From Takakia lepidozioides (taxonomy: Eukaryota > Plantae > Bryophyta), in the NCBI GenBank assembly GCA_030704615.1, contig CM060733.1, positions 60,078,001-60,142,000 on the forward strand: a stretch of DNA of 64,000 nt. Direction: 5' to 3'. Of the stretch, positions 1-64,000 are shown in pieces; positions within the stretch are counted from its first letter, which is position 1; every line of letters starts with the position of its first letter. Position numbers and translations under genes: made by a program. Below the pieces are notes generated by a model that was not told the origin of the DNA, searched no databases, and was given only the letters and a program-made list of their open reading frames with translations.

Positions 1-85
1 TCCATCATGTGCTACAACTGCTCCACAGAGAGCTTCCATGTAACCCCACCCAATGTAAGGTCCCGGATATCCATTGATGATGTAC

Positions 86-1018
86 CTGTTCTGCAAGGTC
101 GATGTACTCGATAGTGAGCAGGCGGGCACAAAAACATGGAACGGCTCCATAGTGCACGACCGCAGCACATGAAGATGGCAAAACATCACAAAGGTGGGTC
201 AAGGCCCTGGCTGCCAGCAACATCATATCTGGATTATACTCATAATTTAGAAGCCCCACGAGCACCGGCACAAACGAATCCACCGAGAAGCTGCTGAGCG
301 ACTCTTCAGTTCCAATTGACAACAATTCACACAATTGGGAAAGAGATTCCAATTGCCGACCCTCTTCTGCTTCAGAGCGCAGACCCGTGAGAATTCGCTT
401 CAGCCTGCTGTTCTGATGCGACGAAGGTGTCGACGAGGGTAAGAGGTCATCAAGTCCAGCCCCGAGCTTTCTCAGCAAGCCATGCAGTGCACTACTGGCT
501 GATGCCAGGTTTTGGTGCAAGGTACTGGCCCCCTCCCCGTCATTATCATCCTCCCCTCCACTAGCTGCTGCCACGGCCCTATCTCTATCTGCTCTATCGC
601 GGACCCGCTCCCTCTCTTTTTCAGGTTCCTTCTCTTTACCTTTCTCTAACTCTCGCTCCTTCTCCTTTTCCGTCTCACTTCCTCGTTCCTCATCTTTCTC
701 AAGCGGATGCTTAAACGACTTATCGCTATCTCTCCTCCCTGACTTGTCGTGATCCCTCTTCGACCCCGACGCCAAAGCTTCTGTTCCGGAATCCATCCCA
801 ATCTCAAGAGAGTGCGTTGTTGATGTGGCAGCCGCTGTGGCGGCAGCGGCAGCGGCTGTGGATGTGCGTGTGGAAGGGCGGGCACGAGGGGGGGGATTGG
901 AAGCAGATGCAGATGCAGTAGCAGCAGCAGACAGGCGTGCTCTCTTTGATCGCAATGGTGCAGCAGGGGATGGCCGATGCGACGTGGCCTCCACCCGCTT
1001 GCGGCTGCGCGTTTCCAT
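86..1018 (-). CDS. UPL3: First coding exon of a HECT E3 ubiquitin ligase, UPL3/KAKTUS (TRIP12/UFD4) family; gene continues off the left edge
   Basis: Starts METRSRKRVEA; contains ALHGLLRKLGAGLDDLLP and ARM-region LCELLSIGTEESLSSFSVDSFVPVLVGLL...LLTIEYIDLAEQ; GT donor at 85-84 in phase 0. Confidence 0.92.
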
Positions 1019-4000
1019 AAAAAAATCCACCCCTCCCCCCCCCCCTCCTCCCTCCTCCTGCCCTCCTCCTTCACACAATCTCACCACCTCCAGTACATCT
1101 TGCAATTCTGCACATCCTTGCCAGCATCTCACACTCCCCCGCACATCCTAGGGTTCCTCCTTGTTCCTCAATTCCTCGCTATCTCTCTACAATCTACACA
1201 GCAATCCCCGCAGCAGATGATGAAGAGCACAAGGCTTGCGATCCCTGCCCGCACCGAGTGATCCCTCAAAGACCTGGCCAGCAATAGGGCGCCCTCCCAA
1301 CCTTCAACCCTCCCGAGGCCTCATGCCTCATGCCCCGCATGCCTCCCATCCACGCATGCCCATCATGCCCATCCCTCACGCTATCGTGGCCGCGATGCAG
1401 GCGTCCCCTGCCCGCCCTGCCCGCCCTGCCCGTAACGTTTGCCTTGCCCCCTCTCAGATCCCTCCTTCCTTCCTACCTCCCATTCCCACTCTTCGTAGAG
1501 TCCTAGTGTTTTTATTTCTGGCGAAATTTCGCAATTTTTCGACCTCAAAAAATAAAATGGAATATTCTGTCGTAAATTCGCTGTTTTCTCATGGATGAAA
1601 TCGCCAAACTTCTCCAAATATTATATGAATTCGCCTAATATGGATGATATATAAGGATGAAAGTACAGAGGAGTATGATTCTATCCAAATTTCAGAGGAT
1701 GAACAGAAAATATGGCTATTTCTTGCAAAACTCAGTAGCCACTCCTGTTATTTTCCAAATCTCAAAAAAAAAGACTGCTTCGTACCTGCCATCCTCTTTT
1801 CCTACCTGCCACCACATCACCAAACTGTTACGTCTGTAGCTTGGTAACCCTCCACTACCCTCTTGGACGTAGGTCGTACCTGCCTACGAATAGGCAGATG
1901 GTTTTGCTTACTGTAAAAATGTGGGCACCGACATAATCTATTGGAGAATAAGTATGTTTTTAAGAATTGGGTTCTCAGCTCTTAAATTGTTATTATTATT
2001 ATTAATTTTACAGAACAGGGGACACAGCGTCACAGACGGGTTTATTGTGGGGAAAAAAATTAAAACCCCTTAAATTGTCTATTTGAAAAATGAACCTCTG
2101 ATGTAGGCATAATTATTCTTTTGCTGTAGATTACACAAAAGGAAAGGCTGGTGAAAAGGTAAGTTATGAAAGGTTATTTGGTTCATGACCCTACAATGTC
2201 TTATTCTCACATCCGTTAGATTAGGTAAATGTGCAGCAATCCTTGCCCTTAATGCTCTATCTTTTCTCAATTTTTTTCAATATATATAGAGAACAGGGGC
2301 CCGACAGCGTGAGGCCCTGACAGTAACTTATTTCGTTTCTCATTTGAAGGAATATATTAAGGGCAACTGATCATTATTGTTCATAAAAACCTTTTGTCCA
2401 GATAGGGTTGCATTGATTCTTGTAAATATCTATGTTACTGAACGTTAAACAAAATTTACTTTTTTCTTATGTCTGGATTTCTCGATGAGATAGATAATAA
2501 TCCCAGTAATATCGTGGCCCCTCCAAACAAATGTGCTACCTATAAATTTCAACCTGCATGTGGCATTTAGGTCTAGAAAGTGAGGGCCAATAAAACTTAA
2601 AATACAATTTTTCAATTGTTTTTTAAACAAACACCCACCCAATCCAGAATGTCTCCTGCCCTAACAGAAAGTTTACAGGATGAGTTCATTCAGGTAAGAA
2701 AAAACAATCTTTGTAAAACTATGGCATGCAACTATCCTCGCCAACAAGTAATAACTGCCGTCATGGTCGTGGGTTGTTGGGGTAATCACGTTCCCACCGT
2801 TGAACCCTAAAAGGTTTCACTCACACAATGTCTAAGGTACAGATGTTCCCCAAACATGCGCTATGGGAACAAACTGTGATTACATGCACAATTGTAACTG
2901 GGTAGGACTTGGTCGTGGGTGGGGCATGGGAACATGCGCCACTGAATATTTTTGGATGGATGTAAGTACATGTGTGGGCCAAAATGACAACAACGACACC
3001 TCCAATGGTCGGTTCCGGGTATGTTTTTTTCCAAGCCTTGTGTACAAGTCATTCTACTTATTATTATTATTATTATTATTTATAAGAACAGGGGGATATT
3101 GTTATTTACTTAACTGCCATAAATTACTGGCTGGTTTTTTCCTTTGCATTTGTTTTAAAAATAAATAAATAAATAAAGGAAAGCTGGGAGCTACTGCTCA
3201 CAATTCATTTTTTGGCCCCTTCGACCCCACCGCAATCTCGTCACCAGAATATAAATATTATTTTTATGTTTTGTTGTAGACCATGTGGCATTCTGCACAC
3301 CCTAGGTTCATTGTTCATTCCTGTTCATTGCAAGTTGGTACTATGGCTTAAAGTTCTGTTTGTATTTGTAGGTCCCGTACCTAGCTTCCATGTAAAGGGG
3401 ACCTTGCATTTTTCAGAAGGTGCCCAAACGACCCCTATATTTTTCTGAAGGGCTAATGCTGATTTTTCCAGGCCCTTTACATGGCGGAATGTCCTCCATT
3501 GAAAAGACCTCTAGAAGGTCCTCTGGGTCCTCTGGGCTCACAAAATGGTACAGGGAGCTTCCCCACCAGAATGGCCTCACTCGGCAGGGCCCATTCACTA
3601 GTGTAATAAGGTACCTGAGGCCATTTCTCTGCTAACATATGCTGCTGTTGCGGTCAATATTCAGGCTGTTCCTCACATATAGAGCGAGGGGACAGGTATA
3701 CAGATTCTAGTGTGGGTTGCATGGAGGGCGAGATTGCATGGCATATGCTTGCCTCCCATCTAAAACAAGTGAGAAAGGAAGATCGAAAAATGAACGGAGC
3801 CAGTGCGAGCATGGGCCAGACAGCAGGCACTGAATGCAGAGCCAGACAGCTCATTGTAGCAAAGATGCTGCAGCTTGGTGCATGCAGATGTGAGCTCTAT
3901 GCGAGTAAAACCTTAAGCAAATGAGGTCAGACTAGATGAAGTAGGGATAAAGTAGGTGACGGTGCATGATATGTATCAACAACAGATGCAAGTGAGAGAG

Positions 4001-5051
4001 ATCCAAGTACAAAGAACTTCAAACACAAGTATCACAGCACACCTCAGTATCCAACTTCTGCTTGGGCAGAAAACAATCCTTGATGTTGCATGCAGCTGGA
4101 CCAATCCTGCCACTTCTCATACTGAATGCTACCTTCCACTAGACAGCAGCACAGCTGAGCATGCTGCATGCCATAAGCTGAGGTCTTTGACCGCACATCT
4201 TGTATGCATTAGTCTGACCTAAACTAATAAGGGCATATCTGAACATGTTGAAGTCTTCCAGACCACAGGTCAAAAGTCATGAAATGCTGGGCTGCATTAA
4301 CTTTGACCACAAGCTCCTGTCAAGACTGCCACTCACCAAGGGCCTTGGACAGTGGTCTGAAAACGTTTGCATTTGGACATAAACAGAAGGTAGATGGGGT
4401 TCTTCAAAAGTAGAACCTATACAGTTTGCATTACGAATTCCATCACAGCAACGTACATGGTAGAGTCTCCCAGAATAGGGGTGACTCACACGATAAGAGG
4501 AGCTTATATACTGTGGTCTTCTAATTGAAACACTTTAGATTGACCATTTCATCCAACTGCCTGCTACTCTCTTGCCAAAGCACAACCATGTGCAGTAACA
4601 ACATTGTTATCAGCGAACGTATTCATCATGTAGTTGCTGTTGATGGTAATCTCTGCAACCCCAGATTCATAGGGGAAGCCATAGCAATGAAACCACCTTA
4701 AAGATCACATATGTATACAGATGGTGGTAAGTTCTACTCCAAGGAATAACGATAAACTTTCACCCCACTCACACTCCTAAAGTAATTACATCACTTAACC
4801 CTTATCATTTGCCAGCTTATGACCCAACAGCAACATATGGCCCATGTCGTTTGCCCCATGTTGAAAATGACTAACCTTGCTACAAGCACCAACATTCCGG
4901 TGCTCAGAAGCCAAACCTCTAATGTAGGGAGACATACTCTAGTAGCAGGATGTTCCTCTACAATTCTATATATGTTGGAAAAAGTTGGGAGTTCACTTGA
5001 GCAGTGCATCTATTTTCTCATAGTCATCACTTTGGCCTGCTCAGTCAACAG

Positions 5052-6053
5052 CTAGTGTCGGTATGTTCTCACCACTTGGTCAAAGCGTCGTCTGCAGAGA
5101 GGACAATTCGTCAGCTGAGCAGAGCAGGAGGTACAACAGCACATATGACCACATGGCACGAAAACGGCATTGTAGTCTTGCTCCAAGCAAATCACGCACA
5201 GGTCAGGCATCGACCCTTCCTTCTTCTGCGAGGCTATATCTTCTTCTCCAAGACGCAGGGATGCAGCCTCCATAACCCTCCGCTGCAAAGCTGCCCTTCT
5301 CCGCTTCTCCACAAAATGCTTGACAGCATGAAAGGTTATCAGATAGATGCCAAAAAGAGTAAATCCAAGCGACATGTATTTGTACCATCTCGACCACTTG
5401 CCCAGGTTAGTAACCAGCTGATCTAGGCTTTTGGGACTCACATAAAAGGGGCCCTTGTGTGGCTTTTGAATTCGAATGATCCCTCTATCATCTTGAACCG
5501 CTTCACCCACAACTGTGAGGGCAGTGCCCGTAGGCAGCACTCTCTCAACTCTCTTCACCCCCAGCATCTTGAGGCCCTGCAAGTAATCCAGGGTTCCCCG
5601 CACCAGCGACCGCCCAGACTCCTCAAACACTTCAGAGGCTACGGTAAGGTCCAGGCCGGTGGAACCGCGTGCGCCCACAATATAGACACGGCCCGTTCCA
5701 TCTTCCAAGTACCATGGCACCTCCTTGCTGATTGACAGCATGAGTGCCGAATCTTGAATCCATGAACCGGTGTCATTATGCTTAAGAAAATGCTGTTCTG
5801 CTGTTTCCTCCAAGATTACACCCCTCAGACTGCTGTGCTCACAGTTAATTGGTGTTTCCGACCCCACTCTCCCTGCCACAGTCACAACAACTGGGATGAC
5901 CTTGCAGGCAGACTCCAGCAGAAAAGCAAGGTCTCTGAGTTGATTCACTTTCTTCACCGACCTGAGAGTCAGGGCATCGCGGCCGCTGTTACGGCTTAGA
6001 CAGTAGAGCGCAGCGCCACTGAGGCACAGTGTAATGCCCCCCCATGACAGCAT
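5052..6053 (-). CDS. SP1: SP1/MUL1-type GIDE-domain RING E3 ligase (organelle outer membrane), single exon, 333 aa
   Basis: N-terminal TM, GIDE region (EQHFLKHNDTGSWIQDSALMLS, FEESGRSLVRGTLDYLQGLKMLGVKR), second TM, C-terminal RING CVICLEQDYNAVFVPCGHMCCC...CPLCRR. Confidence 0.92.
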   Translation of the reverse strand: MLSWGGITLCLSGAALYCLSRNSGRDALTLRSVKKVNQLRDLAFLLESACKVIPVVVTVAGRVGSETPINCEHSSLRGVILEETAEQHFLKHNDTGSWIQDSALMLSISKEVPWYLEDGTGRVYIVGARGSTGLDLTVASEVFEESGRSLVRGTLDYLQGLKMLGVKRVERVLPTGTALTVVGEAVQDDRGIIRIQKPHKGPFYVSPKSLDQLVTNLGKWSRWYKYMSLGFTLFGIYLITFHAVKHFVEKRRRAALQRRVMEAASLRLGEEDIASQKKEGSMPDLCVICLEQDYNAVFVPCGHMCCCTSCSAQLTNCPLCRRRFDQVVRTYRH

Positions 6054-7794
6054 GGCCTGCAGCACACACAACGTCTTCAATTACCCTAAAATACTTGGCC
6101 GTCTCTGTCTCCTATATCTGCCCCTCTTTCTTATCCCGCTCTCAAATCTTTCTTCAATCTCGAATTCTGATCAGGAGGAATTCTTCTGGTTGAAACTCCA
6201 ACCAACCCTCCTCAGCAAGCCTGCCGCCATCAAACCTCACTCTATTGAAAGATTTGAGAATAATTACCACTTAGTACCCTCGTCACCAATCTTCCATGCC
6301 GATCTCTTCGCTCAACGACATCTTGCAACAAAACCACCTCGCCGATCTTGTCACCAATCTTCCATGTCGATCTCTTCGCTCAATCAGATCTTGCTCAGAA
6401 ACCTCGCCGCTCTTCAACAAGACGGGTCCCCTCGAGGCCCACATCACCCTCCACCTCTACCCTATTGCTCTACCTCATTTATAATTTAATTCAAACCTTC
6501 AAGAATTTTCATAGACCGTAGGATCTCTCAGCATTAACTCATGTTCCAGACCGTCGATCTCTTCGACTTCGACGGTCGACACTCGACACTTGCACATGCA
6601 GATTATGTCCGTACTTTATCCACACATATATGCTTACATCCTTCCAAATACGACTCTTCATCCAGGTATCATCCTTGCCATCTTGCAAGCCTAGTCAAGC
6701 GTGAATGAAAGTAGGCTTTCATCTGATCAATATCAACTTAATCCATCCATAGTACCCAAGCTTGTGGATGAGAGTAATTCATTCATGTTCAGAACCTCTC
6801 CTCGTCGGAGCTCCTTGAAAAACCATTTCCTTTGCAGTGGACAAGATTGCATGGCTGACACCTCAGGATTGATGAACAAAAATGAGTACTGGAAGGGTGA
6901 GCTCAGACAGAACCAAACAACAGCATTGATGCTAAGATAAAAAAGGCTCAAATCTGCTACAGACACCTTCACCCATCACCCATTCTCTTCTCATTCCTTG
7001 CACAGCTCACAGATTTTGCGAAGACAAAGAAGATCAAGCTGCGTGGACGAGCAAAGAGATCTTCCCACACCTGATGAATTGAAGGCAAATTGATACAGAC
7101 CAGAAGCAGTCATGTACTTGGTGCTGATCACAGCCAAATCGCATGAGAACATGCTAGATCTTATGTCTAGTGAGCACGAATGCATGACAGTACAAACTCG
7201 GATTTCCTTAAAAAACGTTCCAGTTACACAGGACCAAGGAGGACATAGTAATAATGACAATAGATGGAAATGTAGACCACAGTCACACAATGCTCCTCAC
7301 AGAATTGCACAATCTGCAGTGTGAGAGCAAACGCAAGTACAAAGATCTCTGACATAGGTGCAGCTGCAGACCTCAGCCATAAACTTCTGCTCAGGCAGCA
7401 ACGAGTCCTAGATGTGGCATGCAGCTCGACTATTTCTGCCATATGATTCTATTGCATCCCTCCTTCCAACAGAGTGGAACGCAAGTGGGCATGCTGAACT
7501 CGACTCCAAGATTAATTCTTCCCTTCAAGAAGCTGTTTCTGCTCAAGAAAGTGAAGTAAATCAGGCACCTGTACAACCATCAATCATGAATAATCCAAGC
7601 AAACTGCATGCATGTCCGCCCACGGACCAACCCAGCTCATAACATGTGACTACTGACAGGCTCCGAGAGAGCACCATGACAGATGCCATCACAAGAGGGC
7701 AGCTTCACCAGTACATGTCACCTGAACAAATTGTATGGAAGTAGCTCACTGACTGGAAGTATTCCACAAAATTTGGAGCCATTATTGACTCTTA

Positions 7795-10700
7795 TTATCT
7801 GACCATCCATTCTACAGGGAATTTCTCAAACCCGCGTCCTGGGATTGTGGACCAACGTAACACCACCCAGAAGTCGAGTGTCTTGACCGACTCATTCCAA
7901 TGCCGCCACACGTTCTCTTCCTCGCGAACACCCCATCTCATTTCTGCACTCATTCTGTGCAAACTTGCCAGCCTCATTTGCTTTGTTTGCACTCTTACAT
8001 CTCTCACCACAGCACAGCAGTCACCACCAGTGCCACGTAACAGAATCACATCCCCCTTCACCGGCCACGGGGGTATACACTTCTGATTTGGGGCTAAGTT
8101 ATGGGCTGACACCAGCCTTGGCTGCTTATTGCCACGTGCCTGACCTGGCACCTGAACTGCAGGAGGGAGGGGCTCAAATGTGAGCCCACAGGCGATCGCC
8201 TTCTCCCCCAATTCTTCAAGGGTCGCAGGTGGTGGAGGCTTGGTTCGCACTCTAGGGGATTCCTTCACCTTAGGGGACTCGACATTTAGACGAGTACTTC
8301 CACGGGTACTGTGTCCGGGCTGTTGCCCAACAGCCTGGTATTGCGATTCATCAATCTCACTCATGCTGGCAGCAAATGCAGTGAGCAAGCGCCGCGGGGG
8401 CTGGATGGCAGCCTGACGGGCATTCAGCGGCTCTGGCTCCACATGGCCCTGAAGCATATGGACCACACGGCTCATGGGTGGGCGAACCGCAGGGTCATCC
8501 TGGATGCAGAGAAGTGCCACATGAATGGCACGCACAGCTTCTTTTTTATGGAAATACTCCACCTCCTCCACATGCAGCCGCTTGTCCAGGAGCTCCATGG
8601 TACGGCCTTCCCCCATAAGCTTGAAAGCCCAGGCCGGGAAGTACCACTGTTCCTTGCCAAGTGCGAAGTTGGTGTTCTCGCGCCCGCTTATAAGCTCCAA
8701 AAGCACCATACCGAAGCTATAGACGTCAGTTTTTGCTGTGACGGCTGCATGTGGAAGCAACCACTCTGGAGCCAGATACCCAGGAGTGCCACGCATGCTC
8801 GTCACCACCCTGCTTTGCTCCCTATCCATCAACTTGGCCAGCCCAAAATCTGACAACTGCATCATCTCAACAGTATCACATCTTTAGACACTCTCAATGG
8901 ACACTGAAGTCTTTAGCAGAGTGCAACTGGCATACCCACTGACCGAACTTGGTTCAAAGCCATGAGTGCAGAACACACTAGTACACAATACAGCTTCACC
9001 ATGAATGTACCTCCATACTAGCTGCTGCCTAAATGTGGGAGCTCAAAAAGGTCCAACGGAATTGCTTAACTTAGTCCAGTCACAAACTTAATTGAGTGAC
9101 TGTATGAGCAGCATATCAGAGCCCGATCCACAGAGCCTTCAAGAGGTCAAAGGCAAGGAAAAGCTGTTCGTTCACAGTAAGACACTTAGTATGTAGAGCT
9201 ATCTTTCTTCTTTATTGAGACAGTACTGTGAATGAAGAAGAAGGCCAAGGTGTGAAGAAGCATTGCAAATTCTAAGGCATACATTTGCGGGCTTTAGAAC
9301 AAACGATTTTGTAACTCACCTTGGGACAAAATTGATGGTCCAGAAGGATGTTCTCAGGTTTGACATCCAAATGGATTATATGATCACTGCACTCCTCATG
9401 CAAATATGCCAGGGCCCTTGATGTGCCTAGAGCAATGTTCAGGCGTTGCTCCCAGTCAAGCAGCTTCTCCCCCTGCACATTTTTCCCAAAAAGCCAGCTG
9501 TCCAGGCTACCGTTGGCCATAAACTCATAGACAAGCAAGCGGTGCGAGCCCTCTGAACAGAAGCCATGCAGACGAACCAGGTTGAGGTGGCGGATTGCAC
9601 CCATTGATGCCACCTCTGCCCTGAACTGCTTTTCGCCCTGCACAGATGTCTTCTCTAGCATTTTCACAGCCACGCGAGTGCCATTGGGAAGAGTCCCCTC
9701 GTAGACAGACCCAAAAGCACCATCACCCAGCTTCCGGCTGAAGTTCTTGGTGGCGCGTTGCAGCTTAGCGTACGAGAAGCGTGGAGGCAGGCTGGGCACT
9801 GATTCTAAGAATTCCGTTGGAGTAGCAGCCTCTTTAGTGCCATGCGCACAGGCTATAGCCAGCACCGCCACCCCTGCTGCACTCACTAATGCCACTACCA
9901 CTACGTGCCGCAACCGGCCCTGCACAGCAAAATTGAGCTGCATTGTCAATCAACCTGCAGAGTTTCTGGCACTCAAGCGACAGTCTCAACAGAGCTATAG
10001 TCTCATAGAGCTGATCCTGCGGCAGATGGACAACAGTGGCCTATGAATTCCCCAGTCAGGGACCAACAAAATCAATGTTCAAGAGCATGTGCCTAACGAA
10101 CTTCCTGAAGTTACTTAAGTCTAGTATCGAAAAAGTGGTGCTGGCCTTACACAACTTAGCCGCAGGTGCCCAAGTCCACACTGAATCTGTGATGATGCAC
10201 CACGCTTTCTACTTCTTTCCTGCAGCAGGCAATACATATCACCAGTTACAAGCATTCCCATAAACCACCCTCACCCTGCACCTGACAATCGGGAGATGGC
10301 ACTGAGAATAGCCCTTGAAAATAAAAACTAACTAACCTGCTTTCAGGCCCCCACCTTTCATCGACCTCTCGCTACCAAAAGCTCTTTACTTGCAGATTGC
10401 CTCTCTCCCAAAGGGGACCTGCGAGAGTGATGAACTTAGAGCAGAAAAACTAAGGGCAGGTAGAATGTGATTGCTTGCCTGTAACGATCTGCGACTCAAC
10501 TGCGTTTCTCCTACACTACTTCGTATTGACGTAGCAGCTTTCAACTGCGGTTCTCCTGGATTACTTGGCACTGAGACGGAAGCATTCGTTGTAGAGATTA
10601 TAATGCTGGCATTGGGTGAGCACCGGCTTGATTCACTTTGGTGCCTGTCAATTACTTCTCCACTTCCTGGTAGCGAGCCACTACTGTTCACACTAAACCT

Positions 10701-11765
10701 CGGCACAGTGACAATCACGAGCTGCTTCTGCCGCTTCCGCCCCACATTGTCCGTCCCTGCAACTCTCTCATTCCGAGAGTGACCACGGATATAGCGACCA
10801 CGCCAGCTCAACCCTAACGGTGCTATTCGGACTTTCGAAGATTCCGATGTCCTTGAAGTTGGTGGGCTTGCGACACGGATCTGGGTGGAATAGAATATTG
10901 CGATACAATACCGCTCCACTGTAGCAGGATTTTCTTCCTCGTTCTCACCACTAAGTAAGATACGAACATTCCCCCCATAGCATCTTGCCACTGTTCCTTG
11001 CCCATCGTGTTCGTCCATTTGGAGTACTGCATTGGCACCCTGCTGCTTCACTGCCCCACGCCTACTGCCTGTCGAGGATGATACGTTGAGGCACCTCCAC
11101 ACGTCCTCTAGCTCAGCCACTGCCAACGCGCAACAACCTCCAACAGTTCCATTGTCACCAGCTGCTTCTCTGCATCTGCACTTGTCCTGCACTCGGAATG
11201 ATGCATGCCCTGCTGCATTGTTCGCACCGTCACGGCCGCTGCTAGTATTAGTGCAAAGGTGCAGACAAAAAGGGAGAAGAGCGGCCTCGAACCGTAAACT
11301 ATCACCCTGCGCATTTGCAGCACGCTCCCTACTGCGAGCAGCTGCATTTTCACTGACTAGTGTGCTGATGCGCAGGTAGGTGCCGCGTGACTCAGTGCTG
11401 TTAGCCAATCGTGGACTTTCCAAAAATTCTAGTCTGTACCTTCGACCAGATGCATTCCATGTTACTCCATGAATGCCATCGACGATACTAACATCCGAAA
11501 AAATTCCACCGCAACAACACCCATGTATCGACGAGCCAGCGACTTCGATAGCAGCATCTTCACTATCCCTCCTTCTATCACTCGCTGCACAGCTACTACC
11601 TCTGAGCCTACCACTAGTACTGGAGCTGTCTTCACCCAAAACTAAAATTAAAGAGGAAGAGCCATCAGCATTCCCAAGCACAGTGTTCAACTGCAGCAGC
11701 AGCAATGCATAGAGCAGCAAGTGGGAATCACACTGAGACAGCTTCCTTCTGCCCAGGACCTTCAT
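7795..11765 (-). CDS. Receptor-like kinase with SD-2b-like non-RD kinase domain; exons 11765-10419, 9919-9320, 8856-7795 (1002 aa)
   Basis: Signal-like LLLYALLLLQL, TM VVVVALVSAAGVAVLAIAC, kinase motifs GDGAFGSVY, VAVKML, HLDVKPEN, DFG, GTPGYLAPE; GT-AG junctions all phase 0. The exon1-exon2 join is inferred from splice signals. Confidence 0.8.
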
Positions 11766-12661
11766 CTCTTCTACTTAAGCTTCTCCCACGTGCATTGCAT
11801 CAACGTAAAACTTCAACTTTTAATCTGCCAAACCAGCTGCAAGCTGAGAGAGACGACTCGCTACAAGCCCAGTCTCTCCGAGACCCCGAGATGCAAACGG
11901 GATTAGGGCTGTGTAGTAGCCATGGATTGCAGCAGCAAAGCGCAGCTGCTGCTGCCATAGCAGCCTGCTACACTCCAGCTGCTGCGGCAGGCACCGCACT
12001 CTAATAATAGCCCTGCGTCTCTGCCCTTTACCTCACCCTCTCCACCTCACCACCCCGCACTGCATCTACTTACTCTTCTCTCCCATTCTTCTTCCGTCTC
12101 TTCCCTACGATCGAACGCGATCCGTGATATCTCGGATTTGAACTCGGGTCACCTGCGCCACATTTAGTTGGTATATCATTATGTTGATTAAACAAAATGC
12201 TATTTTCAGCAATAAAATAACGTTCTAGGTAGTCCAGTTGGAAAGAGCATCCGAGACGCCGTGGGGTCAACTCCTGAACGGCACGTTATTACGTTAGAGG
12301 AAACTCTGAAGGTCAGTCATTAGTGCCTCCCGAAAAAAATAGGTCTCGTCTTTGGAGCGCAGTGGGCACGTGGCGCCCATCCCCTCTTCTGACATAGGCA
12401 TCACGCTGCACACATGCAAACCGGGATGGGCATTTATTTCGGATGGATGAAACCGAACCGAGGGTATGTACGCGGTGTTCGTTGGACGCTCCGCTTTTTC
12501 TGATGTGGCTCCTTCTGTTAGAACAGTCGTGAGGATGGTCTCGTCTCTGTCCTCCTGCTGCGTTACTGTCAGCACGGATGAAGCCATCTCTCTCTCTCTC
12601 GCTCGTTCTCTCTCTCTGTATCTCTCTCTTTCTCTGCAGCCTGTCTCCAGAATTGTGCAGA

Positions 12662-13946
12662 ATGGATCTCAATCTGCGCAGCGATACGCGCAGTTTTCTG
12701 CGTATGGAGGGGGAAGTCCCGCAGCGGAAGGTGAAGCTACAAACCATATGTCCACTAACTTACAGATGAGGTTATTTTGCCAGAGTGATCACCATGACAG
12801 AGAACTCACTATTACTTGGGTGTGTTGCAGGTGAAGGCTGAGTGTTTATTACATGGACAAAGTAAGACAGCTTTGGATTGCACGTACATATAGGAGGAGA
12901 AGACACGGCTCTTCTGAAATGTAAAGAGAGGGAAGAAAAAGACGATGATAGTTGCTAGTTGCTACCCTGGGGGTTGCCAAAGCATGACGTTCAACGAAGT
13001 GTCAGCAAGGCACAGTGACAGTCGGCTCTCAGCTTTTGGGCTCAACAGTACCTTATGGAAATGGTGATGACAGATGGAATACTTGGAAAGGAATACCACT
13101 TCCATAACATGCCAATGCCCTTAACGTGTATTGACTGGTTGATGGACCTCTTTATAAAGACCCTCCAGCCTTGTTCAGGGGCAATGCTACCATGTTTAGA
13201 CATCTTGAAGTGTTCTTCGAACTGGAAATTTACAACATGTCCTCCTGTCTACATCATTTACAACTGAGCTTCCTAGAGTGCAAGTGTGAAGATTTTAGCT
13301 AGTACCATGCAAACTGGGGAACACTTTACCCCTAGTCGCAAAGCAACCTTCACAAAGAGGAACCACTTAAAATGAAATGATAGGAGCCGATCACCCCCTG
13401 CGTGCACCGTGGAAACTGCACTGAAAAATCAATGCGAGCCGTCGTTCCTCCACTTTTACCTCACGTCAATAGCACCCTCATGCAAGTCTGCCGTCGTCTA
13501 TATCATGACCCTTCTATGTCATTACCTCTTCTACATCATGAGGCTCGGTACTACATGGAGTGAGAGATAACATAAGTCTGCTTGCTGTAACCTTGTAGAC
13601 ATTTACAAGGAGGGCAGTCCAGGTTACACAGACAGGACAGGAAAGCTGAGACCTTGGTGTCTGAACTCTGATGATCCTCCAGAAGCCATTTTACCGGGCA
13701 GATCAGAACAGCAGGAATAATGCAGGGGCTAATAACTGTGATTGTAGGTGAACAAGAACTACTGTGGGCTTACAGGACAGAGGGCCAAACAAGGAGCCAC
13801 CAGATTATGGACTCTCTTGGTCATATTCAGATGTCCCCCCACCCTTCCCAGCCTTCTGTGATGGTGGGAATGCCAAAGTGCACCGTGACCATAGAATCTA
13901 TCCGGTGTGCAAAGATCCAGACCACTCATACCTCAAACAAGAATAA
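12662..13946 (+). other. Possible small multi-exon gene of unknown function
   Basis: CT-rich leader 12588-12635, ATG at 12662 with phase-0 donor at 12731, acceptor TGTTGCAG at 12830, donor GTAAGA at 12872, protein-like terminal ORF DRGPNKEPPDYGLSWSYSDVPPP; I could not assemble a full open model. Confidence 0.25.
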
Positions 13947-14125
13947 CCTCTTGCAGGCCTAGATAACAGCACCCATTTAAGAGTGACACACATGTTAGCA
14001 AGCATATCACACAATGAATCTGTGGATTGATGAATGTGTCGATGTGTGGATGCTCTCAATGCTCTCATCCCGGCTACAGCAGATGGCTGCGTGACAAAAT
14101 TGTGTGCTCTGGGTTGCGAGGCAAG

Positions 14126-16830
14126 TTACTCAGATTCTCTGGTGACCCTAGCCCGTAGCTTGTATGGAGCACGACTTGGGGGTAAACCTGACATGTAGCG
14201 GGTATTGAAGTCATCATCCACACATGCCAACATCGACGCCAGGCTCGTCACTATTTTCTTCTCTTTCAGCTTCTCATGTCGGGGCCTTATCCGCTTCTCC
14301 AGGCTGTAACCAAAATACTACACACATCCAACCTTGCAAGTCAGTCACTTTCACATAAAAGCGACAAAGAAAACAGAAAAAATGACACGAGGAGAGAGAG
14401 AGAGAGAATGTACTCATAAGACGTTGTTTAGACAGAGAGAGAGTTGTCAGTGACCGTTCCCTGCAAACATTGGCTATCAAATATCCTCAACGGCATAGTT
14501 GTCACAGGAACCTAGCCCTCCTGGAGCAATTTGTAGGGAGTCAGCCCACCATGTGGTACTTATGAGAGTATACTGGAAGTTGTCAGGGTGCTAGAGCAAA
14601 GCCAATGCATATTCAATTATAGGAGTTCAGTTTTGATGTACGAACTGTCACTGATGCTGCCCTAGGGAGCAAGAAAAAGATTCCAGAATGTTGCTAGCTG
14701 GAAATAGATGTGGTGGTTGCATTGCCAGTTGTGCTGTCAAAGAAGAAAAGCGGAGAGAGAGAAAGACAAGGAGAGAGAATTGTATGCTTGCCTGAGGGAA
14801 GTCGACCACCTCATCTATGGAGCGGTGCATATCATTAACAAGATAGCTGTACTTTGGCTCAAGGGAACCATCAATGCTCTGACCCAACATAGAGGGGAAC
14901 AGCACAACCATGTTCGCAATGGCAGGCTTAGTGATCCAGCCTGAAAAGAAGCTAAACTTTGGACGAAGGTTTTTCTCGATACTGCAACATAGAATCTGTG
15001 CGTTGCGAACCAGCAGCATCTCTATGTCCCGCTCCCCGTTCAGCCCAATGCTACGAAAAAACTCCACCACTGGTTTCAGCTTTCCTCCCACATTCAGCGT
15101 CAGCACCTGTCATACCTCCCCTCCACCTTCAGATTTTCACCTGGCAGACGTAGTGACTCCATTCTTGCCAGTATATGTAAGAGAAAAATACCATTAGCGC
15201 AGCATTAGCCTGTCAATGTTGTGGTTAACAACAACATGAACGTGAAGGACTCCTGCGTTATAGCAATTACTCTATTCTAAAGGCCTCATACTGACCACCA
15301 TAAGAACACAAACACATCAACCAAGCAACAATCACCCCATGTGCAATTGGGTTTGAGCAAGGAATGTGGAGAGAGACCTGGGGTGAAGTTGTAATGACTT
15401 TGCCCAGCGATTCAGGTTTGACACCAAGCTTCAGGATGTAGTCCACCGTTGGCTCCAGGCCTGGGATGGTGTAGCCAAGCAGCTGTGGACGCCGCAGGAT
15501 GACCTTGCCAAGATCCTCGCGCTTCACCCCCAGTGAAACTAAATAATTCACAATTGGGTACATTTTGCGTTCAGGGTCCAGGACCAGCACCTCAGCATAT
15601 CGCCTCACCAGCTTCGACACATCGCGTGAGCGCATTAAGGTCTGTAGATATTGCGCCGTTAAGGTTCTGTAGATATTGCGCCGTCGTTTTCATGCTGTCA
15701 AGGTTGTAGTTCAAGATGTTGGGCCGCCTTGCCACTGCTTGCCTCACGCTCCTGCTTCCAGACCTTCACTCAAAATAAACTCTACTTTTGAATGCAGATT
15801 CTTGTACGTCGCCTCTGAAAACAGCTCCGCCACCTTTAGCAGAATGCGCACAAGATCATCCCGTGGCACACCTGCCTGCAATAGGCATTCTATACTGTGC
15901 TGGATCCGCTCCATGGGATGACTCAGTAGCTGTGGTCGCCTGGCAAATATGACTGGCACCTGATCTGGGAAAACACCCACTGCCACTAAGTAGGTTCCAC
16001 TTGTCTCACCTGCTGCACTGGGCAGAGGAGGAGTGGTGGCCATTGCAAACACATGCTTGCCACTGTTCCACGCTCAAGGCCCAGCCCAATCAAGCACATG
16101 TGGAGCTGATCAACCTCCGGCCCCTGTGCCCGCAGCACACCAACGTCTTTGGCCCCGCGTAGGCAATGTCAGTGCCCTTGAGCCCTAGCCGCTGTAGTGA
16201 ACCCATCCACTCATCAACCTGTTCCTCAGTCATGCCCATGACCTGCTCCAAACACCTGGCAAGTGCCGAATTGCGAATTCCTAATGCCTCAAGACTTCGC
16301 CCCAAATGCTGGCCCCCCAAATCAACCTTCTTCTCAACCACAAGAGTTACCTTATCTTCCACCACACTTACCTTTGGCACACATGTAGTAGGTGGCTTGG
16401 CCACCCTTTTTCTCTCATGGGCTGTTTCACCAGTCTGCGCAGACCAGCCCGCGACAAGCTCCATTGACACCTCCTCCACCCTTGACCCTTTCATTACAGC
16501 CTGACACCAGACCTGCACGCACAGTTTAACTCCATACAAGTGGTTCTTCCTCTTACCAACCAGTGATCTTCTGTTCTCTGACAACCTGGAGATAAATTGG
16601 GAAGCCAAACAATCGTGCTGGATGGCTGCATAATGCCTTTCAGCCATGCCTGGACGCTCTAAAATCTTGCTTCCTCTGTCCCAGCCTGGACTTGGCGACT
16701 GTGTAATGTGCAGTCTAAAGACAGTAACAATAGGCGGTTGGGAACATCCCGGCCTCTCAGTGGGCACCCATGTCTGATCCTTGTGCCTGCTGACTGAAAC
16801 TATGCCACCAGTTGTGATGGCACCCGCCAT
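14126..16830 (-). pseudogene. mTERF-family gene with several frameshifts (pseudogene or locally mis-polished assembly); exons approx. 16830-16115, 16009-15378, 15106-14792, 14317-14126
   Basis: Repeated mTERF motifs (RRPQLL, VDYILKLGVK, FPSMLGQSI, FPQ|YFGYSLEKRIRPRH); in-frame TGA near 15744, 24/25-bp tandem duplication 15636-15684, GC-AG last intron. Confidence 0.8.
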
Positions 16831-19800
16831 TTTCTCACTTCATGCGCACTGGTCCCTTTCCTTACTTCCCTCCGCACTCCTTTCTCGTTGGTGCATTACC
16901 TGTCAGTAACACCCTCTCCTGGCTTCCATAAGCTGTATCTCTGTGCAGGGTTCAGTCACTGCATAGCGCCCACACACACACACTCAATAACCAACCAGCC
17001 GCAGTATCAACGGCTCCCCCCTCCCCCTTAAGCTTTATCCACGTTTTGAAATGAACGCAGCATTGAACTCCCCGCATGGAAGCAAACTCGAGAAAAATCA
17101 CAACTTCAGACACACCGCCTCCAAGAAACGGCACCGAATGGTTGATTTTACGTTCACAGGAGTTGACTGCAATGAAGCATACATTCTGCTGCATTTGGAA
17201 TCCAAGACCATCTTACAACCATCAGAGATCTCACTTCAACTTTTCTTGAAAAACCTCACACTCTACACGCTAAGCTAAATAGCTTGGCCTACCTGTCTTC
17301 TGCTACCCGTTTCCCCTTGCAGGCCTTACAGCATACTCCGACACCATGTCGAGGCCTCACAATTCATGCCCCCGCCGCATTCATCTCTTCCAGAATTCCC
17401 CGTCACACAGCCTGCCTCCCCCATTACAGGATTGCAGCTCAACACTTTGAAGGGGCCCAAATAAAATTCAGGGAGATTCACATCTGACGGAAAAATCCCC
17501 ATTTCCCCCAAGGCACTAGCTGGACACGATGCACATCATATCAAAAGCAGGATGCACAAAAAAAGGTTTAAGCAAACAACAGCATCAAGCGCACATCCGT
17601 GAGCAGGGGCACTCTCCCCACATGATAAGCCAGGAGAGAAGATCCACTTACCGTTGGGCTTCACTGCTGTGCAGGCATCCGCCATCGCCACAAACTCGTA
17701 TAAACAATCCGCAATGCAGAGTGTAGAGTGTGGCAAGTAAGACGGAGCGCTGGATAGCGTCGATACGCCTACTACGCTATCCTGTTAGTGACGTACGACA
17801 CTCACTAACCCTCTTCTCCATTTTTACTATATTTTTTAAAAACAAGCTGTTAACTGCAATATTGAAAGTTCCGACTCAGGGCCACTAAATAAAACTGTTA
17901 ACCAGAATGTTTTTTAGTAATAGATTTTTGTTTACAGAACAGGGGACAGTGGCCCTTGGGAATTTTATTGATAAGGTAAGGAAAAAATAACCTTCCAAAA
18001 AGCCATGAAGGCAGAGGAACGAGGTAAACCAGTAACATAATAGAGAGGATCACAGCAAAGAACAGGCATAGGTGCTGGGAGGTCAGAGAAGCACCACAGA
18101 AGCCAGAATAAGAGAAGTCCTGAAGAATTAAGATAAGGAAACATATAACATTCAAGGGCCTAGGCTGTTCCCTGTTTTAAATTTAAATTTTTTAATTACT
18201 AATTCCGATTTGTGAATAGTGATATCTACTTTCATCCAGAATAAACTTGAGAATTCATCAATTTATTCTTCATAAATAGTTCAATAAGAGAGATGTTACC
18301 TGAGGGAGGTGTTACCTGGAGGCACCAGTAGTAGTTTTCAGCAAAGGAGATGAGGTGACACATGAGGAAGGCACAACAAGGGCTTAGCGATTTTCGACAC
18401 TGATGAGTAGTCTCCTCTTTAAAATATAGAGAAGCCAATAGGTAAACCATATAACCAAAACCGTGTATGCAAGGAGGCTAGTATGAGTGACAAGAATGTG
18501 GCTCAACACTAGAGGAGAGGAATTAGTTCCGATTTACATCAAGTAGAGTCAAAATCCTTTGAATCTATTAATCGGATTTGCATCTTGGCTTGGCCTGGCT
18601 TTGCACTTGATCTGAAGGCCAACAATTTAATCCTACTTGGCGTCTACATGGCGATGACTTGGGGCTAAGACTTATTATTCCCTCATGGGTTTACAGTTTA
18701 CACACGGTATTTTTAGCAAATGAAACATTATATTATTTTGAAGTTTCATAGGACAATGAAGGGGCTGGATAGAGTAAAAGAAGGGGGAAACAATTATATG
18801 ATGCCTCCTCCGAAGGGAGCGTTAATTATGGTGTCTCTTGACCCCGGAATTCCGGCGGGAAGGTGGACACCTTTGTGACCCAATTGGTGGAATGAACCCG
18901 GAACCACTGCCAAGGTGGAATGTGCCCATTACCGTAGGCTACAACTTGGTTGTCAAGGCCAAATGAAATCTTGGCCTCAACCCCTAATATAAAGTGGTGG
19001 TCCTTATCTTTCTTCAACTCGAGAGAGATGACTCTTACAATTGCATTCATAGTGTAGTATATGCTAGTATTCATTTGGTATTCGTTATACTTGCCAAATG
19101 ACAAATTTAATATATATATATATATATATACTTTCAATCACATTTGAATTTAATCAGGGTCAACCGTGAGTGTAGGCCGTATGGCAGCCTATGGGCATCA
19201 AGGGTTTTAATTTTTTTCCCTTCAATAATTCTAATAAAATTACAACCAGGTATAAAAGCCTGCTGGCTCCCTTTCTCCCCCCTCTCTCTTCGGCATCCTC
19301 CCCTTTCTGATCTTTGGCTACTGTGTGTCCCCATGTGTTACGCTTTTCGGCTCCGCAGAGGTTATTTTTTCCTCCTTCTGTTCCTTCGTCTTTTTTAATA
19401 AAGATTTTTAGGGCCCTGTCCCCTATTCCCTAAAATTTAAAATTAAACTAAAATTATAAACATGAACAGCTGGCACGGTAAGAGCAGGCCTTTGTGGCCG
19501 GAGTAACCCCATCTTTGCTTTCTGGATATCTTTCCCATCTCATTGTTCTTCCTCATGGTTATGAGGATTATCCTTGCGTCCAAGCCTTATGGCAGCCTTG
19601 GGGCTTGTGTAAGGGTTATCATTTTTTTCCCCTTTAGTAAATATTAATATCGCTCTCAACTTAGCTCTTCCTCCCCTTAGAGCGCTTTAAATGCCCATAT
19701 TTAACCCTTAATTTCCCAAGCCCTTTTTGGTTTTTAAACAATTTGGGTACCCAGTAAATTGCCTCCAAAAACCAACCAAAAATCATCCATGATTCCAGCC

Positions 19801-19894
19801 ACATAGAAGTGGGCCCAACTCATTTATGCACAACATATCAAAAAATGAGCCAATTCCACTGTGGGAATTGTGAGATTATAACATTGGCCCGAAC

Positions 19895-20602
19895 CGGTGT
19901 TGGGCGTTTCTCTAGTTTTGGGTAGAACTGTGTCAAGGTAGGTTCTATCGTAAATAGAGAACATCCGGGCCGGGTACTTAAGAACATAGACAGTTAGAGA
20001 ACCTGGGTGGAGGGTAATTCTTCTGAGTTACATTTTCACGGGTATGTTTTATACCGGTTCTTTTTTGCAATTATCCGCCAAATCCGGTGGTCAGGTATAT
20101 GGGTATAGAACCGAGAGATGCCCCAGTTCCAAATCCTGGTTCTGAGTTCAAAAGTTATTATGGACAGAATAAATAAATAAATGTGCATGTATGAAATGGC
20201 CACAATTGTCAATAATTAAGCTCATTTTCTAGCACACTAACACTAACTTCCTAGATTGCTCTATTGGCCCGTTGGCATTCAGTTCTAGCATTTTTCACTA
20301 CCCTTCTTCTTCCTCAAGGCGTCCACGCTAACCTTAAGTATGACCCCCCCGCCCTTATACCCAAGGTATGTGTCGGGGTTGCTCCTTACCCTCCCTCTCA
20401 TTCCAACTCGTAGGTCAGGTTCTTATGGATACTAGCTATTAGAGAACCCCTGATTTGGTGAAGTTCACGGGTAATAGATTTTGGTATCCGCTGGTTCAAA
20501 TCTTGACTAGGGTATTTGAAATTTTTAAATCCCGAGGTTAAGGGGCTGTACCCAGGTCCGGACCGGGAGGTTCTTTCAAAACCAGATAACCGCCCAACAC
20601 CG
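19895..20602. mobile_element. Non-autonomous hAT-like MITE
   Basis: TIRs CGGTGTTGGGCG / CGCCCAACACCG, extendable imperfectly to about 26 bp; 8-bp TSD GCCCGAAC (19887-19894) / GCCCAAAC (20603-20610), one mismatch; internal GAACC/GGTTC motifs. Confidence 0.8.
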
Positions 20603-21669
20603 GCCCAAACCTCAAAAAATAGGTTTGACCAAATCAATACCTGGCTTTATCCAATTTTGCTTTCCCATACCCAACCATTTTCCAATCAGAGTGGAATGGC
20701 TACACCCCGTCTAAATTGCAGGTCCAACTGATTTTTTTTAACTATGGTTGCTTTGTATATAATTACATAGGGGTTAAAGTCAAAAAACATTGACAAGGGA
20801 AAATGTGCCTCCAAATGAAGTACTTTTTTTTCTACAAAAGCTCTAAAACCCAGCGGTGTATGTGTGTATGTGATGCTCACACACCACAAGACGAAGTGAG
20901 TTTTTTTTTTTTTTTTTTAAATTTTATGAACTTTATTAATTTTACAACTTTGGCTTGTTTACCTGCCACGTCAGCGGGTCACAAGCCCTTTACACTGCCA
21001 AAATCTGACATAGTTATCTTAGATATTTTCTGTAGGTGGTTTTTTCATTTTTCATTTTGCATCATATTGGAGACAAGTCCTTTGTCGTAAAAGCTTGAGG
21101 AGTGGGCCCCATCAGAGGAGATCAGCTGAAATTAGGTGGAAGTGGAAATTCAGAGCGACCCCATTCGGTCGCTTGGGAAATTAAGGGTTAAAGAGAACTT
21201 CTCCCCAACGTATCCATCCAGACTGATCAGATGTTCCAAAATAAATTAAAATCATAAAGAACAACAATAAGAACAGAAACAATTAAAATTGGAACATTAT
21301 TAACTAGAATATTTCTATCGATATAAGACATATATTCGACAATTGTCATGCTCGCAACACAACTACATCATTGTCTAGCCACATAACATAGTAATACACT
21401 ACAAAGAGTCATATCAAAAATCTGCTTCATCTCTATCGTGTAAATAACATGTATCAACTATCAACCCATATTAAATCCTCATTTGTCTTTTCCGTCACTA
21501 ATTATGTCTCTATTTCTGAGTTAGTTTCATACTGCACAAAAAATTATAAATAATTTGAAAACAAATTCAAAAATCAAAAATAAATAAATTGGATGTGAAA
21601 CTAGCTTTAACATAGTCATTTTATTGCAATATGTGATCTTCAATTGAATGTGCTTCTCATTGTTTAATA

Positions 21670-22271
21670 ATAGTGATTTCAATAGGGGCACGTGTGGTTG
21701 CGGCCGGGCCCGCATGTGGGAGAGGGGGTCGCGATGGGTGGGGCGCCCCGTACCCGGCAGGGTCAGTCATGCTGGGGTGAACCGCCCAAGGGCGCGAGTG
21801 GGGGAAGCGAGTCTGTTGGGCCCACAAAATATGTAGATAAATAATTAATTATTTCAAGGGTTTACAGAAAGCAACAGGGTAGTGTGGTGGTAAAGAGCAA
21901 TTTGTGATGAACGTGAGGTTTGGTAAGTGATATTGTGGTGGTAATGTGTGTTAATTATAAATATATATTTTGTTTGAGGAGGGTCTGAAGGTTGGAGTTA
22001 GGCGTTGGCCAGTTGGAGTCCGTTGGTCAGTCCGCTTGTCAATCGTCAATCTGCTGGTGAGTCCGCTCGCCAGTCGTCAGTTTGCTGGTTAGTCCACTAA
22101 GGAATCAGTCTCTTGAAGGGCTGGCCAGTCCGCTAGAAGGTCCGCCGCCGTTAAAGAATTAGGACTTAGAAAAAATTCAGAATCTAGACCCAGTGAAAGG
22201 GGGGTGGGTTCATGAGCTCACCCCATGGGCCGCCGTCCTGGCGGGGCCCATAGGCGCATTGAAATCGCTAT
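21670..22271. mobile_element. MITE-like element, possible TA target site
   Basis: Inverted termini ATAGTGATTTCAAT / ATTGAAATCGCTAT flanked by TA; GC-rich subterminal blocks and internal AGTCCGCT-like repeats. Confidence 0.5.
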
Positions 22272-23914
22272 TATCCTATAATGAGAGGCATTGAATGTGA
22301 GTTGGTTTTCTATTAGACGTTGACTATTGCCAAAGAAAGCATAATTCATGAAAGCAGAACTCCAAAGCGCTATTGTATTTTGTTAACCTCATAACGGACA
22401 TAACCGAGGCAATGTGGATCCCCAACCCTCCCCGAAGGATTTAAAACATCCCTATGTACCCACGCATTATGTAATTGATTCATCCAGTTGTAATCCTCTT
22501 TTCTATAGCAGGGTTGGTCAGAATGGCTGACATCTAACATACACCTATATAGAGCTTTGAACCCACAACCATTTTGTGTCCTAACCATTAGGTCATTTGT
22601 TGGATGTCGTTTCCATTACCTAGACATTTGGGGGGTCTTCGTCAACATCAACATTGTCTCGTCGTGTTCGCTATCTTTGTCCAAAATGACAAAAAATATT
22701 AATGTATTATTCTCTTATCATGGTAGTAACAAGCGGTTAGTCCCGTAATGGCTCCACCCTAAAATTCATTTCCTTAAAATTTTATATTGAAATAAGATAA
22801 TCACATATTCAAACTATATTTCAAACATGTTCTGCATAAGAGACAAAAATATTTATTCACCTATTTATAAAGCCTGGGATATAGGCATTGGCAGAACTTA
22901 TTGATTTATGAATTAAATATTGATGTATGATATTACAAAACTGATCTTCGGATTTACTAATTATGAAAATATTAAAATGCTTGTTGAAATACTAACTGAA
23001 ATGTTGAAATACTTGTCAAAGAACTAGCTGAAATATTAAAATACTTGCTGAGAAATCTGGCTGAAATACTGAAATACTTACTGAAAATCTTCATTGAAAT
23101 AATGAAATACTGAAATTTTGATGTACTGAAATATTATGATATGGTTATAGAATGTGATGTCACTCTTTAATCTGCAGACACTGCCCTTACCAAAGTGGTG
23201 TACTATTTCTATCCCTTGATATTAGAATTTAGGTTGTGACGTTGTGACACTCCTATCGTAATGGGAGTAAAGTATGCTAGAAGTACATAATCTTTTCTCA
23301 TGAACTACTGCCTAATCATTGTGTGTAAGCATTTCGTTTATCCAAGTGAATGACACCCTATCTGGCTGCCCCTCATTCTCACTCAAAGGCAGAATAGGGG
23401 CAGAATCACAGAGATTGTTTAGAGCATTCTCACACCCCGCAAAAACCCTATTGCTGTTATGACACCCAAGATACCCTAGAGCAGCTATCTTTCACTTGCA
23501 TTCTCTTTTGAAGGAAGAATCACATAGATAGGTAGTGTCTTCCCCCCACATTCAATGAAAAACCCTACTACTATCGTGACAACCCCTTAAAACCCAGGAG
23601 CAACACCCTTTCATAACCCACAATGCTGGTGCCAAAGAAACATGAACAATATCATACTACACACTTTGTATTTCCAGGTTATTGCTAAGCCTCCCCTCAA
23701 TCAGCACTCCAAGTGACAACTACATTGTCTCACTTTCTCTCAACACTTATCTGGTCTGAAAATCATCATAAACTTCATTCCTTTTACCAAATATTATTTC
23801 TTCCTTCGGACTTTCTAATCCTAAAACCAAGTCACAAATAAAAGAAGAAGCAAAGCAATTGAACTTAGCTGGTTTATATTCCTTTCAAGCAGTGGAATTC
23901 AAGTGGCTAGACCA

Positions 23915-26900
23915 CCTGGGGGGTGCACTCCAGCCAGTATGTACCAGCCACGTGCGTGCACAGGAGGGGGTATTTTAAACCCCCCCCCCATGTACAACAT
24001 TATACATACATGGGGGGGGGTTTAAAACACCTTAAATATAATATTACAGGAGGGGGTTGATAAGTTTTAAAGGGTAGTCTAGTGGTAAGGACGTTATTTG
24101 GGTCGTGATACACCGCGGGATCAAATCACGGGATCATTCTTTTTGTTTGTTTTTTTTCCTTTCTTTCTCCCCGCGATCTTTCTCCCCTTCCCTCCCGCGG
24201 GCTCTCTTCTTCCTCCCCTCCTCTCCTCGCCTCTCCTCTCCCCTCCTCTCCCGCGTTCTTGGGAGAGTCAGCTTGGTCTTAGCAGGTCGTTTCAATATTT
24301 GCCTGCTCAGCTGCACCGTGGTGGTTCTCAAAGACCAATCCGACATTACTTGACTACAGACACCAGCAGCTCACAGAAGAGAGGTCATTTTGGGTTGATG
24401 GGAGGTCAAATCCTCCATGGGTCATGACACAATGTCAAGGACAACGTGGTGAGGGAACCTTCTTCTTCGACCTATTTCAGCCTGTTTTGCCCTCTCATCA
24501 GACTCGGCCCTGAATTTGCAGCACGGAGCAGATCCTTCACGATTGTGGGACAACTGCAATCGCAAAGTGTGGCGTTTTCTTAAGGTACGATGTGAAGAAG
24601 TTTGTCCATCCTGCAAATGCAGGCTCTTGCCTCCTGTTAGTACCCTGATTTGGTATTCTTCCTAATGTTTACAAGGTTCTTGGGAGAGTCAGCTTGGTCT
24701 TAGCAGGCCATGTTTCAATCTCTGTCTCTCAGCTGCACCGTGGTGGTTCTCACAGACCAATCCGACTTGCAATCGTCTGTCTAGAATTGCAGACCTATGT
24801 ACAGGAGCAGGAACTGGATCAATATGTGTGGTCACATCCAAGTTAGGAGTCTTTGAGGTATAGAATTCAGACCAAGAATCTGATTTCCCTGCTTTCTGAT
24901 CTGTGTCTCTGTGTTCTTGAACATGCTCAACTTGCCAGCTCCCAGCCAAACCATCAGCACAAATGCCAAGCCTCCATTTCCAGCCTTGCTTCAGACGCCG
25001 ACCACAGTCAAGAGCGAAGGAGCAACTTCCCAGCCATTGGCAAGCACCTCCCAGGTATCTGACGGCATTACATGGAACCCCAATAGCAACACCATGTTCA
25101 AAGCTGCTCTTCAACATGTGCTCTCTCCTTCTCCAATAAACACCAGAGACTGGATTCCTCTTAGTTAAACACCTGACCTTTTCTTCCATGTGCTTTTCAA
25201 TTTGCAGGTAAACAAGAAAGTTGGAAGACCTCCAGAATCGCGCACCATTGGTGATTGGCTGGCTGTAAGTCTAACTTCATGAATTTCTTGTTATTCTCAC
25301 ATTCATGACCTGTACATATACCTAGAATAAACATCTTGATGCCTAAGTAATCTATCCGTCTTTCTTCTTTACAAATAAGATAGGTGCTCCCGCGGGTGAT
25401 TTTGAATGTCGAATGAAATTCTTTGACAAATTTTCATCAATGTATTCGCGTAACCGTGCACTCTAGGGCAATCTGGAAGCAATGTCTGCAAATCGGACAA
25501 TCGTGTACAGAGTCAGGTCTGCTGGTTTGCCTTATATTCGAGAGTACGAGTTCCGATTGTGTTGTACATGTACCACATGTGCAGAAAACACTGAATTTAC
25601 CCCTGGATGCGCTGGTCCGTGGAGTGGAGAAGGAAGGCAATGACAACGAGCAGCTGGTCAGGCAGGTCGACAGTCTTGGGAGTATTATGGCATGGCCGAC
25701 CTTGTTGTCGCCCCTGCACTTAAAGCACAGAAAGAGCACTGAGTCCGTCACATCCGTAGACTCTTCATAAACTTTTTTTCTGCATGAATGCTCGTTCACA
25801 TGACTTCTACAAGCAGACTCTCTAGGATTTGACAATGTTGCATGTGGTCACACTCGCCAGAAATCAGGCTTTGAATGAGGGAGGTTTGCCATCAGGTTGG
25901 GCTTGGTATTTTGGTCATTGTCATAGCCTGGGTTGGATTGTTTAGGGGAAGTATAACTACAAGACACAAGCATCACACACAAGAGGTCCTTTTGGGTTGA
26001 TGGTCGGTCAAATCCTCCATGGGTCATGACACAAGGTCAAGGACAAGCTCCAGATTACCTATGATTCCCTGTGGAAGGATAGATACAAGAAACCTGCATG
26101 GGTAGATAATCAACTTGAAGCCGTAGAAGCAGCAGCACAATTGATAAAATCAGGCACTGCTGATGAAGGCACCTTCTTCAACACATTTCACCCTGTTTTC
26201 TCTTCCTATCAGAATCGGCCCTAAATTTTCATGTTGAATTCTGCAAGTTAGTTGGTTGAGTGAATCTAGGATAGTTTGGAATGACTTTGACATGATACTG
26301 CCAATGTGACAACAGGAAAGTATCCAGAAACAGGTAACAGAGACAAGGAGAAGCTGTGGAATGAATATTTTTCTAACCCCAGACAATGGTGGGACAACCG
26401 AGGCAAAAAGGTGAATGCCTATCAGATTACCAGATGTCATTCTGAACACTGCCCCTACCCTGGTGGACATGTATGCCAAATGTGGGTGCATCGCGGATGC
26501 CAAGGGATCAGTGTTCAACTCTATGGCTGAACGAGATGTGGTGTCGTGGAGTGCGATGCTTGCAGGGTATGCACAACAGGGGTGCGGGATGGAGGCTCCA
26601 ACCTTTGAGCAAATGATGGGGGAAGGGGTGAAGGCCGCCGACATAACGTTTGTGTGCGTTTGCAATGCGTATGGCAGCCCTGGAAAGGGCAAAGAGGTGC
26701 ATGGTTGCATCTCCAAAGCTGGAATTGTACCGGATGTGATTATGAACAATACCCTTGTGGACATGTATGCCATTGTGGGAGGATTGAGGATGCGGAGGGA
26801 GTGTTCAACACTATGGCTGAACGAGGTGGTGTCGTGGAACACGATTCATCCAACCGTTGCAACCCACTCCTTTGTATGTTTTTGATTTCTTAGGCTCAAA

Positions 26901-29548
26901 CTTTGGGCCAGTTTGTTGGTAACACGATGCGGTAGTGGGTAACGATTTTTTATAGTGACTTTGTTGAGCCCACGATAGTCCACACTCGATTTTAAACACA
27001 AGATTACTTCTGATTCCATGCGGATCAATAGCTACAAGAAAATAGATGGTCAACTAAAGGCAGCAGCTGCAGCGACACAGTTGATAAAATCAGGCACCTC
27101 AACCATGACCACAGCTTCTGAAAGAGAATCAAGAGAGGGAGTCCACAATGCCTCTTCTGGCACTTCTGGGCATGTGAAGATACTTTGTGCGACAGCCTGA
27201 CAGAGGCTCTACAGACTCTAAAACAAGGAGGCAGTTCAGCAGATTCAGATATGTATGTCTGTCTCTTGCTTAAGTGCATCAAGATGGAAGGTCTCGAAGC
27301 TGGCAAACAGGTGCACACTCACATTATCCAAAGTGGATTCACGCCAAATGTTTTTCTACTCAACACCTTTGTCAACTTGTATGTTAAGTGCCGGAACATC
27401 AGGGATGCTCACCAAGTGTTCAACAAAATGCCTCAATGATCTTTGATCACGTGGAATATTATGTTGAAATGATTTACCAAGCATAGGTGTGGTAGGAACA
27501 TTTTGGAGACATATGAGCAAATGATGTGCGAAGCGGTGAAGCCCAACCACATTTGTTTGTATTTGCAATGCGTGTGAAAGCCTGGGAGCAAGCTGGAATT
27601 GTACCAGATGTCATCTTGAACACTACCCTTGTGGACATGTTTGCCAAATGTGGGTAGGTTAAGGATGTGAGGGGAGTTTTCAACACTCTGGCTGAACGAG
27701 ATGTGGTGTCATGGAACGTGATGCTTGCAGGGTATGCACACACAGGGGCACGGGATGGAGGCTTTGGAGACCTATGAGCAAATGATGGGGGACGGGGTGA
27801 AGCCTAACCACATCACAAGGCATTTCACCAGATTCAGATATGTATGTCTGTCTCTTGCTTACGTGCATCAAGATGGAAGGTCTGGGAGCTGGAAAATAGG
27901 TGCATACTCACATCATTCAAAGTGGATTCACGCCAAATGTTTTTCTACTCAACACCCTTGTCAACATGTATGTTATGTGTGGGAGCATCATTGATGCTCA
28001 CCAAGTGTTCAACAGAATGCCTCAACGATCTTTGATCACGTGGAATATAATGTTGGCAGGATGCAATGCGTGTCTGGGAGCTCTGGAAAAGGGGAAAGAG
28101 GTCCATGGTGACATTGTCAAAGCTGGAATTGTACTAGATGTCATTCTGAACACTCCCCTGGTGGACATGTATGCCAAATGTAGGTGCATTAAGGATGCAA
28201 AGGGAGTTTCCATGGTTGAACGAGATGTGGTGTCGTGGAGTGCGATGCTTGCATGGTATGCACAGCAGGGACGTGATATGGAGGCTTTAGAGACCTATGA
28301 TCAAATGATGGGGGAAGGGGTGAAGCCCGACCACATCACGTTTGTGTACATTTGCAATGCGTGTGCAAGCCTGTTAGCTCTGGAAAAGGGCAAAGAGGTC
28401 CATGGCGACATTGTCACATCTGCAATTGTATCAAATGTGATTCTGAACAATACCCTCGTGGACATGTATGAAGGGAGTGTTCGACGGTATGGCTGAACGA
28501 GATGTGCTGTCGTGGAGTGCGATGATTGCAGGATATGCACAGCAGGGGCGCTGGATGGAGGCTTTGGAGACCTATGAGCAAATGATGTACGAAGGGGTGA
28601 AGCATGCGCTTTGCATTGCATGATGTTGAGAAAGAGCTTAAAGAATCGTATCTTTGCCAACACAATGAGAAGCTGGCCATTGTTTTTGGGCTTATCAACA
28701 CACCCTCTAGGATGTCTTTGGGGATCATCAATGTGTGGTGATTGCCACACAGCCACCAAATTCATCTCAAAGATAGCTAAGCAAGAGATTGTTGTACGGG
28801 ATGCAAACCGCTTTCACCACTTCCAAAATGGTGTTTGTTCTTGTGGGGAGTATTGGTGAAATGAAATGCTTGTCACCTAATTGAATGTATTGAACTCTGT
28901 CAGCTACGAGTCAGGTTGGACTCCAACAGTGTCAGCAAAGGCGCACGAAATCTCTTTTTGGAGAGGAATTCTCAACAATAGGTTTTGAAAATAATTGGAC
29001 CTTGCGAAGGTTGAAACTGTAGAACAAGTCCAGAAACTGTCCTAGTTGATGAACAGAGGTGCAGTGACTAGGTCTTGATGGTCTTTAAGAGGGTCACTCT
29101 CTGATGAAAATACCCAGGACTGTATATCAAAAAATGGAAACTTTCTTCAGGCCTCTTGCACATCGGGCATTGACAATGTCCTTTTCCTCTTTGCATCTGA
29201 TTATTGTTCAAAGTGAGATTCCACAGCAAGTTTTATTGAGGGAAACAATTTTTTAATTAATTTATTAGATTTTATTCTATTTTTAAATAAATAAACTTGA
29301 TATAATATAAAAACATACATATACATATTTGAGGGTATTTTTTAATTATTGAAAAGGGAAATATACACACAGAAGGGTGTACTTTTTAAAAATTACAAAT
29401 TTCTATATATTTACAAGAGGGGGTTTTATAATCTTCAAAATGTATGTACAGAGGGTATAATGATCCAAGGACCCGTATACAAGGGGGTTTTTTATTAGGC
29501 GGCGAACGCACGTGATACGGACATTTTATAAAGAGTGCACCCCCCAGG
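23915..29548. mobile_element. Pack-type non-autonomous TIR DNA transposon (8-bp TSD, hAT-like) carrying PPR-DYW and other gene fragments
   Basis: Perfect 16-bp TIR CCTGGGGGGTGCACTC (23915-23930) / GAGTGCACCCCCCAGG (29533-29548); exact TSD CTAGACCA (23907-23914, 29549-29556); subterminal CACGTGCGT / ACGCACGTG; no transposase ORF seen. Confidence 0.9.
26354..28859 (+). pseudogene. Degenerate, internally duplicated PLS-class PPR gene(s) with N-terminal PDF (WWDNR) motif and C-terminal DYW deaminase domain
   Basis: LWNEYFSNPRQWWDNRGKK; PLS motifs LVDMYAKCG, ERDVVSWSAMLAGYAQQG, VKPDHITFV; DYW pieces [30 protein letters not shown] and [15 protein letters not shown]...[20 protein letters not shown]; many frameshifts and stops. 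Confidence 0.88.
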
Positions 29549-31103
29549 CTAGACCATCACCCATGTCTTCTGTCAGTGGATATCATAAAGCATGTCGTCG
29601 CAACCCTTACCAACACTACCCCAAAACAAGAACTATTGAAGCCACATCGCATGACTCCTCTTCACCAATTCAGCAAACCTATACTCCAACGAGCCAAGTC
29701 CAGGGATCATCAACACACCGCAGCTCTCTCTGGCAGTAGCACATATTACCAAGTTGTCCCTTGATTGGCTACCTTATCCCTTGCATTACTACTACCTAAT
29801 TCAGGCCATATGACAAAATCAAAGAGTCAGCATGAGTAGATCATGCACCCAAACCTTCAAGCTCTGCCCATCCTTCTCCCGCCCAGCCTCGCTTCCCCGC
29901 TGTTCGTCTCCTCGACATTTTAGGGTATTGAACACCACAGATGACGTCCATTCAACGAACATCATCAGTCAAGCAAAAACAACTTAAAACAATTTCACTT
30001 GACAGTGAATACTCTCATCACATTCGCACTACAAAACTATTTGATGCTCATTAATATCAAGAGCAATGTTAACTAGTGAAGGTATATATGTTATGTTTGG
30101 GTGTTTTCCGGTGAAGATATATCGGGATCTTCTCCCATTTTAGCGGTGATGTGTGGTCTCCTCTTAAGGGAGGAGCCAACAAATGAGTTGTCAATCATAG
30201 GCAATTGAGAGACTAAGAAATCAATGCATCCTCTTGTATCAATTATACAATGCATTGGAACTTCATCGCATACCCTTGTTTGGGACATATCTATAATTTT
30301 GATACTAGTAGGAACTACTGTGAGAGAATCTTTATATAGAGCCTCAACACCAAAGAATGATTTCAGAAAGGAGCGTAACGACACTAACAACTAAGTAAAG
30401 ATTAATGCTTAACAATGAGTAAGATGAGACCCGTGCTAAGTAACGAGCAGTAAAAGCAAGACGACTTGCATGGAGGCTGATATGATAAGTAACTGATCCT
30501 TTGTATCCTAAGTTGGGAGATCAGGGAAAAAATGAAACTTTACAAATGGGATTTCTAGACGTCAAATCGCAGGTTAGTTTGACAACCTCTTTTGAGCATT
30601 TGATGTGACGAGAATTTGTCTTCCACATAGAATGATAAAACCATTGATGCAAATCACTCGATTTGCCAAAGTATTGAATAATGTATTCATAAACCTAGAT
30701 ACGATTGACCGGTCTCTGAAAGAGTACTAAAACATCTTGTTGTCCAGAACAAAGATTTCTTTAATTACATACATGTCGATGTCTAACACATATACTAGTA
30801 GGTTGAGAATTGTCAATTGAAGCTCATGTTGGTTTATTCAAATTAAATTGAAAGATATTTGGTGAGAAGCTCAAAAGAATGGAACTCAATCAGCCATTTG
30901 CCCAACAATGATGGTTTCCATGAAAAGGTAAAATTATTAGGTCCCATCTACCACCCAATTTATGCTCTTGCTTATATCACCCAATTCCCAATATTTTTTT
31001 GTTTATATATGAGGATTTTATCTTAAATGCCATGAACATAAGAAACACAAACGGGATAGAAGGAAGAATCAAATAGAAGAGAAAGACTCCTGCTGAAGTA
31101 GAC

Positions 31104-32134
31104 CAGTGTTGGGCGGGTATATAAATTACCCTGATATACCCTGCGGGTCTATTGATATATATATACCCTGGTGTGGCAAGTTTAGGTACCCGGATGTATA
31201 CCCTTATATCAGGGTATATTTTTATGATATACCCTTATCCTTATATTTACCCTGCATCAAGACACTCAATATACCCTACTTTTCTAAAGGTTATATGTTA
31301 AAATGAAGGGTATATCTAATCAGGGTATATAAGGGCCTTTATGTGCCTTCATAGCCTTTATGTGCTAGGTCTTTTCTCTTTTTGTTGTGTTGTTAGGGCG
31401 CCTTGAGCTATAAGAAAGCTCCAATCACAACTAAAACAAATGCTACATATATATCATTCCTTAAATGTCATATAACCCAAACAATACCTCTTCAGATCTC
31501 GCATATATATATACATAAAAGGAAACCTGCCCACAATTTAGGTCCTTGAGGGGGGGATTTTTTTTTTTTTTTTTTTTTTTTCTCAGGAAACCTGGGAGCG
31601 ACAGCCCACAATTCAGGCCCATGAGGAGCGGGAAAGATTAACCCCCTTTCATTTATGGACCATGAGACCTACGGGACCATCAATGCCCAGACCTACTGTC
31701 ACGAACAATCCCAAACACGGGCAAAGCAGCAGGTTCAAACCCCGAACCACCAGAGCCACACATTGTGCACTTACCAGCTGAGCTACCAGCCGATGTGCTT
31801 TTTTTTTTAATCTCAAATCTCCTCCATCTTGCATTGGAAATTAACACCAAAATATTATGCAATATCTTATCAATTTTCTCTTTTACCCTAGATTGTTTTT
31901 TTGGTGTTTTGTACATATTGAAGACCATCATATATTCTTTAAAACCATTAAATTATATATGAATTGAAATAACTATCCATACCCGGATTCATACCCTAAG
32001 GGTATATTTTGGCCGGGGGTTATATAGAAATCTGAAAAGTTAATTTATCCATACCCGGAGGGTAAATGATTTGACAAAAATAATTTACTTATACCCTAAG
32101 GGTATATTGAAATCAATATACCCGCACAACACTG
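31104..32134. mobile_element. hAT MITE with nested SINE
   Basis: TIR CAGTGTTGGGCGGGTATAT / ATATACCCGCACAACACTG; exact 8-bp TSD AAGTAGAC (31096-31103, 32135-32142); many subterminal ATACCC/GGGTAT motifs. Confidence 0.9.
31558..31792 (-). mobile_element. tRNA-derived SINE
   Basis: Head GGCTGGTAGCTCAGCTGG (A box) ... GGTTTGAACC (B box), body, tail GGGCCTGAATTGTGGGCTGTCGCTCCCAGGTTTCC plus 24-nt poly(A); homologous to the copy at 39455. Confidence 0.8.
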
Positions 32135-33517
32135 AAGTAGACGTAACATATAGCATTACTTAATTTCAAGAGACTAACAGCTGTAAGTAACTAGGCAACG
32201 CCGTTGTCCAAACCTCCCCCAATTACTCAAAAATCCTTATGTACCCATAGATTAAGTGACCGGTATGGCTCATTAGTGAGGGCACAAGACTGCCTCACAA
32301 ATGGTCGTGAAAGCCACTAGATTACACAGGATGTCACCCATAATAGCCAACCAAGTTATAAAATAAGAGTAGCTGGGTCAACACTGTTAGAAGTATCTCT
32401 CATGTCTACATAGATACCATGCCATCTCAACTATATCGACACTCGCCTGTTCATATATGACAGTTGTGTCCATGACTGTAGTTTGTCATATAATTATATT
32501 AAATAACTATATAAAAAATTGTGAAAGATTATTCTGAAATGGATACACGCGAGCGAACAAACCAGTGTTGTACTGGTATTGAATTTTTAATATACCAGTC
32601 GGGTCCGGGTCTTGCTTTGTTATGAAATCAACCTAAATATTGTAGGGTCTGGTTTTTCAAATACAATATTGGTATAAGTATTTGCTTTGGCAGTGGTGGG
32701 TACGTGGTATCAATAATTGGGGATAATTTTTTGCAGTACCAGGGGTATATCAACTCAGGTATCAATACTTTTTGCTCCCATCATACACAACCTGAAAGCC
32801 AAGCCAAAACAGAAACATGCAGCGCACAATAGAGAATGACTAGCCAAATCACAAACATACAACCTGAATATACAAACAAAAACATACATACAAAACTTGG
32901 ATGCAAGAAAATGCAGGAAAATTGTCCCAAAAGAGACAATTTGAATTCATAGAAATATGCCAATGCATTGTTGTAGGTGGAAGTGAAGGCTTGCCCCCAA
33001 AACTTTCTCTTAAAATTATTAGAAGAAAAACCTTGAAAGAGAAAAACAACTTAAACTTAAAAAACAACTTTGTAAAAAATCATCCCTGTTCCATCCAGGG
33101 CCACAGTCCCTGTTCCCAAAAAAATAAAAATAAAAATAAAAATAAAAATCATTCTTTAAAAAAATATTTTTATTTTTCCCTTACCTTATTAATAACAGCT
33201 TCAAGGGCCACTGTCCCCTGTTCTCTAAATAAATTTTAAAAAAAAAATCTTAATGCCGATATGGGATGCTGAAAAGTGGCCATGGGGATGATACACTCAG
33301 TTCACGCAGAATTAGTCATTCATCCATTCAGTCGACCAGCAGCATACCTGGTGGATGGCTGTGGCTATGGCGGTCTGTGTGGAGACAGACATGAGAGAGT
33401 GAAGAAGGCAGTGGAGGGAGAGGGTGGATGTGCCAAACATCACTGCCCTGCGGTTTTTGATCAATCTCAAGAAGGAAGGCCACTGCCCGGATTGTTTCCA
33501 GTTCATGTGAAATAATC

Positions 33518-34057
33518 ATGGCGGCCTCGTTGCTGTTTTCCCCTCTGACGTCGTCCTCTTATGGCTCCCCACCGGCATGCTTCTGCTCGCACTCCCTAGC
33601 ATGCTTAAGAAACTCTACAGAATATGCGTGCTGGCGTAATGGGAGGGTAATTGCGCCTGCACTGGCTTCAAAATCTGCGCTGCCAAACAGGCAAAGTTCT
33701 TCGACAGTGCGGAATCCGGGGACATTGCAATGCAGGGCGCAAACCTACACGGTGGAAATCGAACATCAAGGAGAGAGGCACATCTTGAAAGTACCTGAAG
33801 ATGAGACAGTTCTGTCGGTGGCGCTGGAGGCGGGCCTGGACGTACCCTACGACTGCCAACTCGGGGTTTGCATGACTTGTCCTGCCAGGTTGGAAAAGGG
33901 GACGGTGGATCAAACTCAGGGAATGCTGAGCGATGACGTGAAGGAGAAAGGCTACGCTCTCATGTGCGTCTCATACCCTCGCTCAGACTGCAGTATTCGC
34001 TCAATTCCTGAGGAAGAGCTGCTTTCCCTGCAGCTTGTTACATCTTCGGACCCATGA
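33518..34057 (+). CDS. FdC1: Chloroplast 2Fe-2S ferredoxin with C-terminal extension (FdC1 type), single exon
   Basis: Ser-rich transit peptide; VPYDCQLGVCMTCPARL, GMLSDDV, LMCVSYPRSDC, IPEEELLSLQL tail typical of FdC1. Confidence 0.9.
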   Translation: MAASLLFSPLTSSSYGSPPACFCSHSLACLRNSTEYACWRNGRVIAPALASKSALPNRQSSSTVRNPGTLQCRAQTYTVEIEHQGERHILKVPEDETVLSVALEAGLDVPYDCQLGVCMTCPARLEKGTVDQTQGMLSDDVKEKGYALMCVSYPRSDCSIRSIPEEELLSLQLVTSSDP

Positions 34058-34927
34058 GAGAGAGAGAGGATGGCGTGGTTCATAAATGCTGTATGGATAT
34101 GCCCTGTAAGTAGTAGGTGCAGCTCCATTCGACACTTGGTCTGCTAAGACGTGGACGTGGTAGACTTCGTGCTTTCAAAATGCCGGAGAGAACGAGAATA
34201 GATTTTAGCACATTTAAAGTTTTGTCCCTTTTTCTTGAGGCCTGTCTTATTTTCGATACAATGAGAAAGAACTTCCCTTTTCTTCCGCAATTTGTAGTGA
34301 GCTATAATTGGCTAGGTCGATGGCCAAGCACTGGATCGAGTCTGTCCTGTTTCGATGTGAACTGGAGCCCCATCATGAAAGGGAAGGGAAGGAAAGGAAA
34401 CCCGGTACCTGTTGTGAATAGCACGCTCTCTGGTGAGTTGTCGCGAGTATTCTTCTCAAGCTGGAAAGGCTTCAGTTGACAGCGTCAAAGGGACTGTCAG
34501 GAAGTGCTTTTTGCTTAGTTTGAGGGCTCAATGCAGATATGTGTGACCCTTCTTGCTCTGGTGGTGTTACCCACATCCAACTTCTACAGAAAGAATATTT
34601 GGAAGGCCAGAATCGCCTTCATGTTTATAGGGAAGTGTCTAAGGCTTTTAGCACCCTTAAGGGGTCTTGCCATCGGCACTACTCACCCTCAGTCCACCAT
34701 ATAAAAGTGGGTGAGGAGGCTTTCAACCCTCCTGAATTCTAAATGGTGAATTCAGGATAGTGCCGCCGGAAACGAACCCTAAATACAACAATTTTATTTG
34801 CTCAGACACACAACTTTGTGCACACATTTGGATGGACTGCATCCCATCATTGTCAGAGTGAGGATCTTTACTATAACTGCCATGCCACATGAGTTCTATG
34901 TGTGGTGGAAGAAAAGATAGGGTCAGT

Positions 34928-35302
34928 CTGTACATTATGCTATCATTCTTGCACTGCTGTAGAGACATCATCTCATTGACCTCCACAAGATCAGCAGTTA
35001 GTGTTCTGGGGCTACAGTGCATGAGTGCACCTCTACAGGTGCAGGAGAGCTGTATATGATGCTATCATTCTTGCACTGCTGTAGAGACATCATCTCATTG
35101 ACCTACACAATATCAGTAGTTAGTGTTCTGGGGGCTACAGTGCATGAGTGCCACTCTACAGGTGCAGGAGAGCTGTATATGATGCTATCATTCTTTGTAC
35201 TGCTGTAGAGACATCATCTCATTGACCTGCACAATATCAGTAGTTAGTGTTCTGGGGGCTACAGTGCATGAGTGCCCCCACTCTGCAGGTGCAGGAGAGC
35301 TG
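34928..35302. repeat. Tandem repeat, 3 copies of a 122-123-bp unit
   Basis: ATGCTATCATTCTT recurs at 34937, 35059 and 35182 with near-identical unit bodies. Confidence 0.9.
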
Positions 35303-36290
35303 GGAGGGAGCTCATGTATTTCTGATCCTAGCAATGGAAGACCTTTGTGAGAGATTGCACATCTTAGATAGACAAAAGAATCTCCCGCAGATCTCAAAGT
35401 GGAGAGGACAGTGAAAGAAGTGTTTTAATAGACGAACAAAAGAGATTGTCATGCAAATGCTGATTACAGGGAAGAACGACAAGGCTTGGGGAAAAGAAAT
35501 GAAGGGTGAGTGTGGAGTGGTGAGATTAATTTTACACATTTGGATTGCAATATTGCAGGTCAAAAGATTGTTTCAGTTGTCAGGAGTTTCCCTGAAAGTG
35601 TTGAGTAATACATAAATGCTAGTATGGTGGCGCAGGGAGATGCTCTTCCACTTGAAGAGGCTAATACCAATGTCCACCACACCTCTTGATCCTTTGTTTG
35701 GCAGAAAGCACAGATACTCGCCCCTTCAGTTAACATTCTGTTACAATTCATCTGGATGCTGTTAACGTTTATTAAAATTCTGTGGTACCAAGAGGACACC
35801 CTTCCAGACAAATAAGCATGAACTCTCCCAGAATCCCACAAGCACCACAACTTCAGACCAAGGCTGTTAAGAGCCCACTTGGGTGGATGGATACTTCAAG
35901 GTTGGTTTGCTTACTGGTTATGTAAGGATTGCAGACTAGGTAACAACCTTCATACTGCCTGCTTCAAACTCAGTAGCTGATGTAGGAGCTCAACATCCAT
36001 AGTCATGCAACTAACTTTACGATAGCTCTGCAAAAATTGTCATGACTAATCCAAACAAACGAGGCCAGCAAGCCAACAACCCACTCAAAAATCAATCAGG
36101 CACGATCAGAGCTCTAGACTGTCATTTACATCAGTTCCACACATCCCAAAGTAGGGCATTTAACTCTGGTCTTCAGGGTATAAGGACCCTGTCATGCTGT
36201 CATGGTTGGCCAACTAAAGTGATACCACAGGAGGACATCTCAAAAGCATCAGACAATAGTGTTCCAACAAGTGACATGCCAAAAGATTAC

Positions 36291-38933
<2,643 letters not shown>

Positions 38934-39454
38934 TGCTCCGCCTCCACCTCACACCCGATCAGCTCCTGCAACACCTCCGCCGCAAACAACCACCACAGCA
39001 ACCAAACACCCGAAATTCTCACGGAACACCACAGCGATCCTTGACACACGGTCGTGAAGAGCGTGTCGAGGCCGCTCTCACAGATTATCGCAGTGCGCCT
39101 CCCTTCTTCTCTACCACCCCACTTTGTCAGGAATCCCCGGGTAGCAGCGCCGGGTCGCGTCGCTCGCGCCCGCGCCCGTGCCGCTTCGCTGTCCGCCCCT
39201 CCACCAAAGGGTGGACAGACTTGACGGATGCCTCTCGCCCCCCAACTGAGGACGATATTCGTCCTGTTTAATGTCTTTCATTTTAAATTTATTTGTTCAT
39301 TTTTATCGTGGACTTAGGGCTACTACCGTCCAACTGACCATCCGTCAGTTTGCCGCCACCCCCCACATAAATCTGGCCCACTAATAATACTAAAGAATAC
39401 ATAAATAACCTGGCCGGTCCTTTGACCGATTCTACCAATAATTCATTATACCTG

Positions 39455-39700
39455 CGGCTGGTAGCTCAGTTGGATAAGTGCACTATGTGTCACGCTGGTG
39501 GGTCAGGGTTCAAATCCTGCGACTATGTCCTGTGTGTATGATTTGTTTCGTGACCTGTTGGTCTTTGGGTTGAGGTTTCCCTCCTGTGTGCCCAATGGCT
39601 TATCTGAAAAGGGGTTATCCCCACCCCCAACTCCCCTCTCCTCAAGGGCCTGAATTGTGAGCAGTCGCTCCCAGGTTTCCTTTTTTAAATAATAATAATA
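39455..39700 (+). mobile_element. tRNA-derived SINE (second copy)
   Basis: CGGCTGGTAGCTCAGTTGG (A box), GGTTCAAATCC (B box), same GGGCCTGAATTGTGAGCAGTCGCTCCCAGGTTTCC tail followed by T and AAT repeats. Confidence 0.8.
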
Positions 39701-42700
39701 TATACTATATAATATTAAAAAATGACAGCATGAGACATGTTTTTTTAACCCTTAATTGCATTTAGTGGCGAGGAAAAAATAACCTCAAGGTGCTATGACG
39801 GCTTGAACAAGCGATGAGGCAACGACAGCCCCAAGGTCACAACATAAGAGACCTATTTTTTTAAGAAAAAGAAAAGAAAAGAAAAAGAAACCTACTGCGG
39901 CTATGCTGCTATACAAGCAGAAAATTAAGAAAAAGAATATCCGAAATTTCGTTATGCTTTTCCAGGATGATTAGGTCACTAGTGGACGGATGAAAGTAGA
40001 AGAGAGATGGATATGGTGCGCCGTGGGCCCCTTTGTGCGGCTGGAGCTGTTTGCACAGAGTTGGATCTTCTCATGTCTAAGTTATCGCCTGCCTACATGC
40101 AGTCGTGCAACGATCATGCAGCTAATCCTAGAGACATGCTTCTCACCTAATCCACCTCTTTACATCCCCTCGGTCCGCTCAGCTCTGCCTCGTCACTCGT
40201 GTTTCTCTCTGGGTGAGCTAATAAGTACAGGTGTGTTGGCGATGAATGATCTCAAGTGCTTGCGATCAACGTCCGGGGAGAACCGGCAGCCAGTTACATG
40301 CTAGCCGACTGAATTCCAGAATTTCCGAATGAAATATGAAACCTCAGGAAATGGATCCGAGGGAAAAAATGGCCGAAGCAGAAATCAACCGGGTGCCCTA
40401 CTTTTAGGAAGGATATTTCCCTTTCCATTTCATTACAGACAGGAAATCTGCCTTAGTTGGCAAGGCCTGGACGGATTCCAGCCCTTCTTATATTACAAAA
40501 AACGGAAATGGCAGTCGAAGTCCACCACATGGCAGAAATCCAACGTGCCAGGCCGGGTTACATCCGAGGAAGGGCGTTTAGGTGAAAAAATATTGAACTC
40601 AAGAGGGCGGGCCGCGGGCAAACCCTACTAAGTCTGGACGTTGCTCTCGCAGCCCCAGCCCCGCGCCTGCTTGCACTCGCTGCTTGCTATCACAGCTCAC
40701 ATGTCCACGCTGGTTCAATTCTTGGCCCCATGTGGTTTGAGGGCATTGACAGGTCCAACTTCTATAAGGATACAATGTTCTTCACTTGTTTGAATTGCTT
40801 AAAACTGGTTGTGATTATTTATTATTATTATTATTTACTTATTGTTGTGCATTTGACACTTGTATTGTAAACCGGTTGATATTTATAAGGGCCAGATTTA
40901 TAGCTGAACACAAAATAAATCATTAGGAATATTACCGGTTGTAAAGAATTTATCTCAAAAATTGAGCAGGTATAGTTACCACTAAGGGGCAGCAACCGAC
41001 TGCCCAACCCACTTAGCCGATTGCTGCTGGGAATGAGCGGCTACTGGCTGGTTCAACTGAAATTATTTCCCTGACGCTGCTTGCGATGGAGTCTATGCTG
41101 ACAAGGTTGGTAACTCTAATCTCTGAACCCTGAACCTCTGGCTCTGTGGTTATGACGAATGTGCTCTTGGGAGAAGTACGATGTCTCAGTCCCAGGCCTG
41201 CGGATGTCCCCAACTACAATAGGTGAGACGGATACATCAATAACTACTTCATGCGCACTGTGGGTCGTGTATGAATTTGACCATTTCACATTGACTCGTG
41301 TGAAGACTGTTGACAGTGTGAATCTGCTCTGTTTCTGATCATGTTTTATATCAATTCTCTTCGAAAAGGCGGCTAATAACTCATATGTTACCCCGAAAGG
41401 TAGAAACAGCTAGCAACAGGGGCATATGGTGTTGAATGCATAGGACAGATGGGTGGGCCCTCAAGGCGATTGAAATTGGGGACAAATGGGGATTGCACGG
41501 GGGCCCACATGGCATCTGCATGCCGGTACAAAGAGGAATGTTTCAGAATCTTCAAGATGAAGGGTTGTGTGGGTTTGAAGGAAAGAGAGCCATGATGGCC
41601 GAGGATGCTGTGTTGAGTTGCTAGTTGCTACCAGCACTGGGCAGGTATGGAGATGGCAGCACAGCGCTCTTGGGAGGATGAAGCCGCTCAAGGAAGGAGT
41701 CATGGGTGTGTGATGTGCAAGGACAAGTCACACGTCATATGTCAGCACTCAGACGGGCTCAGCGAAGTGCTTTGTGTAGGACAGTTAAATCAAGGATGTC
41801 GTCCACAAAGTTGAAGCATCAAACTCTGGAGATCCTTCTGCACATCGGAGCCCACCACGCTCAACTGATCCACCATCGGCTCTTCATTTGACGGCCTATC
41901 TCCTCAGCACGGGAGTCATTTCGATCGATTCCAAGCCTGCTAGCCATCTCACCTCACGCTTCCGCGTCAACGCAGCCGCTCTCCCCATCCTCCTACAACA
42001 AAACAATAGAACATACATTTTTCTGGCGAGTATGCAATCCCCATTTATCCACCACACTGTCCCTGTATTGCTTACTATTTCCACTCTTCCATCAACTTGG
42101 GGTACATATTTAATATGCTATCAACTCCCAGTCTGTTTAGGCCTGCCCAGAGCTGCTGCACAGGGTGCCCTCGATTAATCTTTATCATCTCAAGTTGCAT
42201 TTATGGAGGATGCAGCAGCCCTAGGAACAGCTGAGATCTCAACTTCCTGGCAGAGGTCGGCCAAAATTTGTTGGGGACAGAGTGGTGCATAATTGTAGGA
42301 GTTGGGGTTATCCAAGCAGAAACTTACCCGCTTTCTTGAGAGGCGGCTTTACCCCACATGTACACTTGATTGGCAATGCAAACTCTATCCCAAGTACTTT
42401 CAATACATGCTGCACTCTCATGGTAAGAAGACAAGTCTCTAAGTCTAACCTCAGATTGTTTGGGCAAACAGGCGCATAGCGTACTCTGAAGGAATTATTG
42501 AGATGTTGTCTTCAACAATATGCCCAAATGAGGTCTGTCACTCACCGTAGAGCTTGCAACCAGGGAGCAATATCAGACTGTCCAAGAGCAGGTGGGCACC
42601 AGACCTGCAGCTCCCACAATAAGGAATATCCTCAAGGCCGGCAATAGACATTCGGCTTATTTCATGCAGACGAAATGTGCATGCAAAACCAAGGGTATTG

Positions 42701-44775
42701 ATGATGGCAACGAACTGCTCAACTGACATTATTTGCCTCCGGAGTTTTCTTAACCTTGGTTTTGGGCCTTCAACCAAAATCACTGCAATTGCCAGATCAC
42801 AGAGCTTCCCGGGATGCCTCATACCCCTCATACGGCAACCACTTGAGGACTTCTCAAGCCCACCTTGGCATACTCATACAAGATGGTCCCATACAGGCTC
42901 CTTCGCAAACTTGTGAGGGCCCAGAAACTTAAGAGCCAAAAATATCATGACCAGTTGTTCTCAAGACAGCCCAAACAAAAGCTTGGCCTGTCAAAAGTCC
43001 CCTCCACAGCAGAATAGATATCTGTTGGAAGTGTTCTAAATTTACTCACCACAACACCACCACAAGATACATCCCCAGCTTGCCTCCAAGGGAACCCAAA
43101 GCAGACGACATCCCTAGTTGCCGAAGTTCGGACCAAGCAACTCTACTCACAATAAAAAATTTGAGTACTCCAAGTTTACTTGCCATGGGACATAACATAT
43201 CTTCCCAAGTACTTCAGTCACTCTGGAATCGCAAAACAGATCATAGGTAACATTGATGTCCTGTGCTAGTTATGAAATGTTGTCATTGTGTCCTAGTCCT
43301 GTGTGCAGCACAAACGTTACTGACATCTTATCAAGAAGCCAGCTTTCCATCGCAAGGAAGCCAACCACAACTACACACAAAATCTCAGTCTAATTTTCCG
43401 ATTGGCCAAAAAGCAGACTTCCACAAACAGAAGCTGAACTTGCAGCATCTACCTGACCAGCGATGGGACCCCCCATAGAGGGAGGGAGCTTGCAAAGACG
43501 AACCAAAAAAATCTCTCAAACTGCATCTCACGTGCAGCAGCACCTTAGAAGCAACACTGCTCAGGTAGCACCTGCATCTGCTGCAGTAAAGGTTTAGGTC
43601 CAACAGATAACTAAGAGACTTCATCTGTCAACATACTTACACGAACCAGACAGCCTCAATTTTGAGGCTATTACACAAACTTGACATTCGAACTTGAGCA
43701 TCATTAGACATCTCACCAAGCATTCCTGATAGAACTACTAGACAAAGCATTGCTCAACAACTGCTTTTGAATTCAACTCGCACACTACAAGCTTACAAGG
43801 GAGGATGCATGTCATCGTCCACGAAGCTGTTCGGAGAGTATGAGAAACTAGCAGTGCACTTAGTCTGCTTCTTACGAGTTGGCCCACCTTTAAACTAAGA
43901 GAACATCAACAGGAGACCCTCTGTGGGTATCCAAAACATATGTTGCAAAACCTCCATGCTTCATAGAAAATGGTGAATGGTCCGAAATCCTAGAAATGGA
44001 AAGAATCAACAGCAGACGGCATGAAAGGATACCAATGAGTACAGCACTTCCAGGCTAACCATACTCAGAGCTCCTTAGCTTTGACATTTGCCCACACTCT
44101 AGACCTCGTTGAAAAGATAACTACAGCCTATGAGATTTGGCAGGCAGCCGCTTGGCACAAATGCTCTTGAGTCACACCATGCCCAAGGCAATCATATACA
44201 ACAAGATGGAGTAAATCATGAGGTCTTTGTATTGAAGTTTGTATTGAAACAGGTGTACATGACAGATTGACGTCGACAAATTCAAACAACTTCAGCCCAG
44301 GCAGCTCCTCAGCTTTTTGGAAATAGCTATGAAGCAAAAAACTCCTACCCTCTCAACAGACTCACAACTGCTGAGCAGAGAAGCTGGATACACACGCTCA
44401 TATCTTTAGCTACAGCAACCCACTGTGCCAACCTTAACCACCCCACTTACCTGTAGATCTCACAAGAAAACAATTCATCAATACACACTTTCCTTCTGTA
44501 CAAACACAACCGCCTTGCTGCCCACTACATACGCATCTTAAGACTACAGATGCAATTACACACCTACCAAACTCCTAGCATGCTAACTATGAGCCAGAGC
44601 TCACACCGGAACATACATTCCTACCCGATTGAGATGAGGAAGCACAACTTGCAGACCATCCATGCAAAAAAGTAGTAAGCTATTAACGAAAGAGCACAAT
44701 TCTAGATTGATCAGCTGAGAAACAACTAACCTTCTTGATAAACCACGTAGGTTGACTCAAGCTTCAGCGAGCGAC

Positions 44776-47700
44776 CTAAGATGCAAAGCTCCAGGTCGGT
44801 GAAGACGCAGATAGTGGAGGCTCTAACTCGATCACCTCTTGTTCCTGTTTCACCTGCAAACACCGACATCCCATCCACAGTTGAGACCATGGCTCCATGA
44901 TGAAACACTAAACCACTCAGAATGATCCTGACAACGTAGTCCACATGCATGCAGAAAAATCTTCTGCATACCTCTGAAGTCAGGCAGATGTACCTGCAGT
45001 GATTCAGCTATATTCATACACACGGGGTACGCTACCTGGCCAAGTTGAAGCTTCCGAATTGCACCCACCAACCGCGCATCTCCAGCAACACGTCGACACA
45101 TTTGGATAAGTTTCTTACGACACAGTCTCCCAGCCTGAAAAGATGAGAACGGTTCATCTCACTCCTAAACTTACAATTTCATGACTATAGTTGATAGAGA
45201 TGAAGTGGAATCAAGTTTTCAAAGAATGTACTCCCAAGACGTTGCCTTGTGGCCATGGACCCTACACAGAACAAAAGGGAACAGACACTACCTTTGTGAC
45301 GGGCTCACTCCTGTAATGGGACCTACCTTGGTATAAACAATTAGCTCAGGCTTTCCAGATATCCTCTAGAAAGCTGTCCGGGGCAAGTTTTGGCATACCT
45401 CCCTTGAGCTCTCAACATGACAAGTTCAAGGTTGGATGGTAGTTGCATCGCATGTCTAATACCAGATACTCTAAGATAATCAAGTCTGTTTCTTGGAAGT
45501 AAGACTGTCCTGTTAAACAGGATAAGTCTTGGGAGGACAAGGCGAGAGAGATTTTCAATTACATGAATATTAGCCCAGAAGAATCGACCCTGCTAGATGA
45601 AGCTGACCTGGAGATTGTGCTGTCTAAAGCCCTGTCGGATGCCCAAAGACAGTCCGATGAAAATGAAGCTAGGCATAAAACTTCCCTGAACTTGTTTCCC
45701 AGTCTGTGACATGGGCGAGGACCTTAAGGATGATCTTAAGGGCCGACCTACCCTAGGCACCAGACTGACCTTTAAAATCAGGGCAGGGAGCCTACCTTTG
45801 AAAAAAAAAACAGATGCAGAGAGGAAAAGGACATTGTAGTTGCCCGATGTGCGGGCAGACTGAAGACAATATCCACTTTCTGATACGTTGTCCAGGGTAT
45901 TCAGTGACCCTCTTCAGGAACATCAAGAACACTGCTTCTGCACCTCTGTTCACCAACTTTCAAAATCTCGAGGCTGAGACTCAAGCCCTGGCCTAATTGC
46001 TGGGCAGCTAACACACAGCAGCTTGATGCTTGTGTGCAGGACATGCCCTTTTAGAGCACCATAATCTGACTGGACTCTAGAGATTTAGCATGGTTGGAGT
46101 TGTCGACCCACACGATAGATGCGTACTCCAAGGCAGGCCTAATAATGTTGCAAAGAATGGTCCTTTTACCTTCAGTATTAAACCCTCTGCAGTGAAAATT
46201 TTTAGAAAAGTCAGACCCCAACACTTTGCGTTTAGCTGTTTGACCCACTTTCTGTATATGCGCCTTCCAGTTGCAACTAGAGGAAACCCAACACCAAGAT
46301 ATGTTTAGGAAGGGAGCACAGGGATCTCTTGACCTCCCCATGCCAAACTGAGATACCCTCCTCCCTCCCCACAATCATTGAAAGCCACCACTGCGCATGT
46401 ACTAACATTAGCCTCTAACCTCCACAGGTCAAAGTACCCCTTCATGCAATCAATCAACACCTGAAGATTGGATGGGGTATCCCCTAGGCCTGCGAAGTCA
46501 TCTGCAAACATAGGAGCCGGGATGGTGGCATCACCCACCTTCAACCCAAACCCCTCACTTTCCACATCTTTAAGTAGCTGATTAATGAATACAGTGAAGA
46601 GCAGTGGGAAGAGGGTACAGCCTTGAGCTACACTTTCATCAATATCAGAGAAGTTAGACTTTTTTGATATGATATCTTTTGGTGCTCACATACAGGTTGT
46701 GAACCACCCCCTCCACATGTTTCCTCTGACCCCAGAAGATCAAAGTCGAAGCCACAACCCAACTCTCCACACAGTGCGTTCTGACATCCAGGAAAAAGAA
46801 AAAAGTGGGCTTTCCTGCTCTTTTCCTTCCCTGAATAATCCGGCTTATTTCTCCAAAAACCAGCCTGGCCTTCATGGAAAACACCTCTAGACTCCACATC
46901 AACCTCAAGACGGGTACTCATAAGCCTACAAAATAGCTTGTCAACTGCACTAACAAGCATGAGGCCTTGAGAGTTCCCAGGCGCTTCTCTGTCGCCTTTC
47001 TTATACAGATTGACAATGACATCCTCTCTCCAACGGAAGGGAATCACTTCAGTCTTCCAAATAAGGTTAAGAGAAGGGTAAGAGCCTCTGCCATGGGATT
47101 GCCACCATGCTTGATCTTTAACGTTGACAATGCTATCAAGCCCACCTGCTTCATAGCCTTTCGATGTTCTATAGCTTCTGTAATCTCAGAAGAACTAAGC
47201 CAGTTTATCAGGGCCGTCTTGGAATATAGGAACAGTAGCCTTCCATTCTTGAGGAAACCCCTCACTATAATATTTAGATTCACAGCCAAGAAGGCTGTAG
47301 TGCATTTCAAAGGGTTTTCCTATCTCAACCATAGAAGTCAACCATGCACTCTTGTTATTCCTTAAAGCGTGTACTTGCTTTGCTGACCATTTTTCAGCCT
47401 GCACAAATACTGTAAGGCCAACCAGAATCAACTAATTAAACAATTAGTTACCGTTTTTCACTGAGGAGGAACAGAGTTGATGGAAAAGAGTGTATGCTGA
47501 GCACCTTGAAGGCAGCATAATGTTCCTGTAGTTGGAGGAGGTGTGATGGGGCCAGCTGAGATTTCAGAATAAGGAACAGACTGGGGAATGATAGACAGGC
47601 TGACATTGGCCCCTGCACCTGCCTCGCACATCCCCCCACCTCATCATGCCATGCTTCTGCATTCACATGTGTCTGCATACCAAACACAGCAATTAGCACA

Positions 47701-50203
47701 AACAAAGCAGTAAAGAGCCATCAGTCCTCCCCCAACCTGCCTACTGCATCTCTCCTTCAAACAAAAATAGACTACAAGCATGCCATATCTGTCATCATCC
47801 ATGGCAGTTACAAGTTCAACCTATTCCCCTAGCAGCAATAATGAGCTCATTCATTTACTATGAGAGAAATCATGCCTTACTTCTGACTCCACAATTGGTA
47901 TACTTGCCGAATTTGATACCAGGACGAGGCTGCTGAAAATGCAAACTGTAGTTTCCAAAGAAATTGGACAAATAAGCTAACATAGTCCACTCTTTCCAAT
48001 CCAGACATAAAAGCTTCACTTCACACACAGGTTTGGGCTTCAAATAACACATCGAGTACTGAAGGCAACAAGCACAAAGAAATTGTTATGACACATATAG
48101 TACCTGAAAAGGACAGTGATCAACATGTCACTAACCTGATTGCAAATGGGTGAAGACTTCACCAACACTTCATCAAACATTCTAGCCACTTCTTTCTTTG
48201 CTTCTGCTTTTGTACATGGTGCACCCACTTTAGATCCTCGACACTTGAAGAGAGACGATCTCAGAGGAGGCCGGCTCTGCTTCCCTCTGAATGCTGCCAT
48301 CATCTCTGCAAATAAAACACCAACAAAATAAGGAGCTCCACCCAAGCACCTATAGGCATGGAATGTAAATGTCAAAGCTATTTCTACATGACCTAAAAAG
48401 GAAAGTTCCACCACAGAGAAAGTGTTAGTGTACCCAGTAAAACATAGACTACATGTAAAGCAGAAAATAATTACCGTGCCATAGAGGAGGGAGCGTGAAG
48501 CTAATAACATAAATCGGTAAAATATGTGTGTTCATGTGTGTACTCCACACAATCAATCGCTTGGGAGCAAGCAGATTGTCTACACCGGAGTCGAAGTGCT
48601 CACTACTAGGGTGGAACTGATCGGATCCTGGTTTCACCAACTCTGTTGCTCCTAGTATAACTTGACAGAGCACCATATGCTGCTCCCCGTTTTCATCATT
48701 ATCCGAATATACCGCACTGCACCCAGACCCATCTTCCATCACTTGATTAGACCTTTCCACAAAATGATGAGAAAATGTTGAACAGGTATCCAGATAGACT
48801 GTCCATACAAGACAAAACACTTTCCAAGAAACTGGAACAAGCAGACCCAATGCAAAATATCACAGACACTTGGAACCCCATAACCTCCAAATTTAGCTGT
48901 AATCAATGCTTCACCTGACATGGGCATGATCGTCTGGGGCCAGATAAACTCCAACACCATAAGCCGAACCATTCTTAGGGGCTCTAGGCTGACCAAAGCC
49001 ATGGAGAATGATTCTGGACACCCCTGTCTTAGAAGTCCCATGCCATGCATACCGCAAATTGGCATCGCCTCGCATCTGCTTTGTAAACTCAATCTGTCTC
49101 TCAAAAGCTTGCTGTCGTGCTTGTCCCGCAGGGCTAGAGTGTGAGTCTCGGCAGATGCCCTTGATAACAGTGCCTGAACCAAAGACGCCTAGTCCTGCTA
49201 GAAACTTCTTTTTCACATTGCTGAATTCCTCATCTCCTTCCTGCAACCTGATAAGCTTGTCATCTAGTAAAGCATAGTCATGAACCCCCTTCAAGCTAGC
49301 AGTTTCCTGCTTTGCAGGCCCCCCACCAGCCCTGTCCAGGTGATCAGAAGCAGTCTCTTCTCTGGCAGCCTCTATAGTGCCTTCAGCAAAAGGCATGCTG
49401 TTTGGAACTCTCTCTAAGAAATTGCCATGATCTGGCCGCCCAACTTGGTTGCGAATGGAAGAGTCAGCAGTCGCTGCTAAATGAGTGCCACCATCTAGCT
49501 CCTCGGCATCTGCACTGAGCGTCTCACATCCTTGTAATGATTCAACTGCAGAGGGGTCTGAAAAGCAATCTTCCGCTGCATTGTCATGGGGTGATGCGCA
49601 CCGCTGCTTCAGCCACGCCTCATGCGCTCCAGGATGTGGAAACTCCAAAGACGACTGAGGGGAAGGGCCTTCACAAGGACTTGGAGGGAAGAAGACTCGC
49701 AGGGCCTCGTCTATCCAACCAATAGAACGCATATACCCTGTCTCCAGATTCACTTGGTGCATCTGCACAAAGTTGATACGATACCAATGCCCTCGCACCG
49801 AAAACTCCGCTGTGGCATGGCCTGCTCTAAGGCTCTGCCACACGATCCCATTCGCTTCCGTGGGGTACTCAACCCACTCTCCTTTCTGATAGTACATGAA
49901 CCGCCACGACCGTGTCCCACTAGGATGACGCGGAAGCTTTCGTCCCTTCGACTGGCAGGACTCACCAAAAAACCTCTTGGCCAGCCTTTTATGGAGACAA
50001 GTTGCTGTGGAAGAGTCCGATTCCTTGGAATACTCCACTCTGCATCGTTTTAAGATATTCCACTTCGATCTCTCCCCAATTGCTGACGCCAGTGCACACA
50101 GGTGAGCAGCCACCTTACATGCACTGGTCTGCTTATGCTCAAGGCTCGGGGGATCATGAGAATTGACTCTGGTATATACATTTGAATTGTTGATGACTTC
50201 CAT
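44776..50203 (-). CDS. SRO: RCD1/SRO family protein (WWE, PARP-like and RST domains); exons 50203-48915, 48716-48475, 48305-48136, 47618-47505, 45134-45036, 44853-44776
   Basis: WWE-like RFMYYQKGEWVEYP...RSIGWID; PARP-like YAWHGTS, YGVGVYLA, GEQHMVLCQVILG, HMNTHILP; RST SFPSLFLILKSQL...LIQMCRRVAGDARL; consistent splice phases; start codon uncertain. Confidence 0.88.
45345..47365 (-). mobile_element. Degenerate LINE reverse-transcriptase remnant in an SRO intron; 3' part (~45345-46050) inverted
   Basis: Minus strand: LYKKGDRE, EGQAGF, QGCTLFPLLFTVFIN, MFADDFA, IIRPALEYASIVW; plus strand: KAVRG and C-terminal zinc knuckle CPMCGQTEDNIHFLIRC. Confidence 0.85.
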
Positions 50204-50996
50204 TATAGTACACAAAAAGAGAAATTTTAGATGTACTAAGTCCCCTAAAATATGTGCAACCATCTAATGCAAGCCGAGCGCAACCCTGCACCACAAGCCG
50301 GCCACCACACACACGCATCAGAAACATGAATCCTAAACAGCACGATTTTCGCAGAGTTAACACCCTAACAACGATGCATCCCTGGAAAACCTAGTCTGCC
50401 ACAGCGAAACCCTGAGCAACGGAGCAAAAACTTACAGTTGCTAAGATCCAAGGAGCACACCCATCCCCGCGCACAAGTTAGCACCTATCAAGGCACACAC
50501 CACAGCAATGGTAAGCCGTCGGCACGCAGCACACACACTCAGATCCAAAGCATGCGATGCTGCAACAGATCGCAATAAGCTTAGAGCATGTTCATGCAGG
50601 GAAAGCGTTTTCATACACAGGGTTGACCGCGGTGAGGCTGGGCAGGAGCCGCCATAGCTGCTTTCTTCCGCTGCAGGCTTTCTGCCTTCCTTGCCACACA
50701 CTCCCAAACGTAACGGCCAAGCAACGCTCACCTTCCACACCGCCCTTCCTTTGCCACCGCCCTCTTCTGCCCCTCACCGAGATTCGAACCCCGACCGCCC
50801 CCGTCCCCAGCCTAGAGCTGCTCCTACTGGTCAACCATCTCATCCCTGCACTCGATGTTTCCAGAATGAACTCTGTGCGAAAAACGAATGAGAGAATATT
50901 ATATTCTCTTACAAAAGATGCCGGTATATTACTTTATTGATTTTATTATTATTTTTAATAGTTAAAAAGGAGGACAGATGGGAGGATGGGAAGCGC

Positions 50997-51026
50997 GCCA
51001 CGTGACAAAAGCGTGCCAGCCACGTC
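50997..51026. promoter_or_regulatory. Paired G-box/ABRE-like elements upstream of SRO
   Basis: GCCACGTG at 50997-51004 and GCCACGTC at 51019-51026, just upstream of an AT-rich patch and the presumed SRO leader. Confidence 0.35.
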
Positions 51027-52014
51027 AGGCGAGGACAGCTCGCGGCGCCGTGCCGCTGGCTAATATCTATTTTAGCCAGGCTATAGCCAGATCATCCTCT
51101 GGACAGAATTGATCATTCATCCACTAGGAAGAGAAAAGGCAAACAAAAGCAGAGGAAGCCTGAAGGAAGGGAGGCACAGATAGACACAAGAAGTACCTTT
51201 GCAAGGCTGGCCATGCCAGCAACACTACTCCTCCTCGGTGCGGTGCCAGCCTTGTATGTAGAGTCTGTAGCTCGACTTACTCTTGCACAGAGTATTGCAG
51301 ATGGTGGACTAGCAGCCAATTGAGCTCAAGCCTCACATGGGATGGAAATGGAGTCTTCTTGTAAAATGCAAGAATTCACAAAGGTTGCGTTGAACTGTTA
51401 CTTCTCTGGAATGTTGCCATCATCACTTCTTTCTTTTCGTTCAATTAGACAATCTATAGAGAGACATCCCCAGGAAAGTTAGAAATATTGTCTTATACTT
51501 CCACACCACCACCTACAAGATCCCAGACCTGATGCAACTGAGGCTTGCCAACCCTAAGAACGGCTCTCAAGATTGCATCTATAGTGAAGTCAATGAGGTG
51601 CTTGGACAAAAATTATGTGTTCAATTAAGAATTGTGCAACACTATCCATATCCAACTATCTTCTTCTACAATTTAAGTTTTCTTCTCCAAGTTAAATTTG
51701 GTTCCATATTTGGCCAACAATGCTTTAATGCCCACAATGGCTTAGGGAGGTGATCTGGAACTAACACAAAGTTCAAAGAGTTTCTGACATACGAGTAGGA
51801 CAATTGTGATCCATACCTTTTGCATCATCTTCTTCCTCCTCTTCTAATGACACTGACAGCATGGGGGGGGCTGCCACTCTCGTCTTGGTTTGTAAGCCTA
51901 TGGCACTGAGCCTGGCAAAGATGTCAAAAGATGACATCTGCACTGCGGTGCTCCTCGTCCTCCCCTCACTTGCTAGTGTGGGAGAGCTTCCTTGCATGTG
52001 AGAAGACTTCCTAA

Positions 52015-53458
52015 CTACAGAAGAGCTTCTTCCCCCCTTCTTCCTTTGAGAACACAGATAAAGGTTACCTGGTCAGGAGTGACCCTTGCCCCTACCATAT
52101 CTCGAAAGTTATCACACCCATCCTGAGTGTATCTTGAAATCATACCATTCCATAAGACCACATTTCGTCCCGTCATATGGTCAAACACAACATGTGCATA
52201 CTTCATGCTTCGACATTTGGGGTACATGTTGACAAGGGCACTGTCCAAAACTTCTGGCTTGATTCCCGCTTCGCTGATATCAGCATAAACCTCTTTGCTC
52301 TTTTCAAAGACTGCCAGGCTCGCACATGCATTGAGAACGCTAATGAAAGTGACATTGTCTGGCCTCATAAATTTCCAAAGCCTCCCTACCACACCCATGC
52401 TGACCATATATTATGATCATTGCCTTCCACCAGACCACATTTCGTTGAGCCATAGTGTCAAGGAATTGACGTGTATCCTTCAGACTCCCACATTTGGCAA
52501 ACATATTAGGCAGTCTCCATACCGAGGTGCAATTCCAGCCTTCATAATGTCAACATGGATCTCTTCACCCTTTTTCAGGTCTGCTCCACTCGCACATGCA
52601 TTGACAATGCAGATAAACGTGACCCTATTGCGCACCACCCTTTCTAGTAACATCTTCTCATAGTGTCCTTGCCACACCCATGCTTTGCATATCCTGCAAT
52701 CATCATATTCATTTAACCATATCTCCTTCAGGCATATTGTTTAACACTTGGCGAGCATCCACAGTGCTTCCGCACTTTTACATACAGCTTGACAAGGGAG
52801 TTGATTCTGGAATGAATGTAATTTGGATAATTTGAGCGTGTACCTGCTCTCCCTCTGCTAAGTCTTTGATCTTGATGCACTCCTGCTCTGCGGTTTATCA
52901 ACTAAGAGTTTCAAGTCATGTAGGATGGAGGGTTGAATAAGGCTATGCGATCTGGAACAGGCACCTCCATCATAACCCCTGCTTTTGAAAGAAGACCAAG
53001 AGGGGAGAGGAAGAAATCCTCTGGCACTCGTGGGGATGTGAGGACATCATGTAAGACAGGACAACTGAAAGACGCACTGCACACTTTTGACCCAGCAAGG
53101 AATTTGGGCAGTCTCCAAGACGTATGTCTGTCTGCTCCAGTCTGTCTCTGGCATACTTCGACTCCTTGCTACACAATTATATGATACCAAAACTACTCAT
53201 ATACCTATATTGAGAATAAAATGCACCAATTCTTCCTCTCTCAGACGGAAACCTTAAATCGTCGCCTAAAGAATACATGTTGTTTTCTCGGCCTGGAGCT
53301 CTGCCGTATACGTTGGCATTAGAACCATCACCAGGTTGTGCTCGACCGTGTATCATTGCAGATAGCTCAGTTTTCATCCAAGGAGGGATCCACCAACCCT
53401 CAATTTAAAGGATCTCCTTTTGGTGCTTATTTCTGGAGTCTGGTGATCTTGGACATTT
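52015..53458 (-). pseudogene. Degenerate PDF-motif plus PLS-PPR gene with internal inversion (52886-53137)
   Basis: PDF-like PRSPDSRNKHQKEIL*IEGWWIPPWMKTEL (53458-53354); PPR motifs ECIKIKDLAEGEQVHAQII, VTFISVLNACASL, SALVNMYPKC, RNVVLWNGMIS. Confidence 0.8.
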
Positions 53459-54083
53459 CTATGACAGCCACCAGAGGGGGGGAGGGGGCTGGTGATCGTA
53501 ACCATGCGACTCGCACTGGCTACCTAACATAACCGGTTTTAGGATCGGTTGAGCCGTTAGATTTTTCTTATCTTTTTTGTCCATTTCCTAAAGTTCTTTG
53601 AGCATCGTCAGATCAATTAACCTTCATTAAATTGACAAGCTAAACAGGTCGTTCTATCTACCTCTTCGACGATTAGCAGTCGAGTTCTGAGATCGGCTAA
53701 GTGAACTAATACCACTGCATGGATTTTTTCAATGAGGGCGCTGAGAGATGGAGAGAACTAGGAAGTCGAGGTTTGTATCTCAATGCATTCCTTCTGAACG
53801 CAACGTTACTCAAAGTGTCGTGTCCATGGCACCTTCTTTTGAGCTCCTCCCCGAACATGAAAATGAGGAAAGTGTCAAACTTATATGAGAGTCGTTAAGA
53901 AAACGCGCTCACGATGTGGAAGACGAGTTTTATGTGTTGGTGACCCTCCAGTGGCTGTAACAAAACGCTTGGAGCAACATTCTTGTGAAGAGTTATATGG
54001 AGGATCTTCGGCTACACTTAGCAATTCTTTATCGCTCTCTCGTGATCATGAAGTTCTTTTGCTCGAGTCTGTAGCACCAGATT

Positions 54084-54593
54084 TTGGTGCGATGCCACAG
54101 TCGGTTGGTAATAGTTCTTTTGATGTTGGCGATAGACACCTCATCGACAGAGACTTATGTTGTAGATCATGAGCTTGTAGCTAATCATGATGTAGTGTCT
54201 AACACTTGCATGTTGGGGTCTACTAATGTAACAGCGCAGAGTTCCGTTGTTGTTGCACCTATTGAAACCTCTCAGATGGTGATTCATGAGCCCCATGCTA
54301 TTGTTCATGTTTCATCATCAAATGTGATTCCTAATGGTTTCATTCCCTATGAGGAGGAGGAGTCCAATCGTTTGCTGAATTCCAGGGACAATCCTAGCAA
54401 AAAGAACGAGTCGTGGTGTCGCAACAAGTTCAACGATTGGCGGAGTCATTGCAACATGGATATTAGCACAAAGATTGAGGATATACCTCTTAAGGAGCTT
54501 AGCTGTCTCTTATGCAGATTCTTTCTTCAAGTGTGCAAAAAGAATGGTGAAAGATATCTTATTGCATCACTCATGAATATCTATGACACCTGA
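54084..54593 (+). mobile_element. Crypton/DUF3504 (ZMYM-QRICH1-KCTD1-like) tyrosine-recombinase N-terminal fragment
   Basis: WCRNKFNDWR...LKELSCLLCRFFLQVCKKNGERYLIASLMNIY fits the W..F..W / L...L..F....K..G..Y...SL pattern I recall; truncated by a downstream insertion. Confidence 0.55.
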
Positions 54594-54934
54594 AGAGGTT
54601 GCTTGACTTTACAGAGACATGTGATCTGAGGAAGCACATCCATGTCCCACGGAGGACAGTTGCGATGGAGATTCAGAGTCCAGTGATGAGGAGTTGGTTG
54701 ATGTGGATGTGTACTAGTACCTAGAATGAGGTATGACTTTCCCCCCCAACTGCCTTCCTCTATCTCAAGTATATGAAGGGTGGTATTGGGCAAAATTGAA
54801 TATGTAATCCCGGTTGATTCATGAATAATGTGGGATTCATAAGACTGGCACTAAGGGTTGCCCTTGGGGGTGTCCTTTTTGCAGGGTGTTGGAGGTGTCC
54901 AACTTACATGGCGTGTCTGTCTGGCAACGTGTCA
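54584..54934. mobile_element. Probable solo LTR
   Basis: TGACAC...GTGTCA inverted termini, internal TATA-like and AATAA signals; no canonical external TSD. Confidence 0.45.
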
Positions 54935-55270
54935 TGACATTTATGTCACTATAGACTTTGGAACGGCATGCAAATTTACACATCAGTTCTGCCTTTGGGT
55001 ACATTGTTGACAAAGTGCATGTGCCTTCCAGTTTACATTACATAATTGCCCCAGTGATTTTGTGGGTCTTATATTGGGCAGGCTCGTGTTTATGGACCAT
55101 TGAATACCAATGGAGTGCTTTTAAGCTTGGTCCCTACTTATCATATTTTCATTTTTCCCTAAAAGAATCTGGCAATCCGCATAGATGATGCTCTGGCTGG
55201 TTGAGTGGGTTATTTGCGTAGATGCATTTTATGGTCAGTTTCTCTTATGCCCCAGCTAACACCATGTGAC

Positions 55271-57340
55271 TCACTTGTATAGTCCCCCATCTATGCTAAA
55301 GTTCGCGGGTGCATTGGTGAGCCCAAAAGGCATCACCAAAAACTCGTATGAACCATACCTTGTCCTGCACGCGGTCTTCTCCTCATCTCCTTCCGCCACT
55401 CGAATTTGATGATAGCCGGAGCGCAGATCGATCCGGCTGAAATACTTCGCTCCTGCCAACCGATCGAAAAGGTCGTCGATCCTTGGCAAAGGGTACCGGT
55501 TTTTGATAGTCACCTTATTCAGAGCCCTGTAGTCGACACACATCCGCAGCGTCCCATCCTTTTTATCTGCAAATAGCACCGGGGCTCCGTAAGGTGACTT
55601 ACTCGGCCGGATGTACCCCTTTGACATTAGATCTTTGAGCTGAGTCTTCAGCTCGACCAACTCTATGTGGCTCAACCGGTAGGGCGCTTTGGCAGGCGGT
55701 TCCGATCCCGGTATCACCTCAATCTTGTGGTCAACTCCTCTTCGCGGTGGCAAGCCGCTTGGCAAATCCTCCGGCATCACATCATGGTATTTCTCCAAAA
55801 TCCCCTTGATCCAATCTGGGCTCGGCTCTCCATCGCCTTCTCCCTTCACTTCTCTAATGTAGAGCAAAAACTGGGGCTCGTGTGCCTCCTCCACGGCCCA
55901 CTCCCTTGCTGATAGAAGGTTTATTCGGCCTCCCACGGGTTTGGGCGTTTCCGAAACTCGTAAGACCTCGCCACCATTCCAACATGGCAGCGTGACTACC
56001 CTCTTGTGGCCATCTATGACCGCTCCGGATTTGCTCAAAAAGGTCATCCCCAAAATGAGATCCACTCCATCGATCTTGCAGACGGTGAAGTTATCACGTC
56101 CCTCCCAACTCCCCAGTTGAAGAGGAACATCGAACGCCAACCTCGTCGCCAATTGCGGTTCTCCTTTGGCAGAACACACCTCAATAGAGGCCCCTACGTC
56201 AGTTGTCGGGAGTCCCAGCTTTTGTGTCGTTGCCGGTGTCATGAAGGAGTGCGACGCTCCTGTGTCCACCAACAATGACACGTTAGTTCCGGATATTATC
56301 CCATCCACGAACAATAAGTGACTCCCTTTACGCAATGCGCCAGTTTCCTGATACAACTCACAAGAATATTTGCCTACCTTGCAAGTCCTGGCGACCACCG
56401 CTTCCACCAAGCGACTGATGGTATCTTCCGACAGTTCTGTGGTCGCCCGAGTCATGTTCAATTGTCGGGGCTTCGTGCACTTCTTGGCCATGTGCCCGGG
56501 CTCCCCACAATTGAAACACACTCCATCAAAGGTTGCCTTCTGTCCGCCATAGGCCGCTCCACCCGCTTTTCCTTTTGAAGCACCGGGTGCCGCCTTGACT
56601 TGTGATGGTCCTCCCTTCGATTTCCACATGCTGTTGTCGCCGCGTAGCCTATCCCACTTCTTTTCCGGTCGGAAGGAGTCACCTTCCTGCCGGGTCTTCT
56701 TGTGGTTCAACTCCGTACGGCCTTGTCTTTCACCCCTAGGGACATCTGAGAAACATTCAGCCCTCTCAATTGCCTCGTTCAAAGTTTTAGGTGGCTTCTC
56801 CTCCAACTTCCGCCTGGCCCATGGGGCCAACCCCGCCACAAAGTTGAAGACCATTTCTGGTTCCGCCATATCCGCGACTTTGAGCAACAGCACATTGAAA
56901 GCCTGGACATATCCCCGAATGTCATCTGTTTGCTTCAAATTCCTCATCTTGTCCCGGGCAAGCCAGGACGCATTGAGGGGCACAAACTGTCTCTTCATAA
57001 ATTCCTTGAACCCATTCCAGTTCAAGGTTTCCGGACTTGGACCTCGGTCGTGAAGGCGTTTCTGCCACCATTGTTGAGCATAGCCCCTCAAATAGGTGGG
57101 AGCCACTTCCACCCGATCCTCGTCACTCAACTTGGCCGCCCGGAAGTACTGCTCTAGCTCCAGGAGCCAGGTGTTGAGTGCCTTCCGATTTCGAACGCCC
57201 TCGAAGGTGCCGGGTTCCTTAGGCTTCACCTTAAACTTTGCCTTAGTGGAAGTGGCATTAGCCGCCTTCAACACGTCTTTAAACGTCCCGCCAAACTGCG
57301 CCAACAACCCTTCCCAAAAGGCTGCCACCAGGATCATCAT
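55271..57340 (-). CDS. Ty3/gypsy gag-pol, truncated early in the RT domain
   Basis: Retrotrans_gag region, [18 protein letters not shown], protease [47 protein letters not shown], then abrupt loss of homology. Confidence 0.93.
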
Positions 57341-57424
57341 CTTTTGGGCCGTTTCGCTTTCGCTTCGGCTTGCCCGACCCCATTATGAGGCCAATCCCAA
57401 GGACGATCGCGTACTGAACTCTAA

Positions 57425-58163
57425 GCTCTGATACCAAGTGTCGCGCACCTCCTTTCGGTAAGCTCCCCTTCACGTCATAGTTACTCGCTTTGATGCGCGC
57501 GCCTGACTCCCAACCTGGCCGCCGGGCCAACTTGGAGCTTCGGCTGCTCACCGGGACATAACGGTCCCCCTTCGCTTCCCACTAAACCCTCCACCTATTT
57601 GGGACTAGTGGAATTCCCTTTGGTAGATGGCAGTCCGGAACAGCTCCCCACTCTTTGGTCGCTTTCCGGCTCGCTCGCTTACTCACTAGTTTTTGGTCAC
57701 CAACGGGCTTGCACCGTTCTCGGGGTTACTACTCCCTATATATACTTCTGTAGCTATCCGCGGGGGTTTCATAACCAGCCATGCCATTTTATGGCGAGCC
57801 ACCACGAAAACCCTCGACTCTCGGTGATGAGTCGCGGTGAGTCTTGGCCCACTCACCACGGCCCCTATGGACCATGATGAGTCCCAAGACTCCCCACAAC
57901 TCCCACCACGAGGTCTCCGCCCCCATGGTGAGTCCTATGCCACCCCCACTAAGTCCCGCTAAGCTACCACCACCCCTTGTGGAGCCACCCCCACCGCAAC
58001 CCGGTGTGCGGGGCTCCACCTAGTGAGCGCCTCCGCCTCCTTCAGTGCCTTGGGCACTCAAGGGTGCTTCAGCCCCCCATACCTATCGCTGCCGATGCCC
58101 CCACCACAGGGGCAGCCCCTCATGTGTCCCGACCCCCTGCCCTCAAGGCAAAGGGCCGCGACA
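57425..58163 (-). mobile_element. 5' LTR (57439-58163) and tRNA-iMet primer-binding site of the gypsy element
   Basis: LTR termini TGTCGCG...CGCGACA; PBS TGGTATCAGAGC at 57436-57425, 2 nt from the LTR end. Confidence 0.85.
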
Positions 58164-59274
58164 TGCACGGTGTGGTGGTTGGGCGGACTGGACATAGCAT
58201 TCCAGTACTGTGCATAAGCAGGATAATATGAAATGTATGCAAAGGTTGACATGAGAGATTTATGAAAGAAATACCAGAATAGGATCGACGATCTGTGTTT
58301 GTAAATATGCAAGTTGGAATAAGAAACTGGTCTGGCTGAAAGCAAACCGTGGACATGTACTGCAAAAGAGAGAAGGAATATAGCATTTGGTATCAGATCG
58401 ATTCGAGCCTGTTGGACCTGAGGTACATGAGTCAGTTGACTTACGGGAGCGGCAGTTCTCGATTGAGGAGTTTGAGCGTGGAGATGGTCGCAACGGAACA
58501 TCTCAATTTAGAAGCGGTGACTGGATCTTGACTTGCAGATCAGATTGTGGAAGGGCCGATGGCAGATCCAGGTAAAGCCGTTGGTGATCCTCCTGCTAGC
58601 AGTGAAGCAAATTTTATGACACCTTTGATGGTGCAAGTGGCCATAAAAGAAGGCATACAAGCTGCCATGAAGGAATTGGCAGGAGCATGAATTAAAATGT
58701 CTGGAGCATAGTTAGCACATCAGTCAGTACAATCTAGTGCCGTTCTAGATGAGGGTTGCCAAAGACATATGAATGTTGGCCAATCCATCGATGCACAGAG
58801 AGACCCTGCGACGAGGACTAGAAATTTTAGGAGTTCTCGGAGAGTGGACAGAGAAATTAGGAGGATGATGAGGTTGCCAGAATTCCACGGTCGTTCAGTT
58901 ACACCCTGTACAGAGGTCCTTTCAATCCTAGAAACGCTTGAAGAATTTTTCAGCGAGGATTACACTGATGTTGATAAGATTTGGACAACATCTTTATAGA
59001 TGAGAGGTAAGACAAGGAATGGTGGATTAGAATGAAGGGAAACCCAGATATGGTTGTCAATACTTGGGTGCACTTTTGGCGATTGTTCACTGAACAATAT
59101 ATTCCAGAAGATCATGCTCATAAGATGAAATTGGGGTTTAATATGGAACTTGATCAAGGGAGGACGGGCGTTGCAGATTACAAAATCAAGTTTGATGAGC
59201 ATGCCTCTTATTTCTCATCCCTGAAGAAAGAAGATAAGATTGACTTCTTCTTGAAGGGATTGGACAAGTCTTGA
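58164..59274 (+). mobile_element. Older degenerate LTR retrotransposon (partial LTR, PBS, gag remnants)
   Basis: ...CA-TT-TGGTATCAGA PBS at 58388; gag-like LPEFHG and WVHFWRLFTEQYIP...VADYKIKFDEHASY...KIDFFLKGL with stops. Confidence 0.7.
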
Positions 59275-59583
59275 CTGCGCTCTCAGATCTCATCAAGCCA
59301 CGAAGGCAGACATTGGTGGTCCTTGTCTTCGACCACGGGTGTCCATCGTTTCGGCGGTCCATCCCTTCAAGTGCGCCAGCGTGGCCTTGGAGTCTCACCG
59401 ACAAAGGCAAGGACGCTAAACCGTGAGCGGTGAGCGGTGAGCTGGAAATCGTGAGCCCATAATATAAATTATATATGATTATGAGCATGGATGGGTCTTC
59501 AAAACATTAAGAAATGGGACGTATTTCCGCGGATTACTGCATAACGACCCGATATCCGAGGAAGCCAAAAAATGACAATATAA

Positions 59584-60480
59584 GGGTTACTCTCCCTGTT
59601 TTGTAAAAACAAAAATTAAATTAATTAAATTAAAAAAACACTATTGTCTGATATGCGCCGGCGCATATGAGGGCCACTCTCCCCTGTTTTGTAAAATTAA
59701 AAATTAATAAATTATTTAAAAAAAACAAAAAACACTGTTGTCTGATATGCACCGGTGCATATGAGGGCCACTGTCCCATGTTTTGTAAAACAAAATTAAA
59801 AAAATTAAAAACAAAAATAAAAATATGTTTTTTGAAAAAACAAAATACTGTTGTCTGATATGCGCCGGTGCATACGAAATGTGAGGGCAATTATCCCCTG
59901 TTTTGTAAAACAAAAAATTTAAAAATTAATAAAAATTTAAAAATTTAAAAAATTTAAAAAAACATTGTTGTCTGATATGCGCCAGCACATATGAGGGCCA
60001 TTGTCCCGGTTGTGTAAAACAAAAAATCAAAAATAGAATAAAATTATTATTATTATTTTCTTAAACACTATTGTTTGATATGCGCCGGCGAAGGTGCACT
60101 GTCCCCTGTTTTGTAAGACAAAAATTAAAATTAAATAATTAAAATTAAATAATTAAAATTAAAATTAAAAAATTGTTTTAAAAAAAAAACATTGTAGTCT
60201 GATATGCGCCGGCGCATATGAAGGCCGATGTCCCCTAGTTTGTAAAACAAAATTTAAGGAAAAAACAAATATATATATTTTAAAACAGAACACTGTTGTC
60301 TGGTAGGCGCCGGCGCATACGAAATATGAGGGCCACTGTCCCCTGTTTTGTAAAACAAAAATTAAAAACAATTAATTTTTTTGAAAATTTTAATTTAAAA
60401 AAAAAAAAAAAAAAACCATTGTTATCTGGTATGCGCCGGCGCATATGAGGGCCAATGTCCCCAATTTTGTAAAACAAAAA
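59584..60480. repeat. Tandem array of 8 full plus 1 partial units: ~58-bp conserved core with an 18-bp palindrome, separated by variable A/T-rich linkers
   Basis: Core CACTGTTGTCTGATATGCGCCGGCGCATATGAGGGCCACTGTCCCCTGTTTTGTAAAAC at about 59639, 59732, 59846, 59963, 60066, 60190, 60291, 60417. Confidence 0.92.
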
Positions 60481-62443
60481 AATAAAAAAAATATTTTTGA
60501 AAACAAATGAAAATTTAAAAATTTAAAAACAAATAAAAAAAACTTTAACAGATGTAATCTGCAATGATTGAAAATGGTTAATCAATCCACGGAAATAGGC
60601 AAATCCCGCGGAAATAGGCCCTGCAAGTTGGTAATTCCATGTTGACATGACATGCCTCTAGGTTCACGGAATAGCAACCCTGCCGGCAAAGACGGCAATT
60701 CATACAGGATGTCGTCATTTACTGCACCGGGAAGAAACTGGACCTTGTGGCATGGAATTTTCTGGAAGTCCACTCAAGATAGGTCAGATCTTAGAACGGG
60801 ATTACCAAGGTCGTCATTCACGGATGAATGTTTGAATTTTTGAAGGATGTCAACGATGGAGATATCAGACGTCACAACTTGGTTTTCACGTTGTGAAATG
60901 GTAGATGGTGCATTCAAATAAAAACCAAGGACAACGCAGTCGTCGTCGCACTTGGATACATAGGAAATTGCACAGCTTGGTCTTAGATTTCAATTCTTCA
61001 CACATAGGCCTCGACATAGGAGACGCACTTGGGTACATGATTGCACTTGGATTTAGATGACATTGGACACTTGGCCCACTGGGCACTTGGGCCAACGGCA
61101 GAGTCTTTAACTATACTATGCATGAGCATTTAAAATAAATCTTCATGTCAAATCTATGTCATTTATTTTAATTTTCCATTTAGTAGTAAAACACTCAACC
61201 TGTGCTCCACCACCTTATTTTATCGATATATGGAGAAATAAAGTAACATTAGAGCCTTAACTTTGTCGTTTCTCGACATTATTTTGTTAATTGAACTTCT
61301 AATAGGTGTAGACAGTAGCAGATCATTAGATGTGCTTACAATCATGGGCTTTCTTTATTATATTATACTTTTGGTATGTCTCATGGCACTACAAGAGGAT
61401 TTTAGTTAGTTTTCTTCCAATATTTCAAGTATGTTTTCGTTATTTTGTCTAAGAATATCAAATTTGTTATATGTAGTAATCTAATTACATTTATCATGTA
61501 GATTATAATATATTATAAAAGCCTACTTGCATATTTGAATCCTATGTCTATCTTACATAGGGGAAAAAAAAAAAAAAAAAAAAAAACTTGCTATTTCATT
61601 AATCTATTTGAAGTTATTTTGACAAAACAACAATCTTAAAATTTGCCATTGTGGACCTATTAAAATGTGCCACCTATTATATAGCCACTTTTCTAACCAT
61701 GCCACCTTGTTATTCTTGCCACATGGGCGTTGGGTAGACACATTCACATGTGGCCCTATATGGCGATTTTTGAAAAAAATAAGAAAGAGTGGTGAGAAAG
61801 AGCCCATATGAGGAGGGGGGGGGAGGCTTGTGTTGTGGGGTTGGGGGCAAGGGCCGGAGGCACTATGGCGATAGGAGCATAATGGAGGCCTTGCTAAGCA
61901 CTCTCGCGATACTGTGGAAAGGGCAAAGGCAAAGAACGTCTTAGGCCTTGGTCAACACTATGGCGATACTGGGAAGGGACAGAGGGTGGGGATGGGAGGA
62001 GGGGCTTGACAGCAGGGAGGTGGTAATTGTTCAGGCGGTTGGCTTTCCATCCTTCCGCACTTCATTTTACTAGCATGTCAGTGCTATGATATTTGTATTT
62101 GTGTGCCATGATCCAAATGGATGTGCAATGTGTAGGAACAACAAGATGTAAAACTATTTTACATATATGTGTTATGAAGACCTCAAAATTACGTCTCCAA
62201 CGGAATTTGTTATACTCCATTCCAACACCGTATGCCTTTACACTGACTTTCCAAAGGATTTGAGGTGAATATAAGGAACAAGGGACGGTGGCCCTGAGAA
62301 TAGTTATTGAAGGGAAAAAAATTAAACCCTTACAAGCCCAAAGAGGGTTGCTAGATCGTGAGCAATGCTCATGTGAGCGGTGGCAGACTTAGGGTTTTTT
62401 GAAGGTACTGTACCTAGTACCGCGGATGGCACCTATAACCGAT

Positions 62444-62678
62444 GGTCATGGAGCTCCAGGTATCCTGCAAGAACGTTACTTTCTTGTTAGCGATCCCTAC
62501 AAATTGAACATATGTACGATATGCCGGCTGCCAGCCAGCATGAATACAACACAGAAAGTCTCGTTTTTCCAAAAATGGCAAGCAAATCGTGCAAATTCAA
62601 ATCCCCTATGCCAACAAATTGCTTTACCATGAACTCTTAAGCATTAGCATCAGTGTGTACCTGGATACTGTGATATGT
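62444..62678 (+). pseudogene. Orphan C-terminal fragment of an RNA polymerase second-largest subunit, NRPD2/NRPE2-like
   Basis: GHGAPGILQERYFLVSDPYKLNICTIC, then after a frameshift KQIVQIQIPYANKLLYHELLSISISVYLDTVIC, resembling RPB2 domain 7 with the DTxxC end I recall for Pol IV/V subunit 2. Confidence 0.65.
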
Positions 62679-63233
62679 GTACAGGTTGTGTTTTGGAGCA
62701 GGACCCTTGATTTCCAGTAAGAAGAAATACTGAACTAGTTGGAGATGATGATGCAGACTCCAGACAATAAAATATAGACAGTTCATGGCAGCTCTCATAT
62801 GTCGAAGTCTGCATCACATGATCACTTCCTCAAGACAAGATAGAACTAAAATTGTTGTAAGGGAAAAGGAACATCCCAAGAACTGTAGTAGTATGGGGCT
62901 ATGCTTGAAGAAATATACACCAAACGTAGTACTGGAAGCTAATTCTTGAGAGCTAGAGAATCTTATAAACCCTGCTAGTATTGTTAAAAACTTGACTCTC
63001 CGAAGTCCAGATATTATGCTCAACATTGCCCATAAAATGTGGAAAGTGCTTAGTTAGGCCACTTTTATTCCCTTACTTTAACAATCTTGCAGGAGTCTAT
63101 CAATGGAAGACTGGTTTGTCTACAAACTATTCAGGAAGGTGCATGTCAATCAGAGAGCACAACTGCCACCAATGAAATCACACATGTCATTTTAAGTGTC
63201 AGGAGTTCTTTACTTTAAAATAAAATAAACATC

Positions 63234-63572
63234 CCCCCTGGTTGGTTGGAAAATGGGTGTGTGGCGCTGCACACCCTTTCTGCCCATTGAAAAATATTTT
63301 CTGCCCATTGAAAAAGGGTGTGTTTCTCAATGGGCAGAAAGGGACGCCGCACACCCTTTTCCCAACCAACCAGGGGGAAAAAAAAACCAAACAAAAAAAC
63401 TTTCTTTTTAAAGCCCATTGAAAAAGGGTGTGAAAAAGGTGTTTTTCAACTGGCAAAAAGGGTGTGTGGTGCCGCACACCCTTTTTCCAACCAACGAAGG
63501 GGAAAAAAAAAAAAAAAAAAAAATGTTTTTTCCCCTTGGTTGGTTGGGAAAATGGTGTGCGGCGCCGCACTG
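63234..63572. repeat. Nested inverted repeats built on a GGGTGTGCGGCGCCGCACACCC-like palindrome (MITE-like)
   Basis: CCCCTGGTTGGTTGGAAAATGGGTGTG (~63234) is the inverse of CACACCCTTTTCCCAACCAACCAGGGGG (~63376); module recurs at ~63458 and ~63530. Confidence 0.7.
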
Positions 63573-63759
63573 GAACCTTCCATATAGAATGCAGTGGATT
63601 GACAGCAAAATAAGGACAAAAAGGGGGAGGAAGATGTAGGTTTCGACTTGGATTTCGCATCGGGCCTATAGCTTAATGATGGTGATTGGTTATAATTGCG
63701 AATGGAAAGAGATATAGACTTGGCAGCAGATCTTTAAAATATTCGATTATAATTTACCT

Positions 63760-64000
63760 GCTGACACCAGATAACCTTTGTCCATATTATCAAACTCTCC
63801 CTTCGAATTTGCATCATCGATGCTTCCATACATGTCCATGAAGGTAGTGTTCCGAATTCCTTCAAGTAGATGCAGTTCTGGCCTGTGATATGATCACCAT
63901 GCTATCCTGCAATCATCGCATTTGAAGACACTAGACGTCGTTCAGCCATACTGTCGCACACTCCCTCTCTGCAAACTCCACCTATCATCTGCAGACTCTC
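63760..64000 (-). pseudogene. Degenerate PLS-PPR fragment running off the window edge
   Basis: DSMAERRLVSSNAMIAG* and NTTFMDMYGSIDDA; GTATGGCTGAACGA is shared with the PPR copy at ~28.5 kb. Confidence 0.6.

Follow-up and report, generated by a model that had tools for sequence, protein, structure and literature searches.

Where the thousands of PPR editing factors of seedless plants came from is an open question, and the current answer, retroposition, fits Takakia worst (PMC13386178). Takakia, an early-branching moss, is reported to have ~2,000 PPR genes, with dispersed duplicates, a limited retroposition signal, and 52% intron loss (PMC13386178). The model of PPR expansion by retroposition (PMC13386178; O'Toole 2008, as far as it is cited in PMC3814199) accounts for PPR duplicates being scattered through the genomes of hornworts, lycophytes, and Takakia; under it, the copies should have lost introns and should show poly(A) and LTR flanks. 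The locus described here, in a 64-kb window (the whole stretch of DNA that was analyzed), instead has terminal inverted repeats (TIRs), an 8-bp target-site duplication (TSD), and splice sites.

The window contains a transposase-less element of 5,634 bp, bounded by perfect TIRs and an exact TSD. The left TIR (23915-23930, + strand) and the right TIR (29533-29548, - strand) are complementary at 16 of 16 positions, and the 8-bp TSD, CTAGACCA, is present in exact copies at 23907-23914 and 29549-29556. This was the sole pair in the window with a TIR of at least 12 bp and a TSD of 7 to 10 bp; among 30 locally shuffled windows, none had a 12-bp TIR with an 8-bp TSD. A 9-bp box, CACGTGCGT, lies 35 nt inward from both ends (23949-23957, + strand, and 29506-29514) and may be a transposase-binding site; metagenome contig L002 carries a third end, where 8 bp of the box recur. 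The matching subterminal motifs described in the sequence-only reading of this DNA are thus real, as are the perfect TIRs and the exact TSD. Further inward, the multi-copy left end has a hairpin made of a C run and a G run (23969-24031; z = -2.3), and the right subterminal region, also multi-copy, is AT rich (29216-29532, - strand). The direct repeat could alternatively be read as 10 bp, since GG is the last dinucleotide of the element. That reading was ruled out by the third end: on L002, identity to the TIR starts at the first C, and because the base preceding the TIR differs in all three ends (two here plus L002), the element must begin with CC and have an 8-bp TSD. A long degenerate TIR is unsupported, since the local alignment score of the two ends equaled that of shuffles; local similarity between the ends ceased to be significant past position 43, and a gapped global alignment was weakly above shuffles (1 of 500).

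The ends belong to a real family, as confirmed by their multi-copy state in two DNA runs and by the identical end on L002, an otherwise unrelated contig. In DNA run X1, both subterminal regions are found on a large number of distinct contigs (22 to 36 variant contigs at 23977-24012 and 32 at 29378). Summed depth in X1 was 35 to 46 thousand at the subterminal regions versus about 400 to 500 in the low-copy interior, values that we do not take as copy number; run X5 gave the same depth profile. Other copies of the ends therefore exist. A second full-length copy could not be read from the DNA-run contigs, and no coding partner with these ends turned up in the metagenome, viral, and prokaryote collections scanned. 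Seven of the eight metagenome pattern matches were set aside as chance or unrelated, six of them being GC rich and of bacterial type.

Within these ends, Pfam found PPR pieces (PF13041 and PF01535) and a DYW piece (PF14432), and PDF motifs were recognized by homology. The cargo, all in + orientation, begins with the 5' block of a PDF-PPR gene family (24136-24766), a pyrimidine tract plus a PDF-like piece with very high family depth. Parts of this block recur: 24255-24344 is repeated at 24676-24766, and 24353-24444 at 25956-26046. A PDF-motif block (25951-26420), identified by homology, intron position, and depth, reaches its WWDNRGKK end at 26410 and is followed by a GT at the conserved phase-0 intron position of OSB/PDF genes. 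Because this GT also fits the first bases of the following exon in a Sphagnum homologue, that single splice argument is of medium strength. Joined just 3' of the PDF donor site is a displaced PLS-PPR block (26428-26850; Pfam and alignment), and a further PDF half-motif with a linker (26979-27170; homology) leads into a PLS-PPR array (27171-28602) that has stops, frameshifts, and internal duplications (27229-27466 versus 27818-28055, 91%). The array directly abuts a DYW deaminase remnant in two frames (28601-28859), in which HxE and CxxC are recognizable; E domains are absent. The cargo is thus a dead, co-oriented PDF-PPR-DYW mosaic. A functional PLS-DYW editing factor has an open frame, a PLS array, E domains, and DYW; with its stops and frameshifts, and lacking E domains, the present copy is a pseudogene that cannot make one. 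The splice sites that the cargo appears to retain point to capture at the DNA level.

The sequence-only reading was right that the element carries PPR, DYW, and PDF sequence and no transposase, but its list of the cargo was incomplete. A low-copy host-gene piece (24767-25340, + strand), recognized by its depth in the DNA run and having a 98%-identical relative, includes a 57-nt mini-exon (25208-25264) flanked by canonical AG and GTAAGT sites. Two Ty3/gypsy reverse-transcriptase scraps lie on the - strand, at 25355-25453 (55% to the window's gypsy open reading frame; E = 7e-8) and at 26930-26995 (82%; E = 5e-7). In an intact reverse transcriptase the second follows the first; here they are 1.5 kb apart and in reversed order. 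We had considered 26930-26975 as an intron acceptor, but it is part of this reverse-strand scrap. A LINE-like zinc-finger scrap (29044-29213, - strand) is 74% identical to 45796-45958, and its nearest named cluster, zf-RVT (0.91), is a lead. Six-frame reading and Pfam scans revealed no transposase-like frame inside the element, only retrotransposon scraps.

The pristine ends had been taken to mean that most of the decay came before the last jump, a claim that we find unsupported. Among about 550 to 620 aligned codons there are three to four in-frame stops, which imply a point decay of about 4 to 5% (95% range, about 1 to 13%). At ~4 to 5% decay, the 8-bp TSD would be intact about half the time, and the TIRs plus the TSD 9 to 15% of the time. 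Because the TSD so often survives such decay, intact ends are no proof of a jump after it.

Elements of the hAT superfamily usually end in CA or TA, and those of the P superfamily have 8-bp TSDs. The Takakia element resembles hAT elements (Ac/Ds and Tam3) in its 8-bp TSD, its short subterminal motifs, and its 16-bp TIR, which is within the hAT range of 5 to 27 bp (PMC10741241), but differs from them in having CC at three ends. Its TSD falls within the Mutator range of 7 to 12 bp (PMC10741241), but the long TIRs of Mutator elements (Pack-MULEs) are not found here. Merlin elements have 8- to 9-bp TSDs but a GG terminus (PMC8101967), and CACTA elements are set apart by their CACTA/G terminus and 3-bp TSD. 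The P superfamily and Zisupton (8-bp TSD; PMC12730594) fit in TSD length, the one feature compared. The superfamily assignment is as open as the sequence-only reading had left it; we put a hAT mover at slightly below an even chance; another or an undescribed kind of mover is a lesser possibility, and a P-like mover and a short-TIR MULE are each rather improbable.

Pack-TYPE transposons, including Pack-hAT, have been described in angiosperms (Gisby and Catoni 2022, PMC8903248), in a paper that mentions neither moss nor pentatricopeptide. Like them, the Takakia element is non-autonomous, has TIRs at both ends and a flanking TSD, lacks a transposase, carries captured host coding DNA from several sources, and has ends that are repeated in the genome. 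It differs in that its cargo is dominated by one RNA-editing gene family in near-native order and in its CC terminus with no superfamily assignment. A direct precedent for PPR transduplication by a class II transposon is grapevine Cactavine-5, copies of which carry a PPR gene fragment (PMC2528002). However, Cactavine-5 is a CACTA element with a transposase open reading frame, its two copies carry the fragment in antisense and without DYW, and no role in family expansion was proposed (PMC2528002). We found no published Pack element with DYW editing genes in bryophytes in the literature searched, which covered few subscription papers. Close known counterparts of the cargo are the OSB-type PDF plus PLS-PPR(-DYW) fusion genes of seedless plants, which have the same architecture and intron position. 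The loci compared were from Sphagnum jensenii (L017) and Adiantum (P0174 and L009), plus a moss OSB gene (L011). TIRs and TSDs of the element's kind were absent at the Sphagnum and Adiantum PDF-PPR loci, and the fusion predates the element.

The element is inserted between mTERF and FdC1. The syntenic Ceratodon interval is 2.3 kb, versus 16.7 kb in the present window, and has no PPR, PDF, or DYW sequence. Ceratodon is distant, could have lost a gene, and is too far removed for an exact empty site. Among the contigs of the DNA runs, which show presence only, no joint that skips the element was listed. When the element was removed by script, a 116-codon stop-free frame spanned the junction; its halves, searched separately, gave nothing useful in Pfam and a weak Retrotrans_gag match in Atlas (0.85; a lead only).

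The best explanation, and in our judgment a likely one, is a non-autonomous cut-and-paste Pack-TYPE DNA transposon with captured PDF-PPR-DYW gene DNA, as the sequence-only reading had proposed. That the repeats arose by chance is refuted: apart from the G-rich composition of the TIRs, nothing speaks for it, and the shuffled windows, the second conserved box, the third end on L002, and the multi-copy ends speak against it. An old resident PPR-DYW gene might have decayed in place between two related transposon ends. PPR remnants without such ends are indeed common nearby; PPR/PDF sequence, all of which had been placed inside the element, also lies beyond it at about 52.0-53.45 kb and 63.8-64.0 kb. 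Two independent insertions, however, would not share one 8-bp TSD, and the Ceratodon interval shows no resident PPR gene with which the element could be syntenic, so we consider this origin very unlikely.

Less far-fetched, though still improbable, is that a MITE-sized element of the TIR family inserted first and that PPR, gypsy, and LINE pieces were added in place, by retrocopying or as repair filler, in which case the ends never carried the PPR sequence to a new site. In favor of this, the most abundant repeats make up the patchwork cargo, depth in its family 5' block and PPR pieces is about 10 times that of the ends, and retroposition is the published main route of PPR dispersal (PMC13386178). 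Yet the PPR block is bounded by neither internal TSDs nor a poly(A) tail, and it keeps splice sites. Moreover, an X5 contig, about 4 times as deep as the unique interior, runs at 97.7% identity from the DYW end through the LINE-like scrap into the beginning of the right end; sister copies therefore share that junction.

If the element is a Pack-TYPE transposon, a transposase encoded elsewhere in the genome would bind the short TIRs and subterminal boxes, and the TIRs and TSD suggest that the entire 5.6 kb was excised and reinserted via an 8-nt staggered cut. The family would have acquired genomic DNA of a PDF-PPR-DYW gene. Judging from the mosaic, repeated DNA-level repair or recombination may then have produced the internal duplications and the loss of the E domains, and the family probably took in small pieces of a host gene and of abundant retrotransposons. 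Insertion between mTERF and FdC1 would have come after the cargo was assembled. The family could in this way carry PPR-DYW sequence to new sites and reshuffle it, and TIR-mediated dispersal and shuffling of editing-factor modules is plausible.

The element is a variant of the known Pack-TYPE class, and its value lies in offering a route of PPR expansion that can be tested. It suggests that DNA transposons, besides retrocopying, helped to spread the PPR family. A bolder proposal, possible but doubtful, is that non-autonomous DNA transposons (the CC-ended, 8-bp-TSD family and others) are a main engine of PPR-DYW expansion in Takakia, copying intron-bearing PDF-PPR-DYW genes, recombining PPR modules between copies, and sometimes delivering editing factors that are intact, expressed, and new in their RNA specificity; an undescribed lineage may have supplied the mover. 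A carrier defined by its TIRs and TSD makes this rival route countable within one genome, by the share of PPR-DYW loci inside such ends, by intron retention, and by the intact and expressed copies. Module shuffling inside carriers, if true, would also explain new RNA-binding specificities.

The element occupies 23907-29556, including its target-site duplications (TSDs), and is bounded by perfectly matching 16-bp terminal inverted repeats (TIRs), the left at 23915-23930 and the right at 29533-29548. The 8-bp TSD is exact on both sides, and each end has a 9-bp box 35 nt inward; the structure proposed in the sequence-only reading thus stood. No other such TIR/TSD pair occurs within the 64-kb window, and a 12-bp TIR with an 8-bp TSD arose in 0 of 30 locally shuffled versions. 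Because the element ends in GG, the direct repeat can also be read as 10 bp. That reading was ruled out by a third end, found in a metagenome scan on contig L002 (33% GC, ORF-poor), which matches the element over its first 18 bases and has the box equally far in. Each of the three ends has a different base ahead of the first C, so the terminus is CC and the TSD is 8 bp. L002 also shows that the end family is present beyond the Takakia genome. Another metagenome contig (L001:379-620) carries an unrelated element end with G-runs and TGCACC repeats, hAT-like by eye.

The 8-bp TSD and short TIRs resemble those of hAT elements; however, hAT termini are usually CA or TA, whereas this one is CC. Merlin and CACTA also fail on the terminus, and long MULE-type TIRs are absent from the element; P and Zisupton are further candidates. 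By analogy, it seems to work like a Pack-hAT, a nonautonomous transposon carrying captured gene DNA, though it is not classed as one.

When contigs from DNA sequencing run X1 were aligned to the element at 80% identity, many distinct contigs covered both subterminal regions (22 to 36 contigs with variants at 23977-24012 and 32 at 29378). Summed depth, which does not equal copy number, was 35 to 46 thousand there versus about 400 to 500 in the low-copy interior, and DNA run X5 gave the same profile. Both element ends are clearly repeated in the genome. One X5 contig spans 28797-29225 (the DYW end, a LINE-like scrap, and the start of the right end); because it is 97.7% identical and about four times as deep as the unique interior, we conclude that other copies carry this junction. 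The ratio of DYW to right-end depth was 500 to 2,600 in X6 and X8, which we guess to be RNA runs, versus about 2.4 in the DNA runs. The PPR gene family, rather than this copy specifically, thus appears to be expressed, and the element ends do not. Among the joints listed, no contig joint skipped the element as an empty allele would; contigs show presence only.

The mTERF, FdC1, and alpha-tubulin genes around the element (window positions 14129-38958) are also neighbors in Ceratodon purpureus (L023), with alpha-tubulin inverted relative to FdC1. The mTERF-FdC1 spacing is 2.3 kb in Ceratodon versus 16.7 kb in the window, and the Ceratodon interval gave no PPR, PDF, or DYW matches; this moss is distant, and the synteny is an indirect test of movement. 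The flanking FdC1 protein has moss sequences as its nearest matches. In a tree it groups, with weak support (94/80), as sister to the clade that includes Ceratodon and separately from Sphagnum. The Sphagnum FdC1 locus (L020) has different neighbors. Excising the element in silico and joining its flanks (23772-23914 and 29557-29761) left a 116-codon stop-free frame over the insertion point. The halves were searched separately, and the right half weakly resembles a retrotransposon gag; the element may therefore have landed in an old retroelement.

All PPR-family parts of the cargo are on the plus strand and nearly keep their native order: a pyrimidine-rich 5' block, OSB-type PDF motifs, PLS-PPR repeats (PF13041, PF01535), and a DYW domain (PF14432) broken across two frames. 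The DYW piece starts directly after the final PPR repeat, and no counterpart of the Sphagnum homologue's E domains was found in the cargo. Blocks are internally duplicated (80 to 91% identity), one PPR block is displaced (26428-26850), and even the closest PPR matches from the protein collection reach just 42 to 51% identity. The sequence-only reading had recognized the PPR, PDF, and DYW parts but overlooked four foreign pieces. Two are minus-strand gypsy reverse transcriptase (RT) scraps (25355-25453 and 26930-26995), adjacent in an intact RT but here 1.5 kb apart in reversed order. The third, at 29044-29213, is 74% identical to 45796-45958 and may be a LINE zinc finger, and the fourth is a low-copy host-gene piece (24767-25340) holding a 57-nt exon flanked by canonical splice sites. 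As that reading had claimed, none of the element's frames showed a transposase.

The PDF-PPR fusion was not created by the element, since it also occurs, with no such ends, in Sphagnum jensenii (L017), Adiantum (P0174), and a transcript contig (P0161). At L017:9378-12700, a PDF exon and an intron accompany a 917-codon PDF-PLS-E frame, longer than the recorded 328-aa gene model.

The last base of the cargo PDF exon is 26410. The GT that comes next lies where a moss OSB gene, Adiantum, and Sphagnum have a phase-0 intron. A spliced join could mimic an intron here, because the next Sphagnum exon opens with nearly the same nine bases. Past 26420, however, the X1 family contigs encode no second motif half and reach a stop within a few codons, which favors an intron. 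Given this continuation, the mini-exon with its splice sites, and the lack of a poly(A) tail on the cargo, we prefer genomic (DNA) capture with medium confidence.

That the last jump postdated most of the decay, as had been proposed, was not established. Three stops in 549 aligned codons correspond to about 4 to 5% point change (95% range, about 1 to 13%), at which the TSD would be intact in 44 to 53% of cases and all 48 end sites in 9 to 15%. Sister contigs differ from the element by 2%, which suggests that some of its decay arose in this copy alone; the cargo rearrangements may be older.

Elsewhere in the window, a second decayed PDF-PPR mosaic (52021-53452, minus strand; inverted piece, 52957-53133) had no matching TIR pair, although about 51860-51880 loosely resembles the TIR, and a minus-strand PPR remnant (63827-63967) continues off the window end. 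LINE remnants at 45796-47185, downstream of a WWE-PARP gene (48914-50263), lie in both orientations (zinc-finger piece plus, RT-like piece minus). A Ty3/gypsy gag-protease-RT frame of 703 codons occupies 55274-57382 (minus strand), and a frame at 54075-54590 with a weak QRICH1 match (E 0.005) resembles a Crypton/DUF3504-type remnant. A possible piggyBac-like nonautonomous element (19705-21187) has inverted ends of at least 11 bp starting with CCC and a duplicated TTAA. Units of about 110 to 120 bp, GC-rich at the head and A-rich at the tail (59599-60555, 33204-33244, and 17910-17990) are arrayed and also dispersed singly, and clustered MITE-like palindromic repeats of about 45 bp lie at 63234-63570.

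The element has TIRs, a TSD, repeated ends, and mosaic cargo, and a distant moss lacks it at the corresponding syntenic position. A transposase acting in trans would move it, and it would gain cargo through DNA repair or through the hybrid-end mechanism that has been described for Pack-CACTA (PMC13317346). Copies may also exchange PPR modules; the many joints between nonadjacent PPR modules in family contigs are compatible with such shuffling but do not prove it.

Pack-TYPE elements are known for all main plant superfamilies (PMC8903248), and a PPR fragment has been reported in a grapevine CACTA (PMC2528002); the element's class is therefore already known. A 2026 survey (PMC13386178) counted 2,016 PPR genes in this genome type; most are dispersed, and signs of retroposition are limited. 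One dead copy alone does not demonstrate that the Pack route yielded working genes. What is new is a CC-ended transposon family in a moss, not assigned to a superfamily, and a cargo drawn mostly from one RNA-editing gene family in a PPR-rich genome type.
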